DNA from: Candidatus Kerfeldbacteria bacterium
Lineage (GTDB): Bacteria; Patescibacteriota; Patescibacteriia; SBBC01
Direction of reading: 5' to 3'
Assembly (NCBI GenBank): GCA_043799405.1
Contig: JAZDNT010000002.1
Location: 235,320 to 299,319, forward strand
DNA length: 64,000 nucleotides
Below, piece after piece: positions 1 to 64,000 of this stretch. Positions within the stretch are counted from its first letter, which is position 1. Each line of letters starts with the position of its first letter. Under the pieces are notes generated by a model. The model saw nothing but the letters and a program-made list of their open reading frames with translations, made no database searches and had not been told where the DNA came from. Position numbers and translations under genes: made by a program.

Positions 1-1
1 A

Positions 2-640
2 ACGAACACGTGCGACCAGAGCGCTCCGAACCCGGTAGTGCTGCAGGTTCCGGCAACCTCGCCGCTCCACGGTTCGATCACTATCGTCATGTCGGCGCAG
101 GACGAATCGCTCGTTACATCGTTCGAGCTCTTCCGCGCTCCGAACATGCTCGTCGTGACCATACCCGTTCCTGCAACATTGTGCCAGTCAACAGGGCAGA
201 AGTACTCCTGCCAGATGACGTACTCCCTGAACACGAAGCTGTTCCCGAACGCCGCAATTAATCTTTTCGTCCGCGCGTTCGACGCGCTCGGCTACAGCGC
301 CGATTCCGGAATTAAGCTAATCAATGTTGATAATACCGTTCCGAAGGTCTCGAATGTTGCCGCGACGGCGTCAGAGGTTCCTGCTAATAGCGGTAACTGG
401 CAGGCGGCCATTACATGGGTAACGGATGTCGGGTCAGACTCCGCTGTTCAGTATGGAACCGAGGACGACGAAGGAAACTTCAAAGGCTATACCAACGATA
501 AAACCGGCGATGACCTCGGTGGGAACGATCTATTCAATCATACAGTGACCCTGACAAACCTTTCTGCCGGTCGCGTATACCACTACATGGTTACGTCATG
601 CCCGCAGAACGTTTCCGATCCTGACCGGTGCGGACACTAA
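2..640 (+). CDS. C-terminal part of a surface/secreted protein with an FN3-like beta-sandwich domain; the 5' end lies outside the window
   Basis: Frame 2 is open from nt 2, with no stop before the listed start at 38. It carries the pattern AITWVTDVGSDSAVQYGT...HTVTLTNLSAGRVYHYMV, which also recurs in the next gene. Stop TAA at 638-640, 8 nt before the next start. Confidence 0.6.
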   Translation, partial: TNTCDQSAPNPVVLQVPATSPLHGSITIVMSAQDESLVTSFELFRAPNMLVVTIPVPATLCQSTGQKYSCQMTYSLNTKLFPNAAINLFVRAFDALGYSADSGIKLINVDNTVPKVSNVAATASEVPANSGNWQAAITWVTDVGSDSAVQYGTEDDEGNFKGYTNDKTGDDLGGNDLFNHTVTLTNLSAGRVYHYMVTSCPQNVSDPDRCGH

Positions 641-647
641 GCATCAT

Positions 648-3600
648 ATGTTGACTAAAGCGCCATTGACGGCTCGAAAGAAGCTCACGCAGGTGAGACG
701 CATCGGAAGTTTTATCGTTGCGCTTATCGTCGTTGCAGTTCTGTTTACTGGTTCGCATCCATCGAATGCCCAGGTCGCGCCGACGATCACGCTCGTAACG
801 TCGAACTACGGCACTACAACCGCGACGTTCCAATGGACGACTGACGTTGCCGCTATGACGTCGATCCAGTGGCGCTTGAGCTCTACTGCAGTATGGGGAC
901 CGCTCGAAGAAGCCGAGGGTTCCTACCAGACAGACCATCAATACACGATTTCCAATTTAACGCCAAATACAAGTTACGTCATGAGGATCTATGCGGTTAC
1001 ACAAGACGATCCTCCGTTTACGGCGTACGGTCAGGAATTTGGTTTTACAACAACGACGGTTAACATCACGAACATCAAGATCGATCTCAACACGAAAAAG
1101 CTTTCGTGGACCACGAATGCTGCTGGTGCGAACGCTATCCATATAGGCAGGCGGTCAGGGTGGCTCAACTGCGGATTCAACGATGCCAACCAGGCAGCTG
1201 GCGATCATGGTGTGGACATACCAAACGCATGTGCATATGGGACCGATGAAGACGCCCCGGGTCATCCTGCAGTTCCACCAACGTTGGGGCTGGGGAATTC
1301 CTATCGGTATTTCTTCGAGATTGTTGTGTACCCCGATACCGGCGGGAGCTACGGAACAGGTCAGCACTACTTCTATACCGGGCCGATCACGATTACTGCC
1401 GGTCCGTCAACGCCGCAGGTTTTTGACCACGGCGCACAGTTCATCTGGACGACGAACATCGAGGGCTCGCACACGATACAGTACGGGACCCAGCCGGGCA
1501 ACTATACGACTACGTACGACTCCATCGTTACTCCCTCGATGAATCACAGCGTCACGATCCCCGGCGGTCTCGCATCCGGAACGATCTACTACTACCGGGT
1601 GATCTCGAAGACGAGAGCGGACATTACGAGCGTCCCCGTTTCGTACGACGCTATTAGCGGCGAATTCAGTTTCACAACGTCCGGTATTGCCCCGGGAACG
1701 CCGCTTCTCTTTAATTCAGGACCCGATGCCCTTGCGACGTCGAACGAGGCTACGATCTCCTTTACGACGAACATCCCGACGACCGCGCTCGTTGAGTTCA
1801 ACGTGAACCCGGGGCTCTCGCCAGATGCGAAGTCATCCGGATACACGCAGATGTGCAATGATCCGCAGGTGTGTGTTGCGCCTGGCGTTCCGAAGTGGGT
1901 GAGTACGGTCGCTGGTACATCGTACAGCATAACGATAACCGGTCTTACCACGCCAAACCGCGACTACTACTACCGCGTAACGGTTCGGGACGCGAGCGGG
2001 AGGCTGCTCGGTACCGGCGTACTGAAGTTCAAGACGACCCTAAGCCCCTTTGACCACAAGTTCTCAACCGGAAACTGTTCGGATGGAACCGAGATCGGTA
2101 AGTGCAACGCCGAGGGGATGTACTGCCGGCCAGGAGGCATTGGACCGGTGTACGACTGCCGGCCGAGCAACAAGGACTGTCCCTATGAGTGTCCGCAGGG
2201 TTCGACCTGCGTCGATACGGGCGACTGCATCAATGACCCATCGCCCGGCGATTCGTTAACGTCCTGCAACCCGAAGTCGTGCTACATGAAGTGCAACAGC
2301 GTAAGCGGAGACATGGCGGGCAAGCGCTGCAGCTTCGATACAGACTGCAACGGCGGAAAGTGCATTGTCAGCTCTTTCGTAACGCCGGCTGGCCCCGGTT
2401 GCTATAAGTCATGGTCTTCCTGCGACGCGAACGTCGTCCTGAAGGTACGGCCCGACCGCGTCTGCAACAAGTGGTACACCTGCAAGACGGCGTTCCAGAC
2501 GGTCGGTTCCGGCGGGAAGGCGCAGTCCCAGTGCATGGACCTCACTATCTGCGATTCGCTGTCCCCGAACGGACAGTGCAACGACGTGCTGGAAGGCAGG
2601 CAGTGCTCGAACGATCCGCTCCGCTTCTGCAAGGACGATACTGACTGCATTGGCGCGACAGCGACCTGTCTCCCGGAAGGCACGCACAAGACAATGACCT
2701 ACAAGACGCCGGAGGAGGTATCGAACATCAAGGGATTCACCGGCTACGCGTTCGCCGGCCTTGACTGGCACTCGGCGTATATGTGGGACAAGAACGTTAT
2801 CGTCCCGACACCGGCGAAGATCGAAGGCCGTTTCCCCCTCTCTGTTGCAGACCAGATCGGTACGAAGGCAACGGTCACGAACGGAGACTTCGAGGATTAT
2901 GGCATTTCGCTCAAGTGCGCGAAGAAGCAGACCGTGCCTTGTACGCTCAATGCGTTGCCGATATCAGACGAGCCGGGTTCATGTATTGCAAACGATGTTG
3001 ATTATGGTCCCTGCGTCGTCATCCGCGACCTGCAGGCGCTCATTGCAAAGTACTGGAAAACGGTCGACCTTAAGGGCTCTTCGAGCAAGCCCCTTTTTAC
3101 GATCGATACAGAAGGATCGAAAGCAACGCTGAACCAGGTGCTGAAGATCACGCCGACCGACCTTGCTGGAACCGGCGCAATGACGACAAATCTCATGGGT
3201 ATCCAGACGAGCGCGAACGTCGAGTACCTCATTAGCGTCCGGATGAGGTCGAAGAACGACGGCCAGCTCGTGCAGGCAAGCTTCGTGAACTCAACAGGCG
3301 ACGAGAAATACTTCCCGATGGAGACGCTCGGCACGGCGTGGCAGACGTACCTGATGGGTCCGGTCGAAGGCCTCGGCGGGAACGATACGTCCATCGCGTT
3401 CAAGACGGTGAACCAGAGCAACGAGGCGATACCGTTCTGGATCGACGACCTGAAGATACTGCCGGCGCTCCTCGTAAGCGACGTCGAGAAAATCCCGGAA
3501 AGCTGCAGGCTCTTCCCGAACAGCTCGTCGCCGAAGTGCGACTACGTCGATTCTGCGAGCATTTCGTACCGCGGCATGAAGGGCTACTGCCTTGAGCGGG

Positions 3601-6600
3601 ATCCCTTGAACACCGCCGTCTGCCTGACGTGGTGGCCTGTTGACATCATCGCAGGGGACAACATCTTCGGGCAGGACGCGAGCGCCGGATACAATGACCG
3701 TCAGCCGCTCTACGCCTGCATGGAGTCTGTGGGGCAGTGGAATAAACCTGATCCTCTCACCGGTGATACGACATTCGTCGCCGGTGAACGAACCCGCGCT
3801 ATGCAATGTGAACCTGAGAGCGCGTATGTGCCGAAGTCTCCGTTGTGTGATCAGCCGTTTCAGAATTACCGCATGATGGCGACTGAGGCAGATCTATGGG
3901 TTGACAAAGGCGATCAACATGCTGAAAACTGCGCTGAGACCGTGGAAAATGTACCCGCATGCCGCGATGGCAATCAGCGAGGGTTTTGCGCTTGCTACGG
4001 CGGCGGAAGTGGCGGGTGGTTCGACACCTCGGCTCTTCTCGATAGCACGAGCGACCGGAACCCTGATCAGGACATCCATGAGTACGAGGTCGAGTATTTC
4101 AGGGTGACCAAATTGCGTTTTACCAGTCTGTTTAGTGGTGTGCCCGAATTAATCCTCAATAAAGCGAATGGGTGGCGCGCATTTTGGGGTATGGATCCGA
4201 ACGGAACAAGAACATCGGAGCTGGGTAACCAGGGTGGTACAGGCCTGTGTCATGGCTTAGAAATTATACTTGAGTGGGACGCGAACGACAAGCACCTTAA
4301 GAGAGTTAAATTCTATCTCCAGTCGTGTATGGCGTATGGAAATGACGACAATGATGACCACGGGATTTTTGCGATCGGACTGTTCTTCATGAAAGAGCAG
4401 TGTACGAAGCTCGTACAGGTCGCGACCGATACTGGGACGGCTGCATGGACAGACAGGACGTCTAAGTCAGGGACGTACGTCATACCGGGCCTGAACTACC
4501 GCTACATCAGCGATATGCCGCCGGTCGGCACGGTTGCTCCTCCGAGTGCGCTGCTCCCGCCTGACCAGTGGACGAACGGCGTCGACCCAGCCGCGCTCTT
4601 GAGCGTCGAGTCTCCGGATACGACGAAGACGTATCCGTACCAGATTAGAGCAGGCATGACGTATGCGTGCGCCGGCAACTGCAGCGGGAGGATGTGCACG
4701 AACGCGCAAGGCGCGAAGATGGGCGCTGGGTGCTTTACGTCCGACGATTGCACTGATTCGAGCCTTACTCCGCCGGTATTCGGTAAGTGCGTCGGGAGCG
4801 GAACCTGCGCTGTGTACGATCCAGACCTCAACAGGTACACGTACCAGACGACAGATCCAGACAATCTTCTCCCGGACCGGAAAGCGCCGCAGCCCTGCAC
4901 GTATGACTACTCGGGCGGAAAGCGTTGCAACGCGAACAGCGGCAAACGCGCCGGAACAACATGCCGCGCAGATTCTGACTGTCAGTACTCTATTGGCCGC
5001 TGCATCAACCCCGGGGCGAGCGGCTACTGTGATGCGAACAGCGGCCAGAAGGCCGGCTTCCTCTGCGGGAGCGACGATATCTGCAAACAGACGTACGACG
5101 GAAAGTGCGTGAACGCAGGAAAGGCGTGTACTGCAGCGAGCGGAGCAAAAGCGAACGCGCCCTGCTCTTCGAACAACGACTGTTCTTCCTCTGCCGGAGT
5201 CTGTACGACAAAACATTGCGACGCAGCGAGCGGTCCCGCGCTCTATGATTCTATATCGGGTGTTGGCGCTGCGTGTACTCAGCCTTCCGACTGCACGAAG
5301 AGCTACATCGGCCAGTGCGTAGGAGGAACGTGCGACGCAGCGAGCGGTCCGAACGCAGGCAAGGCATGCGACGTTGACCCGTCAGTATGCCAGGTAACGG
5401 CCGTTGGCGCGTGTCAAGATACCGGCGTGAACCATTGTGATATGTATTCTACTGTTCCCGGCAAAACCCCCTGTGCGCAGAACACTGACTGCGCAAAGGT
5501 AGTGCAGGGGCAGTGCATTGACGCGCCAATGGGGTGTCCCGTTGGCGAACTCTGCTGCGACTACCGCGATGAAGTGTGCGTTGGCGGATTCGCGTCGTCG
5601 AAGGGAGCGCAGTCGGTTGACACGAGCGGTAATCCGCCATCGCTTACCTGCGTAACTACCGAGGCGTTGTTCAACGGAAAGCCGTGCAGGACGAAAGCTG
5701 ATTGCGGTTTGCAAGTGAACAGGGCTTGCACGGGCAACAGGGAGTACTTCGGCGAGTATCAGATCATGCGGCTTTTCGCACAAGCGTACTCATACTGGGT
5801 CTGGGACGCTCGCTACTCAAAATATACAAGAGCGGATTACGTCTGTACCAACGCGGGGTCCTTTTCTGGACTCGCATGCGATCCCACGAACACTCCCCCA
5901 AATTTTGCCTGTAATTCTAGAGGGAGCTGCAGTAAGCAGGAGTTCTGGAACCCGCCGACGAGGGTCTGTAAAGCATGCAACGGCGGCACGTATGTGAACT
6001 ACGCGTGTACCGTGCAGACTCCGGCAAAGTCGTTTGACGATTCCTGCCCCGGTGCAACGAACGCGAGGTGCGTTGCAACGCAGAACCATCCGTCCCAGAA
6101 CGCACGGGCGCTCACGGCTGACGCGAACGCCGACTACTGCGCTGTAAAGCCGAAGTTCATAAGCATCGAGAGCGCTAACAAGTCGGCGCTCATCGATGAG
6201 GGCAGCATCTTCATCCTAAAGTTCAACGTCTCCGTTAACGACGAACAGCTGCCATTGACGCAGGTCGATATCGACTGGGGCGACGGGAATATGACGTCGG
6301 ACGGGCCGCTCCGTATAGCGCCGCGTGAGGACCCGAAGTTCCCGCATGCCTACACGCACACGTACCACTGCAGCGGTAAAGGCGGCGTCTGCGATCCCTA
6401 CTACATTAAGGTCAGGGTCAAGGATGGCTGGGGCTGGTGCAGCAATGGGACCGACAAGTACCTTACGACCCCCGCATGCAGCGACGGGCAGTGCAGGTGC
6501 GGCGACGAATCGCAGGCGTGCTGCGGCGTGGCTAACGGGAGGTGCGATCGGGGAACGCCCGGAAAGTGCTCTAGTGGGTTACGTGCTGACCTTGCATGCA

Positions 6601-6659
6601 CGAGCGACTCTGATTGCCTTGCGTGGGAGAACGGTCCGATCATTCAGGTGATCCACTAG
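648..6659 (+). CDS. Giant (2003 aa) Cys-rich surface protein: N-terminal signal-anchor, several FN3-like modules, a long Cys-rich region, and a C-terminal PKD-like module
   Basis: ATG start. N-terminus is KK..RR followed by hydrophobic IGSFIVALIVVAVLF. There are four or more repeats of the W-TT....I.YG...Y.....L.P.T.Y.YR type. The Cys-rich region has tandem modules. The C-terminus reads VDIDWGDGNMT...HAYTHTYHC...YYIKVRVKDGWG, which is PKD-like. One uninterrupted 6 kb ORF. Confidence 0.85.
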   Translation: MLTKAPLTARKKLTQVRRIGSFIVALIVVAVLFTGSHPSNAQVAPTITLVTSNYGTTTATFQWTTDVAAMTSIQWRLSSTAVWGPLEEAEGSYQTDHQYTISNLTPNTSYVMRIYAVTQDDPPFTAYGQEFGFTTTTVNITNIKIDLNTKKLSWTTNAAGANAIHIGRRSGWLNCGFNDANQAAGDHGVDIPNACAYGTDEDAPGHPAVPPTLGLGNSYRYFFEIVVYPDTGGSYGTGQHYFYTGPITITAGPSTPQVFDHGAQFIWTTNIEGSHTIQYGTQPGNYTTTYDSIVTPSMNHSVTIPGGLASGTIYYYRVISKTRADITSVPVSYDAISGEFSFTTSGIAPGTPLLFNSGPDALATSNEATISFTTNIPTTALVEFNVNPGLSPDAKSSGYTQMCNDPQVCVAPGVPKWVSTVAGTSYSITITGLTTPNRDYYYRVTVRDASGRLLGTGVLKFKTTLSPFDHKFSTGNCSDGTEIGKCNAEGMYCRPGGIGPVYDCRPSNKDCPYECPQGSTCVDTGDCINDPSPGDSLTSCNPKSCYMKCNSVSGDMAGKRCSFDTDCNGGKCIVSSFVTPAGPGCYKSWSSCDANVVLKVRPDRVCNKWYTCKTAFQTVGSGGKAQSQCMDLTICDSLSPNGQCNDVLEGRQCSNDPLRFCKDDTDCIGATATCLPEGTHKTMTYKTPEEVSNIKGFTGYAFAGLDWHSAYMWDKNVIVPTPAKIEGRFPLSVADQIGTKATVTNGDFEDYGISLKCAKKQTVPCTLNALPISDEPGSCIANDVDYGPCVVIRDLQALIAKYWKTVDLKGSSSKPLFTIDTEGSKATLNQVLKITPTDLAGTGAMTTNLMGIQTSANVEYLISVRMRSKNDGQLVQASFVNSTGDEKYFPMETLGTAWQTYLMGPVEGLGGNDTSIAFKTVNQSNEAIPFWIDDLKILPALLVSDVEKIPESCRLFPNSSSPKCDYVDSASISYRGMKGYCLERDPLNTAVCLTWWPVDIIAGDNIFGQDASAGYNDRQPLYACMESVGQWNKPDPLTGDTTFVAGERTRAMQCEPESAYVPKSPLCDQPFQNYRMMATEADLWVDKGDQHAENCAETVENVPACRDGNQRGFCACYGGGSGGWFDTSALLDSTSDRNPDQDIHEYEVEYFRVTKLRFTSLFSGVPELILNKANGWRAFWGMDPNGTRTSELGNQGGTGLCHGLEIILEWDANDKHLKRVKFYLQSCMAYGNDDNDDHGIFAIGLFFMKEQCTKLVQVATDTGTAAWTDRTSKSGTYVIPGLNYRYISDMPPVGTVAPPSALLPPDQWTNGVDPAALLSVESPDTTKTYPYQIRAGMTYACAGNCSGRMCTNAQGAKMGAGCFTSDDCTDSSLTPPVFGKCVGSGTCAVYDPDLNRYTYQTTDPDNLLPDRKAPQPCTYDYSGGKRCNANSGKRAGTTCRADSDCQYSIGRCINPGASGYCDANSGQKAGFLCGSDDICKQTYDGKCVNAGKACTAASGAKANAPCSSNNDCSSSAGVCTTKHCDAASGPALYDSISGVGAACTQPSDCTKSYIGQCVGGTCDAASGPNAGKACDVDPSVCQVTAVGACQDTGVNHCDMYSTVPGKTPCAQNTDCAKVVQGQCIDAPMGCPVGELCCDYRDEVCVGGFASSKGAQSVDTSGNPPSLTCVTTEALFNGKPCRTKADCGLQVNRACTGNREYFGEYQIMRLFAQAYSYWVWDARYSKYTRADYVCTNAGSFSGLACDPTNTPPNFACNSRGSCSKQEFWNPPTRVCKACNGGTYVNYACTVQTPAKSFDDSCPGATNARCVATQNHPSQNARALTADANADYCAVKPKFISIESANKSALIDEGSIFILKFNVSVNDEQLPLTQVDIDWGDGNMTSDGPLRIAPREDPKFPHAYTHTYHCSGKGGVCDPYYIKVRVKDGWGWCSNGTDKYLTTPACSDGQCRCGDESQACCGVANGRCDRGTPGKCSSGLRADLACTSDSDCLAWENGPIIQVIH
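4693..5523 (+). repeat. Tandem array of about 7 Cys-rich modules of about 30 aa, inside the giant gene
   Basis: Consecutive units: CTNAQGAKMGAGCFTSDDC..GKC, CNANSGKRAGTTCRADSDCQYSIGRC, CDANSGQKAGFLCGSDDICKQTYDGKC, CTAASGAKANAPCSSNNDCSSSAGVC, CDAASGP..GAACTQPSDCTKSYIGQC, CDAASGPNAGKACDVDPSVCQVTAVGAC, CDMYSTVPGKTPCAQNTDCAKVVQGQC. Confidence 0.7.
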
Positions 6660-6660
6660 C

Positions 6661-9600
6661 ATGCGCGACACCGCAATCAACTTCATTCGTCGCAACAAGC
6701 GTCCCTTGATGGGGACGTTCGTCGGTGTGGCGATCGCTGTTGTCGTACTGACCGCGCCGCACATCGCTTTCGCAACCTGGCAGGACAACATGATGGGATT
6801 CCTCTCATGGATCGTGTACGGGCTCATCCAGCTCCTCGCGAGCCTTCTCGTCGTCGTCATTAACATCATGGTCAGCGTTGCGCAGTACAGTAAGTTCATC
6901 GGCGTTCCCGCGGTCGAGAAGGGCTGGGCGATCGTCCGTGACGTCTGTAACATGTTCTTCATCGTCGTGCTCCTGATCATCGCGTTCGGTACCATCTTGC
7001 GCATCGAGAACTACCGCTACAACCGCCTGCTCGCGCGGCTCATCGTCATGGCGGTTCTCGTGAACTTCTCGAAGTTCATCGCAGCGTTCTTCATCGACTT
7101 TGCGCAGGTCATCATGCTGACGTTCGTGAACGCCTGGCGTGACATCGCCGCTGGTAACATCACGTCCGCGCTGGGCTTGGAGCAGATCGTCTCTCTGTCG
7201 AACGCGCAGCATAACCTTCAAGACATTTCAGTGAGCTCCGGTACGATATTCACCGCGCTGCTGCTCGGATTATTCCTCGTTACCATAGCGGTCATTGTCA
7301 TGGTCGTCATTGCGATCGTGCTCATCCTCCGCATCCTTGCGCTCTGGTTCCTGATCGTCCTTTCGCCGCTCGCCTTCCTCCTTAAGACCTACCCCTCGAC
7401 AGAGAAGTACGCGTCTCGCTGGTGGCAGGAGTTCGGAAAGTACGTCGTATCAGGTCCTGTTGTCGCTTTTTTGCTGTGGTTAACGCTCGCGATCATCACC
7501 TCCCCGACGAATTTAAGTTCGGACGTCTTTAAAGCGAACCCGTCGAGCGGAAAAGAGACGACAGAGATTATCACCGGGGACGTCGGGGACGAATCAACTC
7601 CGGAATCACGCATCGCCGTTTCGATCAGCGCGATCGGAAAGTCGGAAAATCTCCTTAATTATCTCATCGGAATCATGCTGCTCGTCGGAACGCTCGTCAT
7701 AACGAAGGAGCTCGGCGTCGCAGGAGGCCAGCTCGCCGGACAGATGGCTACACGGATACAAGGTTTTGCAACGAAAGCCGCTACGCTCGCCGGCGCCGGT
7801 ATCGCGACGGGGGGCTTAGCAGCTCCCGCGGCAATGATGGGCGGAAAACGTACGGTCCAACTCGCGAAAACGGCCGTCACGACGCCGCTCAAAGGTATGC
7901 GCGGCGGATTGCGTAACTTCATCGAATCCCGTACCGGTCTTGCGATCCACCCCCAGGAGTGGATGGAAAAGATAAGGGAGGTTGGAAAGGAACACCGTCA
8001 GGAGGCTCTTGACCGCAGGAACGGCATTGCTTCGCGGCGTCTCCAGGGTGGTATCAAGGAGGTCGCAGTAAAGAAATGGCAATTTGTGAAAGGAAAAGGC
8101 CTGAGACGTGTTGCGACCGGCGAAATGGAAACGAGGCAGATACAGGCCCATCCGCGCATTGGCGCCCTTGGCATGCCGGCAACAGCCTGGCGGCATAAAT
8201 GGCAGCTCATGGCGCCCGGAGCTGGTGCAAGGTTTAACGACTTGTCCTTGCTTGCATACAATGAACGTAAAGAACTCGAGGCATCAGAAAAACGGCTCGC
8301 GTTGCGGAAGCAAGGAAGGGATATACGAAAGTACGGCGCGCAGTCGATCGCAGAACGGATGATCCAGGCGCGGATCGATAGACGCACAGCGGAAATCGCA
8401 GCACGACGCGCAGCGAATCCGCAAGGAATGGAAAACCGCGAGGTCGAAGTCGATAAGCGAGGCAGAATGACGCCTAAAGCCGGCGGCAAGACGTTCGATG
8501 AGGTTATTGCAGCCGAAGAGAAGGCGCGTGGAATGAAATACACTCCTGAAGAGCTCTCGGAGAGGAATAAGAAGTGGAATCAGGAAAGAGCCGAATTGAA
8601 TATAAAGCGCGCACAGCAGAGACTGGAAAGGACCAAGCGGGAGAGCGAGATCCGCGATATCCTTAGCAACGCGGCAACGCGGACCTCAAGTCCGTACTAC
8701 TATCAGATTAAGAAGAAGGGTGATAAGGAAAAGGGCGAAAAGGAGAAAGAGGAAAAGGTCACGTACCAAGATGAATTGGATGAAAAGTTGAAAAAAGCGA
8801 AACCCAAAGACAGAGAATTAACGCCGGACGAAATAGCTAAAATTGAAGAAGAGCATAGAAGCGAGTGGGCCGAGGAACAGGCAGAAAAAAGTCTTTTGCA
8901 GGAAGGAGCGTACCACCGGCCGATGGAAACGATGCTCGCGAATGAACAGAAAGGCATTGAAGATACAACTTCCCCCGAACGGCTCGAGGAGGTCGGGCAG
9001 CAGGAAATCGAACAGAAGCTGAAAGAGATCGCAGATGATCTTGAAAAGGCGCGGAAAGGCCTGTTGACGTCGAGCCAGATTAAGCAAAAAGAGGAAGAAC
9101 GAGGTAAGCTCGCTGGGGAAATACTCGGTCTCAAGGGCGCCATCAACGATCATGAGACCGGGACGGTCAAGCTCGATGAGGCGACATTAAAAGAGATGGA
9201 GCGAAGACTGAAAGAGAAGGGAGGACAGGACGGTGTACTTGAGGCGCAGCTGAAGAAAGGTGAGGGTGACGATAAGGATAAAGAAGCAGCGAAAGAGCAG
9301 ATAAAAACGCTCGGACAGACGCAGGATACGCTGAACGCGATCAGAAATGGACCCGCGAGCGAAGTAGAGCTCCGGACGCTCGAAGAGGCGGTTAAGGCAC
9401 AGCGTACAAAGGTACAGGACGCGGATAAGGCAGTCGCGATGGTGCGGCCGCCCGTACCGTTCGAAGCGCAGCGCGAGCTCCGCGATTCCATAAAAGAAAA
9501 GGAGAAGCATCTCCTGACCGACAGCTGGCATGAGCACGCGGCCGTGTTCGAGGATGCGCTCCGGAAAGGCGACGCTGCACTCGCTGCAGCCGCACTCTCT

Positions 9601-10299
9601 CGTGCCGCCGATTATGGCAACGAGAACGAACTCATGAACTTCTTCGGGTACGACTATACGCCGCAAGATTTCAAGAAATTTATTGAGGATATGTTCGTTA
9701 AAAAACTGCATCTTTCCGATAGCCAGGCGCTCTCGATTGCGACCGACGTAGGATACACTGCAGAGAAGACTAAACATTGGAACATCGCTCGCACGACCGC
9801 GGTCGACTCCGGTACCGGTCGTCTCCAATGGCAGAAATACGACGATCAACAGAAGGAAGTACTCGCAGAGGTTAGGAAAGTCGACTTCGAAAACTTCGTC
9901 CGTCAGGGCAACCGGCTCGCCTGGGGCAACGAGTACATCGGAGGAAGCGAGATGCGAGGAGCGTCGCGTGAGGAAAAAGAGCGGTACTTCCGATCTGGCG
10001 GCGGTCGTGAGTTCCAGATGGCAGATTTCTCCCAGGCGTACCTCGGCGAGAACTTTGGCAAGATGATCCGCGGTATGGGCCAAGGCCGGTTCAACGTTAA
10101 CCTCGCTGTAAAACTGACGTCGGCAATGAACAAGGATATAATCGATAAGATGCAGGGAATACTTACGGGCATCACGCAATATTCCGAGGGCAATCCGTAT
10201 AGCTTCGCTGACTGGAGAACGAAGATTGGCCAGTTCGCAGCGACGGACGTCGATAAGACCGAGTTCGAACTGCTCGAACGATTGTTAAGGCACGGATAA
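6661..10299 (+). CDS. VirB6/TrbL-like polytopic membrane protein with a charged coiled-coil C-terminal extension of about 800 aa
   Basis: The start is 1 nt after the previous stop. The first ~330 aa contain 6 or more hydrophobic helices (for example LLASLLVVVINIMV, MFFIVVLLIIAFG, LIVMAVLVNFSKFIAAFFIDFAQVIMLTF, VIAIVLILRILALWFLIVLSPLAFLL), as in TrbL/VirB6 proteins. The rest is K/E/R/Q-rich and heptad-like. Confidence 0.7.
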   Translation: MRDTAINFIRRNKRPLMGTFVGVAIAVVVLTAPHIAFATWQDNMMGFLSWIVYGLIQLLASLLVVVINIMVSVAQYSKFIGVPAVEKGWAIVRDVCNMFFIVVLLIIAFGTILRIENYRYNRLLARLIVMAVLVNFSKFIAAFFIDFAQVIMLTFVNAWRDIAAGNITSALGLEQIVSLSNAQHNLQDISVSSGTIFTALLLGLFLVTIAVIVMVVIAIVLILRILALWFLIVLSPLAFLLKTYPSTEKYASRWWQEFGKYVVSGPVVAFLLWLTLAIITSPTNLSSDVFKANPSSGKETTEIITGDVGDESTPESRIAVSISAIGKSENLLNYLIGIMLLVGTLVITKELGVAGGQLAGQMATRIQGFATKAATLAGAGIATGGLAAPAAMMGGKRTVQLAKTAVTTPLKGMRGGLRNFIESRTGLAIHPQEWMEKIREVGKEHRQEALDRRNGIASRRLQGGIKEVAVKKWQFVKGKGLRRVATGEMETRQIQAHPRIGALGMPATAWRHKWQLMAPGAGARFNDLSLLAYNERKELEASEKRLALRKQGRDIRKYGAQSIAERMIQARIDRRTAEIAARRAANPQGMENREVEVDKRGRMTPKAGGKTFDEVIAAEEKARGMKYTPEELSERNKKWNQERAELNIKRAQQRLERTKRESEIRDILSNAATRTSSPYYYQIKKKGDKEKGEKEKEEKVTYQDELDEKLKKAKPKDRELTPDEIAKIEEEHRSEWAEEQAEKSLLQEGAYHRPMETMLANEQKGIEDTTSPERLEEVGQQEIEQKLKEIADDLEKARKGLLTSSQIKQKEEERGKLAGEILGLKGAINDHETGTVKLDEATLKEMERRLKEKGGQDGVLEAQLKKGEGDDKDKEAAKEQIKTLGQTQDTLNAIRNGPASEVELRTLEEAVKAQRTKVQDADKAVAMVRPPVPFEAQRELRDSIKEKEKHLLTDSWHEHAAVFEDALRKGDAALAAAALSRAADYGNENELMNFFGYDYTPQDFKKFIEDMFVKKLHLSDSQALSIATDVGYTAEKTKHWNIARTTAVDSGTGRLQWQKYDDQQKEVLAEVRKVDFENFVRQGNRLAWGNEYIGGSEMRGASREEKERYFRSGGGREFQMADFSQAYLGENFGKMIRGMGQGRFNVNLAVKLTSAMNKDIIDKMQGILTGITQYSEGNPYSFADWRTKIGQFAATDVDKTEFELLERLLRHG

Positions 10300-10311
10300 C
10301 TAACTATACAG

Positions 10312-11745
10312 ATGGATAAAGGAACACAAACCATACAGGGCATCGACGGACAACCAGTCGATATGACCGATGCTGATCTTGCAACGCCGGAGATGCTCCG
10401 CCTTTTCCAGCGGTACATCATCCACCTCATGACAGGCGGCGATGCGCAGCAGGCATACCAGCTTGTTCGAGGTCTTGATCGTCTCCTGAAAAAGCAGCCG
10501 GAGATCATGCAGCGTATCTCGGAATATTCGCGGGGATACGGGGATATCATGAACATCGCGAAGGGTCTTGCCTTGAGTATGCTGACGAACGACGAGATTA
10601 TGGAGTACCTCCGTAAGGGGATCATCGTCTCGCTCCGCAATCCCGACGTATCGCTTCTCGATGCGATCTCGACAGCGGTCGATAGACAGTACTATGTCGA
10701 GGATATGGACGATTTTAAGCAAAAACTTACCCATGCGCTCTTTGAGAATCATGAACGGCTGACCCTTCAGTCGCTACAGACCGGGCACGGTACCGTGCCG
10801 CCGACCGTACATGATTGGTTACAGGTTGCGCAACAGTATGCCGGTGACATTGGCCGACCCTTAGCCTACGCAGTACAGGATGACGATAACTTCAAGCAGC
10901 TCCAGCAGGGCGAGCAGGAGATCGTACTGAAGCTTATGGGCGTGTACGACTTGTTATCGGTTCCCTCGAGCGCTCCGGAAGGCTTTGACATCAATCTGAC
11001 CGTGGTCGGAACGGACGGCAAGCGGTACGTTATCGAAGGAGGGGACGTCAGGCCCGCTGTCGATCCTGTGACTGAAAAACTATATGAACAGTTTACAGGC
11101 ACTAAAACTGGAGCTCAAGCTCCTTCGACAGCGTCCGCACAAACCGTTGCTGCTCCGTCAATAGCGCCTGTCAAGGCTCTGGTTCCCGATGCCGTCAAGG
11201 GGTACCGTGAGCTCGTTAAGAAAGTCGGCGATGATCATCGTGATGAAGATGAGTCGAGGTACTCTGCGCAGGAAGAGCTGATCAAGGAGTCGCGTAACGA
11301 CATCAGCCACGTAATCTCGAAACTAGCAAACGGCCTTGCCGTCGGCGACCGCGACGCCATCATTGTCAGCCTGTTCGTCCTCACCCGATTTGGAGTGCTC
11401 GATGCCGCGATGAAGGATGTGCGTATCCGCCTGGAGTTTGACGGTGAGTTCATAGCAGCCCTTGCGAAGCAGTCCAACATCTCGGAAGATACAGCGATTT
11501 CGCTTGCGGATCACAACACGAATGCACCAACGACGGTCGCTGCTTTCCTCTACTGGGCGCTCGATAAGGCGATGGCCGGGGATGAGACTGAGTCAGCGCG
11601 GATCGGTAATCAGATCGGCAACCAGATCGCCGCCCTCGGAAAACCTGAATATGTCAGGATGACCTATTTCGATATCAAAACGAACTCGTTCCGTTGGACG
11701 CCGATCGCACTAAAGAAGGACGGTTCGCTTTTGTGGGTGGAGTGA
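10312..11745 (+). CDS. Hypothetical soluble protein (477 aa), T4SS-locus associated
   Basis: Long ORF with protein-like composition, no TM segment and no motif I recognise. Stop TGA at 11743-11745. Confidence 0.7.
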   Translation: MDKGTQTIQGIDGQPVDMTDADLATPEMLRLFQRYIIHLMTGGDAQQAYQLVRGLDRLLKKQPEIMQRISEYSRGYGDIMNIAKGLALSMLTNDEIMEYLRKGIIVSLRNPDVSLLDAISTAVDRQYYVEDMDDFKQKLTHALFENHERLTLQSLQTGHGTVPPTVHDWLQVAQQYAGDIGRPLAYAVQDDDNFKQLQQGEQEIVLKLMGVYDLLSVPSSAPEGFDINLTVVGTDGKRYVIEGGDVRPAVDPVTEKLYEQFTGTKTGAQAPSTASAQTVAAPSIAPVKALVPDAVKGYRELVKKVGDDHRDEDESRYSAQEELIKESRNDISHVISKLANGLAVGDRDAIIVSLFVLTRFGVLDAAMKDVRIRLEFDGEFIAALAKQSNISEDTAISLADHNTNAPTTVAAFLYWALDKAMAGDETESARIGNQIGNQIAALGKPEYVRMTYFDIKTNSFRWTPIALKKDGSLLWVE

Positions 11746-11770
11746 TGTACCGCCCCCTGCCTGTCGGCAG

Positions 11771-11795
11771 TCCCCCTCCTAGCATTGGAGGGGGA
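11771..11795 (+). terminator. GC-rich hairpin after the 477-aa gene (possible terminator; no T-tract)
   Basis: tccccctcc (11771-11779) pairs with ggaggggga (11787-11795). It is followed by the ggatcccgc motif, which also recurs at the tRNA loci. Confidence 0.3.
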
Positions 11796-11821
11796 TCCCG
11801 CGGAGCGGAAGGGGAGGCACA

Positions 11822-12121
11822 ATGACCCTCCGCGTCCCCCGACCGGCTAACAGCACAGTGGCCATCCAACGCTGCGGGTACGCTCAGTTTAATGATTCCC
11901 GTTCCGGCACATTCAGTTATACGCGTCGCCTCGGAACCGGTTTTTATCCGAGATTCCATCTGTACGTTGAAGAGCGAGAAAACGAATTGGTACTTAAACT
12001 CCACCTCGATCAGAAGAGGCCATCGTATGGCGTCGGCCACGCGCACAGCGGAGAATACGACGGTCAGATAGTTGCAACAGAGCTCTCAAGGATTACGGCG
12101 CTGTTGATTCCGCGTTCATAG
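11822..12121 (+). CDS. Small hypothetical protein (99 aa)
   Basis: The ATG is preceded by ggaaggggaggcaca (a GGAGG Shine-Dalgarno about 6 nt upstream). The C-terminal half has plausible composition (FHLYVEERENELVLKLHLDQKRPSYGVGHAHSGEYDG). No family recognised. Confidence 0.4.
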   Translation: MTLRVPRPANSTVAIQRCGYAQFNDSRSGTFSYTRRLGTGFYPRFHLYVEERENELVLKLHLDQKRPSYGVGHAHSGEYDGQIVATELSRITALLIPRS

Positions 12122-12210
12122 AGCATTATGTAAAAAATGAACAGCAAGCGTATTGTGCATTACTGTTTTTTTGTATTGAAAAAAGTGAAATAGTGGAAAT
12201 AAACGAGAGG

Positions 12211-12239
12211 TTTCCATAGACGCTGTTTTGTGGTATAAT
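12211..12239 (+). promoter_or_regulatory. Sigma-70-like promoter with an extended -10, for the 12289 operon
   Basis: TTTCCA (12211-12216), a 17-nt spacer, then tgg-TATAAT (12234-12239). It lies in an AT-rich gap of about 160 nt. Confidence 0.5.
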
Positions 12240-12288
12240 TATTCCGTTATCGTAAGGAAAAAAGTCATTAAAAAAGCCATAAAAACGA

Positions 12289-14127
12289 ATGATTGACTTT
12301 GCTGAAGTCGGACGGCTCAATTTTAGGGAAAAGGCTGCGCTCGTTCGGCTTGATGCTATTCTCGGCGAGGTCGCAAGTTACGCAGAAACAAGGACGGCGG
12401 CAGAGCTCGCATCGATCCTGCAGAAAAAAGTTGATGAGGATGCGGTCCTTGCCGAACCTCTCGCATCGTACATCGCAAAATTCAGGGTCCTTGAGCTTCC
12501 GCTCCTGACGGACACTGATGCCATTTCGGTCTTCTTGCATATCAGAGCCATCCTGGCCGATGAAAGGATCAGTCTCTACGAACGCATCCGCGCTCGATTC
12601 CTTATCGTTCCTTCTTCCCGACGGGAAGCGTTTGCATTGCAGATCCTTGACGTGGTACGGAAATCGGACGAGTCGTTCGGTTCCGGTACTCTATCTGTTG
12701 GCGCTGAAACCCTCCCGCAAACGGTCGGATCCTGGGTCCGTGCGTTTGAAGCAAGCAGCAGTATAAAAACCGGGGATGTGACGGTGTTCTTTGCGCAACC
12801 ATTTTTTAAGAAGCTGAGCGACGAGGATGACCACGCCGTTCGCCACCTCATCCATATCGTTTCGTTGCTGAGAGCACCCGACTCGATTGAGGCAAAACCT
12901 CCCGTTGTCATACAGCGTGTCACCCCTACCCTAAAGCCTGTACCAGCCCCTTCGAATCTTCCTGTTGAACCGTTGCCTTCGGCTCCAGCGTCCGCCGCTC
13001 CACCCCCGGTCATTCTAGCACAACGGCCACGCGTGAGCGCTCCGTCTGTTCCTTTTTCTCCGGCTCCAGCAGCCGTTAGCGCGGAACGGGGTCCGAGCGT
13101 TGCCGCAGTACTCGCGCGGCTACAACAGGCGCAACTCTATACACCTTCATCGACGCCTGCGGTCGCGCACCTCACACCGGAGGATCACGAGGAGATTCGT
13201 CAGCATACCGATAAGCTCGCATCCTACGATGTCGGTCCGAACGTCCACGATACGTTGAGCAATACCACCGATGCGATCATTAAGGATTTTAACCTAACGT
13301 TCGCCGACGAGAACCTTAAGCGTCGGTTCATAACCATAATCACCTCGCGCCTCAAGGATATCCGGAAGCCAACGGACACGCTTGAGATCCTTACGAGAGG
13401 CGTAAAGGTCGGTGGCATGGAGTACGATCCGGAGCTTGCGGAAAAGATCGTCATGAAAGCGACTGAAGAGGCGCAGAAGTTCTCGACAGAAGAGGGCGTG
13501 AAGAAGCTCGTCGAAAAGCAGCAAGTTGTTCCGGCGACGCCAAAACCGCCAAAGGTCCCCATTGAGCCGCAGCCGATATCACCCCAACCTATTCCACCAA
13601 TGATGGCGTTCCCAGCGCCTACCCCTAGTACGTCAATGAGGGTTCCCCTGACGACGCCGAACGTTCCGTTCCGCATTCCCGTTCAGCAGGTACGCGAAGC
13701 GCCTACTGCCCCTCCGCAGCCGGCCCCACCAATACCCTCTGCTTCGTTCAGACCGATCCAGACGGAACGCCCCACGATATCGGACATCCGCGGGGTTTCC
13801 CGGCTCGTCGGTCCGGTCGAGGAGATACGGGCAATGACCCTTTCTGACTTCCGCCGTCTCGGTGAAACTGCGGTCGCGTGCGTACGTAAGGTCTACGAGA
13901 AGATACAGCTGCTCAACAAGGAATCATTCACGAAACGCGCAGAAGGAATTAAGGCGTGGCATGAGTCTGAGACGTACAAGCTCTACCTTGCCATGGGGCA
14001 GGAGAGCCTGTTCACGGGGAAGACGATACGCGACATCATCGTTGAACGGCAGCGCCAGGGGCAGCCAGCGCTGAGCGAACAAGAGTTCTCTCTCACCGCC
14101 GATCTCAACCGTAAACTTCGCTACTGA
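12289..14127 (+). CDS. Hypothetical protein (612 aa) with two Pro-rich linkers
   Basis: Long ORF. Pro/Ala-rich tracts (PVPAPSNLPVEPLPSAPASAAPPP; PATPKPPKVPIEPQPISPQPIPP) separate globular segments. No TM segment. The stop is 2 nt before the next gene. Confidence 0.75.
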   Translation: MIDFAEVGRLNFREKAALVRLDAILGEVASYAETRTAAELASILQKKVDEDAVLAEPLASYIAKFRVLELPLLTDTDAISVFLHIRAILADERISLYERIRARFLIVPSSRREAFALQILDVVRKSDESFGSGTLSVGAETLPQTVGSWVRAFEASSSIKTGDVTVFFAQPFFKKLSDEDDHAVRHLIHIVSLLRAPDSIEAKPPVVIQRVTPTLKPVPAPSNLPVEPLPSAPASAAPPPVILAQRPRVSAPSVPFSPAPAAVSAERGPSVAAVLARLQQAQLYTPSSTPAVAHLTPEDHEEIRQHTDKLASYDVGPNVHDTLSNTTDAIIKDFNLTFADENLKRRFITIITSRLKDIRKPTDTLEILTRGVKVGGMEYDPELAEKIVMKATEEAQKFSTEEGVKKLVEKQQVVPATPKPPKVPIEPQPISPQPIPPMMAFPAPTPSTSMRVPLTTPNVPFRIPVQQVREAPTAPPQPAPPIPSASFRPIQTERPTISDIRGVSRLVGPVEEIRAMTLSDFRRLGETAVACVRKVYEKIQLLNKESFTKRAEGIKAWHESETYKLYLAMGQESLFTGKTIRDIIVERQRQGQPALSEQEFSLTADLNRKLRY

Positions 14128-14129
14128 TT

Positions 14130-14639
14130 ATGCAGTATACCGTTCCGCAGTTCATCGACGTCGAGGACAAGATCATCGGACCGATATCGGTCCGGCAGTT
14201 CCTTACCTTCCTCGTCTGCGCAGCGCTCATCTTTGCGAACTACGAGATCGTCTATAAGGTATTCCTTCCGAACTTCTGGGTATTCGCGATCTCATCGATT
14301 TTTATCTTCGCTGTCGCAGGTACCTTCGCTTTTTTAAAGATCAACGGCCGCCCCTTTCACTACTTTCTCTTGAACTTTCTCGTTACGATGCAGAAACCAC
14401 GCCTTCGGGTATGGAACAAACGGCTGCGGCGCGCAGACCTCATTCGGCCGGAAGAGGTGATCGAGATAATTGAGGCGATCCCGATAAAGAAACCGCTCAC
14501 GATCAGTAAGCTCACTGAGCTATCGCTCATCGTTGATACCGGAGGCGCCTACCAAGAAGCAAGCAGCGACCTGTCGGAGAAAAAGGAAGAGCGTTCTACG
14601 AAGGAAGAAAACGTAAGAGATATTTTTTCGGAGCCGTAA
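14130..14639 (+). CDS. PrgI-family (VirB3-like) small T4SS membrane protein
   Basis: The N-terminus MQYTVPQFIDVEDKIIGPISVRQFLTFLVCAALIF followed by a second TM helix matches the PrgI-family pattern as I recall it. It sits directly upstream of the VirB4 ORFs. Confidence 0.75.
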   Translation: MQYTVPQFIDVEDKIIGPISVRQFLTFLVCAALIFANYEIVYKVFLPNFWVFAISSIFIFAVAGTFAFLKINGRPFHYFLLNFLVTMQKPRLRVWNKRLRRADLIRPEEVIEIIEAIPIKKPLTISKLTELSLIVDTGGAYQEASSDLSEKKEERSTKEENVRDIFSEP

Positions 14640-14642
14640 CCT

Positions 14643-15344
14643 ATGGCAAAGACAAAGATTATCAGGCAGAAGCCGAGCGAAAAGATTTCGCACAACGCGC
14701 CGTCAACGCAGCGCTTCCTCGACATCCTTGAGATCAAGGACGATGTCGTCGTCTTAAAGGACGGGTCTGTACGCGCCGTTCTCTTGGTTTCCTCGATCAA
14801 CTTCGACCTTAAGTCCGAGGAGGAGCAGAACGCCGTTATTTCGAGCTATGTGCAGTTTTTGAACTCGATTGAGTTCCCGCTGCAGATCGTCATGCAGTCC
14901 CGAAAACTGAACATCGACCGCTACCTTGAGAAGCTGAAAGAGCTCGAGAAGCAGCAGACGAACGAGCTTTTAAAGTCGCAGACCGTCGAGTATCTTCAGT
15001 ACATACAGGAGCTGGTCGAGATCGCAGACATCATGACGAAACGATTCTACGCGGTCGTTCCGTACACCGGTTCGGCTATGACGACGAAGAAGTTCATGTC
15101 GCGGCTCGTCGATGCTTTCTCGCCGACGAACGTTATCCATTTGAAGCAGAAGAAGTTCGAGGAGTACAGGTCGGAACTGTTCAAGCGGGTGGAATTCGTG
15201 ATGGACGGTCTCGGGTCAGCAGGACTGAAGTCCGCGATCCTCGACACGCAGAGCCTTATCGAGCTGTACTACAACACGTATAACCCAGAAACGTCCTCGC
15301 AGGAGCACATGGTCGAGGTCGGAAAGTTACAAGTTGAATCCTAA
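14643..15344 (+). CDS. Protein resembling the VirB4 N-terminal domain (233 aa), encoded separately from the ATPase
   Basis: LEIKDDVVVLKDGSVRAVLLVSSINFDLKSEEEQNAVISSYVQFLNSIEFPLQIV resembles the N-terminal segment of Gram-positive VirB4 (PrgJ/TcpF/Orf16-type) proteins. Confidence 0.65.
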   Translation: MAKTKIIRQKPSEKISHNAPSTQRFLDILEIKDDVVVLKDGSVRAVLLVSSINFDLKSEEEQNAVISSYVQFLNSIEFPLQIVMQSRKLNIDRYLEKLKELEKQQTNELLKSQTVEYLQYIQELVEIADIMTKRFYAVVPYTGSAMTTKKFMSRLVDAFSPTNVIHLKQKKFEEYRSELFKRVEFVMDGLGSAGLKSAILDTQSLIELYYNTYNPETSSQEHMVEVGKLQVES

Positions 15345-15349
15345 TACCT

Positions 15350-17257
15350 ATGCCTGATATCAACCTATCAAAACTGAAGACCGGTGAGACGCTTCCTGGA
15401 AAGGAAGAGGTCAAGAAAACGCGTCCGCGACCAATCGAGACCCCGGCGGAGGTCATCGAGGCAGAACGTATCTACCGTCGCGGCGTCGTCTCGGTGCGCG
15501 ATCTCATCGCGCCGGCCGCGTTGCGCGTCGATACGAACTACATCGAACTCGGCTCGAAGTTCGTGCGTACGGTGTTCGTCGTCACCTACCCGCGGTACAT
15601 CGCAGTCGGGTGGTTCGCGCCAATAATCAACTTCAATTCCCCGCTCGATATCGGCATGTTCTTCTACCCCGTAGAATCTAAGGTCATCCTGAAACAGCTC
15701 AAGAACAAGGTCGGGGCATTAGAGGCCCAGATCCTCTCTGATGCAGAGAAGGGCGCTCCGCGCGATCCGATACGGGAGACGGCCTTGCGCGATATCGAGA
15801 AGCTCCGCGACGACCTTACACAGGGGACAGAAAAGTTCTTCCAATTCGCGCTCTACGTCACGATTTACGGCAGCTCTAAGGATGAGCTCGACCGGGTAAC
15901 GGAAAAGATCGAGGATATGTTCGGATCGAAGCTCGTCTTCTCGAAGCGCTCACTGTTCCAGGGAGAGCAGGGGTTCACGTCCAGCCTACCGCTCGGCGTC
16001 GACCAGTTAATGATCTACTTCAACATGAACTCGAGCCCGGTAGCGAGCTCGTTCCCGTTCATCTCGAGCGATCTTACGAGCGACAACGGCATCTTGTATG
16101 GGATCAACCGTCATAACAACTCACTCATTCTGTTCGATCGGTTCTCCTTACAGAACGCGAACTTTACGGTATTCGCAACGTCAGGCGCTGGAAAGAGCTA
16201 CGCGGTAAAACTGGAGATACTCCGATCGATGATGTTCGGTACCGACGTTATCGTGATCGACCCGGAAAACGAGTACAAGTACCTGTCCGACGCGGTCGGC
16301 GGTACGTACGTGAACATATCGCTCAATTCCGACTCGAAGATAAATCCGTTCGATCTCCCGAGGAGCATACAGGGCGATGAAAAGGCGGCGGACATCATTC
16401 GATCCGCGGTCATTACGCTCAAATCGTTGATGCGCCTCATGCTCGGACAGATTACCAATGAAGAAGATTCGATCATTGACCGCGCGCTCCTCGAAACCTA
16501 CGCAAAGAAGGATATCACTCCGGAGAGCGACCTATCGAAGGTCGAGCCGCCGTTGATGCGTGATTTTCAGGACGTCCTTTCGGGCATGGTCGGCGCTGAC
16601 CAACTCGTCGAACGGCTCAAGAAGTACACGGAAGGTACGTTCTCGGGACTCTTCAACAGCCCGACCAACGTCGAGGTCAATAACCAGCTGATGATCTTTT
16701 CGGTCCGCGACCTCGAGGATGAGCTCCGCCCGATCGGTATCTCAATGATCGTAAGCTACATCTGGAACGTTGCTCGATCGACACTGAAAAAACGCATCCT
16801 TACGATCGACGAGGCGTGGTGGCTCATGCAGAACGAGGATTCCGCGAAGTTCATCTACTCGCTCGTAAAGCGGGCTCGGAAGTACTACCTCGGCGTTACG
16901 ACGATAACGCAGGACGTGAACGATTTCCTCCGCTCCCCGTACGGTCAGGCGATCGTGAACAACTCGGCCCTCCAGCTACTAATGAAGCAGTCTCCGGCCG
17001 GTGTTGACATTGTCGCAAAGACCTTCCTGCTGACGCAGAGCGAGCGGTACCTCCTGCTCGAAGCAGGCGTCGGCGAGGGCATCTTCTTCGCCGGTGCGAA
17101 ACATGCCGCAATAAAGGTTGTTGCGAGCTACACCGAGGACCAGATCATCACATCCGATCCGCGGCAGCTCCTTGAGATCGAAGAGGCGAAGAAGGAGTTC
17201 GAGCAGTCGCTCGCACGCGGCGAGGTTCCCGAGTCGATGGGGGGAGCCGTGAAATGA
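15350..17257 (+). CDS. virB4: VirB4-like T4SS ATPase (middle domain plus ATPase domain, 635 aa)
   Basis: DLIAPAALRVDTNYIELGSKFVRTVFVVTYPRYIAVGWFAPII matches the VirB4 middle-domain pattern. Walker A is FATSGAGKSY (about 16169-16201). Walker B-like is ILTIDEAWWLM. Later motif: YYLGVTTITQDVNDF. Confidence 0.85.
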   Translation: MPDINLSKLKTGETLPGKEEVKKTRPRPIETPAEVIEAERIYRRGVVSVRDLIAPAALRVDTNYIELGSKFVRTVFVVTYPRYIAVGWFAPIINFNSPLDIGMFFYPVESKVILKQLKNKVGALEAQILSDAEKGAPRDPIRETALRDIEKLRDDLTQGTEKFFQFALYVTIYGSSKDELDRVTEKIEDMFGSKLVFSKRSLFQGEQGFTSSLPLGVDQLMIYFNMNSSPVASSFPFISSDLTSDNGILYGINRHNNSLILFDRFSLQNANFTVFATSGAGKSYAVKLEILRSMMFGTDVIVIDPENEYKYLSDAVGGTYVNISLNSDSKINPFDLPRSIQGDEKAADIIRSAVITLKSLMRLMLGQITNEEDSIIDRALLETYAKKDITPESDLSKVEPPLMRDFQDVLSGMVGADQLVERLKKYTEGTFSGLFNSPTNVEVNNQLMIFSVRDLEDELRPIGISMIVSYIWNVARSTLKKRILTIDEAWWLMQNEDSAKFIYSLVKRARKYYLGVTTITQDVNDFLRSPYGQAIVNNSALQLLMKQSPAGVDIVAKTFLLTQSERYLLLEAGVGEGIFFAGAKHAAIKVVASYTEDQIITSDPRQLLEIEEAKKEFEQSLARGEVPESMGGAVK

Positions 17258-17811
17258 AGCGTTACTTCCTTATTGCGGCGCCTATCATCGTCGCCGGGAT
17301 AGTGACGTACGTGGCAATGAGGTTTATCAACGGGAGCAATGAGAATATATCGAACGTTTCGGTCGTCGTTATCAATGCGAATACTACGAACGCGACGGAC
17401 GCATCGAGAAATGTGAACGCAAAGCCGTCAAGCAGGGATCAGGTCCTCTCGCTCGCCAGGCTCTTCTCCGAACGTTACGGAACGACGCTCACCGATGCGC
17501 CGAACGCCAACATCGATAGCGTTCTTCCGTTCGCAAGCGCTTCATTGAAAGAAACGCTGAATCGATTGAGAAGCCGGCCATTGATCAACGCTGGCAAAAG
17601 CGTTAGTACAACGAGCATCGCGCTCGCCTTCAAGATCGTTTCTCTAGACGATAAGGACGGGACCGCAGAGACCGTTGTATCGCTTCAGCGGAAAGAAGAT
17701 GCAGGATCAGGAGCGCCAATAGTATTTATGCAAGATATGCGTCTCAGTTTCGTTTTCGAGGATGAAGAATGGAAGGTGAGCGCGGCGCTCTGGAGCGCAA
17801 GAACGCAGTAA
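17254..17811 (+). CDS. Bitopic membrane protein (185 aa); candidate VirB8-like component
   Basis: ATGA overlap with virB4. One N-terminal TM helix (YFLIAAPIIVAGIVTYVAM), an Asn-rich linker and a C-terminal domain of about 120 aa. The VirB8 assignment rests only on topology, size and position. Confidence 0.6.
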   Translation: MKRYFLIAAPIIVAGIVTYVAMRFINGSNENISNVSVVVINANTTNATDASRNVNAKPSSRDQVLSLARLFSERYGTTLTDAPNANIDSVLPFASASLKETLNRLRSRPLINAGKSVSTTSIALAFKIVSLDDKDGTAETVVSLQRKEDAGSGAPIVFMQDMRLSFVFEDEEWKVSAALWSARTQ

Positions 17812-17814
17812 CGT

Positions 17815-18603
17815 ATGGCAGCGCAGCAAGAGAGCCAGAGCGAATCGCAGTACCGGCGTTCATTACAGCGCGGGAAACGGCAGGAACAGCAACCCGATAC
17901 AGAACCTGGCACAGAAGGACTCGAAGAGATCGGAGGAGGGGCTCAACCGGGCGGCGATACAACCGGAGGCTATACGAACGTTCTCGAAGACGGGGGAGCA
18001 AGGAGAAGATCGCCTCAAAAGGAAACACAGCAGCAAGGCGGTATAGGCATGTCGCCTGAAACGTACAAGTCCGGCAGCGAAGAGCAGTATGAACGCGCTG
18101 CGCAGGAAGACAGTCAGAGACAGCAGCAGAAAAGTTCAGCCGATGTTGAACAAGAAAAAACAGCAGAGGAAGACCGCGAACAACAGGAGCAGATGGCGAC
18201 ACAGGACCGGCGCCGGCAGCAGCCCGGACCAGAAGAAGCAAAGCGTACCGCTGAACTCGAAAAGGCCGCAGCAGCAGGTGGCGATGTCACGAAGAAAGCG
18301 AGCCTTCGCGAGAACGTCCAGCAGTCAATGCGGAATGCGGCAGCGCAACGGCTTAAACAGGTCGCACAGCAGCGCGTACAGTCGTTCCTTAAAACCATTA
18401 TTCTCAATAATCCCTGGGTACGGGGCGCACTGCTCGTATTGGTAGGATTGGTGCTTAGTTTATTCCTTTTTTTCATGATTTCGATTGTAACAGTATCAAT
18501 AATTTGTGAATGGGGCGAAAAAATTCCCTTTTCCGGACCGGTCGTTAACGTCATTTCGCAAATGGCAACGGGCATGCAGTGTCCGAACCTCCCGACGAAG
18601 TAA
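17815..18603 (+). CDS. Tail-anchored membrane protein with a Q/E/R-rich disordered N-terminal region of about 200 aa
   Basis: Low-complexity QQ/EE/RR-rich sequence followed by the hydrophobic segment ALLVLVGLVLSLFLFFMISIVTVSIICEW near the C-terminus. Confidence 0.7.
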   Translation: MAAQQESQSESQYRRSLQRGKRQEQQPDTEPGTEGLEEIGGGAQPGGDTTGGYTNVLEDGGARRRSPQKETQQQGGIGMSPETYKSGSEEQYERAAQEDSQRQQQKSSADVEQEKTAEEDREQQEQMATQDRRRQQPGPEEAKRTAELEKAAAAGGDVTKKASLRENVQQSMRNAAAQRLKQVAQQRVQSFLKTIILNNPWVRGALLVLVGLVLSLFLFFMISIVTVSIICEWGEKIPFSGPVVNVISQMATGMQCPNLPTK

Positions 18604-18620
18604 CAGTATTTATATGTAAA

Positions 18621-20033
18621 ATGAAAATAATTCACCGTATTGCAATCATCAGCGTCGCTGCAGTATGCATATTTATTGTGTCGTTCAGGACCGTTAACGC
18701 ACAGAAAACGGAAGAAGCGACGTGCGATCCGGCGAAATCGCTCTGCTTTACCCCGAACGTCGAAATTCCAGGACTCTTTACGGGGACGAAGACCGTCGAT
18801 GAAACGCTCTTCGGTACGTACGTGAGCAGCTTCTACATTTTCTTCGCGGGAGTCGCCGGCATCCTTGCGGTCGTCATGATCATGTGGGGCGGGTTCCACT
18901 ACATCACCTCGCTTGGAAACCCGCAGCGCATGAAGGAAGGGAAGGACATCATCAACAACGCGATCATCGGCCTCATCCTCGTTCTCACATCGTACCTACT
19001 GCTACGTACGATCAATCCGCGCCTCACGACGCTCATAATCCCGCCGGTCGGCTACTACAGCCCGATATACCAGACCGACATCTACTGCAATGCACAGGAT
19101 AAGGTAAACGGAAATACCCTTGCAACGGATGCGGCGAGGAAAGCAGGAAAATTCTGTACGAGCGACGGGCAGACGAAAGAGCAGCTGACCGTCGAGTATA
19201 CAAATGAGAAAGGCGGTAAACAGACCTGCGTTTCGCTCGAGATCACCGAAAAAGTACTAAACGAACAGAAGGTGTTGACTCAGATAGAAAACGGATGGCA
19301 AGAGCAGCTTGTGTGCTTCCCTAAACAGGAAACAGTACAGGATCCAAAGACAAATACAGTATCGAGCAAGTATCTGTATAAACTACGCGATGTGGCAGGT
19401 ACGAGCGGAGTGTGTGAAGATAATACAATGACGCCGGATGCGCAGTGCGCCGTTACGCAGAAAATGCTGTCCCTGGCTGGCGGGAAGTACCTGATTGGTG
19501 CATGCAAGAACTCGAACGTCGCAGCTGCATTTTGGTTTGTTGGGTGGACGGGGAAAGACGTATGCCACTACTATCAGTTTCTGAATTGTCCGACAGCGAC
19601 CACAGAGGCGGTTTCCTGTAGTGCTGCTGGCGCAGGCGTCAATTCAGCATGCTGGGACGAAAAGGGACCGAGGTACGTTGCCGATATCGGAGGCGGCAGC
19701 CTCCAGTCATACTGCGTTGAGCCGAATATTAGTCCTGTTATTGAACATGTTGATGCGCGCTGTTGTTCAAAAACCATTAAGGAAGAAATTGTCTGTTCGC
19801 CGTTGTCTGTCCTGACGGACATGGGTTACTATAATGTACAATGCGGTAGCTTCGAAGAGCTCGACGGTTTCTTTGCCTCAATAAACGAGGAAACGATTCA
19901 GGATGAAATAGGAATGTCGAAAGAGCATATTTTTGTAACTAAGGGTGGCACTGGAAAGAAGGACTGTCCGTCAAAAAAATGTTGGACGACCATATGGCTC
20001 ATCAATATGAACAAAAAGCTACCATGGGAATAA
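18621..20033 (+). CDS. Secreted protein with a VirB2/TrbC-like two-helix pilin core and a Cys-rich C-terminal domain of about 330 aa
   Basis: I prefer the ATG at 18621 (MKIIHRIAIISVAAVCIFIVSFRTVNA signal) over the track start at 18579, which overlaps the upstream gene. The core is FYIFFAGVAGILAVVMIMWGGFHYITSLGNPQRMKEGKDIINNAIIGLILVLTSYLLLRTINP. It is a paralog of the core in the 21300 gene. Confidence 0.75.
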   Translation: MKIIHRIAIISVAAVCIFIVSFRTVNAQKTEEATCDPAKSLCFTPNVEIPGLFTGTKTVDETLFGTYVSSFYIFFAGVAGILAVVMIMWGGFHYITSLGNPQRMKEGKDIINNAIIGLILVLTSYLLLRTINPRLTTLIIPPVGYYSPIYQTDIYCNAQDKVNGNTLATDAARKAGKFCTSDGQTKEQLTVEYTNEKGGKQTCVSLEITEKVLNEQKVLTQIENGWQEQLVCFPKQETVQDPKTNTVSSKYLYKLRDVAGTSGVCEDNTMTPDAQCAVTQKMLSLAGGKYLIGACKNSNVAAAFWFVGWTGKDVCHYYQFLNCPTATTEAVSCSAAGAGVNSACWDEKGPRYVADIGGGSLQSYCVEPNISPVIEHVDARCCSKTIKEEIVCSPLSVLTDMGYYNVQCGSFEELDGFFASINEETIQDEIGMSKEHIFVTKGGTGKKDCPSKKCWTTIWLINMNKKLPWE

Positions 20034-20056
20034 CGACACAATAAATCATCAACACT

Positions 20057-21298
20057 ATGACATTCAACTGGAAACGCATCGGGCTCGTCGTCGGTTTCGT
20101 CCTCATCACCATCGGGATCGGCATTACGATATACTTCGTATTCTTCAAAGGGTTGTTCGGAGTTGGATTGAACCGCAATGAGAACATCAATGGCGCGGAA
20201 TTCCCGAACATCAACGCGAACAGGAACGTGAACGCTCCGCTGATCAACGTTAACGTTCAAGTCCCGAACATCAACGTTTCCCTTGAACCGGGCCCTATCG
20301 CGAAGGGCGGAAAGACGACCGTGAGCCCGGTCGCACCGACGATACCGGGCGGCGCGACGCTCGCGCCGAACGGAAAAGACCTCATCTACTACGATCCGGT
20401 AACAGGAAAGTTCTACCAGATCTCGCCGGACGGAAGGACAAAGACGCTCCTCTCGCCCGATACGTACCCAGCCGCGGACAAGATCACCTGGTCGCCGCTT
20501 AAAGACAAGGTGATCCTCGAGTTCCCCGATGGGAGCAAGATCATCTACGATATCCGGCAGAAACGTCAGTACACGCTCGCGCCGGAAATGGAGGACATCG
20601 GATTCTCCCCGACGGGGGACAAGATCACGTTCAAGTTCATCGGGAGCGACGAATCGGATCAGCTCCTCGTCATGTCGAACTTCGACGGTTCGGGCGCTGA
20701 AACGCTCGAGCCGCTCGCCGACAAAGCGAATCAGTTCGATGTCAACTGGTCCCCGTCGGGCAACATCGTCGCGCTGTTCCAGGAATCGATCAATGCGACC
20801 CAGCAGCGCGTCATCCCGATCGGCACGAAGAACGAGAACTTCAAATCGTTCGATGTCCCGGGGCGGGGGTTCGAGAGCACCTGGTCACCTGACGGACAGC
20901 AGATCCTTTTCAGCGTATTCCGCAAGGATACAGGGTATAACCCCGAGCTGTACATTGCGGACGGTACGTCCGATTCGATGGGGAATAACACGACAGACCT
21001 CGGTCTTGCGACGTGGCCTGATAAGTGCGTGTTCGGCGCTGGCTCAACGCTCTACTGCGCTGTCCCGCAGTACCTTGACCAGGGTTCCGGCCTCTACACT
21101 GACCTCGCAAAGGACGTTCCAGACGATTTCTACCGCATCGATCTCTCAACCGGGCAGAAGCAGCTGATCGCGCGACCGGTCGATAGCGAGGGAACGTCTG
21201 ACTACAACGCGGTGCAGCTGCGGCTCGCGAACGACGGATCAGCGCTCTACTTCTATGATCAGCGGTCGAGAACGTATCAGAAGATTCTTTTGAGGTAA
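20057..21298 (+). CDS. Membrane-anchored TolB-like beta-propeller protein (413 aa)
   Basis: N-terminal TM helix, an Asn-rich linker (NINANRNVNAPLINVNVQVPNINV), then repeated WSP-type blades (ITWSPLKDK, IGFSPTGDK, VNWSPSGN, STWSPDGQQ). Confidence 0.8.
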   Translation: MTFNWKRIGLVVGFVLITIGIGITIYFVFFKGLFGVGLNRNENINGAEFPNINANRNVNAPLINVNVQVPNINVSLEPGPIAKGGKTTVSPVAPTIPGGATLAPNGKDLIYYDPVTGKFYQISPDGRTKTLLSPDTYPAADKITWSPLKDKVILEFPDGSKIIYDIRQKRQYTLAPEMEDIGFSPTGDKITFKFIGSDESDQLLVMSNFDGSGAETLEPLADKANQFDVNWSPSGNIVALFQESINATQQRVIPIGTKNENFKSFDVPGRGFESTWSPDGQQILFSVFRKDTGYNPELYIADGTSDSMGNNTTDLGLATWPDKCVFGAGSTLYCAVPQYLDQGSGLYTDLAKDVPDDFYRIDLSTGQKQLIARPVDSEGTSDYNAVQLRLANDGSALYFYDQRSRTYQKILLR

Positions 21299-21299
21299 T

Positions 21300-22610
21300 A
21301 TGCGGAGAGCGTTTGCTATCGTTCTGCTCATCATACTCGGATCGCTCTGTATCGAGAGCGGAGCTGTTCGTGCGGATACGCCAAGCAAGGAGTTGGAAGC
21401 TGAGCTAAAGATGAGAACGTGTAAAGCGAACGGATACAAGGATGGCGCGTTCGTATATGACGGAAAAAGTGGATGTGCCGTTGATATGAAGGGCGAGGGC
21501 GGTATTCTCGAGGACTGTAATAGCTCCGTGGCGATCTGCTGCTATGACGATAAGAAAAGCCCGCCAGTGCCTGTATGCCACTACTTATCAGGCGCGAATG
21601 TATCTTCGCCGTTAACGGACGTTTCGACGACGGACGATGGTACGACGAAAACCAAACCGCCGATAACGTTCTCCCCGAACGTTCCTATCCCGGGTTACTT
21701 TGAAGAAACGGGTTATAAAACTGACGATTCGCTGTTGGTAAGGTATTTAAGCGCGTTCTATATATACTTCATCGGCGTTATCGGCATCCTCGCGGTCGTC
21801 ATGATCATGTACGGCGGGTACCACTATATTACTGCGCTCGGGAACCCGCAGCGCATGAACAAGGGTAAGGAGATCATCTCGAGCGCTATCATCGGCCTCA
21901 TTCTTGCACTCACCTCGTTCCTGCTGCTACGGACGATCAACCCCGCGCTCGTGAATTTCTACGGCGTTGTTCCGACGTACATCGCCCGGATCCTCCAGGA
22001 AACTGAAAAGCTCGCAAAACCGGAAAGACACGCTAACCTCAGTATCGATGTATCAAAGACAGGAATGGCAGAGATGCTGCAGCGTGCGAAGACCGCAGGG
22101 TATGACGCGACGATCCTACAGAAAGCCGGAGGGGACAAAGAGCTTGCCTACCATGCCCTTGCGACGATGTTCATTGAATCGAGCGTGAATCCTAATGCGA
22201 TCTCGTCCGCAAACGCGTACGGACTTATGCAGGTATTGCCGTCAACTGCGCAGAGATACGGCGTTGTATTGTCTTCGAGCCTTTTGGACCCGAACATGAA
22301 CATTCACGCCGGCGTCTCGTACCTCTATGACCTCAAAAAGGGCGCGGCGTGCCCGCCGTACAACAGGAGCACGACCGCGCGGAAGATATTCTGCCAGAAA
22401 CCCGACCCGTGTACGGTTACTCAATGGCAGTACGTCCACGCTGCCTACAACGGCGGTCCAGGGGCTAATTATTGCAGCAAGGAAAAATCCTGTCTCGGAT
22501 ATACATGGTGGCAGTGTTCGGTGAATAAAGGATATGCCGAAACGCGTCAGTACGTTTATCGCGCAAAAGCGGTTTACGAATGGCTTGTTGAGCAAAACGT
22601 CTACCCGTAA
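21300..22610 (+). CDS. Fusion protein: signal peptide, Cys-rich segment, VirB2-like hairpin core, then a C-terminal SLT lytic transglycosylase (VirB1-like)
   Basis: Core: FYIYFIGVIGILAVVMIMYGGYHYITALGNPQRMNKGKEIISSAIIGLILALTSFLLLRTINP. SLT motifs: MFIESSVNPNAIS, AYGLMQVLPSTA, AAYNGGPGA (about 22110-22470). Confidence 0.85.
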   Translation: MRRAFAIVLLIILGSLCIESGAVRADTPSKELEAELKMRTCKANGYKDGAFVYDGKSGCAVDMKGEGGILEDCNSSVAICCYDDKKSPPVPVCHYLSGANVSSPLTDVSTTDDGTTKTKPPITFSPNVPIPGYFEETGYKTDDSLLVRYLSAFYIYFIGVIGILAVVMIMYGGYHYITALGNPQRMNKGKEIISSAIIGLILALTSFLLLRTINPALVNFYGVVPTYIARILQETEKLAKPERHANLSIDVSKTGMAEMLQRAKTAGYDATILQKAGGDKELAYHALATMFIESSVNPNAISSANAYGLMQVLPSTAQRYGVVLSSSLLDPNMNIHAGVSYLYDLKKGAACPPYNRSTTARKIFCQKPDPCTVTQWQYVHAAYNGGPGANYCSKEKSCLGYTWWQCSVNKGYAETRQYVYRAKAVYEWLVEQNVYP

Positions 22611-22616
22611 GCGTGT

Positions 22617-23969
22617 ATGACGAAGAAACCTATCTACGTCTGCAATAGCTGCGACGCGCAGTTCTCGAAGTGGCAGGGTCGGTGTTCCGAGTGCGGGAAG
22701 TGGGGTACGGTCGCAGAGACCGCGCCGCCTTCTGATGATCGCAGGGCGGTTACTGGTACGCCCGGAAAGGCGATCGCGTTCTCGGAGGTCTCTGAGGTCG
22801 CGGTACAGCGCATCCCGACCGGTATGGCCGAGCTCGACCGAGTCCTCGGTGACGGGATCGTTCCCGGTTCGCTCGTGCTTATCGGAGGCGATCCGGGTAT
22901 CGGAAAATCGACGCTCGTTCTGCAGCTTGCCATTGCCGTTGCGTCGCACGGTGACGTACTGTACGTTTCGGGAGAAGAATCAGCAGAGCAGATAAAGATG
23001 CGACTGTCGCGGCTGAGCCCGCACGGCGGAACGATACGTTTCTTAGGAGAGACCAACATCGAGACCATTGTCGCGACGATCGATCATGAGAAGCCGACGC
23101 TCGCCGTCATCGATTCGATCCAGACGATGTACTGGCCGCAGATCCCGAGCGAATCGGGGAGCGTCGCTCAGGTCAGAGCTTCGACCGTAAAGCTCCTCGA
23201 GGTCGCGAAGCGCGCACGCGTTGCCGTCATCATCATTGGACACGTGACAAAGGAGGGAATGGTCGCCGGGCCGAAGGCCCTCGAGCACCTCGTCGATACC
23301 GTGCTCTACCTCGAAGGCGACCAGTACCACGCCTACCGGATCCTCCGGAGCGTAAAGAACCGGTTCGGTTCGACGAACGAGGTCGGCGTGTTCGATATGC
23401 GCGACAAGGGTCTCGTCGAAGTGACGAACCCTTCCGAGGTGTTCCTCTCGGAGCGACAGGGCGGTACAGCCGGATCCTGCGTTACCGCCATCATGGAAGG
23501 TTCTCGTCCCTTCCTCGTCGAGGTACAGGCGCTCGTGAACCCTACCGTGTTCGGGATGCCGCGTCGTACGGCTTCTGGTATTGAGTTTAATCGTCTTCAA
23601 CTGCTGCTCGCGGTATTGAGTAAACGGGTCGGTCTGAAACTTGCTTTGCTGGACGTGTTCGTGAACATCGTTGGCGGCGTTCGGGTAAACGAACCGGCCG
23701 CAGACCTCGCGGTTTGCCTTGCGATCGCGTCAGCGGTCCTGAACAAAACGATTGACGCAAGAACGATCGCGATCGGCGAGGTGGGCTTGGGCGGAGAGAT
23801 ACGCGCCGTATCGCAGCTCGATCACCGGCTCGTAGAAGCGAAGAAGCTCGGATTTTCGAGTGCGGTCATTGGCAGCCGTGCAAAGGTAATTAAAAAAACG
23901 ACCGTCAATCTCATTACGGTCAAAACCCTCAGCGAGGCAGTGAGGGACGTTATACGATCGGTTTCATAA
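22617..23969 (+). CDS. radA: DNA repair protein RadA/Sms
   Basis: N-terminal zinc finger CNSCDAQFSKWQGRCSECGKWGT. Walker A GGDPGIGKSTL. KNRFG motif. Lon-like C-terminal domain. Confidence 0.95.
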   Translation: MTKKPIYVCNSCDAQFSKWQGRCSECGKWGTVAETAPPSDDRRAVTGTPGKAIAFSEVSEVAVQRIPTGMAELDRVLGDGIVPGSLVLIGGDPGIGKSTLVLQLAIAVASHGDVLYVSGEESAEQIKMRLSRLSPHGGTIRFLGETNIETIVATIDHEKPTLAVIDSIQTMYWPQIPSESGSVAQVRASTVKLLEVAKRARVAVIIIGHVTKEGMVAGPKALEHLVDTVLYLEGDQYHAYRILRSVKNRFGSTNEVGVFDMRDKGLVEVTNPSEVFLSERQGGTAGSCVTAIMEGSRPFLVEVQALVNPTVFGMPRRTASGIEFNRLQLLLAVLSKRVGLKLALLDVFVNIVGGVRVNEPAADLAVCLAIASAVLNKTIDARTIAIGEVGLGGEIRAVSQLDHRLVEAKKLGFSSAVIGSRAKVIKKTTVNLITVKTLSEAVRDVIRSVS

Positions 23970-23979
23970 GGGAGTTGAG

Positions 23980-24029
23980 GAGCGCCGACGGTGGTCAGGG
24001 CGTATGTAGCCATGGCCGTCAGCGCTCCC
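23980..24029. terminator. 13-bp-stem hairpin between convergent genes (possible bidirectional terminator)
   Basis: ggagcgccgacgg (23980-23992) pairs with ccgtcagcgctcc (24017-24029), 12 of 13 positions complementary. There is no clear U-tract. Confidence 0.35.
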
Positions 24030-24044
24030 CGTTCGTCTCCCCCG

Positions 24045-24497
24045 CTAGTAAGCCGGTTGCAGTTCTGCTCGCGGCAGGCGCCTTCGCGTTGAGCGCGCCT
24101 CTGTCCCGTCACTGGGACCTCTCGGGATGAGCCCGAAGCGCTTGGCGCGCAACTCGAGAATCCTCAATCGGTCCTGGTTGACCTGATCGAAGCGCCCTTG
24201 GCACCTGATGCAGGTCCTTGCATACTTCACTGCCGCGATTCGGGCGGCAGGTATGACCTTGCGGCAGCAGACACAGAGCGGTCTGCCGATGCTGTCGACG
24301 ACCTTCGGAAGAGTCCAAAGCGCATCGAGCCCTCTGTCGAGAACGATGCCGTCGAGACAGTATGGGCACTTGCCCGGTCTTCTGCTGCTACAGGTACAAC
24401 TTTCGGCGGACGTGCAATTCATACCCAAGTTCCTTCTTGGATGAAGGGGGTATCGGCGGACATCATTTCTGAACATTTGAAGCAGTCGGTACGTCAA
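24045..24497 (-). CDS. Possible TraR/DksA-type C4 zinc-finger protein; start uncertain
   Basis: CVCCRKVIPAARIAAVKYARTCIRC fits CxxC-x17-CxxC. An alternative start is M26 (about 24422). It overlaps a + strand ORF that looks less protein-like. Confidence 0.4.
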   Translation of the reverse strand: MTYRLLQMFRNDVRRYPLHPRRNLGMNCTSAESCTCSSRRPGKCPYCLDGIVLDRGLDALWTLPKVVDSIGRPLCVCCRKVIPAARIAAVKYARTCIRCQGRFDQVNQDRLRILELRAKRFGLIPRGPSDGTEARSTRRRLPRAELQPAY

Positions 24498-24738
24498 TTC
24501 GGTCGTCCGTTCGATAGGTACTCCTTTCGTGAGGGAAGCGGCCTTGTGGGGGTTGACGAAAAGTCAAAGAGCAAAAGGGGGCAGCGGAGTAAGAAACCTC
24601 TCATAGGCAGACCTGCCGGTCCGCCGAGCGGCAGCGCCAACACTGCCCCCCGAAACTGAGTGTCAAGTTTGATTGGAACAGTCGCTGACGGTCACGTTAC
24701 GATACAACATCTAATGGTCCTGTCAAGTTCAAGGGGTT

Positions 24739-26802
24739 TTACTCACCATGGATCGTGTTGACGATCGCTTCGACTTTCTTCATTAGTAAGGGTGAACGTT
24801 CTAGGGCTGGATCGCTTTCAAGTATTAACTCGGCAACACTACGAACGCGTTTCATGAGCTCAATGTCGGAGAGCGAGGCCATCATGAACTGCGGCAAGCC
24901 AGACTGTCGTAGTCCTAGGAGGTCCCCCGGTCCGCGGCGCCGGAGGTCCTCTTCCGCGAGCGCAAATCCGTCGTTTGATTTTTCGAGCAGCAGCAGCCTT
25001 TCCTGGACGTCGGCGCTGTCGCTCTCGGTCATAAGGAAGCAGTGCGACGGTTTCGCGCTGCGACCGACGCGGCCGCGGAGCTGGTGCAGCTGCGCTAACC
25101 CGAAACGCTCGGCCCCTTCGATGACCATGACGGTCGCGTTCGGAACGTCGACGCCGACCTCGATGATCGGCGTCGTCACGAGCACGTCGCACGATCTATT
25201 ACGGAAGGCCGCGAGGACGCGCTGTTTCTCTTTAGAAGTGAGATCGCCATGGAGCAGCTCGAGTCGCAGCGAAGAGAGCGGACCGCTCTTAAGACGCTCG
25301 AACTCCGTCGTTGCCGCAGCAGTTCCGAATTCGTCCGATTCTTCGATCAATGGACAGACGATATAGGACTGTTCGTCATTTGCGGCGCGTTCATGGATGT
25401 GGCGGAAGATTGTTTTTTCATCTGAGGGAAAAACAACGCGTGTCGAAATCGGGACCCTTCCCGGCGGAAGCGACTTAAGGAACGACTGCTTGAGGTTGCC
25501 GTACAGCGTAAGAGCGAGCGTACGGGGGATCGGGGTTGCAGTCATCGAGAGAAGGTGTGGAATTACGCCTTCTCCCTTCTGTCGGAGCAAACGGCGTTGT
25601 TCGACACCGAACCGGTGCTGTTCGTCGATCACAACCATGCCTAGGTTCGGTATCTCCACTTTCGGCGAAAGGAGCGAGTGTGTACCGACAACAAGTGTAA
25701 TTTCGCGCTTCTTTAGTAAGGATAGGATTTTAATCTTTGTAGCCCTTTCTTTCATTGTCCATTCGCTCTGTGTTCTCGTGAGTAAAGCGAGCGGCATACG
25801 ACTGCCAATGGTGCGTTTCAACGTGACGTAGTGCTGCCGAGCGAGTATATCCGTCGGCGCGAGCAGAGCGCCCTGAAGGTTGTTAAGACCGACGTTAAGA
25901 AGCGCGATAGCGGCGACGATCGTTTTCCCGGATCCGACGTCGCCTTCGAGCAACCTGTACATGGGGTGTGATTCAGATAGGTCCTTCAGGATCTCCCAAG
26001 CGGCGCGACGTTGGTCGTTCGTAAGCGTGAATGGAAGCGATGTGACGAACGTCTTTATCTCTTCGGTTTGTAGTGAGACGATAGGTGCTCGCTCATCGTA
26101 CCGGCGACGGTCGTCGATGACCGATGAAAGGATGAACGGCAGGAGTTCGCCGAACTTCAGGCGCCCTCGCGCTTGCGATACTTTTATAAGCGATGTCGGG
26201 AAATGGATCTCCCTGATCGCGGCTGGGAGCGACATCAGGCGTTCCCGTTTGCGTATCTCAGGTGGCATCCAGTCGGTGACCTTCTCCGCGAGCGGAAGAA
26301 CGGATCGGATGAGCGTGCGGATCTGACGTTGAGAAAGTCCAGCAGTTGCCCGATAGACTGGTACGATTCTTCCAGCGAGGATCCGCTCATCGCTCACCCT
26401 TTCAATGAGCGGTGACTGCATCTGCTGGCCGTACGCCCCTGCCGTAATCTTGCCGACGAGGAATACCTTATCGCCGGCTTTATATTGTTTTGCAAGGTAC
26501 GGCTGGTTGAACCAGACGATGCGTATAGTCCCGGTTCCGTCCGCGAACAATCCCTCCGTGATGCTCATGCGCCTCCGACGGAATCCGCGACGGGAAGTAA
26601 TGAGCTGGAGCCTTCCACGCAGAACGGACGTTTCGTTCGAATGGAGCTTTACGACCGACGTCACGTGGCGAAGGTCGTCGTGGCGGATGGGGAAGTACGA
26701 GAGTAAATTTATTACCGCATGCACGCCGAGGCGCGAAAGCTTCCGGAGCGTTGAAGGGCCGACGCCGGAAATGTCGCTTACTGGGCTGCGGAGCGTATAC
26801 AT
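24739..26802 (-). CDS. recG: ATP-dependent DNA helicase RecG
   Basis: Wedge/OB N-terminal domain. Helicase motifs GDVGSGKT, DEQHRFG and TATPIPRT. The C-terminus is typical of RecG. Confidence 0.95.
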   Translation of the reverse strand: MYTLRSPVSDISGVGPSTLRKLSRLGVHAVINLLSYFPIRHDDLRHVTSVVKLHSNETSVLRGRLQLITSRRGFRRRRMSITEGLFADGTGTIRIVWFNQPYLAKQYKAGDKVFLVGKITAGAYGQQMQSPLIERVSDERILAGRIVPVYRATAGLSQRQIRTLIRSVLPLAEKVTDWMPPEIRKRERLMSLPAAIREIHFPTSLIKVSQARGRLKFGELLPFILSSVIDDRRRYDERAPIVSLQTEEIKTFVTSLPFTLTNDQRRAAWEILKDLSESHPMYRLLEGDVGSGKTIVAAIALLNVGLNNLQGALLAPTDILARQHYVTLKRTIGSRMPLALLTRTQSEWTMKERATKIKILSLLKKREITLVVGTHSLLSPKVEIPNLGMVVIDEQHRFGVEQRRLLRQKGEGVIPHLLSMTATPIPRTLALTLYGNLKQSFLKSLPPGRVPISTRVVFPSDEKTIFRHIHERAANDEQSYIVCPLIEESDEFGTAAATTEFERLKSGPLSSLRLELLHGDLTSKEKQRVLAAFRNRSCDVLVTTPIIEVGVDVPNATVMVIEGAERFGLAQLHQLRGRVGRSAKPSHCFLMTESDSADVQERLLLLEKSNDGFALAEEDLRRRGPGDLLGLRQSGLPQFMMASLSDIELMKRVRSVAELILESDPALERSPLLMKKVEAIVNTIHGE

Positions 26803-26862
26803 ACGTGTATTGTATCAAAAAAACGGTACTACGTACCTATGCAAACAATGAAAAAAACGTGG

Positions 26863-29190
26863 TCACTCCTCGGGGTGAAACCGTTTGAGCCTGAGCGAGT
26901 TCAGAACCACGAACAGCGATGAGAAAGCCATAGCGCCCGAGGCAATGACCGGGCTGAGCGTAATGCCGAAGGCAGGGAAGAGTGCGCCGGCAGCGATCGG
27001 AATGCCGAGGATATTGTAGATGAACGCCCAGAACAGGTTCTGCTTGATGTTTCCGAGCGTTGATTTGGATAGCTCAATGGCGCTCACGACCTGCAGCAGA
27101 TCGTTGCCGACGATCGTTATGTCAGCGGCTTCACGGGCGACGTCGGTGCCGGAACCCATAGCAATACCGACGTTCGCTTGTGCGAGAGCTGGCGCATCGT
27201 TAATGCCGTCGCCAACCATTGCTACTCGTACACCATTGTACTGTAACGCTTTGACCTTACCTGCTTTTTCCTGCGGCAGGACATTTGCAAGGACATGATC
27301 GCTCGGTATACCTGCTTGTTCTGCAATGGAAGTGGCGGTCATGCTATTATCGCCGGTAATGAGGTAGACGGCAACATTCAAGGCTTGAAGTCGCCCGATC
27401 GCTTTTCGGCTTGTTGGTTTTATTGTGTCAGAAACCGCCACTACGCCGATGCACTGTGTGCCAACACCAACCTGAACCGTGGTCTTGCCTTGCTTAGTCA
27501 ATCGTTCAAGGTCGTCATGGTACGCTTCTGTATCCATTGTAAGTTCGGCGAGTAACATCGACGAACCAACGGCGACACGCTGTCCCCGGATCGTTCCGGA
27601 TACACCCCGGCCCGGGTGGTTTTGAAAGTGCTCTACGGGCAGCAGTTCAAGGTTGCGGCGTCTAGCTTCGTCGACAATGGCTTTTGCCACTGGATGTTCG
27701 CTCTTAGCTTCTAAGGATGCGGCCAGCTGCAGGGAGTCGTTTTTGCCGAGGACATCAGTGACGCTAAGCTTGCCTGTTGTAATCGTGCCGGTCTTATCGA
27801 AGATGACTGTATCGATCTTATGGAGCGTTTCCAGGGCTTCGGCATCGCGTATTAGTATGCCATGTTCCGCGCCCTTGCCGACGCCGATCATGACCGCCGT
27901 TGGCGTTGCTAATCCGAGTGCGCACGGGCACGCAATGATGAGGACTGTAACGGTGAGGATCAAGGCGAAGCTAAGCGGAATGACGCCCGCTGGAGGAAAG
28001 ATGATCCATAAGGCAAAGGTGATGGCCGCGATAGCAATAACGATCGGTACGAACATCCCTGAGATCTTGTCTGCTAAGCGCTGTATCGGCGCCTGCGAAC
28101 TCTGCGCTTCTTCGACAAGGTTGATGATGTGGGACAGCATGGTGTCCTTGCCGACCTTTTCTGCCCGGAAGGTGAGCGTACCGCTGGTGTTCAGCGTTGC
28201 ACCGAACACCGCGCTTCCCGCCTGTTTTTCTACGGGCATACTTTCCCCGGAGATCATGGATTCGTCTATCGCCGATTGTCCGTCGATGACGACGCCGTCG
28301 ACGGCGATCTTCTCGCCAGGCCGGACGACAATGACGTCGCCGACGACGACCTGATCGAGCAGTACCTCGACTTCCTTGCCGTTCCTCACGACGCGGGCAA
28401 TCTTAGCCGCCAATCCGGCGAGTTTGCGGATCGCATCGTTCGCTCCGGCCTTAGCTTTAGCTTCGAGAAATTTACCGAACAGGATCAGCGTAACAATGAC
28501 GACGGTAACGTCGAAGTAGGTAGCCGGTTGTTGGCCGCTGCTGATGAACGCATTGGGAAAAGCGACAGCTACCACGCTGAAGGCGTAAGCCGCGGATGTG
28601 CCCATTGCGATGAGCGTGTCCATGTTCGCCCGGAAGAAACGGGCGCTCTTCAAGGCGCTCACGAAGAACTGCGATCCAGCCCAGAACAGGATGGGTGTCG
28701 CAAGGAAGAGCTTGATGATGTTCCAGGTATTGTCCGAAAGCGTTTCCGCACCGAACAGGCGGAGGACGTCAGGAAGCAGGATAACTACCGAGCCGACAGC
28801 GCCTACTGTGACCTTGGTTTTTAATTTCCGCAACTCTTCTTGCCGAAGCATGCGTGCATGGTCATGTACGCCGTGCTCAGGGGAGCGAGACGCAGCGTGT
28901 TCATGGGCGGGCGCGTGTTCGCCATTCCCTTGAGCCCCTTCTCTCAAATGAGGGGAGGGGTGGGGGGTGGGGCCGATGACCGCTGTGTAGCCGAGTTTTC
29001 CGATCTGCGCAGCAATTGTGGTCGGCGCGCAGCAGGACGGATCATAGTCGACCTGTCCGCGTTCGGTCGCATAGTTGACCTGTGCGCTCATTACGCCCGG
29101 CAGCTTCTTTACCACACGCTCGATGTTCTTCGCGCATGATGCGCAGTGCATGCCAACGATCGGGAACCTCGTTGTGACCGTTTGCGGCAT
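26863..29190 (-). CDS. copA: Copper-translocating P1B-type ATPase
   Basis: N-terminal HMA domain with [13 protein letters not shown] His-rich linker. CPC motif ([12 protein letters not shown]). [15 protein letters not shown]. Confidence 0.95.
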
Positions 29191-29402
29191 TATTTGGTAA
29201 CCTCGACCGGATACCCTTCTTTTTCGAGGATTTTTGCTAGCTGTTCCGTATCGAACTTGTCCTCATGTTCGACCGTGAGGGTTTTTTTATGCGGGTTTAC
29301 CTCGGCCTTTGTAACGCCGGCAGTATCCTCGCACACTCCCTCCATAACGAGAGCGCAGCTCGAACAGTCGATTTTTTTTACCCTGAACGTGGTCTTCTTC
29401 AT
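29190..29402 (-). CDS. copZ: Heavy-metal-associated (CopZ-like) copper chaperone
   Basis: 70 aa with a DCSSCA metal-binding motif and a ferredoxin-like pattern. Its stop overlaps the copA start by 1 nt (TAATG). Confidence 0.85.
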
Positions 29403-29482
29403 CCCATTAGAAAGATAGACATGGAATAATATACTGAGATTGATAGTTTATGATGCCGTATAGAGGGGTTTTCTAACGGGAT

Positions 29483-30493
29483 TCATATCGCAATGATTGT
29501 TCCCCGGTACATGCCCATTCCGCAGGTGAAGATGTAGCGTCCGGGATTACTAAACGTTGCAGTGATCGTAGTCGGTGTACCAGAGGAAAGAGTCTGCTCG
29601 ATATTGAGTTGCGGAATCCTGAAGATGCTCGTACAGCCGAGGTTCCCCTTCGGTTGCAGCGTGAGCGTAACGGGCGAACCTGCGGGTACGGTCACCTCGT
29701 CGGGCGAGTAGCCGTTCGCTTGAACGGTAATCACAGGACGATCGTCAGCCTCCGTTGCAGTACCATGTGCAGAATCCTCGCCGAGCAGTCCGTTCTCAAT
29801 GGCACGAACGACGTTGTGGAACTCGTACGGCGAGTCAGTGAGGATCAGGGACCCGTTGATCGTGAAAAGACCGAGGAATATGACGATCGCTGCTGCGGTG
29901 AATGTCAGCTTACGCTGGAGGAACGCGGTTCCTTTTGCAAGCACGCCGATGATGATGAACAGTGGTGCTGTGCCGAGCGTGAAGCCGAGCATGATGCTGG
30001 CAGCCTGCAGGGCGTTACCCGCCGCGATCGAGGCGACCTCCATTGCCTGCGTCGTGCCGCAGGGGATGAAAATAGTGAGAAGTCCGAGGATGACCGGTGC
30101 GAAGAGTGCGCGGCTTTTTGTGTTTTTCCGTACTATTCGACGTACAGCCGAAGGCGGCATGATCGTGAGCCATGGGAGGAATCTCGGCGCGACGAGCCGA
30201 ATGCCAGTGAGGACCATGAACGTTCCAGCGATCACCTGCAGCCAGACGCGGACCGGCGTTGTGAGCGCGATACGGTCGCCGAACCAGCCGAGCCCGAATC
30301 CGAAGAGCGTGTGGATGACAATTTTTGCTAAAAGAAAGGCGGCGACCGGAATAAGAAGTCGCTGCCATGTCCGTGGTTGATCCTGATCCTCATCGCGACG
30401 TGCGAGAATAGCAAGAAGAAGGCCGCCTTGAACCGCGAGGCAGGTGAGTCCGCCCGTTGTGATACCCGTGATGAAAGCTGTTAGAAAGTTCAT
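29483..30493 (-). CDS. Polytopic membrane protein (TauE/DsbD-like) fused to a C-terminal cupredoxin-like domain
   Basis: N-terminus FITGITTGGLTCLAVQGG plus 6 or more TM helices. The C-terminus reads ITVQANGYSPDEVTVPAGSPVTLTL...GRYIFTCGMGMYRGTI. It is the first gene of the cop operon. Confidence 0.8.
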   Translation of the reverse strand: MNFLTAFITGITTGGLTCLAVQGGLLLAILARRDEDQDQPRTWQRLLIPVAAFLLAKIVIHTLFGFGLGWFGDRIALTTPVRVWLQVIAGTFMVLTGIRLVAPRFLPWLTIMPPSAVRRIVRKNTKSRALFAPVILGLLTIFIPCGTTQAMEVASIAAGNALQAASIMLGFTLGTAPLFIIIGVLAKGTAFLQRKLTFTAAAIVIFLGLFTINGSLILTDSPYEFHNVVRAIENGLLGEDSAHGTATEADDRPVITVQANGYSPDEVTVPAGSPVTLTLQPKGNLGCTSIFRIPQLNIEQTLSSGTPTTITATFSNPGRYIFTCGMGMYRGTIIAI

Positions 30494-30508
30494 GGGTGTG
30501 GAAAAGTC

Positions 30509-30525
30509 TACTACATAGTGTAGTA
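30509..30525. promoter_or_regulatory. Perfect 7-3-7 palindrome upstream of the copper operon (candidate operator)
   Basis: TACTACA-tag-TGTAGTA, 16 nt upstream of the start codon at 30493. Each arm contains a TACA/TGTA half-site. Confidence 0.4.
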
Positions 30526-30588
30526 AGCCTGCGGCATTACGTCAAACGAGGCACTACATGGTGCCTTCGGATTAACGAACCGCACTAA

Positions 30589-31419
30589 TTATTCGGCCGT
30601 GCGTGCGGTCGATTCGCCGTACTCGATACTGAACTTCACACGGCCGTACGGCATTTTCTTCGGCGGATTGTCGAGGTCGAGCTCGACCCGATTCGGGATG
30701 AGGGACGTTTCCTGGCGTTCACGAGGCGCTCCCTCCTCGTTGAACAATTTCGGCATTTCCAGTTTAGTCGCTGGCGTTCCAGCTAAGTCAATGACTGCGC
30801 CGAGGTGGACGCTGTCGCTTTCTCCCTCGGCCGTCTTGGTGATCTCCCTGTACACGGTCGTCTTCGCATCCATGACGAATTTTTCAACACGCTTTTTGTC
30901 ATTATCAACGGCCACCGTTACGTCACCTGATGCAACCATAGCGTCAAGCGTTTCCTTAGAAGGTCGAAGCACTGCCTCGGGGAACGTCGCAAGTTCGCCA
31001 TCGCCCCAACTTGAGCCGCTTGTACCTCTTTCGGTACGACCATGGCGCACATTTGAAAGGTGGATATTTTTTCCGATGACATCAAGATTATCGAACTCGA
31101 CGCTGCCGACGTTCCATGTCTCATAGCGCTCTTTGTCCGATTCAGTCTGTACATTCGGATCTTGTTCGGTAATAGGAGTTCCCTGTTCATCGACTAAGAC
31201 CTTTCCGGTCTCGGGATCGGTTTTTATCCGTTCACCGGTAAATGAACCCTTGATGAACGTTGCACCGTTCTGACCTTTTTCGTATTTGGTCTGTTGATAT
31301 TCCCGGCCGTCGTACGCATACCTAGTATCGAACGTTTCGTTTCCTTCAATGTCGGTTTCATCTGAACCTTCAATGTATTGATCGAGTTTTGGTGCTCGTC
31401 CGTGTTCAGGGTTTTCCAT
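30589..31419 (-). CDS. Hypothetical acidic soluble protein (276 aa)
   Basis: Long ORF of plausible composition with no TM segment or signal. It has an AT-rich upstream region. No motif recognised. Confidence 0.7.
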   Translation of the reverse strand: MENPEHGRAPKLDQYIEGSDETDIEGNETFDTRYAYDGREYQQTKYEKGQNGATFIKGSFTGERIKTDPETGKVLVDEQGTPITEQDPNVQTESDKERYETWNVGSVEFDNLDVIGKNIHLSNVRHGRTERGTSGSSWGDGELATFPEAVLRPSKETLDAMVASGDVTVAVDNDKKRVEKFVMDAKTTVYREITKTAEGESDSVHLGAVIDLAGTPATKLEMPKLFNEEGAPRERQETSLIPNRVELDLDNPPKKMPYGRVKFSIEYGESTARTAE

Positions 31420-31539
31420 AATCGATTAGAGTTTAATTAAGTAACAGAATACTATACACGATATTTTCCTTGTAGTCAAGTGTAACACGAATTAACAGTT
31501 CTTTGTAAGAACTCACTTGATTTGTTATTCGGATTACTA

Positions 31540-31840
31540 TGGCGCGCCCGGCAGCCCCGCACTATTCGCTACGCTCAAGTGCGGGATCTTCGAGATTTGT
31601 CCAGCGGCCCTTTTTGTTACAATCGACTATTACAGTTGCTGACCGCCGCCCTGCCTGGTGCGCTCGGGAGGATTTGAACCTCCGGCCCTCAGCTCCGCAA
31701 GCTGAGGCTCTATCCGGACTGAGCTACGCGCGCCCAGGCAGGGCGGCGTCTGAATAATTTAAGTAACGTTGATATATTAGCTGATGCGGTACCTGCCTCG
31801 CACCCGCAGTGGTGCGGGGTCCGGACTGAGCTACGGGCGC
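31540..31840 (-). other. tRNA-Arg-like outer shell: a 5' fragment (acceptor, D-stem, D-loop) and a 3' acceptor+CCA fragment bracketing the intact tRNA-Arg
   Basis: On the minus strand, GCGCCCG-TA-GCTC-AGTCCGGA (31840-31820) is near-identical to the inner gene's 5' end and is then broken by CCCCGCAC. Far downstream, GTGCGGGG-CTGC-CGGGCGC-G-CCA (31562-31540) has an acceptor strand that is a perfect complement of GCGCCCG. Confidence 0.4.
31656..31733 (-). tRNA. tRNA-Arg (anticodon GCG)
   Basis: Manual cloverleaf: GCGCGCG TA GCTC AGTCCGGATA GAGC C TCAGC TTGCGGA GCTGA GGGCC GGAGG TTCAAAT CCTCC CGAGCGC A CCA. There is one G-A mismatch in the acceptor stem. CCA is encoded. Confidence 0.85.
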
Positions 31841-31914
31841 ACGCCGGAATATCTTAGCATACCATTGAGTTATTACAACCAGATGAATACCCGTCGCTTG
31901 TACAGCCAATAAAC

Positions 31915-31938
31915 CACCGCATGTGTCGATGCACGGTG
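31915..31938 (-). terminator. Hairpin downstream of the 166-aa membrane protein gene
   Basis: On the minus strand, CACCGTGCAT-CGACA-CATGCGGTG is followed by GTTTATT. The stem is imperfect. Confidence 0.35.
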
Positions 31939-31956
31939 TTTCCTGAACGATTTCTA

Positions 31957-32457
31957 TTAGATCCTGAACAGCCTTCCTATCGCGTCCGAGGTCGCCTCGT
32001 CCTCCTTTGAAAGGTCTTCCTGAATGAACCTGCGAAGCTGTTTTCTGATCTCAACGGGGTTCGCATCCTCGAGCGCGATGCCGATCAGCGGACGGAGCGC
32101 GCTCTTGAAGGTGAAGTAGATCGTTTTTGCCGGCGGTTTGTAGATGATCCAGAAGTTCTTGATGTCGTCAAACGGGAAGAAGTCCTTTCCGATGCCGATG
32201 CCGTCCTCGAATATTGTCGCGGTCAGCACCCGCGGTTTCTGGCGCGAGCGGTAGTAGAAGATCGACCAGCCGATGATGACAATGAAGGCGAACAGGGGAT
32301 TTCTCGAGAAGATCGCGTACGTTAACAGCGCAAGCCCGATGACCGTCATGATGGCGTACCACATCCGCGTATAGGCATAGTGGGGGATTTCCGGAAACTT
32401 CCACGATAGCAGCGAGCTGCCGTGGTCGATCACTTGGTTTTGTTCTGGTTGCGCCAT
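31957..32457 (-). CDS. Hypothetical membrane protein (166 aa, two TM helices plus a soluble C-terminal domain)
   Basis: TM helices MWYAIMTVIGLALLTYAIF and LFAFIVIIGWSIFYY, followed by a domain of about 100 aa. Confidence 0.75.
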   Translation of the reverse strand: MAQPEQNQVIDHGSSLLSWKFPEIPHYAYTRMWYAIMTVIGLALLTYAIFSRNPLFAFIVIIGWSIFYYRSRQKPRVLTATIFEDGIGIGKDFFPFDDIKNFWIIYKPPAKTIYFTFKSALRPLIGIALEDANPVEIRKQLRRFIQEDLSKEDEATSDAIGRLFRI

Positions 32458-32532
32458 AGGTGCACCTCCTTATGTAGAGTGTACCACGTTTGAACAATTC
32501 AATATATCCACCGAGACCATCGCCGGTTAAAT

Positions 32533-32846
32533 GGTTTTCCCCGCTCCTTGATTTAAGGCATCAAATGATTGCGGGATCGCGCCAATAGCGGAGGGTGAAG
32601 GATTCCCGCCGACCTCCTCGGCTGTGCTCGGAGTTTGGCGGGCAGGCGAACCTACGATCCCGCCTTTGGCGGGCAAGACTCATGAGGAGAGCGGAGGCGG
32701 TAGGATTCGAACCCCGTATAAGCGCTACGCGCTTTACGGGGCAAGCCCCCGATACCTTTGCAGGTATTCCGGTTTTTCAGGCGAAGCCGGATCCGGCTCT
32801 GTCGGGCAAGACTCATGAGGAGAGCGGAGGCGGTAGGATTCGAACC
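32533..32846 (-). repeat. Scrambled tRNA-Ser-derived fragments and direct repeats downstream of the nested tRNA-Ser(UGA) pair
   Basis: A 44-nt direct repeat, GGTTCGAATCCTACCGCCTCCGCTCTCCTCATGAGTCTTGCCCG, occurs at 32846-32803 and 32713-32670. A repeat of about 73 nt (T-loop 3' half, acceptor, trailer hairpin) occurs at 32942-32870 and 32605-32533. There is also a chimeric interrupted T-arm, GTAGGTTC|42 nt|GAATCCTTC. Confidence 0.5.
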
Positions 32847-33061
32847 TACGAGACCTTTTCAGGTCTAGCGGTTTTTCCCGCTCTTTGATCTAGTGTATCA
32901 AATGTTTGCGGGATCGCGCCAATGGCGGAGGGTGAAGGATTCGAACCTTCGAGACCATTGCTGGTCTAACGGTTTTCAAGACCGTCGCTTTCGACCGCTC
33001 AGCCAACCCTCCGCCATTGGCGGGACAAGACTGCCCGATTCAACCACTCTCGCACGCCTCC
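32825..33061 (-). tRNA. Interrupted tRNA-Ser(UGA)-like gene (outer) whose 150-nt anticodon-loop insert contains the complete inner tRNA-Ser(UGA)
   Basis: Exon 1 (33061-33026): GGAGGCG TG CGA GAGTGGTTGAA TCG G GCAGT CTTG. Exon 2 (32875-32825): AAA ACCGC TAGACCTGAAAAGGTCTC GTAGG TTCGAAT CCTAC CGCCTCC G. Joined, these give an 87-nt type-II cloverleaf with one A-C mismatch in the anticodon stem. Whether it is expressed or spliced is unknown. Confidence 0.5.
32923..33012 (-). tRNA. tRNA-Ser (anticodon UGA)
   Basis: GGAGGGT TG GCT GAGCGGTCGAA AGC G ACGGT CTTGAAA ACCGT TAGACCAGCAATGGTCTC GAAGG TTCGAAT CCTTC ACCCTCC G CCA. All stems are Watson-Crick and it has a long variable arm. Confidence 0.9.
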
Positions 33062-33106
33062 GCTCTCCCTACGAATTGTCACCTTAGACCACTCAGCCAA
33101 CCTTCC
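33062..33106 (-). other. Orphan 5' fragment of a third type-II tRNA (acceptor plus D-arm 5' part)
   Basis: GGAAGGT TG GCT GAGTGGTCTAA is followed by non-tRNA sequence that ends in GGAGAGC, which pairs with the trailer of the outer Ser(UGA). I could not assemble a colinear 3' partner. Confidence 0.4.
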
Positions 33107-33114
33107 ATAAATCA

Positions 33115-33462
33115 CTACCGACGAATTTGGTTATTTTCTGGTTTCGTGTGGTGGTATTTACCGAGGATGTCTTTTGCAACCATATTGAACGCTTCCTCAA
33201 TATCGATGTTGAGTTGGTTCGAAAGCCTGCAGAGCGCGAAGAAGAGGTCGCCGATGCCGTCCTTGAAGATCATAGTATGTTTCTTCACGAACGCAACTCG
33301 TTCCTTCTCCGATTTGTAGCGGAGGTGCTGCGACATTTCGATGAGTTCCTCGTGGAGGTGGTCGAATTTGTCGACATTCGGGACGTCTTTCCAACGGTTG
33401 CGTCGTGAAAATACCTTCACAAGCGCCTGCGCATCACGCATGGAACTGATTCGTTGTTGCAT
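33115..33462 (-). CDS. MazG-like nucleotide pyrophosphohydrolase (115 aa)
   Basis: Helical protein with HLHEELIEMSQ...IGDLFFALCRLSNQLNIDIEEAF, which fits the EExxE...D pattern of the MazG family. Confidence 0.8.
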   Translation of the reverse strand: MQQRISSMRDAQALVKVFSRRNRWKDVPNVDKFDHLHEELIEMSQHLRYKSEKERVAFVKKHTMIFKDGIGDLFFALCRLSNQLNIDIEEAFNMVAKDILGKYHHTKPENNQIRR

Positions 33463-33478
33463 AGGTATTGTTAATTAT

Positions 33479-33573
33479 CTGGCGGGACACTCGAGTTAGG
33501 TACCCAACCCGCGCAAGCATTATACGGGTTTTCTGACGATTTTTCTAGAGGGTGATTCGAGGTACATGGGTCA
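33479..33573 (-). repeat. Intergenic repeat element, copy 1 (promoter plus leader upstream of the MazG-like gene)
   Basis: Shares these blocks with copy 2: tggcgg[g/a]acac..gagttaggtacc, ttttctgacgattttt, gagg.ca.g.gggtc. On the minus strand it carries TATAAT (33524-33519). Confidence 0.5.
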
Positions 33574-33583
33574 CTCAAAAACT

Positions 33584-34270
33584 CTATGTGCGGTAAGATC
33601 GTGACTCGATTCTCTCGGCGCGTAATTTCAGAACTCGCTCCGAGATTAATCGGGCTATATCTTCTCGAGAATACTTCGGATGTTTCGAGTATGCTGGGTG
33701 CAAAGTACTTAAAACCCCCCAAATCGCTTGGTGATCACCGGGTTGAGCATCGACCCATTCATTAAATATTGACAGACGAGCTAATTCGCCGATGTCGCGT
33801 TCTTTTCGCTCATCAGTTGTCATTGGCAGTAGCGCACTTTCGAAAATGAGATGAAAATCTGGACCGAATACTTTATTACATATCTGACGTGTCCGGGGAA
33901 TATGGTAATCCGCTGCAACGATAACAAGACTGTGCCACTTTTTCGGGATCGCAAAGAGTGTTTTTACAAAGTATGCGTTTCCAATCGTTTCTTTTGACTG
34001 CTCCTCTTTGAGTATACAACTCGATGGACAGCCAAGCTGTTCAGCAAATTCTGCCATAGCCGCAGCCTCGGTTCGTAACGGCACCATTACACTCGATGAT
34101 GCCCAAGCTCCTGACATTACTATCACTGGAGCAAGCTTGTCATTCCACAATTGAACCGCCTTTTTGACTCGAACACGTGAGTTGTTTTCAAGTGATCCGT
34201 CAGGGTTTATTCCCCCGCCGAATACTACAATGGCGTCAAACATGTGAACATTTACTTTTTTTACTAGCAA
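33584..34270 (-). CDS. DUF218/YdcF-family protein
   Basis: FDAIVVFGGGINPDGS...VIVMSGAWASS...TEAAAMAEF...KETIGNAYF...VIVAADYHIPRT fits the YdcF/ElyC pattern. Confidence 0.8.
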   Translation of the reverse strand: MLVKKVNVHMFDAIVVFGGGINPDGSLENNSRVRVKKAVQLWNDKLAPVIVMSGAWASSSVMVPLRTEAAAMAEFAEQLGCPSSCILKEEQSKETIGNAYFVKTLFAIPKKWHSLVIVAADYHIPRTRQICNKVFGPDFHLIFESALLPMTTDERKERDIGELARLSIFNEWVDAQPGDHQAIWGVLSTLHPAYSKHPKYSREDIARLISERVLKLRAERIESRSYRT

Positions 34271-34298
34271 TTGGGTCTACTCCAATACTTTGCTCTCT

Positions 34299-34392
34299 TG
34301 GCGGAACACATGAGTTAGGTACCACCGCCAGAGGGATATTGTAAGGCTTTTCTGACGATTTTTATAGGCGCGAATTTGAGGCAGGTGGGTCG
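34299..34392 (-). repeat. Intergenic repeat element, copy 2 (upstream of the DUF218 gene)
   Basis: See copy 1. On the minus strand it carries TACAAT (34343-34338). Its downstream end, TCCGCCAAGAGAGCAAAGTATTGGAGTAGACCC, resembles the 3' end and trailer of the outer tRNA-Ser(GCU), TCCGCCAAGAGAACCAAGTATCGTACGACCC. Confidence 0.5.
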
Positions 34393-34409
34393 GGTGGGCC
34401 GGCAGCTTT

Positions 34410-35147
34410 TTATTTTTTAAACGCCTTTACCTTCCCACGTGGTGGGTAGCGAAGATCGTGTGTATGCATCACATAGTTCGAATATGCCAGTCGTTTTTTT
34501 TGCTCAAAACGTTGAAATCCACTTAACCTAATCCGTTCTTTCGGATCCTTATAGGCAGAGATTTGAGCTTTGATGTCAGTAATATAGAACCATCGAAAAC
34601 CTCCCAGCCAGGCTCGTCTACAGTAATCGGCGTCTTCACTACGACGGCTAACCGCTGACAAATAACCCAATTTGCCGAACACTTGTTTTGAAAAAGAAAA
34701 GAAACAGCCAGCTAAATTCCAGTATGGCCATGGATCCAAGTAGTGGCGTCCATTTTTGGCTAATGCGAAACCACTCATGTAGGTATAAGCACCGAGTATG
34801 GCTTTATCTTGCCAGTCTCTATGCGCCTTCATTAATGTGTCAACCCAGTTACTACTTTGGATGGTAACGTCGTTATCGAGGATGGTATAATAATCCATCC
34901 TAGGGTAACGTCGTAGGGCTACATTGACGCTTTTCGGTTTACCGATGTTTTTTTCGTTGCGCTGGAGTAGGATGGCAGGATTTTTTGCAATTAATTTCTG
35001 TATCGCCGTTCTTGTTTTCAGGTCGCTATGATCATCGGCAATAAGTAATGTGCTTTTTTTCAGATCTGTCGTCCGCACCAGACTCCCAATACAACGCCGA
35101 GTAAGCGTCGGTTTATTATATACGCAGACAATAATAAGGTGTTTCAT
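34410..35147 (-). CDS. Family 2 glycosyltransferase
   Basis: IIVCVYNKPTLTRRCIGSL...LIADDHSD...ILDNDV fits the GT-A fold (DxD) pattern. Confidence 0.8.
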   Translation of the reverse strand: MKHLIIVCVYNKPTLTRRCIGSLVRTTDLKKSTLLIADDHSDLKTRTAIQKLIAKNPAILLQRNEKNIGKPKSVNVALRRYPRMDYYTILDNDVTIQSSNWVDTLMKAHRDWQDKAILGAYTYMSGFALAKNGRHYLDPWPYWNLAGCFFSFSKQVFGKLGYLSAVSRRSEDADYCRRAWLGGFRWFYITDIKAQISAYKDPKERIRLSGFQRFEQKKRLAYSNYVMHTHDLRYPPRGKVKAFKK

Positions 35148-35193
35148 AAAACCATTTTAGTATGCACCCGGGTCGTACGATACTTGGTTCTCT

Positions 35194-35523
35194 TGGCGGA
35201 GAGGGAGAGATTCTCCCGCTCCTTTTCTTAATATGCGAAACGATTCGCGGGATCCCGCCCATCGAGGGCGGGAGAACTCTCGATCCCGCAATATGGCGGG
35301 ATAACGGTTTAGTCGCCGCCCCAGAGCGGAGAGGGAGAGATTCGAACTCTCGAAGCGAGTATAACCCCGCTTAACGGTTTAGCAAACCGCTGCCTTCAGC
35401 CACTCGGCCACCTCTCCGCTCTGGGGCGGGATCCTCGTCCCGTTTTATGGCGGGACGGGACAAACCGCTGCGCCTGCCCCGCACCCATTGTGGTGCGGGG
35501 TTCAACCGCTCGGCCACCTCTCC
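35194..35523 (-). tRNA. Triply interrupted tRNA-Ser(GCU)-like gene (outer) containing the intact tRNA-Ser(GCU) in its anticodon-loop insert
   Basis: Colinear parts: GGAGAGG TG GCC GAGCGGTTGAA | 24-nt hairpin | CAGGCGCA GCGGT TTG | 148-nt insert | CTAA ACCGT TA TCCCGCCATATTGCGGGA TC GAGAG TTC | 60-nt insert | GAAT CTCTC CCTCTCC G CCA. About 2-4 extra nt near the D/anticodon junction remain unexplained. Confidence 0.5.
35327..35417 (-). tRNA. tRNA-Ser (anticodon GCU)
   Basis: GGAGAGG TG GCC GAGTGGCTGAA GGC A GCGGT TTGCTAA ACCGT TAAGCGGGGTTATACTCGCTTC GAGAG TTCGAAT CTCTC CCTCTCC G. CCA is not encoded. Confidence 0.9.
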
Positions 35524-35552
35524 GCTCTGCGCCCTTTGATCGCGTTAGAGCG

Positions 35553-36206
35553 TTATCCCTTTGCAATGGTAAGTGCGGTGATGTGTTCCATTCCGGCTTC
35601 GCGGAGGACGTGCGCAACCTCGGAAATCGTTGCACCGGTCGTGAACACGTCGTCGATGATTATACCACGTTTCGGTACAAAATCAACGGCGTGTGCTAAT
35701 GCGAATGCATGCGCGACGTTCCTGGCGCGCTCGTTCTCATGCAGCGTGACCTGAGGAACAGTGTTCTTAATCCTGATGACCAGCGGCATGACTGGTATCT
35801 TGAGAACGGACGCTGCTTCTTCAGAGATGAGCATTGCCTGGTTAAACCCGCGCGAGCGTTGCCGTTTTGAATGAAGCGGTACGGGTATGATACAATCAGC
35901 CGTTAAATATTCTTCTGCAAGTTTTCCAAGCGCGCGACCGAGGATGGTGCTTATAACCCTGCCGCCGCCATACTTGAGTTGCTTGATGACTTGCCCGAGG
36001 ATCCTTGAATCGTACGAACCAAGACAGAGCAGACGGTCGACGTGTTTTACCGGTTCAGCGCGGTCGATATGAGGACCGCACGATAAAAGGCACGATTCGC
36101 ATAGCCATACGCCGTCGGTGCCGCACCCGCGGCAAGAAGGCGGAAAGAGGATATTGAGAACTAGTTCGCGGAGATGGTGAATAATCGGTGGCATAGTACG
36201 CGCCAC
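35553..36206 (-). CDS. comF: ComF-family phosphoribosyltransferase-like competence protein
   Basis: N-terminal Cys cluster (CRGCG...CESC). The C-terminal PRTase motif is IIIDDVFTTGATISE. Confidence 0.85.
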   Translation of the reverse strand: MARTMPPIIHHLRELVLNILFPPSCRGCGTDGVWLCESCLLSCGPHIDRAEPVKHVDRLLCLGSYDSRILGQVIKQLKYGGGRVISTILGRALGKLAEEYLTADCIIPVPLHSKRQRSRGFNQAMLISEEAASVLKIPVMPLVIRIKNTVPQVTLHENERARNVAHAFALAHAVDFVPKRGIIIDDVFTTGATISEVAHVLREAGMEHITALTIAKG

Positions 36207-36230
36207 CGAAAAACGTACTGGTCGTTAGTA

Positions 36231-38741
<2,511 letters not shown>

Positions 38742-38818
38742 TACGGAATATTAGTGTAGCATGGGATGAAACGTGCATAAAGTATGCGCCATCCTAATGC
38801 CGCATATGTCTAGTACGA

Positions 38819-39724
38819 TCAATGAGCGCCCATGGTGCGGAGCGCTGCGATCCGTTCCTCGATCGGCGGGTGTGTCATGAACAGTCGTGCGAACCTCTTT
38901 GTACTACTTCCGAACGGATTTGCAATAAAGAGGTGAGCCGTTGCATCGTTCGCCCGGAGCATCGGTCGGGTGTTTTCCTTTTGGATCTTCTCGAGGGCGC
39001 GTGCGAGACCATCGGGGTACCTCGTGAGCAGTGCTCCCGACGCGTCCGCGAGGAACTCTCGGCGTCGCGATACCGCGAACTGGACCAGCTGGCCTATGAT
39101 GGGAGACAGGATGAGGAGAACGATGCCGATGATGGCAAGAACGCCGGCTGCATTGCCGCGGCTGTTATTATCCCGTGATCCGAACCTTCCGGAGTAGAAG
39201 AACCAGCGGGCGAGCAGTGTTATTACGGTTACGAGCATGAGAACGAGCATCATGTACCGCACGTCGTAGTTCTTAACGTGGCTCAGTTCGTGAGCAAGCA
39301 CGCCTTCGAGCTCCTCGTTCTCCAGTTTTTCTACTGCGCCGGTTGTCACGGCGACTGATGCATGATTCGGATCACGTCCGGTCGCAAATGCATTGATGGC
39401 CGGATCACTGATCACGTACATTTTTGGTACGGGCATACCGTTCGCGATGCAGAGATTTTCGACCATGTTAAAGAAGTACGGATTCTGTTCTTTCGTGATC
39501 GGACCTTGCGCACCGGACGTCGAAAGCGCGATGCGATCGCCGGCATAGTACGCAACGAACGTCATGGTGAACGCAACGAGCAGCGCAATAACGAGACCAC
39601 CAGGACCGTAATCGGTAAGCGTTCCGATGACCCAGCCGATGAGCGCGACGAAGAGCACGAAAAAGACTACGAGCACAGCGCTTTTCCGTTTATTTCCCGC
39701 AATAAAATCGTAGGTAGTCGCCAT
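38819..39724 (-). CDS. htpX: M48-family zinc metalloprotease HtpX
   Basis: Four TM helices and the HELSHV zinc motif. C-terminus reads THPPIEERI. Confidence 0.9.
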   Translation of the reverse strand: MATTYDFIAGNKRKSAVLVVFFVLFVALIGWVIGTLTDYGPGGLVIALLVAFTMTFVAYYAGDRIALSTSGAQGPITKEQNPYFFNMVENLCIANGMPVPKMYVISDPAINAFATGRDPNHASVAVTTGAVEKLENEELEGVLAHELSHVKNYDVRYMMLVLMLVTVITLLARWFFYSGRFGSRDNNSRGNAAGVLAIIGIVLLILSPIIGQLVQFAVSRRREFLADASGALLTRYPDGLARALEKIQKENTRPMLRANDATAHLFIANPFGSSTKRFARLFMTHPPIEERIAALRTMGAH

Positions 39725-39735
39725 TGGACGTTAAA

Positions 39736-39802
39736 ACATTTGACTGTTGACACATGACATTTGACGGCATCCTTCTTTAGTCAAACGTCAATGGTCAAAT
39801 GT
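39736..39802. promoter_or_regulatory. Array of TTTGAC / GTCAAA repeats in the lemA-htpX gap
   Basis: ACATTTGAC at 39736-39744 and 39757-39765. TTGAC at 39747-39751. AGTCAAA at 39779-39785. CGTCAAT at 39786-39792. GTCAAATGT at 39794-39802, which is the reverse complement of ACATTTGAC. Confidence 0.4.
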
Positions 39803-39804
39803 CT

Positions 39805-40359
39805 CTAGAACTGGACTTTTACCGGCTGTTTTTCGTCCTCGCCTTCTACCTGGAAGAATTCCTTTACCTTAAAGCTGAACATGTTCGCGAGAACGTTCGT
39901 CGGAAAGGTCTGCAGTGCGGTGTTGAAGTCGCGGACATTGCCGTTGTAGAAGCGGCGCGCTGCCTGGATCTTGTTCTCCGTGTCGGAGAGTTCGTCCTGT
40001 AGCTTCGCGAAGTTAGTACTCGCCTTTAGGTCGGGGTACGCTTCTGCGATCGCGAATATCGACTTGAGGGATTCGGTGAGCATGTTCTCGGCCTTCGCTT
40101 TATCCGCCATTGACTGTGCGCCGAGCGCTGCTGCGCGCGCCTTCGTAACGTTTTCGAACGCTTGACGTTCGTGTGTCGCGTATCCCTTGACCGTTTCGAC
40201 GAGGTTCGGGATAAGGTCGTGACGCCGTTTGAGCTGGACGTCGATATCCGACCATGACTCATCGGTCCGGTTGCGAAGACTGATGAGACGATTGTATATC
40301 CCGGCGATGATCAAGATCACGAAGAGGATGATGCCGAGGGTTATCCAGAGTCCGGTCAT
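39805..40359 (-). CDS. lemA: LemA-family membrane protein
   Basis: N-terminal TM helix, then YNRLISLRNRTDESWSDIDVQLKRRHDLIPNLVETVKGYATHE, typical of LemA. Confidence 0.9.
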   Translation of the reverse strand: MTGLWITLGIILFVILIIAGIYNRLISLRNRTDESWSDIDVQLKRRHDLIPNLVETVKGYATHERQAFENVTKARAAALGAQSMADKAKAENMLTESLKSIFAIAEAYPDLKASTNFAKLQDELSDTENKIQAARRFYNGNVRDFNTALQTFPTNVLANMFSFKVKEFFQVEGEDEKQPVKVQF

Positions 40360-40406
40360 AGTAATTGTCCTTTCATTTATTAGGGGTAACGATACAACGG
40401 GTAGTT

Positions 40407-40913
40407 TTAGAGCACATCAACTTCTAGGGCGGTAGGCGAAGCGTTCTCTGAAAGCGGTTGAGGTATCGTAATCTGTACCGAGCTTCCGGCAGCGACCTGC
40501 GTTCGGGCGATCGTGGTCTTCGTTCTCTGCGGAAGAGCTCCGCGCACGCTCGCGACGGTCGTCGGGATAGGACCGAGCGCGTAAAATAGTGTTCCGTTTG
40601 TCAGGTTAACGCGGACGTATCGTTCGGTCGCAACGCCGTTAACGACGAGCATCATTCGAACGGTGAAGAAGTCCTTGTTGGCGTTGTCTTTAACCGTACC
40701 AGTGATGGTCAGCGAATCTGTTGGCGTGTCCGGTAATGTTCCTCCCGAAAGTACGTCAGTGCCGACTTCTGCGTTTCGATCGGAGGATTTTGATTGATGG
40801 GTATACATGTAGGTATAGATCGAGAGCGCTGCGAGAATGGCTGTGAACGCAACGACCAGGGAAAAAAGATGGTGGTTGTGGTGTTCTGATGCTTTGCGGG
40901 GAGGAGTGCTCAT
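40407..40913 (-). CDS. Hypothetical membrane-anchored protein (168 aa)
   Basis: N-terminal TM helix (LFSLVVAFTAILAALSIYTYMY) followed by a beta-rich domain. Confidence 0.65.
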   Translation of the reverse strand: MSTPPRKASEHHNHHLFSLVVAFTAILAALSIYTYMYTHQSKSSDRNAEVGTDVLSGGTLPDTPTDSLTITGTVKDNANKDFFTVRMMLVVNGVATERYVRVNLTNGTLFYALGPIPTTVASVRGALPQRTKTTIARTQVAAGSSVQITIPQPLSENASPTALEVDVL

Positions 40914-40975
40914 AGAACTATTTCGATATTGACGAAGTCTTAGGAAAATGGTGTTTTATCATACAGCTGTAACAG

Positions 40976-41004
40976 TCGACTATTTCCGTCCTTTATGGTA
41001 GTAT
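40976..41004 (+). promoter_or_regulatory. Possible extended -10 promoter for the secreted-protein cluster
   Basis: TCGACT, a 17-nt spacer, then tgg-TAGTAT (40999-41004). It shares the ttatgNta context of the pilus promoters. If real, the GTG at 41008 cannot be the true start codon. Confidence 0.3.
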
Positions 41005-41007
41005 ATA

Positions 41008-42132
41008 GTGGAATCAACGTACGGTCAAAAAAGCAGGAATACAACTTTTTTCACTTACGTGCGTATAAAGAAAAATCACACCTTTTTAAGGATTGGAGTT
41101 TTCGCCGGCAGCGCTCTGCTGGTTGTTTCTCTGTATGGCATGTCGTCGAATCCACTGCTCGCTGAGGTAGGATGGAAAGACAACGGTCAGTGCGGCATGC
41201 CATCAGGATCGCTCGCATGTATGGTCGGTGCGCCGATAAATACTTCAGCCTCGACCCAGACAAAGACCGGTCCGCTCACGCTCGAGAACGGGCTTACTAT
41301 CAGTAATCCGGACGGTCGTCATTGTTCCGGTGATATTTCTGTTCCCTGTAGTGGGGCAAACCAGCAACTGGCGAACAAAGTATGCGTCGTTGAAAACGCA
41401 GGCAACGTCTGTCTTAGCGCTGCTGACCTCTTGATTTTTGGTGGGACTGATTCTGGTGGGCTTGAATGGAACGGGGTGACGAAAAGAAGATGGTCAGACA
41501 TCGATCTCGCTCAAGGGAATTTCGTTACGATACGAACAGAGGGTTACGATCCCTCGTTCGATCAGACGGGATACATTTCGGTGAAGGGACCCGACGCTGC
41601 GGTCGGGAGGATCATTGCAGTAGGTGCAACTGCAGGCCCTCCAGCAGAGAATGCTCCTACGGCCGGTATCTTTGCCCATGATAATTATTCTTCGAGATTT
41701 CCGTCATACGCAGTAAACGCGCGGACCGGCACGAATGGCGGCAGTAGCAACATCGCGGTGTACGCATACACTACGACGAACGCGAAGCTTTCGTGGGCAG
41801 CGTACTTTCGCGGCAACGTCATAGTCGATTCGCCCTATGACGTCATTGTCAGCGGAACGGCACCACCAAACAGCGGGCCGCCGGCAAACAATACGTTAGC
41901 GGAGCTCTGTATCGGCGATGAGTGCCATCAGACGTGGCCGGGACCCGGTTCCGGCGACGATTTGTGGGTCGATTCAAGCGGCTTCCTGCAGGTTAGGGAC
42001 GCAACGTGGCAGCTCGCCATCGGAGGGAATGACGCGAACGCACCCTTTATCATCACACCCGTACCTTCCCAGGTTGAGGCGAACCTGACAGTGCGGGGTT
42101 TTGGATCGAGCAGTAGTCTCACGATCGAATAA
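41008..42132 (+). CDS. Secreted paralog family, member 1 (up to 374 aa; start uncertain)
   Basis: Signal-like GVFAGSALLVVSLYG. Family motifs PINTSASTQTKTGPLTL and LCIGDECHQTWP. An alternative GTG start is at 41059. Confidence 0.7.
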   Translation: MESTYGQKSRNTTFFTYVRIKKNHTFLRIGVFAGSALLVVSLYGMSSNPLLAEVGWKDNGQCGMPSGSLACMVGAPINTSASTQTKTGPLTLENGLTISNPDGRHCSGDISVPCSGANQQLANKVCVVENAGNVCLSAADLLIFGGTDSGGLEWNGVTKRRWSDIDLAQGNFVTIRTEGYDPSFDQTGYISVKGPDAAVGRIIAVGATAGPPAENAPTAGIFAHDNYSSRFPSYAVNARTGTNGGSSNIAVYAYTTTNAKLSWAAYFRGNVIVDSPYDVIVSGTAPPNSGPPANNTLAELCIGDECHQTWPGPGSGDDLWVDSSGFLQVRDATWQLAIGGNDANAPFIITPVPSQVEANLTVRGFGSSSSLTIE

Positions 42133-43715
42133 TGGAATACCGCATGAACTCACGATTCGCCATTCCGCTCGGCATACTCGCGCTCGCTGTCGTGTCGCTG
42201 CGTGCTTCAGCTGCAACGTGGGTTTCGCCTAGCAGCTCTGAACCGGGCGGGAACGTCGCACCTTCTCTCAATACGTCCTCCGAGGAACAGACGAAGTTCG
42301 GTGGGCTTACGATCCAGTCCGGTGAGCTGACCGTTACCGGAAGACCGTTGCGGGTAGGCGGTTCACCGACGGAACTGAGCAAGATATGTTTCGTTAATGC
42401 GGCCGGAACGGCCGACTGCAGGTCAGGCTGGGGGGAGGTCGTGACGAATCCAAATGCGCTCAGCCTTTTCCCACAGCCGTACGATCGGGGGTACATAAGC
42501 CTTAAAGGCCCTACGGACAGTAACTTTCACGGTACGGCGGTCAACGCAACCGTACGCGGGATCGCGGGGTCGCCGACATCGACCATATCGACCTTCGGGG
42601 TGCTCGGCGAAGCGTCGTCGGAAGAAGGGGAAGAAGGGCAGAGTTTTGGCATTCAGGCGCAGGCAAACGTTGCGGACAACGCTGCATTGTTTGCCGAAAC
42701 TGTATCCGGAACCCTCTGGGGCGGTTACTTCAGCGGTAGTGTCCTCATTACCGATCCGCGCGGTGGAACATGCGAGAATGACAGGACGATTCCGTGTGAG
42801 AGAGATTCGCAGTGTCAGGGTGAAGGAAATTCATGCATACCCTTTCCGAGCCTCATCATCGGTGGGAACGGTCCCGAAAGTGGTTTCCGAAAAGACCTCG
42901 GGTACATCTGTCTCGCCGGGGTCTGTAAGAGCGAGTGGCCTGTTATCAGCGGCGCCGGTTACTGGACCGGTACGACGACGTTACAACCGAAGCCAGAGTT
43001 TATCGGGCGCTCCCTTGCCGTTGGAGGGGCGGGTTCATCCGCGCCAGTGACAGTCGCCGTTACAACCGATGCGAACTATAATCCGATAACGGCTGATATG
43101 TCTGTACGGGGAAACACAGCGTTCGGCCAGTACGTCGTCGGGACACCGCCGGGGAACGCCCCGATCATTACAACGTGCGGGGATGGTAAGTGTACGGGTC
43201 TTGAGAACGGTACAATCGGATCACCCTATTACTGTTCGAGCGACTGCGATTCAACGCCTCCGGGTAATGTAATCCCGGCACAGTACCTGATACATAGTTG
43301 TGATCCTTCTGGTGGTTGGTGTGATCCAAATTCTGATACCTGCGAATTTCAGGTTTGCAAAAGGAACCCAGATGAACGATGCGGTTTTAGCTACTACTGC
43401 CCGAGGAACCCGGACTGGACCTTCTATCTGTACTGGCAGAATCCATATAATTCACCGGATTACGCAGGAGTGAAGGTCATCATCCGAAACGACCGATACC
43501 CGACTGGCCCGGATGACGTCGATAACGTCTATCCTCCTGTGCAGGGTTTTATTGCAGGTCCTGAACAGACAGGGTACGAAGCGGATTGTACTGCCCACCA
43601 CAATCGCCCGTACTTTGTTGGCATGTACTCATTTGATACGTCTGGTAATTACTCAGGGGGGGTTTTGACGTGGGGGGTATGTACGAACGTCGAAGTTATG
43701 ATTGTGGAACCCTGA
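42132..43715 (+). CDS. Secreted paralog family, member 2 (527 aa)
   Basis: Signal peptide ...VVSLRASAATW. Motifs LNTSSEEQTKFGGLTI, ICLAGVCKSEWP, CGDGKCTGLENG...CSSDC. FN3-like LYWQNPYNSPDYAGVKVII. TAATG overlap with member 1. Confidence 0.8.
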   Translation: MEYRMNSRFAIPLGILALAVVSLRASAATWVSPSSSEPGGNVAPSLNTSSEEQTKFGGLTIQSGELTVTGRPLRVGGSPTELSKICFVNAAGTADCRSGWGEVVTNPNALSLFPQPYDRGYISLKGPTDSNFHGTAVNATVRGIAGSPTSTISTFGVLGEASSEEGEEGQSFGIQAQANVADNAALFAETVSGTLWGGYFSGSVLITDPRGGTCENDRTIPCERDSQCQGEGNSCIPFPSLIIGGNGPESGFRKDLGYICLAGVCKSEWPVISGAGYWTGTTTLQPKPEFIGRSLAVGGAGSSAPVTVAVTTDANYNPITADMSVRGNTAFGQYVVGTPPGNAPIITTCGDGKCTGLENGTIGSPYYCSSDCDSTPPGNVIPAQYLIHSCDPSGGWCDPNSDTCEFQVCKRNPDERCGFSYYCPRNPDWTFYLYWQNPYNSPDYAGVKVIIRNDRYPTGPDDVDNVYPPVQGFIAGPEQTGYEADCTAHHNRPYFVGMYSFDTSGNYSGGVLTWGVCTNVEVMIVEP

Positions 43716-43738
43716 AGTGAAGTTATGACTATTGATTT

Positions 43739-45115
43739 ATGAAATCCTCTGTAACGCCTCGACAAAAGATTCAGCAAAGGAGTCTGCTCGCAGTTACGAT
43801 CGCGTTCGTCACCGCGGGAACGCTAGTCGGGCTCCGAGCGCTTGCGCAGTGGAACGGTGTTACCTCGCCCGTTCTTGTGTACCCCTCCGGGTTCGTTTCG
43901 CCGCTCAACACAACGAGCGTATCGCAGACGAAGGAGGGACACCTGAACGTCCGGATGAGCGTGTACGCCCAGAGCGGACTCGTCGTAAATGGAGTTACAA
44001 TATGCTGGAATAGCTTGAGCGAACAGGATGCCTCGGACTGTAAAAATGAGTGGTCCGAAGCCGGAAGTAAGAACTACGTGACGCTGCAGGACGTCGGCGG
44101 TAAACCGGATGACGTCGGCACGGTAAAGCTCATCAATAACTTCGGAGATCTAGGAGTGCCGTTCAGCATGATGGCGCAAGCATCCAGTCCCGGCACCGTA
44201 GGCCAACCGAGTTCTGCTGTCGAGGGAATCGCAGCATCCGACACTGAAACGTTCTTCAGCGCAGGGCTTGCCGGATCTGCGGGGACGACCGATCTCGTTG
44301 ACCACTTCGGTATCTACGCGACGAACGGGGGTGTACCGGCTGTTCCCGCCGGCAGGTTCAGGGGGAACGTCGGTCTTCGGGGAAAAGCTGGTGAGAGCAG
44401 CCTTGTCGTCGGCAGGGCATTCGATGCTGTTACTGGAGCCATCTTACCCGAAATACAGTTCATGCGGAACAACAACCGCACGGTCGTTTGCCTGAACGGG
44501 GACTGTCGGTCTGCCTGGAGTGCTTCAGGGGAGAGCATATGGATTCGTAACACAGGTACCACACCAGACACACTATGGCCGGGTTCGGACTCGAGGGGGC
44601 TCAGTATAGGGAACGGCACGTTTACGGTCACCCCAAAAGCGAATCTTACCGCGACGGTTTCGATTACAGGCGGTCTTACGACGCGGACAATGACCGTAGG
44701 CTCGCCAACAGGGTACGTCGCCGATCCAGTGAAATGCGGAGACGGTACGTGTAGTACCGGAGAAAACACCTCATCGTGCCCTGACGATTGCGACTTCTTT
44801 GCTCCAGGCGCGATAAGCGGCTTTGCTCCTACGTTAGATGAGGAGACTGATACCGTGTTGTTCGTTTGGACAAACCCTTCTAGCAGCGACTTTGCAGGAA
44901 CGAGGGTCGTGTACAGTTACGGCATGGTTCCAACGGGTCCGAACAGCGGACAGCACACTGACGTATTCGGCAATCCAGGAGGTACCTCAAGGTTCACAAC
45001 GCACCAGCTGAGCACCGGTAGACACTTCTTCTATTTCTACCCGTACGATAATTCGAGAAACGGCACACCACGGAATTTCTGCACGGACCCCTATGAATAT
45101 GACATTACGAGGTGA
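43739..45115 (+). CDS. Secreted paralog family, member 3 (458 aa)
   Basis: TM/signal segment LLAVTIAFVTAGTLVGL. Motifs LNTTSVSQTKEGHL, VCLNGDCRSAWS, CGDGTCSTGENTSSCPDDC. FN3-like FVWTNPSSSDFAGTRVVY. Confidence 0.8.
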   Translation: MKSSVTPRQKIQQRSLLAVTIAFVTAGTLVGLRALAQWNGVTSPVLVYPSGFVSPLNTTSVSQTKEGHLNVRMSVYAQSGLVVNGVTICWNSLSEQDASDCKNEWSEAGSKNYVTLQDVGGKPDDVGTVKLINNFGDLGVPFSMMAQASSPGTVGQPSSAVEGIAASDTETFFSAGLAGSAGTTDLVDHFGIYATNGGVPAVPAGRFRGNVGLRGKAGESSLVVGRAFDAVTGAILPEIQFMRNNNRTVVCLNGDCRSAWSASGESIWIRNTGTTPDTLWPGSDSRGLSIGNGTFTVTPKANLTATVSITGGLTTRTMTVGSPTGYVADPVKCGDGTCSTGENTSSCPDDCDFFAPGAISGFAPTLDEETDTVLFVWTNPSSSDFAGTRVVYSYGMVPTGPNSGQHTDVFGNPGGTSRFTTHQLSTGRHFFYFYPYDNSRNGTPRNFCTDPYEYDITR

Positions 45116-45140
45116 CTAGTTTTATAGAACAGATATAGGT

Positions 45141-46826
45141 ATGGAGAAAAGATCACACAGAACGCTCCGCCTCGCCGCAATTATCAGTATTGCAGTTGCC
45201 ATCGGTATAGTACGCATCGCAGATTCCGTACAGCTCGTTTACGCGCAACAAGCACCTCCGGACACAGAATCAAAACTTTCCGTGTACCAGGGCGTTCTGT
45301 TCATCATGCCCGTGAAGGTGATTACGTCAACAAATCCGGCGAACGCGCTTGAGTTCGGCAATGCCGGACGGGATATCGCGGGAACTGACGTGATAAACTT
45401 CAGGCCGGGCAATACGATGCGCGGCACGGCATTCATCGGGGATATCGGTCACTGCTCGGTCGATGGTCTCGCCTGCGGATCCGATATGGACTGCACGCAG
45501 CCGCAAACGTGCGTCGGGAAGAACTACCAGAACCTGAAACTTACTGGCGATCTCACCATCGGCAATCAGCTCTGTTTCAACGGGTACCGCGATTGCTTCG
45601 GCACATGGCCAAGCATGACCTCGACGCTGTGGGAACTGGTAGGGGCCGAAAGCAGCGCGCTTTCGCCAAGACAAGAACCGAATACGGCATACGCATACGG
45701 CATCCGCGTCGGAGACTCATCGGGAGGGTTATCAGGTAAGGATGCTGTCGTGGTGACTTCATCAACGACTGAGCCCGCGGTCCAGGTTACGAAGTACAGC
45801 GCATTCGGGGATCTCAATGTCCAGGGCAGGCTCACGACCCCCGTGAGCGGGAACGTGTTCTCTTTCGGATCGGTGTATGTGAGAACAACGCCGAAGCTCT
45901 ACGATCCGGTGAATGCAAGGACGTATGACATCTGGAATGTGGGATCGCCGACTGATACGCAGGACGGAAGCGGGATCGACGCTGACACGTTCGATAGCAC
46001 CGCGCTTTACCTGCCTTTTACGAAGTGGCAAGGCATGCCGTACTACGACTTTTTCTGGAGAAAGTACTATACGACGAACGCAGCGTACCCTCCGGTAACC
46101 GTACCATCGAGCACCAACGAAGGTATTCTCCCGATGCTTTGCGTCCGTGTTTATTCTACGAGCGGAAAGGTCTGCGTCAATGGCCCGAGCGCCGGCGCGG
46201 CATGTCAGGGTGATGATTCCTGTGCTGTAACGCAGATATGCGGCTCAAGGCTATACTGTTCCATCAATACGATGAGGTACTGCACCGAAGCTTCACAGTG
46301 TCCGCAGACAGCAAATCCCGTACCTACAGATAGGCCGGATCAAACTAAAACGAAGTGCCAGACGCTCTGCCATACAGAACAGCAGACTTGCTCCGTTGAC
46401 AACATTTGGCACTGCTCAAACGCAACCTCGACCGTGTGCCTTGAGGATAGCGACTGTCCGTTTGGAGAGACCTGCGAGCAGGACCAGAATCCCTCTGGCG
46501 GTAACCTAAAAACATTTTCGAAAGACTGCGAGCAGCTCAACTGCAACGCTGAATGTCGAGGCGTGACGAAGTGTGATGGCAGCGGAAAAATCAACGAGAG
46601 CGGAACAATCGACTGCAGAGACTTCGGCACAACGATCCGCTACAACAAGGGCAAGTGCGACACAGGAACACACCAGTGTCTCTGTTCCCTTAACGTAAGA
46701 GGGATGGCTGCGCTTCCCTTCATTGATGCAAACGTCCCGCAGTCAGGATATGTAGGAGGAGAGCTCTGTTCTGGGAATTTTACAACCGCTTCAATCGATC
46801 ATCCACCGCCATACATCACCCCATGA
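45141..46826 (+). CDS. Secreted paralog family, member 4 (561 aa, Cys-rich C-terminus)
   Basis: Signal/anchor AAIISIAVAIGIV. Motifs LSVYQGVLFIMP...INFRPGNTMRGTAFIGD, LCFNGYRDCFGTWP, GIDADTFDS. The C-terminal ~200 aa carry many Cys residues. Confidence 0.8.
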   Translation: MEKRSHRTLRLAAIISIAVAIGIVRIADSVQLVYAQQAPPDTESKLSVYQGVLFIMPVKVITSTNPANALEFGNAGRDIAGTDVINFRPGNTMRGTAFIGDIGHCSVDGLACGSDMDCTQPQTCVGKNYQNLKLTGDLTIGNQLCFNGYRDCFGTWPSMTSTLWELVGAESSALSPRQEPNTAYAYGIRVGDSSGGLSGKDAVVVTSSTTEPAVQVTKYSAFGDLNVQGRLTTPVSGNVFSFGSVYVRTTPKLYDPVNARTYDIWNVGSPTDTQDGSGIDADTFDSTALYLPFTKWQGMPYYDFFWRKYYTTNAAYPPVTVPSSTNEGILPMLCVRVYSTSGKVCVNGPSAGAACQGDDSCAVTQICGSRLYCSINTMRYCTEASQCPQTANPVPTDRPDQTKTKCQTLCHTEQQTCSVDNIWHCSNATSTVCLEDSDCPFGETCEQDQNPSGGNLKTFSKDCEQLNCNAECRGVTKCDGSGKINESGTIDCRDFGTTIRYNKGKCDTGTHQCLCSLNVRGMAALPFIDANVPQSGYVGGELCSGNFTTASIDHPPPYITP

Positions 46827-47677
46827 GAACCAGACGCGCAACCATCGTAGGTATCGTCATCGTGATCGTCGGGATCGCGCGATTCGCCTTTCCGGCGCAC
46901 TCGACCCTTCTGTCGCCGGGCGCGACGCAGCGCCTCTCGGTGTATGGCGGCATCGTGACGATAACGCCGGGCGACACGATGCCTGACGGCACGGAGCGCG
47001 CGCTCGCGCTCGGGTCATTAGGCACTGACATTACATCGAACGACGACATCATCCTGCAGCCGGGTGGTACGGACACGACAGGGACACGCTTTATCGGGAC
47101 AGAAGACGGCCTACTGCAGAACCTTGCCATCTCGGGCAACCTGAGTTTTGAAACGGTTGGGAAAGAGGCGTGCATCAAGGGCGTATGCCGTTCATCGTGG
47201 AGCCGCGTTCCTGAACACTGGCAATCCGTCACCCTGTCGTATAGCGGAGGGCAACGCACCGTCCTGCAGCCGATCAACATCAATGAAGGAGCCCGCATCG
47301 GTACTTCAACGCAGCGGTTTACGAACGGGACCGCGCTTACTGCCGATGGGCTATTCGCGACGAACAGGTCTGGCGGGAACGCAGCGACGATCGGCGGAAC
47401 CATCGAGAACATACAAGCCTTGACCGTCTACGATAAGGTCACAATTTCCTATAGAGAGCCATGGTCGCAGAAGAATCAGGGTGCCGGGACCGGTCTTGAT
47501 GCGGATACGATCGATGGCGCCGGCGTAACGCTCAGTCCCGGGTACATTTGTGATGCGACAGCGTGCGTCTGTTTTTACGGTAGGCCGACGAACCACCAAA
47601 ACAGCTTACTGGAAACATCGGATACGTTACCGTACCGTTGCATACGGCTGTTCGCAACGAGCGCGTCGCCCTACTAA
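46823..47677 (+). CDS. Secreted paralog family, member 5 (284 aa)
   Basis: ATGA overlap with member 4. Motifs LSVYGGIVTITP...IILQPGGTDTTGTRFIGTEDG, ACIKGVCRSSWS, GLDADTIDG. Confidence 0.8.
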   Translation: MRTRRATIVGIVIVIVGIARFAFPAHSTLLSPGATQRLSVYGGIVTITPGDTMPDGTERALALGSLGTDITSNDDIILQPGGTDTTGTRFIGTEDGLLQNLAISGNLSFETVGKEACIKGVCRSSWSRVPEHWQSVTLSYSGGQRTVLQPININEGARIGTSTQRFTNGTALTADGLFATNRSGGNAATIGGTIENIQALTVYDKVTISYREPWSQKNQGAGTGLDADTIDGAGVTLSPGYICDATACVCFYGRPTNHQNSLLETSDTLPYRCIRLFATSASPY

Positions 47678-47683
47678 GAAACA

Positions 47684-48556
47684 ATGCGCATGACACGTAG
47701 ACGACAAAAGCGGAAGACACCACTACTATTCCTTGTTACGAGGGCGGGCGTTGCTGTCGCGCTCCTCGCCGTGCTCGTCGTATTCCGTTCATCCCTGAAC
47801 GTTCGTTCAGCAGTTAATACCGACGGTGCAACCGAACAACTGAAGACGAACGGCGTAATAACGATCGCGCCGGGAGGGGCAAGCGATAGCGTTATGAAGC
47901 TCGGTAACCATGGAAATATGATTGCGTCTACTGGATCGATCTACCTCCGTCCGAACGGAACTACGGCCGGATCCCGGTTTACCGGCAACGACGACGGGAC
48001 TCAGGACCTCATTATGACGGGGAACGTCACAGTTGCCGGCGGGATTGTTCTCGGTGAAGAAAGAAAGACAATCTGGCCTGAGCCTGACAGCTGGATGAGC
48101 ATCGTAACCGGCTCGAACTCCGACCTCTACCCGAACGACACGAACCTCAGTGTTAAAACTGGTGAACAGCCAGACAATCAGGATGCATTCGGTCTAAGCA
48201 TATACGAGAATAGCACGGATTACTCGGCACTCTCGGTCAATAACTCCGTTGGTCGCTCGATCAGTTTTGGCTCGCCCGACGAAGGCTTTAACAACGTCGA
48301 CATCCGCGGCGCGCTCAATATCATTTCCGGGTACCTTTACGTAAAGCTGCCCTCCCCCTTCTCCGATTCGTATAAGCGTGTTTGGACAGCGGACAATGAC
48401 GGCAAGGCGAGCGGCCTATCGGCGGACGTGATCGACGGTACTGATACGTACTTTGCGAACTGCGGGAATTCAGTGTGCATCTGCGCCGTGACGGTCGGGC
48501 AGCAGAACCAGAGCCACTGCCAGAACCTCGATACGATGCTCTACTACATATACTAA
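47684..48556 (+). CDS. Secreted paralog family, member 6 (290 aa)
   Basis: R/K-rich N-terminus plus a TM helix. Motifs LKTNGVITIAP...IYLRPNGTTAGSRFTGNDDG, GEERKTIWPE, GLSADVIDG. Confidence 0.8.
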   Translation: MRMTRRRQKRKTPLLFLVTRAGVAVALLAVLVVFRSSLNVRSAVNTDGATEQLKTNGVITIAPGGASDSVMKLGNHGNMIASTGSIYLRPNGTTAGSRFTGNDDGTQDLIMTGNVTVAGGIVLGEERKTIWPEPDSWMSIVTGSNSDLYPNDTNLSVKTGEQPDNQDAFGLSIYENSTDYSALSVNNSVGRSISFGSPDEGFNNVDIRGALNIISGYLYVKLPSPFSDSYKRVWTADNDGKASGLSADVIDGTDTYFANCGNSVCICAVTVGQQNQSHCQNLDTMLYYIY

Positions 48557-48566
48557 TGAACGACGC

Positions 48567-51500
48567 ATGGTAGGCAGTACACCACAACGTCGAGTGCTCC
48601 GATCCGCCCCCCGTGCTTTTCCGCGGTGGATTGCGCAGAGCGTTCCAGTGCGTATCCTTGCTGGCGTCGCAGCGCTTCTCTGTGTTATGGCTGCGCCATC
48701 GAGCGGCCGCGCCGGTGATTTTATTAAGATCGGATCCCCGGTTGCGACGCCGGTGAACCTCTACGCTGTTACCGCCGTATACGATGCTTCGCCAACAGTA
48801 TACGAAGCGTGGGCTGTCGGCGAAGAGCTCAATGAAAACGGCTCTACTCCCGCGGAAACCGAACGAAGGGGAATCATTCTCCACTTTACCGGTTCGTTCT
48901 GGACGCGTGTTTCGTTCGATTACAACATTCCGCCGCTTCGGGGCATAAGCGCTGTCCGGGTCCTCCGTACCCAATATCCAAACGGTACCGCGCGAAAACC
49001 GGCCTGGGCGTCGGAAGCCCTCGCAGTTGGGGATAAAGGAACGATGGTTTTCCTCGATCCCTACTCAGAAGCGTGGAGGCTGCTGAAGAAGCATGAACCG
49101 GCAACGCCCGATTTCCCGTCTGAGACATCAAAACGACGAAGCTGTACGGAATTTGAGATGAAGACCCAGGGAGATACGTGCATTGATTGGACATCGAAAG
49201 ACCTTCTTGCTGTCGCAATCGTTGGTCCGTCGAACTCGCGACCCATGATGATCGGGAAGCAGGGCGGAGTGTTCCAGATCAATTCCGAATTCTTCGACCT
49301 CGGCAATGGTCAGGGCAGGGGTTTGTATTTAGGCATTGAGAATGACGGGCCTGAGTCAACCGCAGAACGCTGGGTTCCTGGCAACAGCACCAGCGTCGAT
49401 CTTACGGCACTGTATTTCGTTGACGCAAACCATGGCTGGCTTGTTGGCAAAGATAATGATACGGGTCATGGAAAGGCGTGGAGATATTTAAAACAATTCA
49501 TTGAGATTGCCCCTCCTGCCGGGGGGTTCGAACCTCTTACGAGCGTTGCGGGAACGCTCCGGTATACTGCGAGTACGCCGCCGCCAGAAGTGCCGGAGCC
49601 GCTCAAGGGTATTGCATGGTTCGGGGCGGAATCGGGGAAGATATACCGGTATGACGAGGGGAACGACAGCATTATCGCTCGTGTTTCTGGTTCCTCGCCG
49701 ATCCGTTCGCTTACGGTTACGAGACGCATTGGGGGTCGGACTGCCAACCTAGCAAAGAACAGTACGTTCAATGCCGACTTACTCCAAGGGGGGCCGAACT
49801 ATCGGCCTGACGGATGGGTACCGTCTGGAGAATACTGGAGCGCAGCGGGTACCAGGGAAAACCCGCGGATTATGCTTCCTTCCGCGCTTGTATCCGATCC
49901 TGGCGATACGACGCCAACGTACCCGCCAAATCCGGGCAATAAGGTTTATGTCGCCGAACCGTGGCAGTCGCTCTGGCCCTGGGCTCTACCCGATCTCGAT
50001 GGAACAGTCTATAGCGCATTGGGATGGTTCGGTAGTTCTACGGAGCCGAGTCATTACCCTGTCTTTAATTTATACGGCGGCTACGGGGCAGCCATGAAGA
50101 TACGGATCGACAGAGAAAGCCCTACGAATAATGATGTATCCCAGGCATTGCTTCCGGGTCTGTCACTTATTGCCGCATACCAGAGTTTTTGGCATTACAT
50201 GTATCCTGGTGGTGGGGCTCCCTTTCTCGGAGCAGATATCCCCGGGTACATACGGATTGACCAGAAATGTTCTGGCGGTTCGGAGAACGGGAAGATCTGC
50301 AGTAATTTTAACGGAGGTAATGTTGTAACGACGAAATCTTGCGTAGATGGCGAAGGAGCATGCATCAATCCTCAGTATCAGTTCCGCGTTATCGCTCCGA
50401 ACGGTCGCGTTGAACTGTTCATCGATAATGACGACAATACCCAGAACCGCTGCAGTAACAACACTGCAAAATCATGTATTGCCGATGTCGACTGCGCCGG
50501 ATATCTCTGCGTAGATCCGAACAACTCAAGGTTGCCGCTATCAATCGGCTATACAACAACGGCTAATGCGCTCAGCGCATGGCAGGTAGGCAGCTGCAAG
50601 AACCTCGTTCGGAAGACCTGCAACCGCGGCGATAATGCAGGGCAGCTCTGCGAAGACAATGTATTTTGTCAGCAAGGCTATAAGGTTTGCAGTAATACGG
50701 GAGAGCGATGCTACACAAACGCAGACTGCGAAGACCCTGATAACCCCGAAAATCCGGGCATCTGTAGGCAACCTACTGCACCGGATTTGCCGCAGTGCGT
50801 CGCAGATACCCCTAAGGGATGTTTTGATGATGCGAACTGTAAGGTCGGAAGCTGCCGCGGTAACACCGGGACCTTCTGTTACACCAATAACGATTGCAAT
50901 ACTCAAACAACCGATGACGTCTGCGACCTCTGGGGTATTTGTGCGAGCGGAAAGGTCGGTAAGCCGTGCCACGCGTCGTTGGATTGCGGCGTTAACGGCG
51001 TATGCGAGCTGTCAGGGAACGGATTCTGCGAGAACGCTTCGCCGACGGGTATCGCAGAACCGAGGAACGCGGTCACCTTTGGGGGTAAAGGAATTTTAGG
51101 CAAGCAGTGCGTAAAAAATGACTATACAAAGGAGATCGGTGCGTACTGCTTCGACAATTCGCAGTGCGGAGACGGATGGAGCTGTCAGATTGTCCGTTCA
51201 GGGTGGTTCCCGTTCGCGTTGAGGTACTACCAGCTCAACGCAGCGCGTTGCAATGCGACGAATCCGGCTTACGCGCTGCCGTGCATCGACGATACGATCT
51301 GTACTGTCAGCAATCGCAGATCCGGGGGGAAATGCAGCGCGGGAAAGTGGTGCATTGGCGGGGCGACATGCAGCAGCGGCACCCAGAACGGCTTGCCGTG
51401 TACGGATATTGTTGGCGGTACCGGTTGCGCAGGGGGGACCTGCGTACCGTCCGGGAACAACGGCTCCATCTGCAACAGCGACTCGGACTGCACTGCAGGG

Positions 51501-54500
51501 ACTGGAGCAAGGTGCGTTCTGCAGTATAAACCGGCACTACCAGATCAAGACAGTAATCCAACACAAAGGCCAGGCTGGTGCTCGAACGACACCGCTATTC
51601 CCTGCTGGGTATCGAACGAATGCAGTAAACCAGGAGGTACCTCGGGTACGTGCGTGTTTCCGGAAAAGTACACTGATTCGCAGGGAGCGAAGCTGATCTT
51701 CCAGTGGAAGGTGGACGGCGGTTCCTGGGAGGGAATACCAGCGGATCACCTGGTATTCAATCAGAAGGCATCGGGGAACGCGACGATCATACAGGATATT
51801 CCGCTAACGAACATCCCGGGAACGACCTACCAGGTAACGGGCAGGTACAAGGTCGAGTTCCTCGATAACTTCAAGGCGTACCAATCGAGCGATTCGCGCA
51901 ATCCTTTCGTTACGGAACAACAGGCCTATAAACCGCACGCAGGGGTTAGGATTCAGTGCAGTGTTTCCAGATGGAACTACAATGATTGCGGGTATGACAT
52001 CAACACGCTGACAACAGACTACGCAAGCGGCGTGACAGGCAACAAGCGCTGCTCGAAAGACGCGAGGATCCTCTGCAGGGATTCGTCTGAGTGTGCCGCG
52101 CAGAACGCGGGATCCTGTACGACTACTGTTGCCGGCGCATGCAGCGGGAACCCAACCATATACTGCAGCAACAATGATGTGTGTACAGCGAAAAACGCCG
52201 GACGCTGTATTGGCGATTGGATCCCGTTCAATGTAACGATCTCGAAACAGAATCGCGATCCAGAGGGGATACGGCTTCTGCAGGAATCAGTACACTCGCT
52301 GCAAGTCGTATGTCAGGCAGACGTCGGAACGCGTGTATTTTGCGATGACATTACGGTGACGCAGGTCAGCAGCGCGGCATCAGAGGGGTTCGACACGGTT
52401 GATGTCCTTGCCGTCGGCGATAGCGGGGCAATGCATCGAAGCACCTTCGACATACGAGACGCGGATCCCAACAGTATGTATGACAACTGGCAACAGCAAA
52501 CGTCGCCGATCGCCAGTGCAGACCTGAACTCAGCGTTCGCTACTGATCCGTTCCACTACTGGATCGCGGGTAATTATTCCGGAATCCAGACGGAGAAGGC
52601 GTCGCTCATGACGATGAATCCGGGCAACGTAAGCGGCTGGGCGTGGGTCGGCGCTGCAACGAAGAGCGGAACGGATATCGCGAACGATCCGATGGGCTGG
52701 ATCGACTTTAACTGCGGGAACCTCGGGACCTGCCTTTCACAGCCGTCATCGTTCGGCGTCAATATCAGCGATCCTACGGAAGAGGGGGTCTGCAGCAATG
52801 ACGTATCGAGGTCCTGTAGCGCGACGAATCCATGCAGTGCAAGTAATAAGTGCCTCGGCTTCATAACCGGCAGCGCGTGGGTCGGTAATCAGGATCCGAA
52901 CGAGCTGTTTAATCTCGGTCCTTGCTCAGTGAGTACAACTGACACGTGTCGTTATGGGCAGTGCACGAATGCATCATCCCGTGTCTGTGCGCAAAATGGG
53001 CAATGCATGGGTACGTGTGCGCTGAACCAGGGATTCAAGTGCTGGAGGGATGCCGACTGTAAGGTGAGCTGCGCAACGAACCCCGTCGCCTGCAGGTCGT
53101 CCGGCTGGCTGTCGTTCGACAGGGCGATAACCGGAGATCCGCCAGTAGGTCCGTATAGTGGTCCTTACAATTCAGGGCTACAGTTGGATACCCCGCTCGC
53201 AACGTTCGACAAGGATACTGACCAGCTCTCCGGATGGGGAAGGTTCCAGTTCGGGATATGTTCGCACGACGAGAAACTAAGCTGCTTCAAGGATTCCGAA
53301 TGCGGCACCGGACATACCTGTACGTACAAGAGCGCAGGCAGCTGGACCACCTGCATGGCGACTTACAACGACGTGACTATCTGCAACAGCAGGATGGGGT
53401 GGATAAAGCTCACCGGTAATACCGACAACATGCCGATACCGCACGACTACGATTACCTCATGTGCATGGACTGCACGTACGCAGAATCTACTTCAATGCC
53501 GAATGATAATGAAAGTAAGGCAAAAAGTACGTGCAAGATATGCACGCGGTATGATAAAGCATTAGGTACTCCGATGCCCACGGACAATTCATGCAATAAC
53601 TGTACGAAATGCACTCTTAAGCGCTGTACCGGGGATGCGAACTGGTACTGCAATGTGGATGCTGAGTGTATAAGCAACAATATAGGACTCTGTAAACCGT
53701 TCGGATGGAACGCAACGATGCAACAATACTGCTTTGACATGAACACGAATACGCAGTGCGTTCCTGGTGCGCGGTGTACGACGTGTACTACCTGCAGCGA
53801 GTACGGCGTATCCGTCGACTTCGGAGATACCAAGCTCTTTAACGGCTACGCGTACAGTCCCGATGTCGGATGGATAAAGTTCAACAAGGTCATGATCGGC
53901 GGAAAACAGTACGTCCAGACGCAGCTCGGCGACATCTACTCTGGGAAGGACATCGGGAGCACGAAGACCTCGCGTCCGCCGGGCTTCCCCGGAGGCTCGG
54001 GATCGAGCACGAACCTGTGCAACGCGACGTACCGGATCATCGCCGCGGGTAAGATTGAGAACTTCTGCACGAGCGCTCCAAATACCGGCTCCGGCACCGA
54101 TCCGTTCCAGCTGCAGGACGCGCCGCTCTTTCCGCTGCCGTCGATCGAGAACCGCTACGTAACCCAGATAGGCACGATCGACATGGACGGCATTGCAAGC
54201 GTCGCGAAGACGACCGAAAAAGATGGCGTAACGTACAAGTACAATAAGTTCGGGGATAGGATCATCGAAGGGGCAACCGATGACGTCAACTTCAGCTCCT
54301 TCTTCGGCGGGCCCGGCTGCGGAAGCGGCGAAGCCTGTCCCGTACCATTAAAGGGTCAGGTGTTCTATATTGAGGGCAACCTCACGATCGATGAACCGCT
54401 ATTCAGCATAACATCTGGAGTACCTACACCCGCCTACGGTGTAAATGCCTTCCAGAGCGGCGCCGGTACGTTCGTGGTCGGTGGCGATCTCATCATCAAC

Positions 54501-54851
54501 GGCAATATCGAGTACGAGATGGAGAACACCCTACAACAGCGCGTTCAGCTGCCGTCGATCGCTTTCCTTGTGAAAGGTGACATTACCATCAATGCAACGT
54601 CCTCGTCCCTTAAGGGCATGTTCTACACGCCGAATACGGTCGATGTACTGTCCAGCGAGCCTGACCTGCAGCTGACCGTCGGCGGAGCTATGGTCGCGAA
54701 GAAGTTCAACTTTAACAGGAAGTACCGAGGACCCCTTTCAATAGAGCCATCAGAACGGATCATTTACGACGGAAGGTTGCAAGCAAACCCTCCGCCGGGA
54801 ATCTCGACGTTCGCAAGCGGGCTTATGAACATCGCGGAGTTTGCTCAGTAG
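48567..54851 (+). CDS. Giant (2094 aa) secreted Cys-rich protein with beta-propeller-like segments and a beta-helix-like C-terminal domain
   Basis: Signal-like ILAGVAALLCVMAAPSSG (an alternative GTG start is near 48648). Propeller-like WAVGE/LAVGDKG/WLVGKD blades. A Cys-rich region of about 1100 aa with C..D.DC....G.C units. The C-terminus reads GQVFYIEGNLTI...FVVGGDLIINGNIEY...AFLVKGDITINATSSSLKGMFYTPNTVDV. Confidence 0.85.
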   Translation: MVGSTPQRRVLRSAPRAFPRWIAQSVPVRILAGVAALLCVMAAPSSGRAGDFIKIGSPVATPVNLYAVTAVYDASPTVYEAWAVGEELNENGSTPAETERRGIILHFTGSFWTRVSFDYNIPPLRGISAVRVLRTQYPNGTARKPAWASEALAVGDKGTMVFLDPYSEAWRLLKKHEPATPDFPSETSKRRSCTEFEMKTQGDTCIDWTSKDLLAVAIVGPSNSRPMMIGKQGGVFQINSEFFDLGNGQGRGLYLGIENDGPESTAERWVPGNSTSVDLTALYFVDANHGWLVGKDNDTGHGKAWRYLKQFIEIAPPAGGFEPLTSVAGTLRYTASTPPPEVPEPLKGIAWFGAESGKIYRYDEGNDSIIARVSGSSPIRSLTVTRRIGGRTANLAKNSTFNADLLQGGPNYRPDGWVPSGEYWSAAGTRENPRIMLPSALVSDPGDTTPTYPPNPGNKVYVAEPWQSLWPWALPDLDGTVYSALGWFGSSTEPSHYPVFNLYGGYGAAMKIRIDRESPTNNDVSQALLPGLSLIAAYQSFWHYMYPGGGAPFLGADIPGYIRIDQKCSGGSENGKICSNFNGGNVVTTKSCVDGEGACINPQYQFRVIAPNGRVELFIDNDDNTQNRCSNNTAKSCIADVDCAGYLCVDPNNSRLPLSIGYTTTANALSAWQVGSCKNLVRKTCNRGDNAGQLCEDNVFCQQGYKVCSNTGERCYTNADCEDPDNPENPGICRQPTAPDLPQCVADTPKGCFDDANCKVGSCRGNTGTFCYTNNDCNTQTTDDVCDLWGICASGKVGKPCHASLDCGVNGVCELSGNGFCENASPTGIAEPRNAVTFGGKGILGKQCVKNDYTKEIGAYCFDNSQCGDGWSCQIVRSGWFPFALRYYQLNAARCNATNPAYALPCIDDTICTVSNRRSGGKCSAGKWCIGGATCSSGTQNGLPCTDIVGGTGCAGGTCVPSGNNGSICNSDSDCTAGTGARCVLQYKPALPDQDSNPTQRPGWCSNDTAIPCWVSNECSKPGGTSGTCVFPEKYTDSQGAKLIFQWKVDGGSWEGIPADHLVFNQKASGNATIIQDIPLTNIPGTTYQVTGRYKVEFLDNFKAYQSSDSRNPFVTEQQAYKPHAGVRIQCSVSRWNYNDCGYDINTLTTDYASGVTGNKRCSKDARILCRDSSECAAQNAGSCTTTVAGACSGNPTIYCSNNDVCTAKNAGRCIGDWIPFNVTISKQNRDPEGIRLLQESVHSLQVVCQADVGTRVFCDDITVTQVSSAASEGFDTVDVLAVGDSGAMHRSTFDIRDADPNSMYDNWQQQTSPIASADLNSAFATDPFHYWIAGNYSGIQTEKASLMTMNPGNVSGWAWVGAATKSGTDIANDPMGWIDFNCGNLGTCLSQPSSFGVNISDPTEEGVCSNDVSRSCSATNPCSASNKCLGFITGSAWVGNQDPNELFNLGPCSVSTTDTCRYGQCTNASSRVCAQNGQCMGTCALNQGFKCWRDADCKVSCATNPVACRSSGWLSFDRAITGDPPVGPYSGPYNSGLQLDTPLATFDKDTDQLSGWGRFQFGICSHDEKLSCFKDSECGTGHTCTYKSAGSWTTCMATYNDVTICNSRMGWIKLTGNTDNMPIPHDYDYLMCMDCTYAESTSMPNDNESKAKSTCKICTRYDKALGTPMPTDNSCNNCTKCTLKRCTGDANWYCNVDAECISNNIGLCKPFGWNATMQQYCFDMNTNTQCVPGARCTTCTTCSEYGVSVDFGDTKLFNGYAYSPDVGWIKFNKVMIGGKQYVQTQLGDIYSGKDIGSTKTSRPPGFPGGSGSSTNLCNATYRIIAAGKIENFCTSAPNTGSGTDPFQLQDAPLFPLPSIENRYVTQIGTIDMDGIASVAKTTEKDGVTYKYNKFGDRIIEGATDDVNFSSFFGGPGCGSGEACPVPLKGQVFYIEGNLTIDEPLFSITSGVPTPAYGVNAFQSGAGTFVVGGDLIINGNIEYEMENTLQQRVQLPSIAFLVKGDITINATSSSLKGMFYTPNTVDVLSSEPDLQLTVGGAMVAKKFNFNRKYRGPLSIEPSERIIYDGRLQANPPPGISTFASGLMNIAEFAQ

Positions 54852-54867
54852 CGAGTAGTTGTGCATT

Positions 54868-54896
54868 GTGTCCAAAGTGGACACGGCTGTTTTTTT
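54868..54896 (+). terminator. Rho-independent terminator after the giant gene
   Basis: gtgtcca-aag-tggacac (54868-54884), followed by ggctg and a run of 7 T (54890-54896). Confidence 0.6.
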
Positions 54897-54906
54897 ATGC
54901 TATAAT
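54878..54906 (+). promoter_or_regulatory. Promoter of the type IV pilus operon
   Basis: TGGACA (54878-54883, inside the terminator stem), a 17-nt spacer, then tgc-TATAAT (54901-54906). An AAGAGG Shine-Dalgarno sits before the pilM ATG. Confidence 0.5.
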
Positions 54907-54953
54907 TTACCCATGCTTTACTACACGTTAGCCGTAGGATAAGAGGCTCTTGT

Positions 54954-56072
54954 ATGGCATTGTTTAAAGGAGGCAAGGGGAGTTACCTCGGTATTGATAT
55001 TGGTACATCGAGCGTTAAGTTCGTGGAGCTCCGGAACGAAGGAGGCAGACCGAGGCTTTCGACCTACGCGTTTGTTGAGCGCCCGACGAACATGATCAAG
55101 ATCGATTCCGCCCAAGAGCAGGCGCAGGTATCAGCGGCGCTCCGCGATCTCGCAAAAAAGTCACACGCAACGGTCGATCGCGTCATCGCAGCGCTCCCGA
55201 GCTTTGCCGTGTTCTCTTCGATCGTCAGTCTTCCCGTCATGCCGAGGAAGGACCTCTACGCAGCTGTCCGCTGGGAGGCGAAGAAGTTCGTTCCAATGCC
55301 GATCGAGGAAATGGTCCTCGACTGGCGTCTCCTAAAGGAGAATCCGGCGACAGGGATCCTTATGGGCATTGAAAAATCCGGCGCCGGAAGCGAAACGAAA
55401 GAAGGCAAGGAGGAGCGTGGGCCGAAGAACCTACGGGTGCTGCTCACCGCTGCCCCGAAGAACCTCGTGAAACGCTACATAGACATTTTTAAGAACGCGG
55501 GACTGAAGCTCCTGAGCCTCGAGACAGAATCGTTCGCGCTCGAACGTTCCCTTCTCGGCGGCGAGCCGGGTATTTTCATGGTCGTCGACATCGGCGCGAT
55601 CGCTACGACGATTACGGTCATCGTGAACTCCATTCCGCTCATCAACCGATCGATAGACGTCGGCGGCGAGACGATCACCAAGGCGATCGCGAACAGCCTC
55701 AACGTCGATACGCAGCGCGCGGAGCAGTTCAAACGCGATATCGGAATGGGCATACAGGAGGGCGGAGCGAGCCAGATACCCCGCGCTATCGAGTTCGTCA
55801 TCAATTCCATCGTCAATGAGATACGGTATGTAATGAACCTCTATCGCAACCAGGCGGACAAGCCTGTCGAAAAGGTCATCCTCGCCGGTGGATCGTCGTT
55901 CCTCATAAACCTCCCCGAGTACCTCTCAACTACATTGAACATGAAGGTCTTCATAGGCGATCCATGGTCAAGGGTCGTGTACCCCATTGATCTGAAACCC
56001 GCGCTCGACGAGATCGGACCGCGGTTCGCGGTCGCCGTCGGACTCGGGATGAGAGAGATCGTAAGCACGTAG
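54954..56072 (+). CDS. pilM: Type IV pilus assembly protein PilM (actin-like ATPase fold)
   Basis: GIDIGTSSVKFVEL phosphate-1 motif, VVDIGAIATTI, and the length and order typical of PilM. Confidence 0.9.
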   Translation: MALFKGGKGSYLGIDIGTSSVKFVELRNEGGRPRLSTYAFVERPTNMIKIDSAQEQAQVSAALRDLAKKSHATVDRVIAALPSFAVFSSIVSLPVMPRKDLYAAVRWEAKKFVPMPIEEMVLDWRLLKENPATGILMGIEKSGAGSETKEGKEERGPKNLRVLLTAAPKNLVKRYIDIFKNAGLKLLSLETESFALERSLLGGEPGIFMVVDIGAIATTITVIVNSIPLINRSIDVGGETITKAIANSLNVDTQRAEQFKRDIGMGIQEGGASQIPRAIEFVINSIVNEIRYVMNLYRNQADKPVEKVILAGGSSFLINLPEYLSTTLNMKVFIGDPWSRVVYPIDLKPALDEIGPRFAVAVGLGMREIVST

Positions 56073-56082
56073 CGTAACGCAT

Positions 56083-57348
56083 ATGCCCGACATCAACCTC
56101 TTAGCAGACACAAAGGGCACCGAGAGCAACGGGAAACCGAAGAAGGTTCCTCCGCTGCGGATCGAGTACTCGAAACCGGAGGACAGGAAGGGGGTCGACC
56201 GGCCCCTCACAAAACCATCAGGCATCCTGCTCTGGTTTAGGTCGTTGTTTACAAGGAAACCAGGAGGGAAAAAGGTTGTTCCTCCGAAACCGAGAGAGGT
56301 CGTTCCAAAGTTCGGTAAGCTCACGAAAGAACCTGAGGACATTTTTGCGAACCTCGAAGCGCCCGAAATAGTCCTCATGCAACGGCGCTCATCCGATCAG
56401 GGGAACGGGGTGTCTCCGCGCGGCACAAGGATCACGCAGGAACCAGCGGGATCGAGCGGAGGCGTCCGTCCGCAGCAACAAAAGCCGCAACCGACGGTCA
56501 CTACGCCACCCGAACCGATGATCGAGGGAGGACCCCTCCGTATGCCGGCAGCGCCCCGCATCGTACCTTTTAAACCCCAGCAGCCGATGAGCGCTCCAGC
56601 AGTTACACCTCTTAAACCCCAGCAACCAGTTCAGCAACTGAGGCGGGAGCAACAGCGAGGACCAATGCCGAAGCCGGAGAAAAAGAAGGGAGCAGAAGCG
56701 GAATATACCGAAGAATTCGAGGGAGTTAACCTTCTCCCCGAAGAAATGGTCACGACGTTCAATCCGAAGAAGAAGCTGACGACCGTGGGCCTTGTTGCGC
56801 TCGCTACAGCGCTGTTCGTTGGGATCGTCGACGTTTCGCTTGTGCTCTGGAAGGATACGCAGGTCCGAAAAACAGACGAGAAACGACAGGAAACCGATCA
56901 GGTTATTGCGAAAATAAAAGCGCTCGAACCCGATCAGCAGAAAGCGATCGCGTTCAAAGCGCAGAACGACGTCATGCGTATGCTCCTCAATAACCATACG
57001 TACTGGACGAAATTCCTTAGTCTCTTCGAACGGTATACGCTTCCTACTGTGTACTACGCAGCCGGAATTCAAACGAGCATCGGTTCGAACCTTTCATTGA
57101 CCGGCAGCGCGCCGGACATGGAAACGATACTCGAGCAGCTCGCGCTGTACCAGAAGGCGCCGGAGTACATCAGTAGCGTTTCGATCAACACCATAACCCG
57201 GCAGCCGAAAGAAAGCGGATTTTCATTCATCGTCGATCTGTCCTTCAATCGCAATGCCTATTATATGCCCATCGATGTCGCCGCTGCAGCGAACACAAAT
57301 GCGCCGACGGCGCAGCCTTCCTCAACAACGACAGGGGGGTCCCTATGA
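56083..57348 (+). CDS. pilN: PilN-like protein with a Pro/Gln-rich N-terminal extension of about 210 aa
   Basis: VNLLPEE lies just before the single TM helix (LTTVGLVALATALFVGIV), followed by a coiled-coil/ferredoxin-like ectodomain. A second INLL motif sits at residues 4-7 (MPDINLLAD). Confidence 0.7.
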   Translation: MPDINLLADTKGTESNGKPKKVPPLRIEYSKPEDRKGVDRPLTKPSGILLWFRSLFTRKPGGKKVVPPKPREVVPKFGKLTKEPEDIFANLEAPEIVLMQRRSSDQGNGVSPRGTRITQEPAGSSGGVRPQQQKPQPTVTTPPEPMIEGGPLRMPAAPRIVPFKPQQPMSAPAVTPLKPQQPVQQLRREQQRGPMPKPEKKKGAEAEYTEEFEGVNLLPEEMVTTFNPKKKLTTVGLVALATALFVGIVDVSLVLWKDTQVRKTDEKRQETDQVIAKIKALEPDQQKAIAFKAQNDVMRMLLNNHTYWTKFLSLFERYTLPTVYYAAGIQTSIGSNLSLTGSAPDMETILEQLALYQKAPEYISSVSINTITRQPKESGFSFIVDLSFNRNAYYMPIDVAAAANTNAPTAQPSSTTTGGSL

Positions 57349-58058
57349 AGATGCCCTCCTACATCCAGAAGATTTACGCAAGCCTTCTTACCCAGTACTT
57401 CCGCTATATACTGATCGCCGTCTCGGTCCTTATCGCAGCCGTTGGTTACCTCGTACTGATACAGCCGCAGTTCGAAAACGTCAAGGACGTCGGTATTCTT
57501 GCCCTAAAGAACGAAACAGATAGACTGAACGACCGTCAGGCGTACCTTCAGCGCATGACCGCAATGGTCGAGAAGTACCGTGCAGCCGCTTCGGGCCAGA
57601 CGGTAAGGGCGGAAAATATGCTTCCGACCGGGATCGATAACGCGGCGCTCTTCCGTACCATGCAGGCGATCGCAAGCCAGAGCGGGATGATGCTTCAGTC
57701 TGTCGCTCTGAACAAGACGGCCGGTTCAACCGGAACGGGCACTGCCGCAGGGGACGCAACGCAGGGGACCGATGTATTGTCCAAAATTAGCGAGACATTG
57801 AGCTCGACAGGTTCTGTAATAAGGGCAAGTACCGTTAGCGTGTCTTTAGCGGGCGACGGTAGTTACGAGACCTTTAAAAGGGTGCTGACCACTATCGAAC
57901 AGAGCGTGCGGTTGTTCGATCTCAGTACGATAAACTACTCATCATTATCATCGGGGCCGCAGCTCGTCGGGAAGACCGAACAAGCTCAGGCGCTGACAAA
58001 CTACTCCTTCGAGCTGAAAACATACTACCTAGAACCGATAAGTGCCCAGGCGAAATAA
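57345..58058 (+). CDS. pilO: PilO-like bitopic pilus alignment protein
   Basis: ATGA overlap with pilN. One TM helix (ILIAVSVLIAAVGYLVLI), a coiled coil, then NMLPTGIDNAALFRTMQAIASQSG. Confidence 0.6.
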   Translation: MKMPSYIQKIYASLLTQYFRYILIAVSVLIAAVGYLVLIQPQFENVKDVGILALKNETDRLNDRQAYLQRMTAMVEKYRAAASGQTVRAENMLPTGIDNAALFRTMQAIASQSGMMLQSVALNKTAGSTGTGTAAGDATQGTDVLSKISETLSSTGSVIRASTVSVSLAGDGSYETFKRVLTTIEQSVRLFDLSTINYSSLSSGPQLVGKTEQAQALTNYSFELKTYYLEPISAQAK

Positions 58059-58070
58059 TTCGATACTACT

Positions 58071-58373
58071 ATGGCCCTCGTCCAAAAACGCGATACAAGA
58101 AAGAACGTAGTCTACCTGGCGCTGCTCGGTGTTGCCGTCGCCGGGGGCATTGTCGCGCTCTTCTTTTTTAAGCCAAAAGGAAGCACCGTTGATACAACGA
58201 ACACCAGCTATGTAAAGGGGCGCGATCAGCCGACCTACACAACGTTCGGAGAGGACCTGTACGAAAGTGAGCAGTACAAACAGCTGCGCGACTATCTTGA
58301 AGGTTCGACCCCGATACAGCCCACTAACGCCAATACTTCTCAGGGCAATCCGAACCCGTTCCGTTCTCAGTAA
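58071..58373 (+). CDS. Small bitopic membrane protein (100 aa) in the pilus operon
   Basis: TM helix VVYLALLGVAVAGGIVALFFF. Compact spacing to both neighbours. Confidence 0.55.
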   Translation: MALVQKRDTRKNVVYLALLGVAVAGGIVALFFFKPKGSTVDTTNTSYVKGRDQPTYTTFGEDLYESEQYKQLRDYLEGSTPIQPTNANTSQGNPNPFRSQ

Positions 58374-58378
58374 GAACC

Positions 58379-60148
58379 ATGCCACCGACACAAAACACCA
58401 CAAATCAAATCAGTCCCGAAACGACGCTCCTCGACCTCCTCCTCGCCGACAACCTGCTTTCACGAGAGCAGGTTGATGCGCTCGTTGCAGAGAGCAAGAA
58501 AAGCCAGCAGCCTGTGAACGAGCTGCTTGAAACAAAGAACCTTGTCCGCGAAGAGGATCTCGTCCGGGAGAAGAGCAAGCTCTACAACATCCCCTACATC
58601 GACCTGTTCGGGCGCGTTGTCCGCGGCGAGGTCTTGAACGTCATCGAGAAGGAGCTCGCCGAAAACTACCGCATCGTCGCCTTTAACAAGAGCGGCGACG
58701 AGCTGTCGATCGCAATGGTCGACCCGTCCAATTTCAAAGCGCTCGAAGCGATCGAGTTCATCGCAAGGAAGAGCCATTTCCGGATCAAGTACTACCTGAC
58801 GTCAATATCAAGCCTTCGGTACGTCATCCGTCAGTACGAGAGCCTCTCAGCCGAGGTTGAGGAAGCGCTCAAAGGAGCAGAGGAAGAGAGCGAGCTCCAG
58901 AAAGCGATGCTCAAGATCGAGGAGGAAGGGTTCGAGGAGGTCGTAAAGACCGCGCCGGTATCGAAAATGGTGTCCGTCATACTCCGCCACGCCGTTGAGG
59001 GAAAGGCGTCCGATGTGCACATCGAACCGGTCTCGGACGAAACGCGCGTACGGTTCAGGGTTGACGGCATCCTCCATACATCCCTCGTCCTGCCGAAGAA
59101 CGTCCACCAGGCGATCGTTGCGCGCATCAAAGTACTTTCGAACTTGAAGATCGACGAGACGAGGATCCCGCAGGACGGCCGGTTCCGTATGGTCATCGAG
59201 GGTCGTGACATCGACTACCGCATCTCGACGCTCCCGCTCGTTGCTAACGAGAAGGTCGTGATGCGCATCCTCGACACCTCAGCGAGCCTTACGCAGCTCG
59301 ACACCCTCGGGTTCGATGGGAAGTCGCTCGAGGCGATGAAGGAAAACATCAGTAAATCGCACGGCATGTTCCTCATCACCGGTCCGACGGGATCAGGAAA
59401 GTCGACGACCCTCTACGCGCTTCTGAACCTCCTGAACGAGGAAGCGGTGAACATCGTAACGCTCGAGGACCCGGTCGAGTACTTCATGAAAGGCATCAAC
59501 CAGTCGCAGGTGAACTCCGAGGTCGGGCTTACCTTCGCCGCGGGTTTGCGCTCCATCCTGCGCCAAGATCCGGACATCGTCATGGTCGGAGAGATCCGCG
59601 ACAACGAGACAGCCGAGCTCGCCGTACACGCCGCGCTCACCGGTCACCTCGTGTTCTCGACGCTCCACACGAATGATGCATTCGGTGCCGTACCGCGTTT
59701 GATCGACATGAAGATCGAACCGTTCCTCATCGCTTCGTCGTTGAATGTCGTCATGGCCCAGCGTCTCGTACGTCGCGTCTGTCCCTACTGCTCGAAGGAG
59801 CTACACGTCCCCGAGACGCTCGAGAAAGAGGTTCTCGAGGAAATCGGGCGCGTCCCGAAAGGCAATATTCCAGGCGACGTGAAGGTCACGGCGCCGCTGA
59901 AATTCGTCCGCGGGCAGGGCTGCGTCCGTTGCGAGAACACCGGCTACAAAGGCCGCGTTGCGATCGCTGAGGTGCTCGCGGTAACTCCCGAAGTGCAGAA
60001 GATCATCGTTTCCGGAGGCAACATGATCGACGAACTTAAAAAGACGTTTATCGGACAGGGCATGTTCTCTATGCGTCAGGACGGTATTTTTAAAGCGCTC
60101 CGCGGCCTGACCACTGTCGAGGAGGTCTGGGACGCGACGAGGGCGTAA
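58379..60148 (+). CDS. pilB: Type IV pilus extension ATPase PilB (GspE family)
   Basis: Walker A GPTGSGKSTT, EDPVE, Walker B IVMVGEIRD, His box TLHTND, and the tetracysteine CPYC...CVRC. Confidence 0.92.
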   Translation: MPPTQNTTNQISPETTLLDLLLADNLLSREQVDALVAESKKSQQPVNELLETKNLVREEDLVREKSKLYNIPYIDLFGRVVRGEVLNVIEKELAENYRIVAFNKSGDELSIAMVDPSNFKALEAIEFIARKSHFRIKYYLTSISSLRYVIRQYESLSAEVEEALKGAEEESELQKAMLKIEEEGFEEVVKTAPVSKMVSVILRHAVEGKASDVHIEPVSDETRVRFRVDGILHTSLVLPKNVHQAIVARIKVLSNLKIDETRIPQDGRFRMVIEGRDIDYRISTLPLVANEKVVMRILDTSASLTQLDTLGFDGKSLEAMKENISKSHGMFLITGPTGSGKSTTLYALLNLLNEEAVNIVTLEDPVEYFMKGINQSQVNSEVGLTFAAGLRSILRQDPDIVMVGEIRDNETAELAVHAALTGHLVFSTLHTNDAFGAVPRLIDMKIEPFLIASSLNVVMAQRLVRRVCPYCSKELHVPETLEKEVLEEIGRVPKGNIPGDVKVTAPLKFVRGQGCVRCENTGYKGRVAIAEVLAVTPEVQKIIVSGGNMIDELKKTFIGQGMFSMRQDGIFKALRGLTTVEEVWDATRA

Positions 60149-60171
60149 ACAAGATATTAATCGATACGACT

Positions 60172-60573
60172 ATGGCAAAAAAAACAACGCACGATATAAC
60201 GGGGAAGCCGAAGATACTCGTCGTCGAGGACGATTCGTTCCTCGCCGGCATGTACCTAACGAAGTTCGGGATCGAGGGATTCGATGTCGAGCTCGCTTCG
60301 GACGGAAAAGACGGGCTCAAGAAAGCGAAGGAATGGAAACCAGACCTTATACTCCTCGACATCGTTCTGCCCGTCGTCGACGGATTCACCGTGCTCGAAA
60401 AGCTCAGGGTAGACACAGAGGTGAGGGGTATTCCTGTCGTGCTGCTGACGAACCTCGGGCAGAAGAGCGACGTCGAGAAGGGCTTGAGCTTGGGGGCCGC
60501 CGACTACCTCATCAAAGCCCACTTCATGCCGAGCGAGGTCATTGAAAAGGTGAAACGGCTCTTACGGCCGTAA
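60172..60573 (+). CDS. Stand-alone CheY-like response-regulator receiver
   Basis: ILVVEDD...DLILLDIVLPVVDG...PVVLLTN...GAADYLIKA. 133 aa with no output domain. Confidence 0.9.
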   Translation: MAKKTTHDITGKPKILVVEDDSFLAGMYLTKFGIEGFDVELASDGKDGLKKAKEWKPDLILLDIVLPVVDGFTVLEKLRVDTEVRGIPVVLLTNLGQKSDVEKGLSLGAADYLIKAHFMPSEVIEKVKRLLRP

Positions 60574-60579
60574 ACGACG

Positions 60580-61659
60580 ATGCAATCAGGCGCCTCAATC
60601 AACCTTCAGCGGATCCTAACGACCGCAGCGGAGTACCGCGCGAGCGACCTTCACTTTACCGTCGGGAATCCGCCGATCCTCCGCGTTGACGGAAAGCTCG
60701 TCGTACTCGAGCAGGAGCAGGTCGTGACGCCGGACTTCATGGATTTGGTCGCGGAAATGCTCTTGACGAAGGAGCAGCGCGCGCAGCTCGAGATCGACCG
60801 CGAGATCGTCGTCGCCTTTACGCTCGAGAACAAGATACGCTTCAAGGTTTCAATGTTCTTCCAGCGCGGATTTTTAGCAGCCAGCTTACGCCTCATCTCG
60901 AACGAGATAAAGTCCCTGAAGGACCTCGGACTTCCGAACGTCGTCGAGAAGTTCGCACTGCTTACGAAAGGCCTCGTGCTCGTGACCGGTCCGTTCGGGT
61001 CCGGACGCACGGCGACCGTCGCCGCGCTCGTCAACGAGATCAACAAGATGAGGACAGCGCACATCATAACCATCGAGAAACCGATCGAGCACCTCTACAT
61101 CAACGACCGCAGCTTCATCGAGCAGCGCGAGGTCGGGCGCGATACGAAGTCGTTCAAACAGGCGCTTGAAACGGCGAGCCGCGAGGACGTCGACGTCATC
61201 GTCGTTTCGGAAATGGAGGAACCGGACGTCATCGAATCCGTGCTTACCGCTGCAGAATCGTCGAGGCTCATCATCTCCTCGATGAACACGGATTCGGTCA
61301 TAAAGACGATCGAGATGATCATAACGAACGCGCCTTCCGAGTACGAGGTGAAGATAAGGACGCAGCTTGCCGGCACGCTGCAAGGCGTCGTCAGCCAGCG
61401 TTTATTACCGAGGATAGGCGGCGGGCGCATCCTCGTTGCAGAGGTTATGGTGCTGAGCCCGGCGATACGCGCGGTGATCCGAGACGGAGCCCTCTACCAG
61501 CTCCAGAACATCCTCCACACATCGCGGGAAGAAGGCACGATCTCTCTCGACAGGAGCCTTGCCGAACTCGTTAAAACCGGTGAAATCCTTTTGGACGATG
61601 CGCTCATGTACGCAAACGATCCCGGAAACCTAAAAGCGCTCGCACGGGCGCAGGATTAG
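60580..61659 (+). CDS. pilT: PilT-like hexameric ATPase homolog with degenerate catalytic motifs
   Basis: PilT-like throughout (ASDLHF..G.PP..RVDG; REVGRDT.SF). However, Walker A is GPFGSGRT (Arg codon CGC at 61006-61008), the Asp box is EKPIE, Walker B is VIVVSEMEE, and the His box is SMNTD. Confidence 0.85.
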   Translation: MQSGASINLQRILTTAAEYRASDLHFTVGNPPILRVDGKLVVLEQEQVVTPDFMDLVAEMLLTKEQRAQLEIDREIVVAFTLENKIRFKVSMFFQRGFLAASLRLISNEIKSLKDLGLPNVVEKFALLTKGLVLVTGPFGSGRTATVAALVNEINKMRTAHIITIEKPIEHLYINDRSFIEQREVGRDTKSFKQALETASREDVDVIVVSEMEEPDVIESVLTAAESSRLIISSMNTDSVIKTIEMIITNAPSEYEVKIRTQLAGTLQGVVSQRLLPRIGGGRILVAEVMVLSPAIRAVIRDGALYQLQNILHTSREEGTISLDRSLAELVKTGEILLDDALMYANDPGNLKALARAQD

Positions 61660-61670
61660 AAGGCTGATGC

Positions 61671-62906
61671 ATGGCAACATTTGAATACAAAGCGCGTGAC
61701 CTTGAGGGAAAGGAAACGGCGGGAATCGTCGACGCCCCTTCGGAGCAGGTCGCGCAGGACGTCATGAAGGAAAAGGAGCTCGTCCTCATCTCCCTCAAGG
61801 AACGGAAACGGATGACGCTGTTCCAGTCGTCGTTCGGTTTCCTGAACCGCGTCCCACGGAAGGACGTCGTCATGTTCGCGCGGCAGCTCGCCGTCATGAT
61901 CTCGGCGACCGTCCCGATCGTGCAGGCGCTCCGCATCCTCGTAAAGCAGACGGACAACGTCAACTTTAAGATCATCATCTCCGAGATCGCGGACGAGGTC
62001 GACGGCGGGGCGAAGCTCTCGGCGACGCTCGCGCGCTACCCGAAGGTGTACTCGCAGTTCTTCATCCATATGGTACGGTCCGGCGAAACGACGGGTAAGC
62101 TCGACGAGACGCTGAACTACCTCGCCGACCAGCAGGAAAAGGACTACGACCTCGTATCGAAGATCAAGGGAGCGATGATCTATCCCGTCTTCGTCGTCGG
62201 CGGCATGGTCGCCGTCGGCATCGCCATGATGGTGTTCGTCATCCCGAAGCTCACCGAGGTTATCGAGGGCAGCGGCGGGAAGCTCCCCTTGAGCACCCGG
62301 TCGCTCATCTGGATATCGGACTTCATGGTGAACTCGTGGTGGGTCATCGTGGTCGTCGTTGTCGGTCTCATCGTCATTTGGAGAACGTACTCGCGTACCG
62401 CCGTCGGGAAACGCCAGCTGGATCTCATGATGATGCGCTTCCCGATCTTCGGCCAGATATTCCAGAAGATCTACCTTGTCCGTTTCTCCCGATCGCTCTC
62501 GACGCTCGTCGTCTCCGGCATTCCGGTGACCCGTTCGCTCGAGATCGTCGCGGACGTCGTCGGGAGTACGCTCTACCATGACCTAACGAAGCAGGCGATA
62601 AAGGAGATCGAAGCGGGGAACTCGATCGCGACCGCGTTCGTAAAGAGCGAGGATATCCCGGCAATGCTCCCGCAGATGATGATCGTCGGCGAGCAGACGG
62701 GAAAGCTCGACCTCGTGCTTGAAAAGCTCGGAAATTTCTTTGCGAAAGAGCTCGACAACATGATCGCGAACCTTACGTCCCTCATCGAGCCTCTCATTCT
62801 CGTCGTCATGGGCGTTGCAGTCGCCATTATGGTCATGGCTGTGCTCCTTCCTATGTACAACCTTTCAGAGACAATATCGTGGATTCAGGGCATTTTCCTT
62901 GCGTGA
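61671..62906 (+). CDS. pilC: Type IV pilus platform protein PilC (GspF family)
   Basis: Two T2SS-F repeats, three TM helices, and a typical N-terminus (MATFEYKARDLEGKETAG). Confidence 0.92.
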   Translation: MATFEYKARDLEGKETAGIVDAPSEQVAQDVMKEKELVLISLKERKRMTLFQSSFGFLNRVPRKDVVMFARQLAVMISATVPIVQALRILVKQTDNVNFKIIISEIADEVDGGAKLSATLARYPKVYSQFFIHMVRSGETTGKLDETLNYLADQQEKDYDLVSKIKGAMIYPVFVVGGMVAVGIAMMVFVIPKLTEVIEGSGGKLPLSTRSLIWISDFMVNSWWVIVVVVVGLIVIWRTYSRTAVGKRQLDLMMMRFPIFGQIFQKIYLVRFSRSLSTLVVSGIPVTRSLEIVADVVGSTLYHDLTKQAIKEIEAGNSIATAFVKSEDIPAMLPQMMIVGEQTGKLDLVLEKLGNFFAKELDNMIANLTSLIEPLILVVMGVAVAIMVMAVLLPMYNLSETISWIQGIFLA

Positions 62907-62928
62907 GACCCTAATTTATGCTATACTT
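62900..62928 (+). promoter_or_regulatory. Possible extended -10 promoter for the pilin gene
   Basis: TTGCGT, a 17-nt spacer, then tgc-TATACT (62923-62928). The ttatgctata context is identical to the pilM promoter. It implies a leader of about 160 nt. Confidence 0.35.
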
Positions 62929-63089
62929 AATGAAGAATACGGTTGTGGATAATTCCTTTATCAATAGCTCGTTTGTGTGAATTAACCTCGTCGTAAAAAA
63001 GCTTGTCGTGCAGCTCCGGCAGTACACGTGACTTCCGAAGCGGCAAACAAATATAAACGACGAAAACCTGAAAGGGGGTGACGAAACAA

Positions 63090-63620
63090 ATGAACAATCA
63101 GAAAAAAGGATTCACGCTCATCGAGCTGCTGGTCGTCATCGCGATCATCGGTATTTTGTCGACCATCGGTCTCGTCGCCCTCAACGGCGCGCGGGGCAAG
63201 GCTCGCGACACGCAGCGCATTTCGGCGATCCGCCAGTACGCGCTCTCTATGCAGTCGTATGGTGATTCGACGAATACCTACACTCCGACCTGTGCCTTTA
63301 CTGATGTAGGAAGAGTCGCTCCGGATTGCGCCGATCTCCAGGCGTTTTTCGGCGGCAACTACCCGCATGATCCGCAGTACGTTGCAGCAAATCTTGCGAT
63401 GACTCCAAATGCCGCTTGTGACTCTTGGATAAATACTGCCTGTGTAGCTCCGGCAACCCCGTATACGTACACGACTGGTGATGACTACACCATCATGTAT
63501 GGTGCAGCAGCAACAAGTGATGCGACTGGCTATGCCATCGGAATCAATTTCGAAACCGGTGCTGGTGGTGTTGCAAAAGGTGTCCATTACCTTGACGCAA
63601 CTGGAAAGTGGAAGCCATAA
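63090..63620 (+). CDS. Type IV pilin (major pilin candidate)
   Basis: Class III signal MNNQKKG|FTLIELLVVIAIIGILSTIGLVAL. An AAGGGGG Shine-Dalgarno lies upstream. I prefer the ATG at 63090 over the track GTG at 63078. Confidence 0.9.
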   Translation: MNNQKKGFTLIELLVVIAIIGILSTIGLVALNGARGKARDTQRISAIRQYALSMQSYGDSTNTYTPTCAFTDVGRVAPDCADLQAFFGGNYPHDPQYVAANLAMTPNAACDSWINTACVAPATPYTYTTGDDYTIMYGAAATSDATGYAIGINFETGAGGVAKGVHYLDATGKWKP

Positions 63621-63640
63621 ACCTTCACTGTTTCAGGGAA

Positions 63641-63668
63641 AAGGCCGGGCAACTGGCCTTTTCGTTTT
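63641..63668 (+). terminator. Rho-independent terminator after pilin 1
   Basis: aaggcc-gggcaact-ggcctt followed by ttcgtttt. Confidence 0.65.
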
Positions 63669-63696
63669 GTACGCGAAACGCGAATTCTGCTAGACT
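63667..63696 (+). promoter_or_regulatory. Possible promoter for pilin 2 (a leaderless transcript?)
   Basis: TTGTAC, a spacer of about 18 nt, then tgc-TAGACT (63691-63696). The ATG at 63703 lies only 7 nt downstream. Confidence 0.3.
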
Positions 63697-63702
63697 AATC
63701 AC

Positions 63703-64000
63703 ATGGAAAGCAGAAATAAAAGCGGGTTTACCTTGATCGAGCTTCTCATCGTCATCGCTATCATCGGTATACTGTCGACTATCGGTCTCGTTGCCCTCAA
63801 TGGAGCACGCTATAGGGCCCGTGATGCATTGCGGCAGGCAGCGCTTCGTCAGTATGCGCTCGCATGGATATCAATGAACCAGGACTATGGGAAGTACATC
63901 CTTCCCAATTCCAAGGGCGGTTCTGATGAGACGTGCCAATGGAAGGATGACCCATCGGGATGTACTGATCTTGGGTTGTTTTTTGGTTCCACAGCAACGA
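63703..64000 (+). CDS. Second type IV pilin; 3' end outside the window
   Basis: MESRNKSG|FTLIELLIVIAIIGILSTIGLVALNGARYRARDA. The frame stays open to the window end. It is not in the ORF track because it has no stop in the window. Confidence 0.8.
   Translation, partial: MESRNKSGFTLIELLIVIAIIGILSTIGLVALNGARYRARDALRQAALRQYALAWISMNQDYGKYILPNSKGGSDETCQWKDDPSGCTDLGLFFGSTAT

Follow-up and report, generated by a model that had tools for sequence, protein, structure and literature searches.

What is a working tRNA gene doing inside the remains of another tRNA gene of the same kind? In the window (the whole 64-kb stretch of DNA that was analysed, from Candidatus Kerfeldbacteria, a CPR bacterium), a working copy of tRNA-Arg(GCG) is nested within a broken-open older tRNA-Arg gene, and both tRNA-Ser genes of the window are nested likewise. 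The first-pass annotation had described an intact tRNA-Arg lying between the two ends of a second Arg tRNA, and we found these sequences where it had put them, which confirms the nested tRNA-Arg as an observation. No published description of nested tRNA genes in bacteria or CPR was found in literature searches.

Anatomy of the tRNA-Arg nest

The whole nest is a 301-bp unit made up of the following features, listed in the direction of the inner gene.

31820 to 31840, minus strand: shell 5' piece P1, GCGCCCGTAGCTCAGTCCGGA, with acceptor GCGCCCG, TA, D-stem 5' strand GCTC and D-loop start AGTCCGGA
31796 to 31819, minus strand: hairpin H1, CCCCGCACC-ACTGC-GGGTGCGAGG, inserted in the shell D loop (RNA and DNA folds)
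31779 to 31795, minus strand: shell piece P2, CAGGTACCGCATCAGCT, D-stem 3' strand remnant and anticodon-stem 5' strand (ATCAGC)
31748 to 31778, minus strand: AT-rich spacer from shell to cassette, unlike the matching spacers of relatives L037, L054 and L057
31734 to 31747, minus strand: cassette leader arm, GCCGCCCTGCC-TGG, pairing with 31658-31645
31656 to 31733, minus strand: intact inner tRNA-Arg(GCG) (ARAGORN and Rfam), CCA encoded, acceptor-stem mismatch G5.A68
31645 to 31658, minus strand: cassette trailer arm, CCA-GGCAGGGCGGC, overlapping the encoded CCA
31611 to 31644, minus strand: spacer 3' of the cassette, with no conservation in relatives
31594 to 31610, minus strand: shell piece P3, GGGCCGCTGGACAAATC, variable loop, degenerate T-stem 5' strand and T loop
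31555 to 31593, minus strand: hairpin H2, TCGAAGATCCCGCAC-loop-GTGCGGGG, between the shell T loop and T-stem 3' strand (folds)
31540 to 31554, minus strand: shell piece P4, CTGCCGGGCGCGCCA (CTGC-CGGGCGC-G-CCA), T-stem 3' strand, acceptor 3' strand, discriminator and CCA

The inner gene (31733-31656, minus strand) was called by ARAGORN and scored 61.8 bits with Rfam RF00005, against a gathering score of 29. Its anticodon GCG, singled out earlier in place of the usual ACG, is indeed rare across bacteria generally but ordinary in these relatives, since all five that have a tRNA-Arg at the orthologous locus carry GCG (that of L057 was read directly); no deaminase motif was found within the 64-kb window.

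P1 is identical to the first 21 nt of the inner tRNA-Arg at 20 positions (a count of 19 had been given before, from a different start), and a search with P1 allowing up to 3 mismatches returned just two sites in the window (64 kb) against 0.00 expected from 100 shuffles, so the similarity is significant against a shuffled background. The outer acceptor strands GCGCCCG (31840-31834) and CGGGCGC are perfect complements (7/7 paired), and the long-range pairing proposed for them appeared in the minimum-energy folds of both RNA and DNA (z = -4.9 and -4.4). A second long-range pairing, proposed between break motif CCCCGCAC (31819-31812) and break motif GTGCGGGG (31562-31555, minus strand), was absent from the minimum-energy and centroid folds; each motif formed its own local hairpin, and the two are, as modelled, arms of two separate hairpins (H1 and H2) of one family. 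The anticodon and T arms of the outer gene, first thought to be missing, have left remnants in P2 (anticodon-stem 5' strand) and P3 (T arm), which were recognised via homology to intact genes and to the shells of relatives. P2 is identical at 16/17 positions to TAGGTGCCGCATCAGCT of L037, and its part GCATCAGCT agrees with the intact L012 and L037 genes; the counterpart of P3 in the intact L012 gene is GGGCCGCAGGTTCAAATC, and CAAATC of P3 is common to the L037 and L010 shells; P4 is 14/15 identical to L037; and P1 homologues are present in L037, L054, and L057. The outer pieces thus read as complementary halves of a single tRNA-Arg gene homologous to the intact tRNA-Arg(GCG) of relatives, and the core of the first-pass annotation holds: the comparison supports an intact tRNA-Arg(GCG) flanked by the ends of an eroded second Arg gene, arranged as in the Ser shells. 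The anticodon is gone from the window Arg shell (GCG is retained in the L054 shell), and the anticodon-stem 3' strand is absent from the Arg shells of both. That the Arg shell is more eroded than the Ser shells was borne out: in silico removal of the inserts restored ARAGORN-detectable tRNA-Ser but no tRNA-Arg.

The leader and trailer arms, together with an extra flanking pair (31748-31644), form a clamp of 15 contiguous pairs with the discriminator bulged. Over four loci, two-sided changes were counted at 10 clamp pairs and one-sided changes at none, and the clamp core has no G.U pairs, which is consistent with DNA-level complementarity of the arms. Every nested gene has its own leader/trailer clamp (15-17 bp long for the four Arg cassettes compared and 10-12 bp for the three Ser ones) whereas un-nested tRNAs have none, and the arm sequences vary between cassettes with the pairing kept.

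As for the hairpins, a near-identical copy of H1 occupies the same D-loop position in the tRNA-Ser(GCT) shell (35500-35477), and the H1 stem of L057 carries a compensatory change (CCCAGCACC/GGTGCTGGG). H2-type inserts are found at one T-loop site in the Arg shells of four genomes (the window, L010, L037, and L054, where it is decayed) and in one Ser(GGA) shell (the tRNA-Ser(GGA) 3' shell of L029). L054 has lost H1 and its H2 no longer pairs, additional hairpins break the shell's acceptor strand and its D stem in L037, and L054 and L037 share an identical double hairpin, located in the D loop of a different Ser shell in each. Among relatives, some loop motifs run in the direction of the tRNA and others against it. 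In the window, GATCCCGC has 8 copies in the 1.4 kb of nests versus 7 in the remaining 62.6 kb, and it is confined with CCCGCAC-type hairpins to the three nests, the copies elsewhere being isolated octamers without a hairpin partner. A generic census of perfect hairpins was not discriminating; the CCCGC family alone is nest-specific. Searches of viral contigs for H2 and the double hairpin gave chance matches in GC-rich coding DNA, or none.

Sister nests and relatives

The two tRNA-Ser nests of the window are Russian dolls with the following parts.

32508 to 33106, minus strand: tRNA-Ser(TGA) nest, inner gene 33012-32923
33061-33026 (5') and 32875-32824 (3'), minus strand: Ser(TGA) shell B, enclosing the inner gene; the joined pieces are tRNA-Ser(tga) by ARAGORN
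33106-33068 (5'), minus strand: Ser(TGA) shell C, enclosing shell B
32604-32508, minus strand: decayed duplicate junction at the 3' end of the Ser(TGA) nest, where further 3' fragments also lie
35194 to 35523, minus strand: tRNA-Ser(GCT) nest, inner gene 35417-35326
35500-35477 (D loop), between 35461 and 35312 (anticodon loop) and 35273-35214 (T loop), minus strand: interruptions of the Ser(GCT) shell, which ARAGORN calls tRNA-Ser(gct) once the inserts are taken out

Shell B was entered in the anticodon loop at position 35/36, after a G; it has an A.C mismatch and lacks CCA. The shell halves of the Ser nests abut exactly (TTG with CTAA, CTTG with AAAA): they neither overlap nor leave a gap, and no crossover segment is repeated. 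Since deletion of the insert in silico also restores tRNA-Ser, we favour insertion rather than tandem decay. The right-hand junctions 32922-32824 and 32604-32508 share the same cassette end (~86% identical) joined to two target alleles (~68% identical), both identities being counted by eye. This region is clearly prone to duplication, and a 30-nt direct repeat is present at 32832-32803 and 32699-32670.

Could the nests be scars of known events, either successive integrase integrations followed by deletion of the element body (one event restoring the 3' half and another the 5' half) or tandem triplication with partial loss (the first copy losing its 3' part and the last copy its 5' part)? We regard this as quite improbable. 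Mobile-element integration is a known general source of partial tRNA genes (PMC9897764), the Ser region readily duplicates, and relatives have one-sided fragments, namely a 20-nt 3' direct repeat 130 nt downstream in L011, a 3' shell alone in L029, and four 5' fragments versus one 3' fragment in L054. However, exactly complementary Ser halves are seldom expected from two independent events or random decay, the inserts are only ~110-290 bp with no integrase among the scanned window ORFs, the upstream fragments are always 5' parts and the downstream ones always 3' parts, and the clamp found on every nested gene is not predicted by such scars.

The Arg nest recurs at the orthologous locus of distant Kerfeldbacteria: it is shared with L037 (ClpC 62% identical, neighbouring protein 33% identical) and is also present in L054 and L057, while L010 has the 3' shell; the comparison of orthologous loci, with homologous outer fragments in these four relatives, therefore leaves the earlier reading standing. 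The window comes from a metagenome-assembled genome, and a chance resemblance or an assembly artefact (strain variants joined in a chimera, for instance) might be suspected; we consider this almost certainly wrong, as zero chance matches are expected and the nest architecture is repeated in independent assemblies (NCBI, JGI, ENA, and Logan). A metagenome search with the 18-mer AAATCTCGAAGATCCCGC returned 41 loci, of which ~39 were chance matches in coding DNA and two were true nests (L037 and L029). Genome contigs probed with ComF gave distant matches alone, none with tRNAs, and exact-match look-ups of proteins encoded by the window returned no record.

Alleles that form shells in one genome are working genes in another: the acceptor GCGCCCG/CGGGCGC of the window Arg shell is the working-gene allele in L010 (GCGCCCG also in L037), and the allele of Ser shell B is the working gene in L011 and L037. 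Between the window and L037, CAAATCTCGAAGATCCCGCAC is identical at 21/21 positions and the 5' piece of Ser shell B at 36/36 (L037 1370-1405), while the spacers of genomes that share shell pieces are unalignable. Shell pieces so much better kept than neutral DNA, together with the H1 covariation, suggest selection on the shell, or else ongoing exchange or gene conversion; the deep conservation of these "dead" pieces could indicate an RNA-level function. In L012 the clamped cassette is kept with no recognisable shell, and the shell thus appears dispensable.

One such function would be a selected RNA scaffold, in which a 300-nt composite precursor, with the inner tRNA at the tip of the former anticodon arm of the shell, stabilises, folds or directs processing of the inner tRNA. 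The conserved shell pieces at 62% ClpC identity, the 7/7 paired outer acceptor with GCCA closing the minimum-energy fold, the compensatory H1 change in L057, the covarying leader/trailer helix, and the lack of a detected promoter between P1 and the inner gene all speak for it. We nevertheless think it unlikely in view of the shell-less L012 cassette, the interrupted acceptor strand and D stem of L037, the missing H1 and unpaired H2 of L054, the two orientations of the loop motifs, which argue for DNA-level rather than RNA-level elements, and the absence of G.U pairs from the clamp core. Moreover, CCA paired with the leader should hinder RNase P. A 15-17-bp clamp that pairs with the encoded CCA raises the question of how pre-tRNAs are matured in CPR bacteria.

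Comparison with known systems

Integrative elements (phages, ICEs, and genomic islands) reportedly enter tRNA genes and restore them, as Reiter in 1989 and Williams in 2002 are said to have described. They insert in a tRNA gene, restore it and leave partial copies (PMC9897764), and the nests resemble them in the insertion within a tRNA gene (for integrative elements the anticodon or T loop is a frequent site), in the working copy that is kept and in the partial copies left. However, integrative elements are kb-scale, carry an integrase and bring only the displaced part of the tRNA, whereas the nest inserts of ~110-290 bp hold a whole tRNA gene; after their insertion a single partial copy, directly repeated, remains at the distal end, whereas here two complementary halves bracket the gene. 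At the Arg nest we saw complementary partial pieces within 301 bp rather than an att-type duplication, and at the Ser junctions (TTG to CTAA, CTTG to AAAA) no crossover segment is repeated on both sides.

HUH elements of the IS91 family insert directly 3' of CTTG or GTTC (rarely TTTG) without target duplication, and have palindromic ends and can carry adjacent cargo (PMC13181058). The TCCCGC-type inserts of the Ser nests match this target rule, being located directly 3' of CTTG (window 33026, L054, and L037), TTTG (35461) or GTTC (35274; L011), with terminal palindromes and no target duplication, while the Arg junction, CATCAGCT followed by AATAT, is eroded. Unlike IS91 elements, the nest inserts are tiny, no HUH transposase was found among the 54 scanned window ORFs, and their far ends (...GAGCGGGA or ...GGCGGCGA, right end GCGGGA) are not GTTC or CTCG; terIS-type ends, a palindrome followed by GTTC/CTCG, are absent from the inserts.

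A free-standing GIY-YIG homing endonuclease, SegB, resides in the tRNA gene cluster of phage T4 and causes the tRNA region to be preferentially inherited or duplicated (PMC2330249, PMC13096335). Similarly, GIY-YIG nuclease ORFs adjoin the nests in L037 (Pfam PF01541, 4e-13) and L057 and read into tRNA sequence. However, the proteins of these relatives are 80-90-aa catalytic domains with no DNA-binding domain, no GIY-YIG was found in the window (phmmer with the L037 and L057 proteins against six frames), and homing normally replaces sequence precisely, without leaving nested halves as seen here.

In Archaea and red algae, disrupted tRNA genes may have multiple introns or be split or permuted (PMC3218864, PMC3978253). 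It is conceivable by analogy that the outer gene is a multi-intron tRNA matured by some bacterial splicing of an unknown kind, with the inner tRNA encoded in an intron, but we rate this as very improbable. The inserts do lie in the D, anticodon and T loops like archaeal non-canonical introns, their removal yields full tRNAs from the two Ser shells by ARAGORN, and the GC-rich complementary leader and trailer resemble split-tRNA halves. The archaeal and red-algal genes, however, need a bulge-helix-bulge and a splicing endonuclease and are the only functional copy, whereas the host here is a CPR bacterium and the inner gene is the functional copy. No bulge-helix-bulge motif (two 3-nt bulges 4 bp apart) was found at the junctions in the folds, which have self-contained hairpins and a continuous clamp helix with a 1-nt bulge, and BHB splicing was rejected on this ground; neither EndA splicing endonuclease nor ligase is among the annotated window ORFs. 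In addition, ARAGORN calls no tRNA from the joined Arg shell pieces of the window or L054, and the window shell, without its anticodon and anticodon-stem 3' strand, is not restorable; Ser shell B has its A.C mismatch and no CCA; and the 5' shell acceptor strands of L054 mismatch the sole available 3' half. An archaeal origin was also rejected, for the neighbours RecG, ClpC, ComF, HtpX, LemA, and CopA are of bacterial type, and the closest relative of the ComF among the genome matches is a Jorgensenbacteria (CPR) MAG.

Patescibacteria have group I introns in tRNA anticodon loops (PMC13011429), and the nests share with these the phylum and the anticodon-loop insertion, including position 35/36 in Ser(TGA) shell B. 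Unlike those introns, the insert consists of a tRNA gene between palindromes, and a cmscan of 31300-35800 at E <= 10 gave tRNA and chance matches alone, with no ribozyme, so group I introns were rejected, which also weighs against the multi-intron reading. The P1 pairing of a group I intron requires U before the insertion, whereas the base in the nest is G.

Small palindromic repeats that invade genes include Rickettsia RPEs, REP/MITEs, mitochondrial GC clusters and double-hairpin elements. Like RPE, REP and MITE sequences, the nest hairpins are short, GC-rich (double) hairpins present in several copies in structured RNA genes; those repeats are dispersed genome-wide, whereas the CCCGC hairpins are confined to tRNA nests, are not scattered over the intergenic regions and genes of the window, and some members carry a complete tRNA gene.

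Proposed origin of the nests

The Russian-doll layout, recurring at other tRNA genes and in distant relatives, suggests small hairpin-ended cassettes that deliver a replacement tRNA. Starting from the observed anatomy, Ser junctions, recurrence, nest-restricted hairpins and covarying clamp, we propose that palindrome-ended mini-cassettes insert into tRNA gene loops and that those carrying a tRNA replace the gene they break, a proposal about equally probable to be right or wrong. A resident tRNA-Arg(GCG), now the shell, would have been broken open in its anticodon arm by a complete tRNA-Arg(GCG) clamped by two complementary 14-15-nt arms, and would additionally have received two GC-rich hairpins from a single family: H1, which lies in the D loop, and H2, which lies at the T loop. 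The elements would be small, non-autonomous, palindrome-ended DNA, inserting site-specifically and without target duplication in loop-coding tRNA DNA able to extrude as single-stranded hairpin loops. Since a tRNA-bearing element would supply the function it destroys, its invasion could be tolerated and become fixed, and repeated rounds could have produced the two- to five-deep dolls at the Ser genes. Transcription of the inner tRNA may start upstream of P1; cutting of the leader/trailer helix would then free it from a long precursor, and its ends would mature in the normal way.

The cassettes would be mobile, and we infer that the enzyme responsible may be an HUH/IS91-like single-strand transposase or a GIY-YIG nuclease driving homing. 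No transposase, integrase or HUH (Y1/Y2) protein was found among 54 window ORFs scanned against Pfam, a set that excludes three long ORFs (1,212-2,094 aa) and five more (97-836 aa). Besides this absence, several findings weigh against the proposal: no cassette was seen at a non-homologous site, nor any strain pair with the site empty in one and occupied in the other; the Arg junctions are too eroded to be scored against the CTTG/GTTC rule, from which H1, H2 and the double hairpin deviate; the right ends of the inserts are unlike those of IS91; the clamp arms differ among cassettes, unlike ends recognised by a transposase; shell pieces are kept far better between the window and L037 than neutral DNA should be, and the H1 stem covaries; and no significant promoter site was detected upstream of the shell. 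A possible CATCAGC target duplication flanking the Arg cassette (7/7 in L037, 5/7 in the window) was judged too weak and rejected. Going further, it is possible, though we lean somewhat against it, that the nests represent an undescribed kind of 100-300 bp palindrome-ended cassette which carries a complete tRNA as cargo, homes into matching tRNA loops and rescues the gene it breaks, giving serial allele replacement and leaving Russian-doll fossils, with shells perhaps co-opted as a scaffold for transcription and processing of the inner tRNA.

If the cassettes are mobile, they would show a new means by which a selfish element can enter an essential single-copy gene of a tiny genome and spare its host, by bringing a second copy with it; tRNA alleles could also be replaced horizontally by this route among uncultivated CPR bacteria. 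In practice, tRNA finders report the inner gene alone, and fragment-aware pipelines could miscount the tRNA sets of these lineages.

Promoter scans gave no significant site upstream of the Arg shell, where an AT-rich TTGTAA-16-TAAGAT was noticed by eye (8/12, below the tool threshold). Two further GIY-YIG homologues were seen in passing, one (L059) with no tRNA nearby and the other (L061) 34 nt after a tRNA-Leu.

Anatomy of the Arg nest

ARAGORN and Rfam detected a single tRNA at the Arg nest, tRNA-Arg(GCG) (61.8 bits against an Rfam gathering score of 29), which lies inside the pieces of a broken-open outer tRNA gene, the shell. The first-pass annotation had described this gene as bracketed by the two ends of a second Arg-like tRNA gene, and both ends were recovered. 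The 21-nt 5' piece, searched with up to three mismatches, occurred at only two sites in the window against 0 expected in 100 shuffles, a significant similarity, and the complementary outer acceptor strands closed into a stem in both the RNA and the DNA fold. The anticodon and T arms of the outer gene, previously thought not findable, were represented by two more pieces, recognised via relatives.

Features of the Arg nest (window coordinates)
31840-31820, minus strand: outer-gene 5' piece GCGCCCGTAGCTCAGTCCGGA, identical to the inner gene 5' end at 20/21 positions
31819-31796, minus strand: hairpin H1, CCCCGCACC paired with GGGTGCGAGG, five bases downstream
31795-31779, minus strand: outer-gene piece CAGGTACCGCATCAGCT, holding the anticodon-stem 5' strand; recognised via relatives
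31733-31656, minus strand: inner gene, tRNA-Arg(GCG)
31610-31594, minus strand: outer-gene piece GGGCCGCTGGACAAATC, variable loop, mutated T-stem 5' strand and T loop; recognised via relatives
31593-31555, minus strand: hairpin H2, GTGCGGGG paired with upstream GATCCCGCAC
31554-31540, minus strand: outer-gene 3' piece CTGC-CGGGCGC-G-CCA, acceptor strand the exact complement of GCGCCCG

The long-range pairing proposed between the two break motifs was absent: each forms its own local hairpin (H1 and H2) in the RNA and DNA minimum-energy folds, which also contained the closed outer acceptor stem and the inner cloverleaf (z = -4.9 and -4.4). At the position of the 31610-31594 piece, the intact gene of the relative L012 reads GGGCCGCAGGTTCAAATC. 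The inner gene is held in a clamp, in which leader GCCGCCCTGCC-TGG and trailer CCA-GGCAGGGCGGC form 15 contiguous pairs with the discriminator bulged. No complete tRNA was regained from the Arg shell by ARAGORN when the inserts were removed in silico. The anticodon was indeed GCG, as first read, but is normal for this lineage rather than unusual, because all relatives with a tRNA-Arg at this locus carry GCG; no deaminase motif was found in the 64-kb window. The acceptor stem of the working tRNA-Arg(GCG) has a G5.A68 mismatch (T5-A68 in L012 and L054, C5-G68 in L010 and L037).

Ser nests and relatives

The window contains only three tRNA genes, and 3/3 are nested.

Features of the Ser nests (window coordinates)
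35500-35477, minus strand: H1-like hairpin in the D loop of the outer Ser(GCT) gene
35417-35326, minus strand: tRNA-Ser(GCT), within the anticodon loop of a second Ser(GCT) gene (nest 35194-35523)
35273-35214, minus strand: 60-nt double hairpin in the T loop of the outer Ser(GCT) gene
33012-32923, minus strand: tRNA-Ser(TGA), inside shell B, itself inside shell C, with further 3' fragments downstream

Once the inserts were deleted in silico, ARAGORN called a complete tRNA-Ser gene with the correct anticodon from each of two shells, that of Ser(GCT) and shell B of Ser(TGA). The shell halves abut exactly (TTG joins CTAA, and CTTG joins AAAA), and we therefore regard them as an insertion signature and not as decayed tandem copies. 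Three clean inserts interrupt the outer Ser(GCT) gene, in its D, anticodon and T loops, but no substitution disables it. Its CCA is still encoded, whereas the inner working gene has GCTC in place of GCCA; the inner Ser genes of L029 and L054 likewise lack an encoded CCA. The Ser(TGA) locus (32508-33106, minus strand) has at least three levels, namely shell C, shell B and the working gene, and a decayed second copy of the cassette/target junction lies downstream at 32604-32508. Shell B can itself form a short leader/trailer helix, GAGAGC/GCTCTC, which would be expected of a formerly inserted cassette. Inside this nest, the 30-nt direct repeat CGCCTCCGCTCTCCTCATGAGTCTTGCCCG occurs at 32803-32832 and 32670-32699, 133 nt apart, each copy with CTTG at its end followed by a CCCG... 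hairpin.

The locus was recovered from several other Kerfeldbacteria via homologues of the adjacent 166-aa protein and one metagenome scan. The outer fragments recur there: the same Arg nest was present in L037, L054 and L057, L010 had an intact Arg gene followed by a 3' shell bearing H2, L012 had a clamped cassette with no recognisable shell, and the closest relative, L009 (87%), had no Arg gene at this position. In L037 the gene order is ClpC, ComF, Ser(GCT), Ser(TGA), 166-aa homologue and Arg, and the nest is the same despite divergence to 62% identity in ClpC and 33% in the 166-aa homologue. Its outer 5' piece is further split by a 16-nt palindrome, followed by the D-loop hairpin, TAGGTGCCGCATCAGCT, the clamped inner tRNA-Arg(GCG), CAAATC, H2 with the same stem, and CTGTCGGGCGCGCCA. 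The H1 stem of L057 has a compensatory change (CCCAGCACC/GGTGCTGGG); the L054 nest has no D-loop hairpin, retains GCG in the outer anticodon loop and has a decayed H2.

Moreover, shell alleles of the window are working genes in other genomes. The GCGCCCG/CGGGCGC acceptor of the Arg shell belongs to the functional Arg gene in L010 and L037, and the functional Ser(TGA) genes of L011 and L037 have the acceptor and T arm of shell B with a different D arm; L037 also carries a copy of the shell B 5' half (36/36 nt identical) upstream of its intact gene. In L037 (412-2000), L054 (1985-2575) and L012 (742-1446), protein gene order is conserved, but the tRNA units as wholes have the opposite orientation with respect to these flanking genes. 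In L054 (1010-1370; L055 identical), four tandem tRNA-Ser(TGA) 5' halves precede the working gene and one 3' fragment follows it. In L011 (1-240), the last 20 nt of tRNA-Ser(TGA), GAATCCTACCGCCTCCGCCA, recur some 140 nt further downstream (230 bp when the repeat is counted), a pattern that would fit a small T-loop insertion, placed after GTTC and supplying a 3' end of its own.

Hairpin families and the clamp helix

The hairpins fall into a small set of families with stereotyped positions. H1 occupies the D loop of Arg and Ser(GCT) shells. For H2 (TCGAAGATCCCGC...GCGGG) the site is the boundary between T loop and T-stem 3' strand, both in the Arg shells of four genomes and in one Ser(GGA) shell, from L029. 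L054 and L037 both have the double hairpin CCACCGCC...GGCGGGGCCCCGCCAA...TTGGCGGTGG, each in the D loop of a different Ser shell, and CCCCGTA...TACGGGG hairpins are found at several sites. The hairpin family is restricted to nests in the window: GATCCCGC has 8 copies in about 1.4 kb of nests versus 7 in the other 62.6 kb, where the copies have no hairpin partner. The loops often contain GAGCGAAGCGAG, GCGTAGC or GCGGAGC in either orientation relative to the tRNA (approximately window 31578-31563 and 32735-32723; L010 3780-3760; L054 2365-2380; L057 2325-2345; L029 1-23). GCGAAGC is an unusually stable DNA mini-hairpin, and stable mini-hairpin loops would hint at single-stranded DNA intermediates.

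Leader/trailer helices measured 15-17 bp in four Arg cassettes and 10-12 bp in three from Ser nests, and were absent from un-nested tRNAs. Across the four Arg cassettes, ten pairs had changed on both sides and 0 on one side only, the core had no G.U pairs, and the covariation values were unmatched by any shuffle or slid register. Exact complementarity of the arms is therefore maintained, either by selection or by a copying mechanism, and the lack of wobble pairs tends to favour the DNA as the level at which it matters.

Proposed insertion of small cassettes and its alternatives

TCCCGC...GCGGGA inserts lie directly 3' of CTTG in Ser(TGA) anticodon loops (window, L054, L037), of TTTG in Ser(GCT), or of GTTC in T loops (window 35274; L011), and no target duplication was found at any of them. 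Nearly all T loops contain GTTC, and the anticodon loops of Ser(UGA) and Arg(GCG) contain CTTG, which would explain the restriction to tRNA genes. IS91-family HUH elements likewise make no duplication, sit 3' of a target tetranucleotide and have palindromes at their ends, and move as single-stranded circles that can take adjacent cargo (PMC13181058); the nest inserts differ in their ends, and H1, H2 and the double hairpin are at other sites. Small GIY-YIG nuclease ORFs in L037 (1638-1895) and L057 (2074-2397) are positioned just 5' of a tRNA or shell, and their reading frames run into tRNA sequence, recalling SegB in the T4 tRNA cluster (PMC2330249). The window has no GIY-YIG gene; on L061, an unrelated metagenome contig, a GIY-YIG homologue lies 34 nt after a tRNA-Leu.

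Given these IS91-like insertion features and the GIY-YIG ORFs, we favour small palindrome-ended, tRNA-bearing cassettes as the best account of the nests. Such cassettes would be non-autonomous and insert into the loop-coding DNA of tRNA genes, the tRNA that they carry would make up for the gene broken, and serial invasions would give Russian-doll nesting. The same cassette end is joined to two different target alleles (right-hand junctions 32922-32824 and 32604-32508), which fits repeated insertion. Transcription would come from upstream of the shell, with the inner tRNA released from the clamp; promoter scans gave nothing significant. No enzyme gene for mobility was found in the 64-kb window, of whose ORFs 54 were scanned against Pfam, and at the eroded Arg junction any target tetranucleotide is no longer readable.

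The most troubling misfit for the cassettes is shell conservation, because neutral relics should not survive such divergence: shell pieces are near-identical between the window and L037, and the spacers are unalignable. Selection may keep the shell as a scaffold, although L012 has lost it and L037 has additional hairpins within it, both of which speak against a strict need for its structure. Gene conversion with the inner gene as donor is also possible, as suggested by lineage-specific D-loop sequences common to shell and inner gene in L054 and the window, and so is ongoing exchange or re-creation of nests.

Among known systems, an archaeal-type intron was rejected, as no BHB motif forms and the Arg shell is not restorable; further, archaeal splicing would not be expected in a host from the CPR/Patescibacteria, and the neighbours are bacterial (RecG, P-type copper ATPase, DsbD/cupredoxin, ClpC, ComF, HtpX, LemA). 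The adjacent 166-aa protein has a 100% identical match in a Candidatus Kerfeldbacteria metagenome-assembled genome, encoded on a 302-kb contig. No group I intron was found by cmscan of 31300-35800 at E <= 10. Classical att-site duplication was set aside on the two complementary halves, the small insert, and the lack of an integrase and of a repeated crossover segment, and a dispersed REP/MITE family on the confinement of the hairpins to nests. The nests most resemble an integrative element of the target-restoring kind, reduced to a tRNA gene with flanking hairpins, and some of their insertion features are HUH-like. Nested tRNA genes in bacteria were not described in any text returned by full-text literature searches, the nearest reports being of group I introns in tRNAs of Patescibacteria (PMC13011429) and of tRNA fragments derived from integration (PMC9897764), and there is a substantial possibility that the nests are a new class of element.

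Elsewhere in the window, a type IV secretion-like cluster (14130-23969) encodes a PrgI-like protein, a VirB4/TraG-like ATPase, two T4SS pilin-domain proteins and a lytic transglycosylase, followed by a RadA/Sms-like protein. Type IV pilus genes (PilM, PilB/PilT-like ATPases, PilC) are located at 54954-62906, and three very large ORFs (1,212-2,094 aa) at 648-10299 and 48567-54851.

Follow-up and report, generated by a model that had tools for sequence, protein, structure and literature searches.

Nested same-isoacceptor tRNA genes and GC-rich palindromic modules in Candidatus Kerfeldbacteria: probable DNA-level replacement cassettes rather than introns

Results

The window, the whole stretch of DNA analysed here, consists of 64,000 nt from Candidatus Kerfeldbacteria in the candidate phyla radiation (GCA_043799405.1 JAZDNT010000002.1:235320-299319). 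The window and the sequences of its relatives are all from metagenome assemblies. ARAGORN and Rfam identified only three intact tRNAs in the window, tRNA-Arg(GCG) at 31656-31733, tRNA-Ser(UGA) at 32923-33012 and tRNA-Ser(GCU) at 35326-35417, and all features of 31540-35523 are on the minus strand. All three are enclosed by an outer, broken copy of the same tRNA gene. The layout is that of a Russian doll: an older copy of the same isoacceptor, in the same orientation, holds the intact tRNA in its anticodon loop, and these older copies also contain hairpin-only modules in the D-loop, T-loop and T-stem.

The inner tRNAs are flanked by an inverted repeat of 11-16 bp, the clamp, which prolongs the acceptor stem and whose outer part is usually (T)CCCGC(C/A).../...GCGGG(A). 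Extension pairs number 11-16 in nine nested inner tRNAs, against 2-5 chance pairs in twelve tRNAs that are not nested. The Arg clamps of the window and of the relatives L126 and L127 differ at many positions with pairing fully kept. The replacement cassettes, each a tRNA with its clamp, measure about 110-150 nt and are alike in anatomy in nine cases. Their usual companion, hp2, consists of TCCCGC, an AT-rich loop of about 26 nt ending in AAGGA, and GCGGGA; its 3' part reads AAGGAGCGGGA.

At the Ser-GCU locus, the sequence and a comparison with the inner copy identify 35501-35523 as positions 1-22 of a relic outer tRNA-Ser(GCU), up to a D-loop break at GAA/ (a slash marks the break). The relic matches the inner copy exactly over its first 15 nt (35523-35509) and departs from it in the D-loop part. 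Upstream of this outer gene there is a promoter-like site (TTGATT, 16 nt spacer, TATAAT). The D-loop holds a hairpin module, CCCCGCACC-acaat-GGGTGCGGGG (35477-35500), of a type shared with the D-loop of the Arg shell. The following piece, (CA)GGCGCAGCGGTTTG (35461-35476), runs to the anticodon-loop break TTG/, where an accessory hairpin, TCCCGT..ACGGGA(cgagga) (35432-35460), lies left of the cassette; in relatives this slot holds an inverted hp2 with an AT-rich loop, TCCCGC..GAGCGGGA (L001), or another hairpin (L009). The cassette itself (35313-35431) has the clamp TCCCGCCCCAGAGC / GCTCTGGGGCGGCGA, with 13 extension pairs, and a tRNA scoring 58 bits. Beyond it follow the anticodon 3' piece CTAAACCGTTA of the outer gene (35302-35312; 11/11 identical to the inner copy), a hairpin, TCCCGCCatattGCGGGA (35284-35301), which is not an extra insert but substitutes for the variable arm, 18 nt for 18 nt, and the T-stem 5' piece TCGAGAGTTC (35274-35283) up to the T-loop break TTC/. 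The T-loop contains a tandem double hairpin (35214-35273), a cargo-less TCCCGCCctcgatgGGCGGGA and then an hp2 of the form TCCCGC(27 nt)GCGGGA with a loop ending in ..AAAAGGA, and the same two-hairpin unit is found in the Ser-UGA cassette and in the phage contig L096. The outer 3' end, GAATCTCTCCCTCTCCGCCA (35194-35213), matches, together with its 3' flank, the end of the native tRNA of L127 at 23/23 nt. Five outer blocks, 65 nt in total, are identical to the inner copy, and the whole locus folds as a cloverleaf within a cloverleaf.

The Ser-UGA locus has at least three layers plus loose 3' fragments, and 3' fragments outnumber 5' fragments. Layer A (33068-33106) is the decayed 5' part of an older tRNA-Ser(UGA), with a 23/23 match to the intact tRNA of L124 and degenerate beyond. 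Layer B (33026-33067) comprises the clamp GGAGAGC and a 5' half that ends at CTTG/; L127 has a 5' half without a partner that matches it at 36/36 nt. The cassette, designated type C (32914-33025; clamp TCCCGCCAATGGC / GCCATTGGCGCGA), has a left junction with 34 nt identical in L009 and is followed by an hp2 module, TCCCGCaaacaTTTGATacactagATCAAAgaGCGGGA (32876-32913), and by the 3' half of layer B (AAAACC...CCGCCTCCGC) with the clamp TCTCC (32819-32875). Among the loose 3' fragments (32658-32776) are a type-D anticodon/variable-arm piece (32776-32749; 28/28 identical to the inner tRNA of L001), a hairpin CCCCGTA..TACGGGG (32741-32712), a repeated B-type segment from the T-loop to the 3' end (32711-32691) and a hairpin CCCGCCaaaGGCGGG (32673-32659). 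A chimeric T-arm junction occupies 32577-32657, with TCGTAGGTTC, the hairpin GCCTGCCCGCC..GGCGG and GAATCCTTCACCCTCCGC, together with the right clamp TATTGGCGCGA of an older type-C cassette. The last part (32490-32576) is a second hp2 copy (32576-32539) and the decayed 3' half of layer A.

The outer tRNA-Arg begins with positions 1-21 (31820-31840; 21/21 identical to the native Arg of L006), followed by a D-loop hairpin module, CCCCGCACCactGCGGGTGCGAGG plus CAGG (31792-31819), and by the piece TACCGCATCAGCT (31779-31791), which is broken in the anticodon loop as in L127. The cassette (31642-31750) has the clamp GACGCCGCCCTGCCTGG / CCAGGCAGGGCGGCGGT with 16 pairs. Comparison with native Arg genes identifies AGGGCCGCTGGACAAATC (31594-31611) as a decayed variable-loop/T-loop piece. 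A T-stem module, T2, composed of TCGAAGA and TCCCGCACT..AGTGCGGGG (31555-31593), lies after AAATC/, and the outer 3' end is CTGCCGGGCGCGCCA (31540-31554). T2 is found at the same site, after (A/G)AATC/, in Arg shells of L124 and L127 and in Ser-type shells of L006 and L009.

A first-pass annotation had claimed that the interruptions recur at the same tRNA positions in different loci, and every junction it gave is exact on the minus strand. The D-loop breaks are GGA/CCCCGCACC at 31820/31819 and GAA/CCCCGCACC at 35501/35500, the anticodon-loop breaks TTG/TCCCGCC at 33026/33025 and TTG/TCCCGTCCCGCC at 35461/35460, and the T-loop breaks TTC/TCCCGCC at 35274/35273 and TTC/GCCTGCCCGCC at 32648/32647, with re-entries GGGA/GAATC at 35214/35213 and GGCGG/GAATC at 32606/32605. 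The anticodon-loop sites agree in the sequence TTG/ but not in tRNA position (34/35 in Ser-GCU, 35/36 in Ser-UGA), and the break at 32648, although exact, is chimeric with T-stem sequences GTAGG (5') and CCTTC (3') from different tRNA types. The insert ends, described as self-complementary, are indeed paired end to end. Two more breakpoints were found, one in the T-stem at 61/62 (31594/31593) and one in the Arg anticodon loop (31779/31778).

All ten TCCCGC-type junctions in anticodon loops and T-loops follow CTTG, TTTG, GTTG or GTTC, that is NTT(G/C), and target duplication is absent. Other insertion points are off this motif: GGA/, GAA/ and GA/ in the D-loop, AATC/CTRC in the T-stem and AGCT/ in the Arg anticodon loop. 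The tandem of a short hairpin and hp2 turns up in a T-loop, next to a cassette and in an intergenic spacer of a phage. Identical modules thus recur at exactly the same positions of tRNAs that are not homologous, in genomes that are distant and also in one phage contig, and therefore move without homology.

Hairpins of the form CCCGC..GCGGG with a loop of 45 nt or less number ten in the window. All ten are in tRNA loci within 31556-35499, and there are none in the remaining 60 kb. The other intergenic DNA of the window contains no modules of the family, and copies with stems of at least 6 bp in relatives all adjoin tRNAs. The background rate of 11.4 such hairpins per 100 kb (1.07 Mb of unrelated bacterial loci) gives an expectation of about 0.45 in 4 kb. 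Generic GC-rich hairpins number 90 in the window and about 57 in shuffles; the signal is specific to the CCCGC...GCGGG family, and generic GC-rich hairpins are not special here. Stems and flanks of the modules are conserved and the loops unrelated, which could indicate selection for some function.

The relatives differ in the presence of inserts, as the first-pass annotation had proposed to examine. In L010 the site is empty, with ComF, tRNA-Ser(GCU), 5 nt and tRNA-Ser(UGA), plus a plain tRNA-Arg and no hairpins. Others are nested with different layer orders: type C forms the innermost layer of the window, the middle one of L009 and the outer one of L001, and type D, innermost in L001, is present in the window only as a loose fragment. 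When inserts were removed in silico, the outer Ser-GCU and layer B of the window and the outer Ser-UGA of L001 refolded as tRNA-Ser, while four of nine spliced shells did not refold as tRNA (layer A and the outer Arg of the window, and the outer Ser-GCU of L001 and of L009). The shells of relatives are variously truncated, mutated or chimeric; a lost anticodon is among the other signs of dead shells. The outer Ser-GCU of L001 has the T-loop TTAGAAT (C56A) and has lost its D-arm, that of L009 has a T-arm deletion that begins exactly at TTC/, and L127 has a B-type 5' half, CTTG/, two hairpins and /AAAAC, the 3' half being absent. An IS200-type element has itself struck the relic D-loop of a Ser-UGA layer in L009. 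The shells are read as relics of DNA insertion and not as exons because of the empty relatives, the varying layer order and this damage. Relic and module segments shared with L127 are identical (21/21 to 36/36) despite divergence in ClpC (62% identical, 65% at the nucleotide level) and ComF (41%), which suggests horizontal transfer.

No transposase, recombinase, nuclease or reverse transcriptase gene was recognisable within the 64 kb window, and the mobilising enzyme is therefore a conjecture. A search for such genes, which had been recommended, gave a result only in relatives, where an 85 aa GIY-YIG ORF (PF01541, E = 4e-13) is present in L127 and, independently, in L128. It is placed after a 14-nt 5' relic and a double hairpin and overlaps an intact tRNA-Ser(GCU), which stays intact because its first 14 nt are duplicated. 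L009 has the same double-hairpin module at the same Ser-GCU site and no GIY-YIG ORF. Since gene and double hairpin are found together inside the Ser-GCU locus of two relatives, the nuclease is a candidate driver; neither of these two loci has the anticodon-loop type of cassette.

Discussion

The loci are best explained, with a probability of roughly 0.7, by tRNA replacement cassettes acting at the DNA level together with a family of GC-rich palindromic modules, rather than by introns. A small cassette delivering a replacement tRNA copy was one of two readings offered by the first-pass annotation and is backed by the empty site in L010, the clamps, the differences in layer order and the dead shells.

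The other was multi-intron tRNA genes, in which hairpins and the tRNA-bearing insert would be removed from the outer precursor RNA by a ligase and an endonuclease of BHB type or of unknown kind, leaving both tRNAs functional. Patescibacteria do carry tRNA introns, some at position 35/36 (PMC13011429). The paired insert ends would join the exon ends, the 65 nt matching the inner copy and the three refolding tRNA-Ser shells favour this reading, and RNA-level removal is possible for the outer Ser-GCU, the cloverleaf within a cloverleaf, and for layer B because both refold. However, the known introns are group I ribozymes, whereas the inserts are only 16-150 nt and the window has no Rfam match to an intron or ribozyme and no group I intron. 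No bulge-helix-bulge (BHB) motif was found by eye at the junctions, which lie outside 3-nt bulges around a 4-bp helix because the insert ends pair from first to last base. [quoted passage not shown] Four of nine shells do not refold, halves are missing in L127 and L009, and there are shells with an IS element (L009) or with C56A (L001). The outer tRNA would also be redundant because its anticodon is the same as that of the inner tRNA, and maturation of the inner tRNA by RNase P and 3' processing would split the outer one in two. Introns are thus a distinctly improbable explanation.

An unlikely alternative would be ordinary scars of classical integrases at tRNA genes, that is attL/attR end duplications left by deleted islands, with an unrelated REP-like hairpin family merely accumulating in the sole neutral DNA of a compact genome. 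Scars of this kind are seen in L125 and L128, where the final 19-21 nt of an intact tRNA-Ser(UGA), from within the T-loop onwards, recur as a direct repeat about 100 nt farther on. The Ser-UGA locus borders on a tyrosine recombinase in L009 and on a large serine recombinase island in L001, and the excess of 3' fragments in the window fits too. Nevertheless, the nested cassettes bring a complete foreign tRNA including its own 5' half, leave 5' relics, lack direct repeats at their borders and are uniform in size and anatomy. Independent relics that are not homologous, moreover, carry the modules at the very same nucleotide positions, and the other intergenic DNA of the window has none. Mis-joining of repeated tRNA sequences could be suspected in metagenome assemblies, particularly as related contigs end at these loci (L002-L005, L011, L123). 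The chance of such an artefact is negligible: other, independent assemblies and samples (NCBI GCA_040960375.1, JGI Ga0315287, Logan runs) have the same architecture, junctions are shared, and layers are identical to one another over no more than 36 nt at a stretch, less than typical assembly k-mers.

No published description of such nested tRNA cassettes was found in the literature, and several known systems are similar in part. Tyrosine-integrase islands and prophages enter tRNA genes at the 3' end or in the T-loop or anticodon loop and carry a copy of the displaced segment. Like the cassettes, these elements keep function through their own tRNA sequence and leave displaced fragments, and true examples adjoin these loci in L125 and L128. 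In contrast, the unit here is about 110-150 nt without integrase, brings a whole tRNA, leaves both 5' and 3' relics, and has its two ends paired by a stem in place of att direct repeats. Free-standing homing endonuclease genes can bring along a piece that replaces part of their target gene, as do SegB in the tRNA cluster of phages T4/T6 and mobile ORFs with hybrid atp6 in mitochondria of fungi. The small GIY-YIG ORF inside a tRNA gene, presence/absence polymorphism and mosaic flanks are reminiscent of these, but the window cassettes have no nuclease gene, the GIY-YIG protein consists of nothing but an 85-aa catalytic domain and lacks a DNA-binding domain, and movement of hairpin modules between non-homologous sites is unexplained by homing.

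Cassette insertion resembles that of single-strand (HUH-type) elements. IS91 family elements target 5'-CTTG and 5'-GTTC, have palindromic ends and make no target duplication (PMC13181058). Insertion 3' of NTT(G/C) and tiny, non-autonomous units, presumably mobilised in trans, recall this family as well as IS200/IS605 and REP/REPIN-RAYT. No cognate Y1 or Y2 transposase was found for the cassettes, whose two ends pair mutually, whereas HUH ends each form their own subterminal hairpin; several sites are also off-motif, and the cargo is a tRNA gene. Organellar hairpin elements (yeast mitochondrial GC clusters, Allomyces double-hairpin elements and repetitive hairpins of sponges) are likewise GC-rich, single, double or tandem, free of flanking duplications, found in RNA genes and sporadic among relatives (PMC2800124). 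Those occupy tolerant variable regions and bring no replacement gene, in contrast to the modules here, which occupy the core loops of dead tRNA copies on a bacterial chromosome and are also carried by a phage. Disrupted tRNA genes of archaea (multiple non-canonical BHB introns, split and permuted genes) likewise have breaks in the anticodon loop, D-loop and T-loop, and the group I introns of Patescibacteria use position 35/36, but BHB geometry and ribozyme are absent here, and the decaying shells come with a complete duplicate tRNA.

The first steps in the course of a replacement cassette are shown by the loci themselves. A complete tRNA gene in its clamp lies, co-oriented, within a resident gene of the same isoacceptor, which it splits at the anticodon loop and which then decays. 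Successive rounds produce nested layers and loose fragments, and hairpin-only modules of the same family fill the tips of loops and a single T-stem site in the relics. Further steps can be proposed. The inner tRNA may be transcribed from the resident promoter, and the clamp would let it fold alone and be released by normal tRNA-processing enzymes. Insertion is presumably catalysed in trans by an enzyme acting on folded single-stranded DNA and cutting the foot of the module stem and a cloverleaf loop of the tRNA gene. This could be the small GIY-YIG nuclease, the putative driver that accompanies the double-hairpin module in two relatives, or an HUH-type single-strand transposase, a candidate because of the NTT(G/C)/ junctions, the palindromic ends and the absence of target duplication. 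Phage carriage and recombination via conserved tRNA flanks might aid spread among lineages. Loss of a cassette would be hard, as a probably single-copy essential gene is destroyed and a substitute supplied, a logic like that of addiction or cleave-and-rescue. The cassette looks like a small selfish DNA that wrecks an essential tRNA gene and brings the substitute.

Nested tRNA genes in the window

The window contains three intact tRNA genes, all on the minus strand and all identified by both ARAGORN and Rfam: tRNA-Arg(GCG) (31656-31733), tRNA-Ser(UGA) (32923-33012) and tRNA-Ser(GCU) (35326-35417). Reading of the sequence and alignment of each tRNA to its surroundings revealed that each is enclosed by an older copy of its own isoacceptor in the same orientation, here called the shell. 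The nesting is clearest at the Ser(GCU) locus, where the outer copy lies in six pieces on the minus strand (35523-35501, 35476-35461, 35312-35302, 35301-35284, 35283-35274 and 35213-35194). The fourth piece is a hairpin in the variable-arm position, and the variable arm of the joined shell would be UCCCGCCAUAUUGCGGGA. Between the pieces, on the same strand, lie a hairpin in the D-loop (35500-35477), an insert in the anticodon loop with the intact tRNA inside it (35460-35313) and, in the T-loop, two hairpins in tandem (35273-35214). Upstream of this outer copy is a promoter-like site consisting of TTGATT, a 16 nt spacer and TATAAT.

At the Ser(UGA) locus, three or more layers can be told apart, running from A through B to the intact type-C tRNA, with loose 3' fragments trailing at 32776-32490; a chimeric T-arm at 32657-32588 has the strand GTAGG opposite the strand CCTTC. 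Breaks in the Arg shell fall in its D-loop, anticodon loop and T-stem. The composite transcripts are predicted to fold as a cloverleaf within a cloverleaf. All junction coordinates in the first-pass annotation proved exact when the sequence was read again.

A hairpin family at the tRNA loci

Every insert unit begins (T)CCCGC and terminates GCGGG(A) precisely at the insertion boundary. The loop is either short (3-7 nt), or AT-rich (about 26 nt with AAGGA at its end; this unit, hp2, has AAGGAGCGGGA as its 3' part), or a whole tRNA gene, in which case the unit stem runs directly into the acceptor stem. The palindrome GCGGGATCCCGC arises where units are tandem. CCCGC..GCGGG pairs with a loop of at most 45 nt occur ten times in the window, always within 31556-35499 and never in the other 60 kb. 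The density in 1.07 Mb of unrelated bacterial DNA is 11.4 pairs per 100 kb, corresponding to about 0.45 expected in 4 kb; this background consists of loci from a ComF-alignment scan with a generic query peptide (DDVFTTGA), 79 of the 80 loci being from unrelated bacteria. Generic GC-rich hairpins are not unusually abundant in the window. The signal is specific to the CCCGC..GCGGG family and to tRNA loci, and the idea that these motifs might be common hairpins with no preference for tRNA positions was not borne out within the window, since 10/10 lie at tRNA loci.

The pairing of leader and trailer past the acceptor stem, measured on 21 tRNAs from the window and its relatives, extends over 11-16 pairs in the nine nested inner tRNAs as compared with 2-5 in the twelve non-nested ones. 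This clamp reads GCCGCCCTGCCTGG / CCAGGCAGGGCGGC at the Arg locus of the window, CCCCGCGCTCCTGG / CCAGGAGCGCGGGG in the related locus L126 and CCATTCGCTCCTGG / CCAGGAGCGAATGG in L127. The three sequences differ and each is fully paired, which indicates that the pairing itself is conserved.

Hairpin modules also recur apart from the tRNA cassettes (clamp plus complete tRNA). The T-stem module T2 (31555-31593 in the window) has the form T(C/A)GAAGA followed by (T/C)CCCGCAC..GTGCGGG(A/G), directly after (A/G)AATC and ahead of CT(G/A)C and the 3' strand of the acceptor. Arg shells carry it in the window, L124 and L127, as do Ser-type shells in L006 and L009. In the window, the Arg and Ser(GCU) shells each have the CCCCGCACC hairpin in the D-loop. 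A two-hairpin unit, composed of a short hairpin and hp2, adjoins the Ser(UGA) cassettes and is present also in the Ser(GCU) shell, in its T-loop; hp2 can point the same way as the tRNA or the opposite way. A unit of this kind, TCCCGCcttGCGGGA followed by TCCCGC..AAGGAGCGGGA, also lies in an intergenic spacer (5715-5770), with no tRNA nearby, of the phage-like contig L096 (IMGVR_UViG_3300035445_000133), which encodes P22-type portal, coat and adaptor proteins. It was the sole genuine match in a module-pattern search of viral contigs, nearly all other matches being chance occurrences in GC-rich coding DNA. On this sequence evidence, the modules appear to be mobile without homology.

No junction carries a target-site duplication; the shell pieces abut the inserts with zero repeated bases. 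The TCCCGC-type junctions in anticodon loops and T-loops all follow CTTG, TTTG, GTTG or GTTC (10/10), tetranucleotides that are ordinary content of tRNA loops, and the junctions in D-loops, the T-stem and the Arg anticodon loop fall outside this motif. All insertion sites are at or near the apex of a cloverleaf loop.

Related loci

The neighbouring genes in the window are bacterial (RecG, P-type ATPase, ComF, ClpC, LemA and M48 peptidase), and the order LemA, M48, ClpC, ComF, tRNA-Ser(GCU), tRNA-Ser(UGA), a 166-aa protein and tRNA-Arg is conserved across relatives, all sequences being metagenome assemblies. L010 represents the empty state, with the two Ser tRNAs 5 nt apart right after ComF and a plain Arg gene; these loci contain neither hairpins nor tRNA fragments. 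The Ser(GCU) cassette of L001, with an inverted hp2 ahead of it, is located after TTG of an outer copy that has the T-loop TTAGAAT and lacks the D-arm. The Ser(UGA) cassette of this relative is of another type (D) and lies within an outer copy that is essentially the same as the window's innermost type C. The outer Ser(GCU) of L009 has a T-arm deletion that starts exactly at TTC, and its Ser(UGA) locus has three layers, with a type-C left junction identical to that of the window over 34 nt. The D-loop of this relic type-C layer contains a complete IS200/IS605-type element (7070-7625) with a 148-aa Y1_Tnp and its own end hairpins, inserted 3' of TTTA on the transposase strand.

L127, the single match in a metagenome scan with the T2 pattern, is a distant relative (amino-acid identity 62% for ClpC and 41% for ComF). 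Its Arg locus is nested in the same way, with D-loop, anticodon-loop and T-stem breakpoints at identical positions. It also has a Ser(UGA) 5' half identical to layer B of the window (36/36), followed by CTTG, two hairpins and AAAAC, while the 3' partner is missing. Between the window and L127, stems and flanks of the relic pieces are identical (21/21 to 36/36), the housekeeping genes have about 65% nucleotide identity, and the loops at the same sites are unrelated. This combination of identical stems and unrelated loops would fit recent horizontal spread, or loops that are hot spots for insertion and deletion; selection on the stems is a possible alternative explanation of the identity.

Other rearrangements were seen at these loci. 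A clamped tRNA-Arg cassette in L126 (1000-1450) is on the strand opposite to the conserved 166-aa gene, with a GGGGCAAATC T-loop fragment in the other orientation, which suggests that the cassette or the whole locus has been inverted. About 100 nt beyond the intact tRNA-Ser(UGA) in L125 (1-235) and L128 (1249-1460), its final 19-21 nt recur as a direct repeat that starts in the T-loop, a classical footprint of integrase-type integration. Immediately downstream of tRNA-Ser(UGA) are a large serine recombinase, a ResIII helicase and a DNA methylase in L001 (7791-12636) and a tyrosine recombinase in L009 (7839-8585). Larger islands, too, have a hot spot of integration at the tRNA-Ser(UGA) locus.

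The spacer between the Ser tRNAs is a variable spot for gene insertion: a GT2 glycosyltransferase gene and a DUF218 gene (33584-35147) are found there in the genome of the window only, L001 has a MazG-like gene alone, and the tRNAs are 5 nt apart in L010 and L128. An exact look-up of the GT2 protein gave no match. Two copies of a promoter-plus-leader-like element on the minus strand (33480-33544 and 34299-34364) precede a MazG-like ORF (33115-33462) and the DUF218 ORF (33584-34270). The element consists of AAAATCGTCAGAAAA(C/G)CC(G/T)TA(T/C)AAT and a hairpin (GCGGG or GGCGG)-TGGTACCTAACTC(G/A)(A/T)GTGT-(CCCGC or CCGCC), has no match in Rfam, and may represent a shared leader with a regulatory role or belong to a gene cassette. 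Elsewhere in the window, a type IV secretion-like cluster (14130-22610) encodes a PrgI-like protein, a TraG/VirB4-type ATPase, two T4SS pilin-domain proteins and an SLT transglycosylase, and is flanked by very large proteins with fn3 and purple-acid-phosphatase-N domains (648-10299); it is possibly a conjugative or DNA-uptake apparatus.

Introns or decaying insertions

The first-pass annotation offered two readings of the interrupted tRNAs: genes with several introns, or a small mobile cassette that inserts into a tRNA gene and delivers a replacement copy. The inserts were deleted in silico in nine constructs and the products analysed with ARAGORN. Five of nine refold as tRNA-Ser, representing three shells (the outer Ser(GCU) and layer B of the window and the outer Ser(UGA) of L001), and four do not (layer A and the outer Arg of the window and the outer Ser(GCU) of L001 and L009). 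Group I introns have a conserved P3-P9 ribozyme core detectable with Rfam and are at least about 200 nt long. An Rfam scan of 31300-35800, at gathering and at permissive E-value thresholds, found the three tRNAs only and no intron or ribozyme, and the inserts, at 16-150 nt, are far too small to fit this identity. The tRNA introns known in Patescibacteria are group I ribozymes, whose 5' exons end in U and whose introns end in G (PMC13011429); here the 5' exons end in TTG or TTC and the inserts in GGGA, GCGA or GGGG. A group I intron was rejected on the missing core, the small size and the wrong end bases.

A BHB tRNA intron has both splice sites in 3-nt bulges with a 4-bp helix between them. 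By eye, the insert ends are paired from first to last base, for example CCCCGCACC/GGTGCGGGG and TCCCGCC/GGCGGGA, so that the junctions are at helix feet, outside bulges. This missing geometry, the four joined shells that do not refold and the partnerless half in L127 led to rejection of BHB introns, and no splicing endonuclease or ligase was recognisable in the 64 kb window. The multi-intron reading, lacking ribozyme, BHB geometry and consistent refolding, is rejected as a general explanation, although it is formally possible for the two window shells that refold. The mobile-cassette reading gains support from the nested clamped copies, the empty state in L010 and the decaying shells. Partnerless halves, the IS200-type insertion, a C56A change, the chimeric T-arm and layer orders that vary by genome likewise mark the shells as relics and not exons. 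Taken together, the loci record successive DNA insertions with subsequent decay.

Comparison with known mobile elements

HUH single-strand transposases of the IS91 family insert 3' of the tetranucleotide 5'-CTTG or 5'-GTTC (T at position 2) without target duplication and have palindromic ends (PMC13181058). The cassettes share with these rolling-circle elements the absence of a target-site duplication. The 10/10 TCCCGC-type loop junctions read CTTG, TTTG, GTTG or GTTC, which tRNA loops contain in any case, the other sites differ, and no Y2 HUH transposase was found in the window. Membership in IS200/IS605 or REP/REPIN-RAYT was rejected since no Y1 transposase is associated with the same hairpins: the window has none, and the only Y1_Tnp gene found, in L009, has end hairpins unlike the modules. 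A tRNA island of a tyrosine integrase was likewise rejected for the nested cassettes, which lack attL/attR direct repeats and an integrase; true examples of classical tRNA-targeting elements, recognised by the repeated tRNA end, adjoin the loci in L125 and L128 as separate events. Free-standing homing endonucleases carry a replacement piece of the gene, have their ORF in or beside the target gene and are expected to show presence/absence polymorphism. Such polymorphism is seen here, with L010 in the empty state, and a GIY-YIG ORF is present in L127 and L128; the window cassettes have no nuclease gene.

Organellar repetitive hairpin elements comprise single, double and tandem GC-rich hairpins without flanking duplications (PMC2800124). 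The modules resemble these GC clusters and double-hairpin elements in being short, GC-rich, patchy and free of duplications, a likeness of form and not of common descent; the system here is not organellar. Several other candidates were discarded: integron attC-type cassettes (no GTT core, no IntI), hairpin-telomere or P-nucleotide footprints (ruled out by the conserved CCCGC core), Type IIS FauI-like sites (a coincidental match to CCCGC with nothing supporting it), terminators (no U-run on the tRNA strand) and retro-insertion via RNA (no reverse transcriptase was seen, and group II introns have not been detected in Patescibacteria; PMC13011429). The system combines features of all the families compared and fails defining tests of each. 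Literature searches gave no account of bacterial tRNA replacement cassettes that are nested and hairpin-clamped. The system is seen here as a variant within known kinds of selfish DNA, with a fair chance that its mechanism of mobility is new.

Candidate enzymes and mechanism

As the sequence shows, a clamped complete tRNA gene sits in the anticodon loop of a resident copy, co-oriented and without target duplication, with the resident split and decaying. Insertion at the DNA level with replacement of the resident is a quite probable explanation. The cassette would be expressed from the resident promoter, and the clamp would insulate folding of the inner tRNA from the near-identical halves of the shell. 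As an essential gene is both destroyed and replaced, the cassette would be hard to lose. The insertion enzyme presumably acts in trans and is encoded outside the window. Within the window, tblastn gave no match to Y1 transposase, tyrosine recombinase or GIY-YIG, and 39 ORFs scanned with Pfam included no enzyme of mobility, ligation or splicing; the endonuclease, ligase or recombinase gene sought after the first reading is not recognisable in these 64 kb.

One lead is a structure found in L127 (1553-1895) and, independently, in L128 (831-1171). A 14-nt duplicate of the 5' end of tRNA-Ser(GCU) comes first, then a GC-rich double hairpin (CCACCGCC..GGCGGGG CCCCGC..GGTGGG) and an 85-aa stand-alone GIY-YIG ORF (PF01541, E = 4e-13), whose last seven codons and stop codon fall in the intact tRNA downstream. 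L009 has the same double-hairpin module in the same D-loop position without the ORF, which the window and the remaining relatives also lack. The structure looks like a nuclease element invading a tRNA gene and carrying a duplicated 5' segment. Protein searches with the ORF gave only one close homologue, tblastn in phages gave matches in Rhizobium and Ralstonia phages, none adjoining tRNAs, and a search of viral loci gave no match. The other lead, a HUH enzyme, rests on the NTT(G/C)-like junctions at 10/10 of the TCCCGC-type anticodon-loop and T-loop sites. Assignment to either specific class is tentative and somewhat improbable. The favoured enzyme would act on tRNA-gene DNA in a folded, single-stranded form, because all sites are at or near the apex of a cloverleaf loop.

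A bolder reading, with a probability of about 0.35, is a bacterial selfish element of a class so far undescribed. A minimal tRNA cassette, clamped by a hairpin, would insert into the loop apex of its cognate essential tRNA gene, kill it and rescue the cell by means of the copy that it carries, a natural cleave-and-rescue addiction. Together with cargo-less palindromic modules, it would be mobilised by a structure-specific nuclease on folded single-stranded tRNA-gene DNA, possibly a small stand-alone GIY-YIG protein, and would spread among candidate-phyla-radiation lineages and their phages.

Implications

The cleave-and-rescue principle is used in synthetic gene drives and is, to our knowledge, barely documented in bacteria. 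If the reading just given is true, an essential RNA gene could be colonised without an intron, by an invader that brings a spare copy and becomes indispensable. This would explain assembly breaks at tRNA loci and the build-up of tRNA fragments in these candidate-phyla-radiation genomes, and it would be a warning for annotation, in that such 'multi-intron tRNAs' would be relics. Small stand-alone GIY-YIG proteins are abundant and would gain a testable role, and the cassette would be a compact (about 150 nt) natural system for site-specific insertion in tRNA genes. The finding would also touch on the old idea of a co-evolution between disrupted tRNA genes and mobile elements.

What the first reader, a model, noticed from the sequence alone, without database searches (positions are those of the whole stretch)
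32825..33061. tRNA-Ser(UGA) gene nested inside the anticodon loop of a second, structurally intact tRNA-Ser(UGA) gene
On the minus strand, a 36-nt segment (33061-33026) runs from acceptor to CTTG of the anticodon loop. A 51-nt segment (32875-32825) runs from AAA to the discriminator. Joined, they give a perfect 87-nt type-II cloverleaf apart from one A-C mismatch in the anticodon stem. The 150 nt between them begin TCCCGC and end GCGGGA, which are self-complementary, and contain the complete canonical tRNA-Ser(UGA) at 33012-32923. The outer and inner genes differ by paired, compensatory substitutions: acceptor GGAGGCG/CGCCTCC versus GGAGGGT/ACCCTCC, D-stem CGA/TCG versus GCT/AGC, T-stem GTAGG/CCTAC versus GAAGG/CCTTC. 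The outer copy therefore evolved as a folded tRNA rather than as random debris. I do not know of a described bacterial case of a tRNA gene inside a tRNA gene.
Basis: seen in the sequence. Interest (0 to 1): 0.85.

Follow-up and report, generated by a model that had tools for sequence, protein, structure and literature searches.

The report
Mobile tRNA cassettes overwrite tRNA genes
The tRNA-inside-a-tRNA is real, but the outer copy looks like the dead shell of an older serine tRNA gene, split when a 150-base, protein-less DNA cassette carrying its own replacement tRNA landed in the anticodon loop, a process that has hit these ultra-small (CPR) bacteria repeatedly and that I could not find described.

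Summary
On the minus strand, 33061-33026 plus 32875-32825 join into an 87-nt tRNA-Ser(UGA). The 150 nt between them hold the complete tRNA-Ser(UGA) at 33012-32923.

It is not an isolated oddity, and probably not an intron. The whole stretch 33106-32508 consists of tRNA-Ser pieces from at least three generations. The window's other two tRNA genes, Ser-GCU and Arg-GCG, also sit inside remnants of older copies.

The genome is a Candidatus Kerfeldbacteria MAG. Two relatives have the empty site, with an uninterrupted outer-type tRNA. Six other assemblies (four close relatives, two other lineages) carry other cassettes, or nests, in other resident alleles.

Every cassette starts immediately 3' of TTG in a tRNA loop (14 of 33 unit starts; background 1.7%). 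There is no target duplication. Each consists of TCCCGC...GCGGGA hairpin units, one of which encloses a tRNA clamped by a 9-14 bp leader:trailer helix. Outer copies decay: mismatches, indels, extra hairpins, an IS200.

Best reading: a non-autonomous, structure-defined mobile cassette that carries a replacement for the gene it disrupts. Its insertion point (CTTG^A, no duplication, hairpin ends) resembles HUH-nuclease sites (IS91, pC194). No enzyme was identified. No description was found in the literature searched.

The parts
33078..33106 (-). Oldest remnant: the 5' part (acceptor and D arm) of an earlier tRNA-Ser gene, GGAAGGTTGGCTGAGTGGTCTAAGGTGAC.
   Evidence: 83% identical to the inner tRNA 5' part (family D5); coordinates.
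33062..33068 (-). GGAGAGC, a 7-nt leader of the outer tRNA. It is complementary to GCTCTCC just after the outer 3' end.
   Evidence: Inverted repeats I3 and I4, 14 nt, 100% complementary.
33026..33061 (-). Outer tRNA-Ser(UGA), 5' half, ending at CTTG of the anticodon loop (position 35).
   Evidence: It is 34/36 identical to the 5' half of the functional tRNA of L003.
33013..33025 (-). Cassette left end and leader, TCCCGCCAATGGC. It pairs with the trailer, including TGG:CCA.
   Evidence: Inverted repeat I1, 20 nt, 95% complementary. Folds. The same leader occurs in L011.
32923..33012 (-). Inner tRNA-Ser(UGA) with encoded CCA. This is the presumably functional gene.
   Evidence: ARAGORN; Rfam RF00005, 61.5 bits.
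32914..32922 (-). Trailer TTGGCGCGA, which completes the leader:trailer helix.
   Evidence: 11 of 12 positions beyond the acceptor stem are paired.
32876..32913 (-). Second hairpin unit of the cassette, TCCCGC-(26 nt, AT-rich, with TTTGAT/ATCAAA stem)-GCGGGA. This is the cassette right end.
   Evidence: Folds. Homologous units with the same ends occur in L001, L003, L012 and L023.
32825..32875 (-). Outer tRNA-Ser(UGA), 3' half, from A36 to the discriminator.
   Evidence: T arm and acceptor are identical to the uninterrupted genes of L002 and L013.
32692..32824 (-). Further layer of remnants. It contains the trailer CTCTCC-TCATG-AGTCTTG, two small hairpins, and then a tRNA-Ser 3' half. That half's variable arm (AATACCTGCAAAGGTATC) equals that of the L001 inner tRNA. 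Its T stem is split by a 30-nt insert.
   Evidence: Repeats D2 and D3; coordinates; comparison with L001.
32508..32691 (-). Degenerate second copy of the composite. It has AGTCTTG, then an empty hairpin unit CCCGCCAAAGGCGGGA, then the T arm and acceptor of an inner-type tRNA with a 42-nt hairpin in the T loop. The trailer, a second hairpin unit and a truncated tRNA-Ser 3' half follow.
   Evidence: D1, a 94-nt repeat 83% identical to 32849-32942, and D3, 54 nt at 94%.
35194..35523 (-). The same phenomenon at tRNA-Ser(GCU).
- Functional gene 35417-35327, with leader TCCCGCCCCAGAGC and trailer CTCTGGGGCGGCGA, preceded by a hairpin unit.
- The cassette is inserted after TTG (position 34/35) of an older tRNA-Ser(GCU).
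- The older copy also carries a 24-nt hairpin in its D loop, a 2-nt indel, and a 60-nt two-hairpin 'empty' element after GTTC in its T loop.
31540..31840 (-). The same phenomenon at tRNA-Arg(GCG).
- Functional gene 31733-31656, clamped by a 14-bp leader:trailer helix (GCCGCCCTGCCTGG / CCAGGCAGGGCGGC).
- It lies between the 5' part (31840-31820, GCGCCCG...) and the 3' acceptor strand (CGGGCGCGCCA, ending at 31540) of an older, heavily decayed tRNA-Arg.
- The older acceptor type is the intact gene in L003.

Best explanation
**What it is.** The locus records serial 'overwriting' of a tRNA gene by small mobile DNA cassettes.

**Cassette anatomy.** A cassette is about 150 bp, has no ORF, and is built from hairpin units that begin TCCCGC (variants TCACCGC, AACCCAGC) and end GCGGGA. 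One unit encloses a complete tRNA gene. The acceptor stem of that tRNA is extended by 9-14 bp of leader:trailer pairing. A second unit is a plain hairpin.

**Insertion.** The cassette inserts into the DNA of a resident tRNA gene of the same identity, in the same orientation, exactly 3' of TTG in a loop. For tRNA-Ser(UGA) this is CTTG^AAA, between positions 35 and 36. No target duplication or loss occurs.

**Consequences.**
- The resident gene is split and inactivated.
- The incoming tRNA is transcribed from the resident promoter and takes over decoding, so the insertion is nearly neutral.
- The outer halves then decay and collect further hairpin elements.
- A later cassette can hit the new gene, which produces Russian-doll arrays.

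**Shown:** the nesting, the empty sites, the recurrent precise junction, the cassette grammar, and the decay of outer copies.

**Inferred:**
- Mobility at the DNA level through a single-stranded, hairpin-recognising nuclease/transposase of the HUH type (IS91-, IS200/IS605- or Rep-like) supplied in trans.
- Restriction to cognate genes through selection, because these genes are essential and presumed single-copy.
- The long leader:trailer clamp keeps the inner tRNA from mispairing with the homologous outer halves and/or serves as a processing stem.
For: 1. **Nest confirmed**.

2. **Empty sites.** L002 and L013 have one uninterrupted tRNA-Ser(UGA) of the outer type (GGAGGCG/CGCCTCC, GTAGG/CCTAC) at the syntenic place.

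3. **Independent filled sites in other assemblies, with other resident alleles and other cassette tRNAs.**
   - L001: the window's inner type is the outer gene there.
   - L003, L011 and L012: three levels each.
   - L017/L021 and L023: from other lineages.
   - Sources.
   - Anticodon stems next to the junction differ (GCAGT, ACGGT, CCGGT, GGGGT, GCGGT), so flanks were not co-converted.

4. **Junction precision.**
   - 14 of 33 unit starts follow TTG, against a 1.7% background (P about 1e-16).
   - 12 of the other 19 follow the GGA/CGA/GAA end of a preceding unit.
   - Removing the insert restores CTTGAAA plus a 4-5 bp stem in 5 of 5 two-sided sites.
   - Sources.

5. **All three tRNA genes of the window are nested**. 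All 10 CCCGC..GCGGG hairpins of the 64-kb window lie in these three regions, against 3.8 expected.

6. **Cassette-type tRNAs have 9-12 of 12 leader:trailer positions paired**, against 2-6 of 12 for plain tRNAs, and the paired sequences differ between cassettes. The three tRNA-Arg cassette stems were read by eye because of a one-base register offset.

7. **Outer copies decay:** the A.C mismatch here, plus indels, D-loop and T-loop hairpins, an IS200 with a Y1 transposase, and truncations elsewhere. No hairpin insert was seen in any of the ARAGORN-called functional tRNAs.

8. **No promoter-like site inside the cassette**.

9. **Parallels with HUH enzymes.**
   - CTTG^A matches the IS91 target (5'-CTTG or GTTC next to oriIS, no duplication, subterminal palindromes, ssDNA circle; PMC13181058).
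   - It also matches the pC194 nick site CTTG^ATA (PMC5037232).
   - T-loop insertions follow GTTC or TTCG.

10. **Permuted unit order.** The order is tRNA unit then hairpin unit at Ser-UGA, and hairpin unit then tRNA unit at Ser-GCU. Unit junctions read GCGGGA|TCCCGC. Both fit a circular intermediate.
Against: - No transposase, recombinase or homing endonuclease was found among the 40 window ORFs scanned with Pfam. None is linked to the cassettes. The Y1 transposase in L011 belongs to an IS200 whose ends are unrelated to them.
- The hairpins abut the cleavage points directly, unlike IS608 (about 19 nt and 10 nt offsets; my own knowledge). The right end (..GGGA) does not resemble the target, unlike IS801 and IS1294.
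- A bare TTG target cannot by itself explain why each cassette sits in its cognate gene. That step rests on an untested selection argument.
- The cassette was never seen outside a tRNA gene, on a plasmid or on a phage.
- No two near-identical copies at different loci of one genome were found, so recent transposition is not demonstrated.
- The part 32824-32508 is tandem-like rather than cleanly nested, and it is not explained.
- L002 has cassette-type stems without relics. The stems could therefore be a lineage feature of tRNA genes rather than of a mobile element.
Confidence: 0.6

Rival explanations
1. **Homing rather than transposition.** A site-specific endonuclease, for example a GIY-YIG enzyme, cuts the anticodon-loop DNA of an uninterrupted tRNA gene. 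The break is then repaired from a filled allele acquired by natural transformation, which copies the cassette. This would resemble intron homing or intron-less homing.
For: - Cognate specificity would follow automatically from flanking homology.
- CPR genomes carry competence genes (ComF-like 35553-36206, type IV pili).
- An 83-aa GIY-YIG ORF lies inside the tRNA-Ser(GCU) nest of L012. Another lies directly upstream of tRNA-Trp in L021.
Against: - The same cassette type sits in resident alleles whose sequence differs right up to GTCTTG, so there is no co-conversion tract.
- No GIY-YIG gene occurs in the window or in the other nests.
- Empty two-hairpin units occur in D and T loops of relics, where no homology-guided homing is expected.
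Confidence: 0.15
2. **Scars of classical integrase-mediated integration.** Phages or islands with tyrosine or serine integrases integrated into the tRNA gene, duplicated part of it, and were later deleted. This would leave tRNA fragments behind.
For: - tRNA genes, and the anticodon loop in particular, are classical integrase targets (my own knowledge; Williams 2002).
- A large serine recombinase island lies just downstream of the nest in L001.
- Displaced 3' fragments occur downstream of functional genes (L013 Ser-GCU; window 32824-32508).
Against: - Integrase integration displaces only the part 3' of the crossover and creates a hybrid gene. Here a 5' half is displaced, and the inner gene is complete with its own matching acceptor stem.
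- There is no shared core between the left junction (CTTG|TCCCGC) and the right junction (GCGGGA|AAAACC).
- The insert has about the same 150-nt two-hairpin architecture in independent events.
- No integrase occurs in the window.
Confidence: 0.08
3. **First reader's idea.** The 150 nt are an intron-like insert removed at the RNA level. For instance, RNase P and RNase Z release the inner tRNA, the leader:trailer duplex holds the outer halves together as in Nanoarchaeum split tRNAs, and an endonuclease plus RtcB joins them. Both tRNAs would then be functional.
For: - The outer copy in the window is nearly intact.
- Leader and trailer are complementary, so the two outer halves could stay paired after excision of the inner tRNA.
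- Group I introns at the same 35/36 position are spliced in Patescibacteria (PMC13011429).
Against: - No intron or ribozyme model matches, even at E-values up to 5.
- G, not U, precedes the 5' junction, and A, not G, ends the insert.
- No bulge-helix-bulge can be drawn (and inspection).
- Inner and outer have the same anticodon, so the outer is redundant.
- Outer copies elsewhere carry indels and further inserts that would all need removal.
- Hairpin inserts never occur in the functional copies.
- Relatives do well with the empty site.
Confidence: 0.04
4. **No mobility.** Local tandem duplication, slippage and gene conversion among tRNA-Ser copies, or mis-assembly of strain mixtures in MAGs, produced the apparent nesting.
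For: - The downstream part 32824-32508 looks tandem (repeats D1 and D3).
- All data come from metagenome assemblies.
- Several related contigs end near these loci (L011 and L014).
Against: - The same base-precise junction after TTG occurs at 14 sites in 8 assemblies from NCBI, JGI and ENA, made with different assemblers.
- Duplication cannot place a complete gene with a different acceptor stem and new palindromic flanks inside the loop of another.
- Removing the insert restores a perfect loop.
Confidence: 0.05

Closest known systems
Integrative elements (phages, islands) that integrate into tRNA genes and restore them
   Same: - They target a tRNA gene, often in the anticodon loop.
- They avoid harm by bringing tRNA sequence that restores a working gene.
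- They leave displaced tRNA fragments as footprints.
   Different: - Here the element is about 150 bp with no integrase.
- It brings a whole tRNA gene rather than an identity block 3' of the crossover.
- It displaces both halves of the resident gene.
- It has no core sequence shared with the target.
IS91-family and IS200/IS605-family (HUH) elements and their protein-less derivatives (PATEs); pC194-type rolling-circle origins
   Same: - Insertion lies immediately 3' of a short specific sequence: CTTG or GTTC for IS91, with nicking at CTTG^A for pC194.
- There is no target duplication.
- Hairpins sit at both ends.
- A circular intermediate is plausible.
- The target lies in single-stranded or hairpin-loop DNA.
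   Different: - No HUH gene has been linked to the cassettes.
- The hairpins reach the very ends of the element.
- The right end (GGGA) is unlike the IS91 terIS tetranucleotides.
- The cargo sits inside the loop of an end hairpin.
- Targets are tRNA loops only.
Group I introns at position 35/36 of tRNA-Asn and tRNA-Asp in Patescibacteria (Nakagawa et al. 2026, PMC13011429)
   Same: The phylum, the gene class and, for Ser-UGA, the position in the anticodon loop are all the same.
   Different: - There is no ribozyme core.
- The insert is 150 nt.
- G precedes the junction.
- The cargo is a tRNA.
- The interrupted gene decays instead of being conserved.
Archaeal disrupted tRNA genes (multiple BHB introns, split and permuted tRNAs)
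   Same: - tRNA genes are interrupted at several loop positions.
- Complementary leader and trailer sequences flank the halves, as in Nanoarchaeum split tRNAs.
- Mobile-element integration has been proposed as the origin of such genes (my own knowledge; Randau and Soll 2008).
   Different: - The host is bacterial.
- There is no bulge-helix-bulge.
- An intact redundant copy lies inside.
- The interrupted copies are decaying.
REP/REPIN elements with RAYT transposases; integron cassettes with attC hairpins
   Same: - They are short structured palindromic units with conserved ends and variable interiors.
- They concatenate into arrays.
- They are presumably moved in trans by a single-strand-specific enzyme.
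   Different: - There is no GTAG-type REP head and no GTT core triplet at the junctions.
- No RAYT or IntI was found.
- Insertion is restricted to tRNA loops.
- The cargo is a tRNA.

Membership tests
Group I intron in a tRNA anticodon loop | Conserved ribozyme core (P3-P9) detectable with Rfam RF00028. | tested here: not met
   A cmscan of 31400-35600 at E-values up to 5 found only tRNA and spurious hits. The insert is only 150 nt, 90 of them a tRNA.
Group I intron in a tRNA anticodon loop | U at the last exon position (U.G pair in P1) and G as the last intron base. | tested here: not met
   The exon ends ...CTTG and the insert ends ...GCGGGA. The rule itself comes from established knowledge.
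Archaeal-type (BHB) tRNA intron or split tRNA | Bulge-helix-bulge: two 3-nt bulges that carry the splice sites, separated by a 4-bp helix. | tested here: not met
   In the predicted fold both junctions lie at the feet of long helices without bulges. The 4 nt before the 3' junction (CGGG or GCGG) cannot pair with exon bases GUCU (by inspection).
Archaeal-type (BHB) tRNA intron or split tRNA | A splicing endonuclease (EndA) and an RtcB-type ligase in the genome. | not testable with these tools
   None occurs among the 40 window ORFs scanned with Pfam. The rest of the genome is not available.
Integrase-type integrative element at a tRNA gene | An integrase gene within the element, next to the attachment site. 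| tested here: not met
   The insert has no ORF. No integrase occurs in the window.
Integrase-type integrative element at a tRNA gene | Direct repeat (core identity) at both junctions, with a hybrid tRNA at attL. | tested here: not met
   The junctions are CTTG|TCCCGC and GCGGGA|AAAACC and share no core. The inner tRNA has its own matching acceptor strands.
IS91 family (rolling-circle, HUH-Y2) | Insertion 3' of the tetranucleotide CTTG or GTTC without target duplication. | tested here: met
   - CTTG precedes 9 first units.
- Other NTTG tetranucleotides precede 5 more.
- GTTC or TTCG precedes the T-loop inserts.
- No duplication occurs, and the loop is restored on removal.
- The family rule comes from PMC13181058.
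IS91 family (rolling-circle, HUH-Y2) | A Y2 HUH transposase, and a terIS end with a CTCG or GTTC cleavage tetranucleotide. | tested here: not met
   No such gene occurs in the window or in the related loci. The right ends read GGGA, AGGA, GCGA or GGTA.
IS200/IS605 family derivative (PATE) | A Y1 transposase available in the genome, subterminal hairpins at both ends, and insertion 3' of a specific 4-5 nt target with no duplication. | tested here: inconclusive
   - Hairpins at both ends, the target rule and the lack of duplication are met.
- A Y1_Tnp gene exists in relative L011, but in an IS with unrelated ends, and none occurs in the window.
- The spacing between hairpin and cleavage site differs from IS608 (my own knowledge).
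MITE (cut-and-paste, DDE type) | Terminal inverted repeats plus a target-site duplication. | tested here: not met
   Terminal inverted repeats TCCCGC/GCGGGA are present, but there is no duplication at any of the two-sided junctions.
Integron gene cassette | An attC hairpin with RYYYAAC/GTTRRRY cores, and junctions at G|TT. | tested here: not met
   The unit ends are TCCCGC/GCGGGA and the junctions are TTG|T, A|T and A|A.

The most novel reading that the evidence does not exclude
A previously undescribed class of selfish element: protein-less, hairpin-defined 'tRNA replacement cassettes'.

- They move between CPR genomes, probably as single-stranded circles.
- They are nicked into the CTTG^A-like site in the loop of the cognate tRNA gene by an HUH-type enzyme.
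- They take over the resident promoter and overwrite the gene.
- The result is rapid horizontal turnover of tRNA alleles and Russian-doll gene fossils.

An even stranger but unlikely variant (about 3%) is that the split outer halves, held together by the leader:trailer duplex, are still joined into a tRNA at the RNA level.
Probability: 0.45. Interest if true: 0.85.

Novelty: new variant of a known kind. Interest (0 to 1): 0.78.

Why it matters
- **A third way for a mobile element to sit harmlessly in an essential gene.** The known ways are splicing itself out (introns, inteins) and rebuilding the cut end (integrase elements). This one brings a complete spare copy.
- **tRNA genes that turn over horizontally.** In genome-reduced CPR bacteria, tRNA genes are presumed to be single-copy and are assumed to be vertically inherited. 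Here tRNA-Ser(UGA) alleles are only 69-94% identical among genomes whose ClpC proteins are 77-82% identical to the window's.
- **A dated fossil record.** The arrays preserve successive tRNA alleles at one locus.
- **A practical warning for annotation.** tRNA finders report only the inner gene. Relic halves can be mistaken for split or intron-containing tRNAs.
- **A testable enzymology question.** Which nuclease recognises CTTG^A in a tRNA-gene loop?

Tried and rejected
- **Phage or plasmid origin.**
  - blastn of 31500-35600 against phage records found only generic tRNA similarity.
  - Two cassette patterns gave zero hits in viral contigs.
- **Intron or ribozyme.** The permissive Rfam scan was negative.
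- **BHB motif.** It cannot be drawn.
- **Shared recombination core at the junctions.** I tested 0-2 nt cores by inspection and none fits.
- **Pattern scans of large collections.**
  - The genome contigs pattern returned 8 loci, of which only L003 is real.
  - The metagenome pattern returned 11 loci. Three are real (L017 = L021, and L023). Eight are a coding motif of FliI-type ATPases.
- **Search for the enzyme.**
  - Pfam on 40 window ORFs found no transposase or recombinase.
  - tblastn with the L011 Y1 transposase and with the L012 GIY-YIG protein found nothing elsewhere.
- **Hexamers as a genome-wide marker.** TCCCGC and GCGGGA occur at ordinary frequency outside the tRNA regions.
- **Literature.** Six full-text searches; none of the three aimed at nested tRNA genes or tRNA-carrying palindromic elements returned a description.
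- **Full history of 33106-32508.** I could not reconstruct it. The X 'leader' GGAGAGC may instead be the acceptor strand of yet another relic (compare L011).
Full report
**1.

On the minus strand, 33061-33026 reads GGAGGCGTGCGAGAGTGGTTGAATCGGGCAGTCTTG. The stretch 32875-32825 reads AAAACCGCTAGACCTGAAAAGGTCTCGTAGGTTCGAATCCTACCGCCTCCG. ARAGORN accepts the joined 87-mer as tRNA-Ser(tga) with one A.C mismatch in the anticodon stem.

ARAGORN and Rfam find the complete inner tRNA-Ser(tga) at 33012-32923, at 61.5 bits. The 150-nt insert starts TCCCGC and ends GCGGGA.

Folding as RNA or DNA shows two independent hairpin units (z = -8.6 and -7.6):
- A 20-bp helix made of the leader TCCCGCCAATGGC, the acceptor stem and the trailer ..CCATTGGCGCGA. 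It encloses the cloverleaf.
- A separate hairpin, TCCCGC-26 nt-GCGGGA.

**2. The nest is one layer of a larger pile**

The whole stretch 33106-32508 consists of tRNA-Ser pieces:
- An older 5' fragment at 33106-33078.
- The outer gene, itself flanked by complementary GGAGAGC and GCTCTCC.
- Downstream, two further segments that each begin after AGTCTTG.
  - One holds small hairpins plus a 3' half whose variable arm equals that of a relative's functional tRNA.
  - The other is a degenerate second copy of the inner cassette, its hairpin and a further 3' half (94-nt repeat at 83%; 54-nt repeat at 94%).

This downstream part is tandem-like rather than cleanly nested. I cannot fully reconstruct its history.

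**3. The other two tRNA genes of the window show the same thing**

- **tRNA-Ser(GCU), 35417-35327.** It has a 12-bp leader:trailer clamp and a preceding hairpin unit. It is inserted after TTG (position 34/35) of an older tRNA-Ser(GCU). That older copy also has a 24-nt hairpin in its D loop, a 2-nt indel, and a 60-nt two-hairpin 'empty' element after GTTC in its T loop.
- **tRNA-Arg(GCG), 31733-31656.** It has a 14-bp clamp. It lies between the 5' part and the 3' acceptor strand of a badly decayed older tRNA-Arg.

All ten CCCGC..GCGGG hairpins of the 64-kb window lie in these three regions, against 3.8 expected.

**4. Organism and relatives**

The flanking MazG-like protein is 100% identical to a protein of a Candidatus Kerfeldbacteria MAG on a 302-kb contig. 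This is CPR/Patescibacteria. The context is chromosomal: ClpC, ComF-like, type IV pili, a T4SS-like cluster, RecG and RadA. Nothing in it looks like phage.

Syntenic loci from seven other assemblies were read.

| Locus | State at tRNA-Ser(UGA) |
|---|---|
| L002, L013 | Empty site: one uninterrupted gene of the window's outer type |
| L001 | The window's inner type is the outer gene, split after CTTG by a third type with leader TCACCGCACTTGGT |
| L003, L011, L012 | Three levels each. L011 has the identical leader plus the start of the window's inner tRNA, itself invaded by a further cassette and by an IS200 |
| L017/L021, L023 | AT-richer lineages with the same grammar: outer 5' half ..GTCTTG, then TCCCGC-N4-TGGC + tRNA + CCA-N-CGGGR, then a hairpin, then AAAACYG.. 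of the outer 3' half |

Other points from these loci:
- The tRNA-Arg of L003 is uninterrupted and has the acceptor of the window's outer Arg.
- tRNA-Ser(UGA) alleles are 69-94% identical among genomes whose ClpC proteins are 77-82% identical to the window's.

**5. Rules extracted**

- *Insertion point.* Of 33 unit starts in 14 tRNA regions, 14 are preceded by TTG (CTTG 9, GTTG 2, ATTG 2, TTTG 1). The regional background is 1.7%, giving P about 1e-16. Twelve of the other 19 follow the ..GGA..CGA or ..GAA end of a preceding unit.
- *Precision.* There is no target duplication. Removing the insert restores CTTGAAA and a 4-5 bp stem in all five two-sided Ser-UGA sites.
- *Flanks.* The anticodon stems next to the junction differ, so the flanks were not copied along with the cassette.
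- *Leader:trailer clamp.* Cassette-type tRNAs have 9-12 of 12 positions beyond the acceptor stem paired, often including TGG:CCA. The three tRNA-Arg cassette stems were read by eye because of a one-base register offset. Plain tRNAs have 2-6 of 12. The paired sequences differ between cassettes.
- *Hairpin-only units.* They occur only in relic copies, never in the ARAGORN-called functional genes.
- *tRNAs without TTG.* Two tRNAs lacking TTG in the anticodon loop (Trp and Thr in L021) are plain.
- *Unit order.* The order is tRNA unit then hairpin unit at Ser-UGA loci, and hairpin unit then tRNA unit at Ser-GCU loci. Unit junctions read GCGGGA|TCCCGC. This is what a circular intermediate opened at either junction would give (inference).

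**6. What it is not**

- *Not a group I or group II intron or another known ribozyme.* The Rfam scan was negative. G, not U, precedes the 5' junction, and A, not G, ends the insert.
- *Not a BHB intron.* No such motif can be drawn (and inspection).
- *Not a classical integrase scar.* A 5' half is displaced, the inner gene is not a hybrid, no core is shared, and there is no integrase.
- *Not an assembly artefact.* The same base-precise junction occurs in eight assemblies from three archives.
The outer copy's only broken pair is a G-to-A change relative to L003.

**7. Most likely mechanism**

Shown: a roughly 150-bp ORF-less cassette carrying a complete tRNA has been inserted into resident tRNA genes of the same identity. 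The insertion is base-precise, in the sense orientation, and 3' of TTG in a loop. It has happened repeatedly and in different allelic contexts, and the split genes decay.

Inferred, in steps:
- The cassette has no promoter-like site. It therefore depends on the resident promoter, which explains the orientation.
- The inner tRNA replaces the function, so the event is near-neutral. Insertions into non-cognate, presumed single-copy tRNA genes would be lethal. That would explain why only cognate nests are seen.
- The long clamp prevents mispairing of inner strands with the homologous outer halves, or serves as a processing stem.
- The chemistry is that of an HUH single-strand nuclease. The supporting features are a specific short sequence 5' of the cut, no duplication, hairpins at both ends, and targets in hairpin loops of heavily transcribed DNA.
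- CTTG^A is the IS91 target (with GTTC, which precedes a T-loop insert here; PMC13181058). It is also the pC194 nick site (PMC5037232).

I give the relic-and-cassette account about 0.8 and the HUH assignment about 0.3. No enzyme was found. The IS200 Y1 transposase in L011 and the GIY-YIG ORFs in L012 and L021 are leads only.

**8. Comparison and novelty**

The cassette works like an integrative element that repairs the tRNA gene it enters. It looks like a protein-less HUH-type element (PATE or REPIN-like). It fails defining tests for membership in the group I, BHB, integrase-element, DDE-MITE and integron families. For IS91 and IS200/IS605 it meets only the target and no-duplication features.

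The closest published item found is the report of group I introns at 35/36 in Patescibacteria tRNAs (PMC13011429). That paper does not mention nested genes. I rate the finding a new variant of known kinds, namely tRNA-targeting and hairpin-type mobile elements. There is a substantial chance that it deserves its own class.

**9. Caveats**

- All data are metagenome assemblies.
- Only three tRNA loci per genome were seen.
- Recent transposition (identical copies at different loci) was not demonstrated.
- L002 carries cassette-type clamps without relics. Either the relics were deleted or clamps are not exclusive to mobile copies.
- The tandem part of the locus and the role of the second hairpin remain unexplained.

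Noticed in passing
window 35194-35523 and 31540-31840 (minus strand): tRNA-Ser(GCU) and tRNA-Arg(GCG) are also nested inside relics of older copies. Extra hairpin inserts sit in the D and T loops of those relics.
   Followed up: yes
L011 11778-12334: An IS200-like element, with a 148-aa Y1 transposase and hairpins at both ends, is inserted in the D loop of a relic tRNA-Ser. It lies on the antisense strand, after CTTTAG.
   Followed up: partly
L012 11442-11693; L021 about 4819-5000 (minus strand): Small GIY-YIG nuclease ORFs lie directly next to tRNA genes. One is inside the tRNA-Ser(GCU) nest of L012. The other is immediately upstream of a plain tRNA-Trp in L021.
   Followed up: partly
L001 6789-12330: A large serine recombinase, a ResIII helicase and an N6/N4 methyltransferase form an island. 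It is inserted between the tRNA-Ser(UGA) nest and the gene that follows the nest in the window and in L002.
   Followed up: no
window 33584-35147: Two genes lie between the tRNA-Ser(GCU) nest and the MazG-like gene: a glycosyltransferase family 2 gene (34410-35147) and a DUF218 gene (33584-34270). They are absent at this place in L001 and L002, so this is probably another insertion next to a tRNA gene.
   Followed up: no
window 32501-32530 (minus strand): The only promoter-like site in the region (TTAACC-18-TATATT), upstream of the 166-aa gene at 32457-31957, is built partly from relic tRNA 3'-half DNA.
   Followed up: no
window 648-23969: This is a T4SS-like block. It holds giant proteins of 2003 and 1212 aa (the latter with a TrbL/VirB6 region), PrgI-like, a VirB4/TraC-like ATPase, two T4SS-pilin proteins (one fused to an SLT transglycosylase), and then RadA. 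It is typical of CPR genomes but could be an integrated conjugative element.
   Followed up: no
L001 6353-6453: A roughly 100-nt multi-hairpin insert of a different kind (GTCGGGCCGGATGGCC...GATCGCCCCGGAC) sits in the D loop of the outer tRNA-Ser(UGA).
   Followed up: no
L013 11171-11273: A displaced T-arm and acceptor fragment of tRNA-Ser(GCU), with hairpins in its T loop, lies directly downstream of the functional gene. No 5' relic is present.
   Followed up: no
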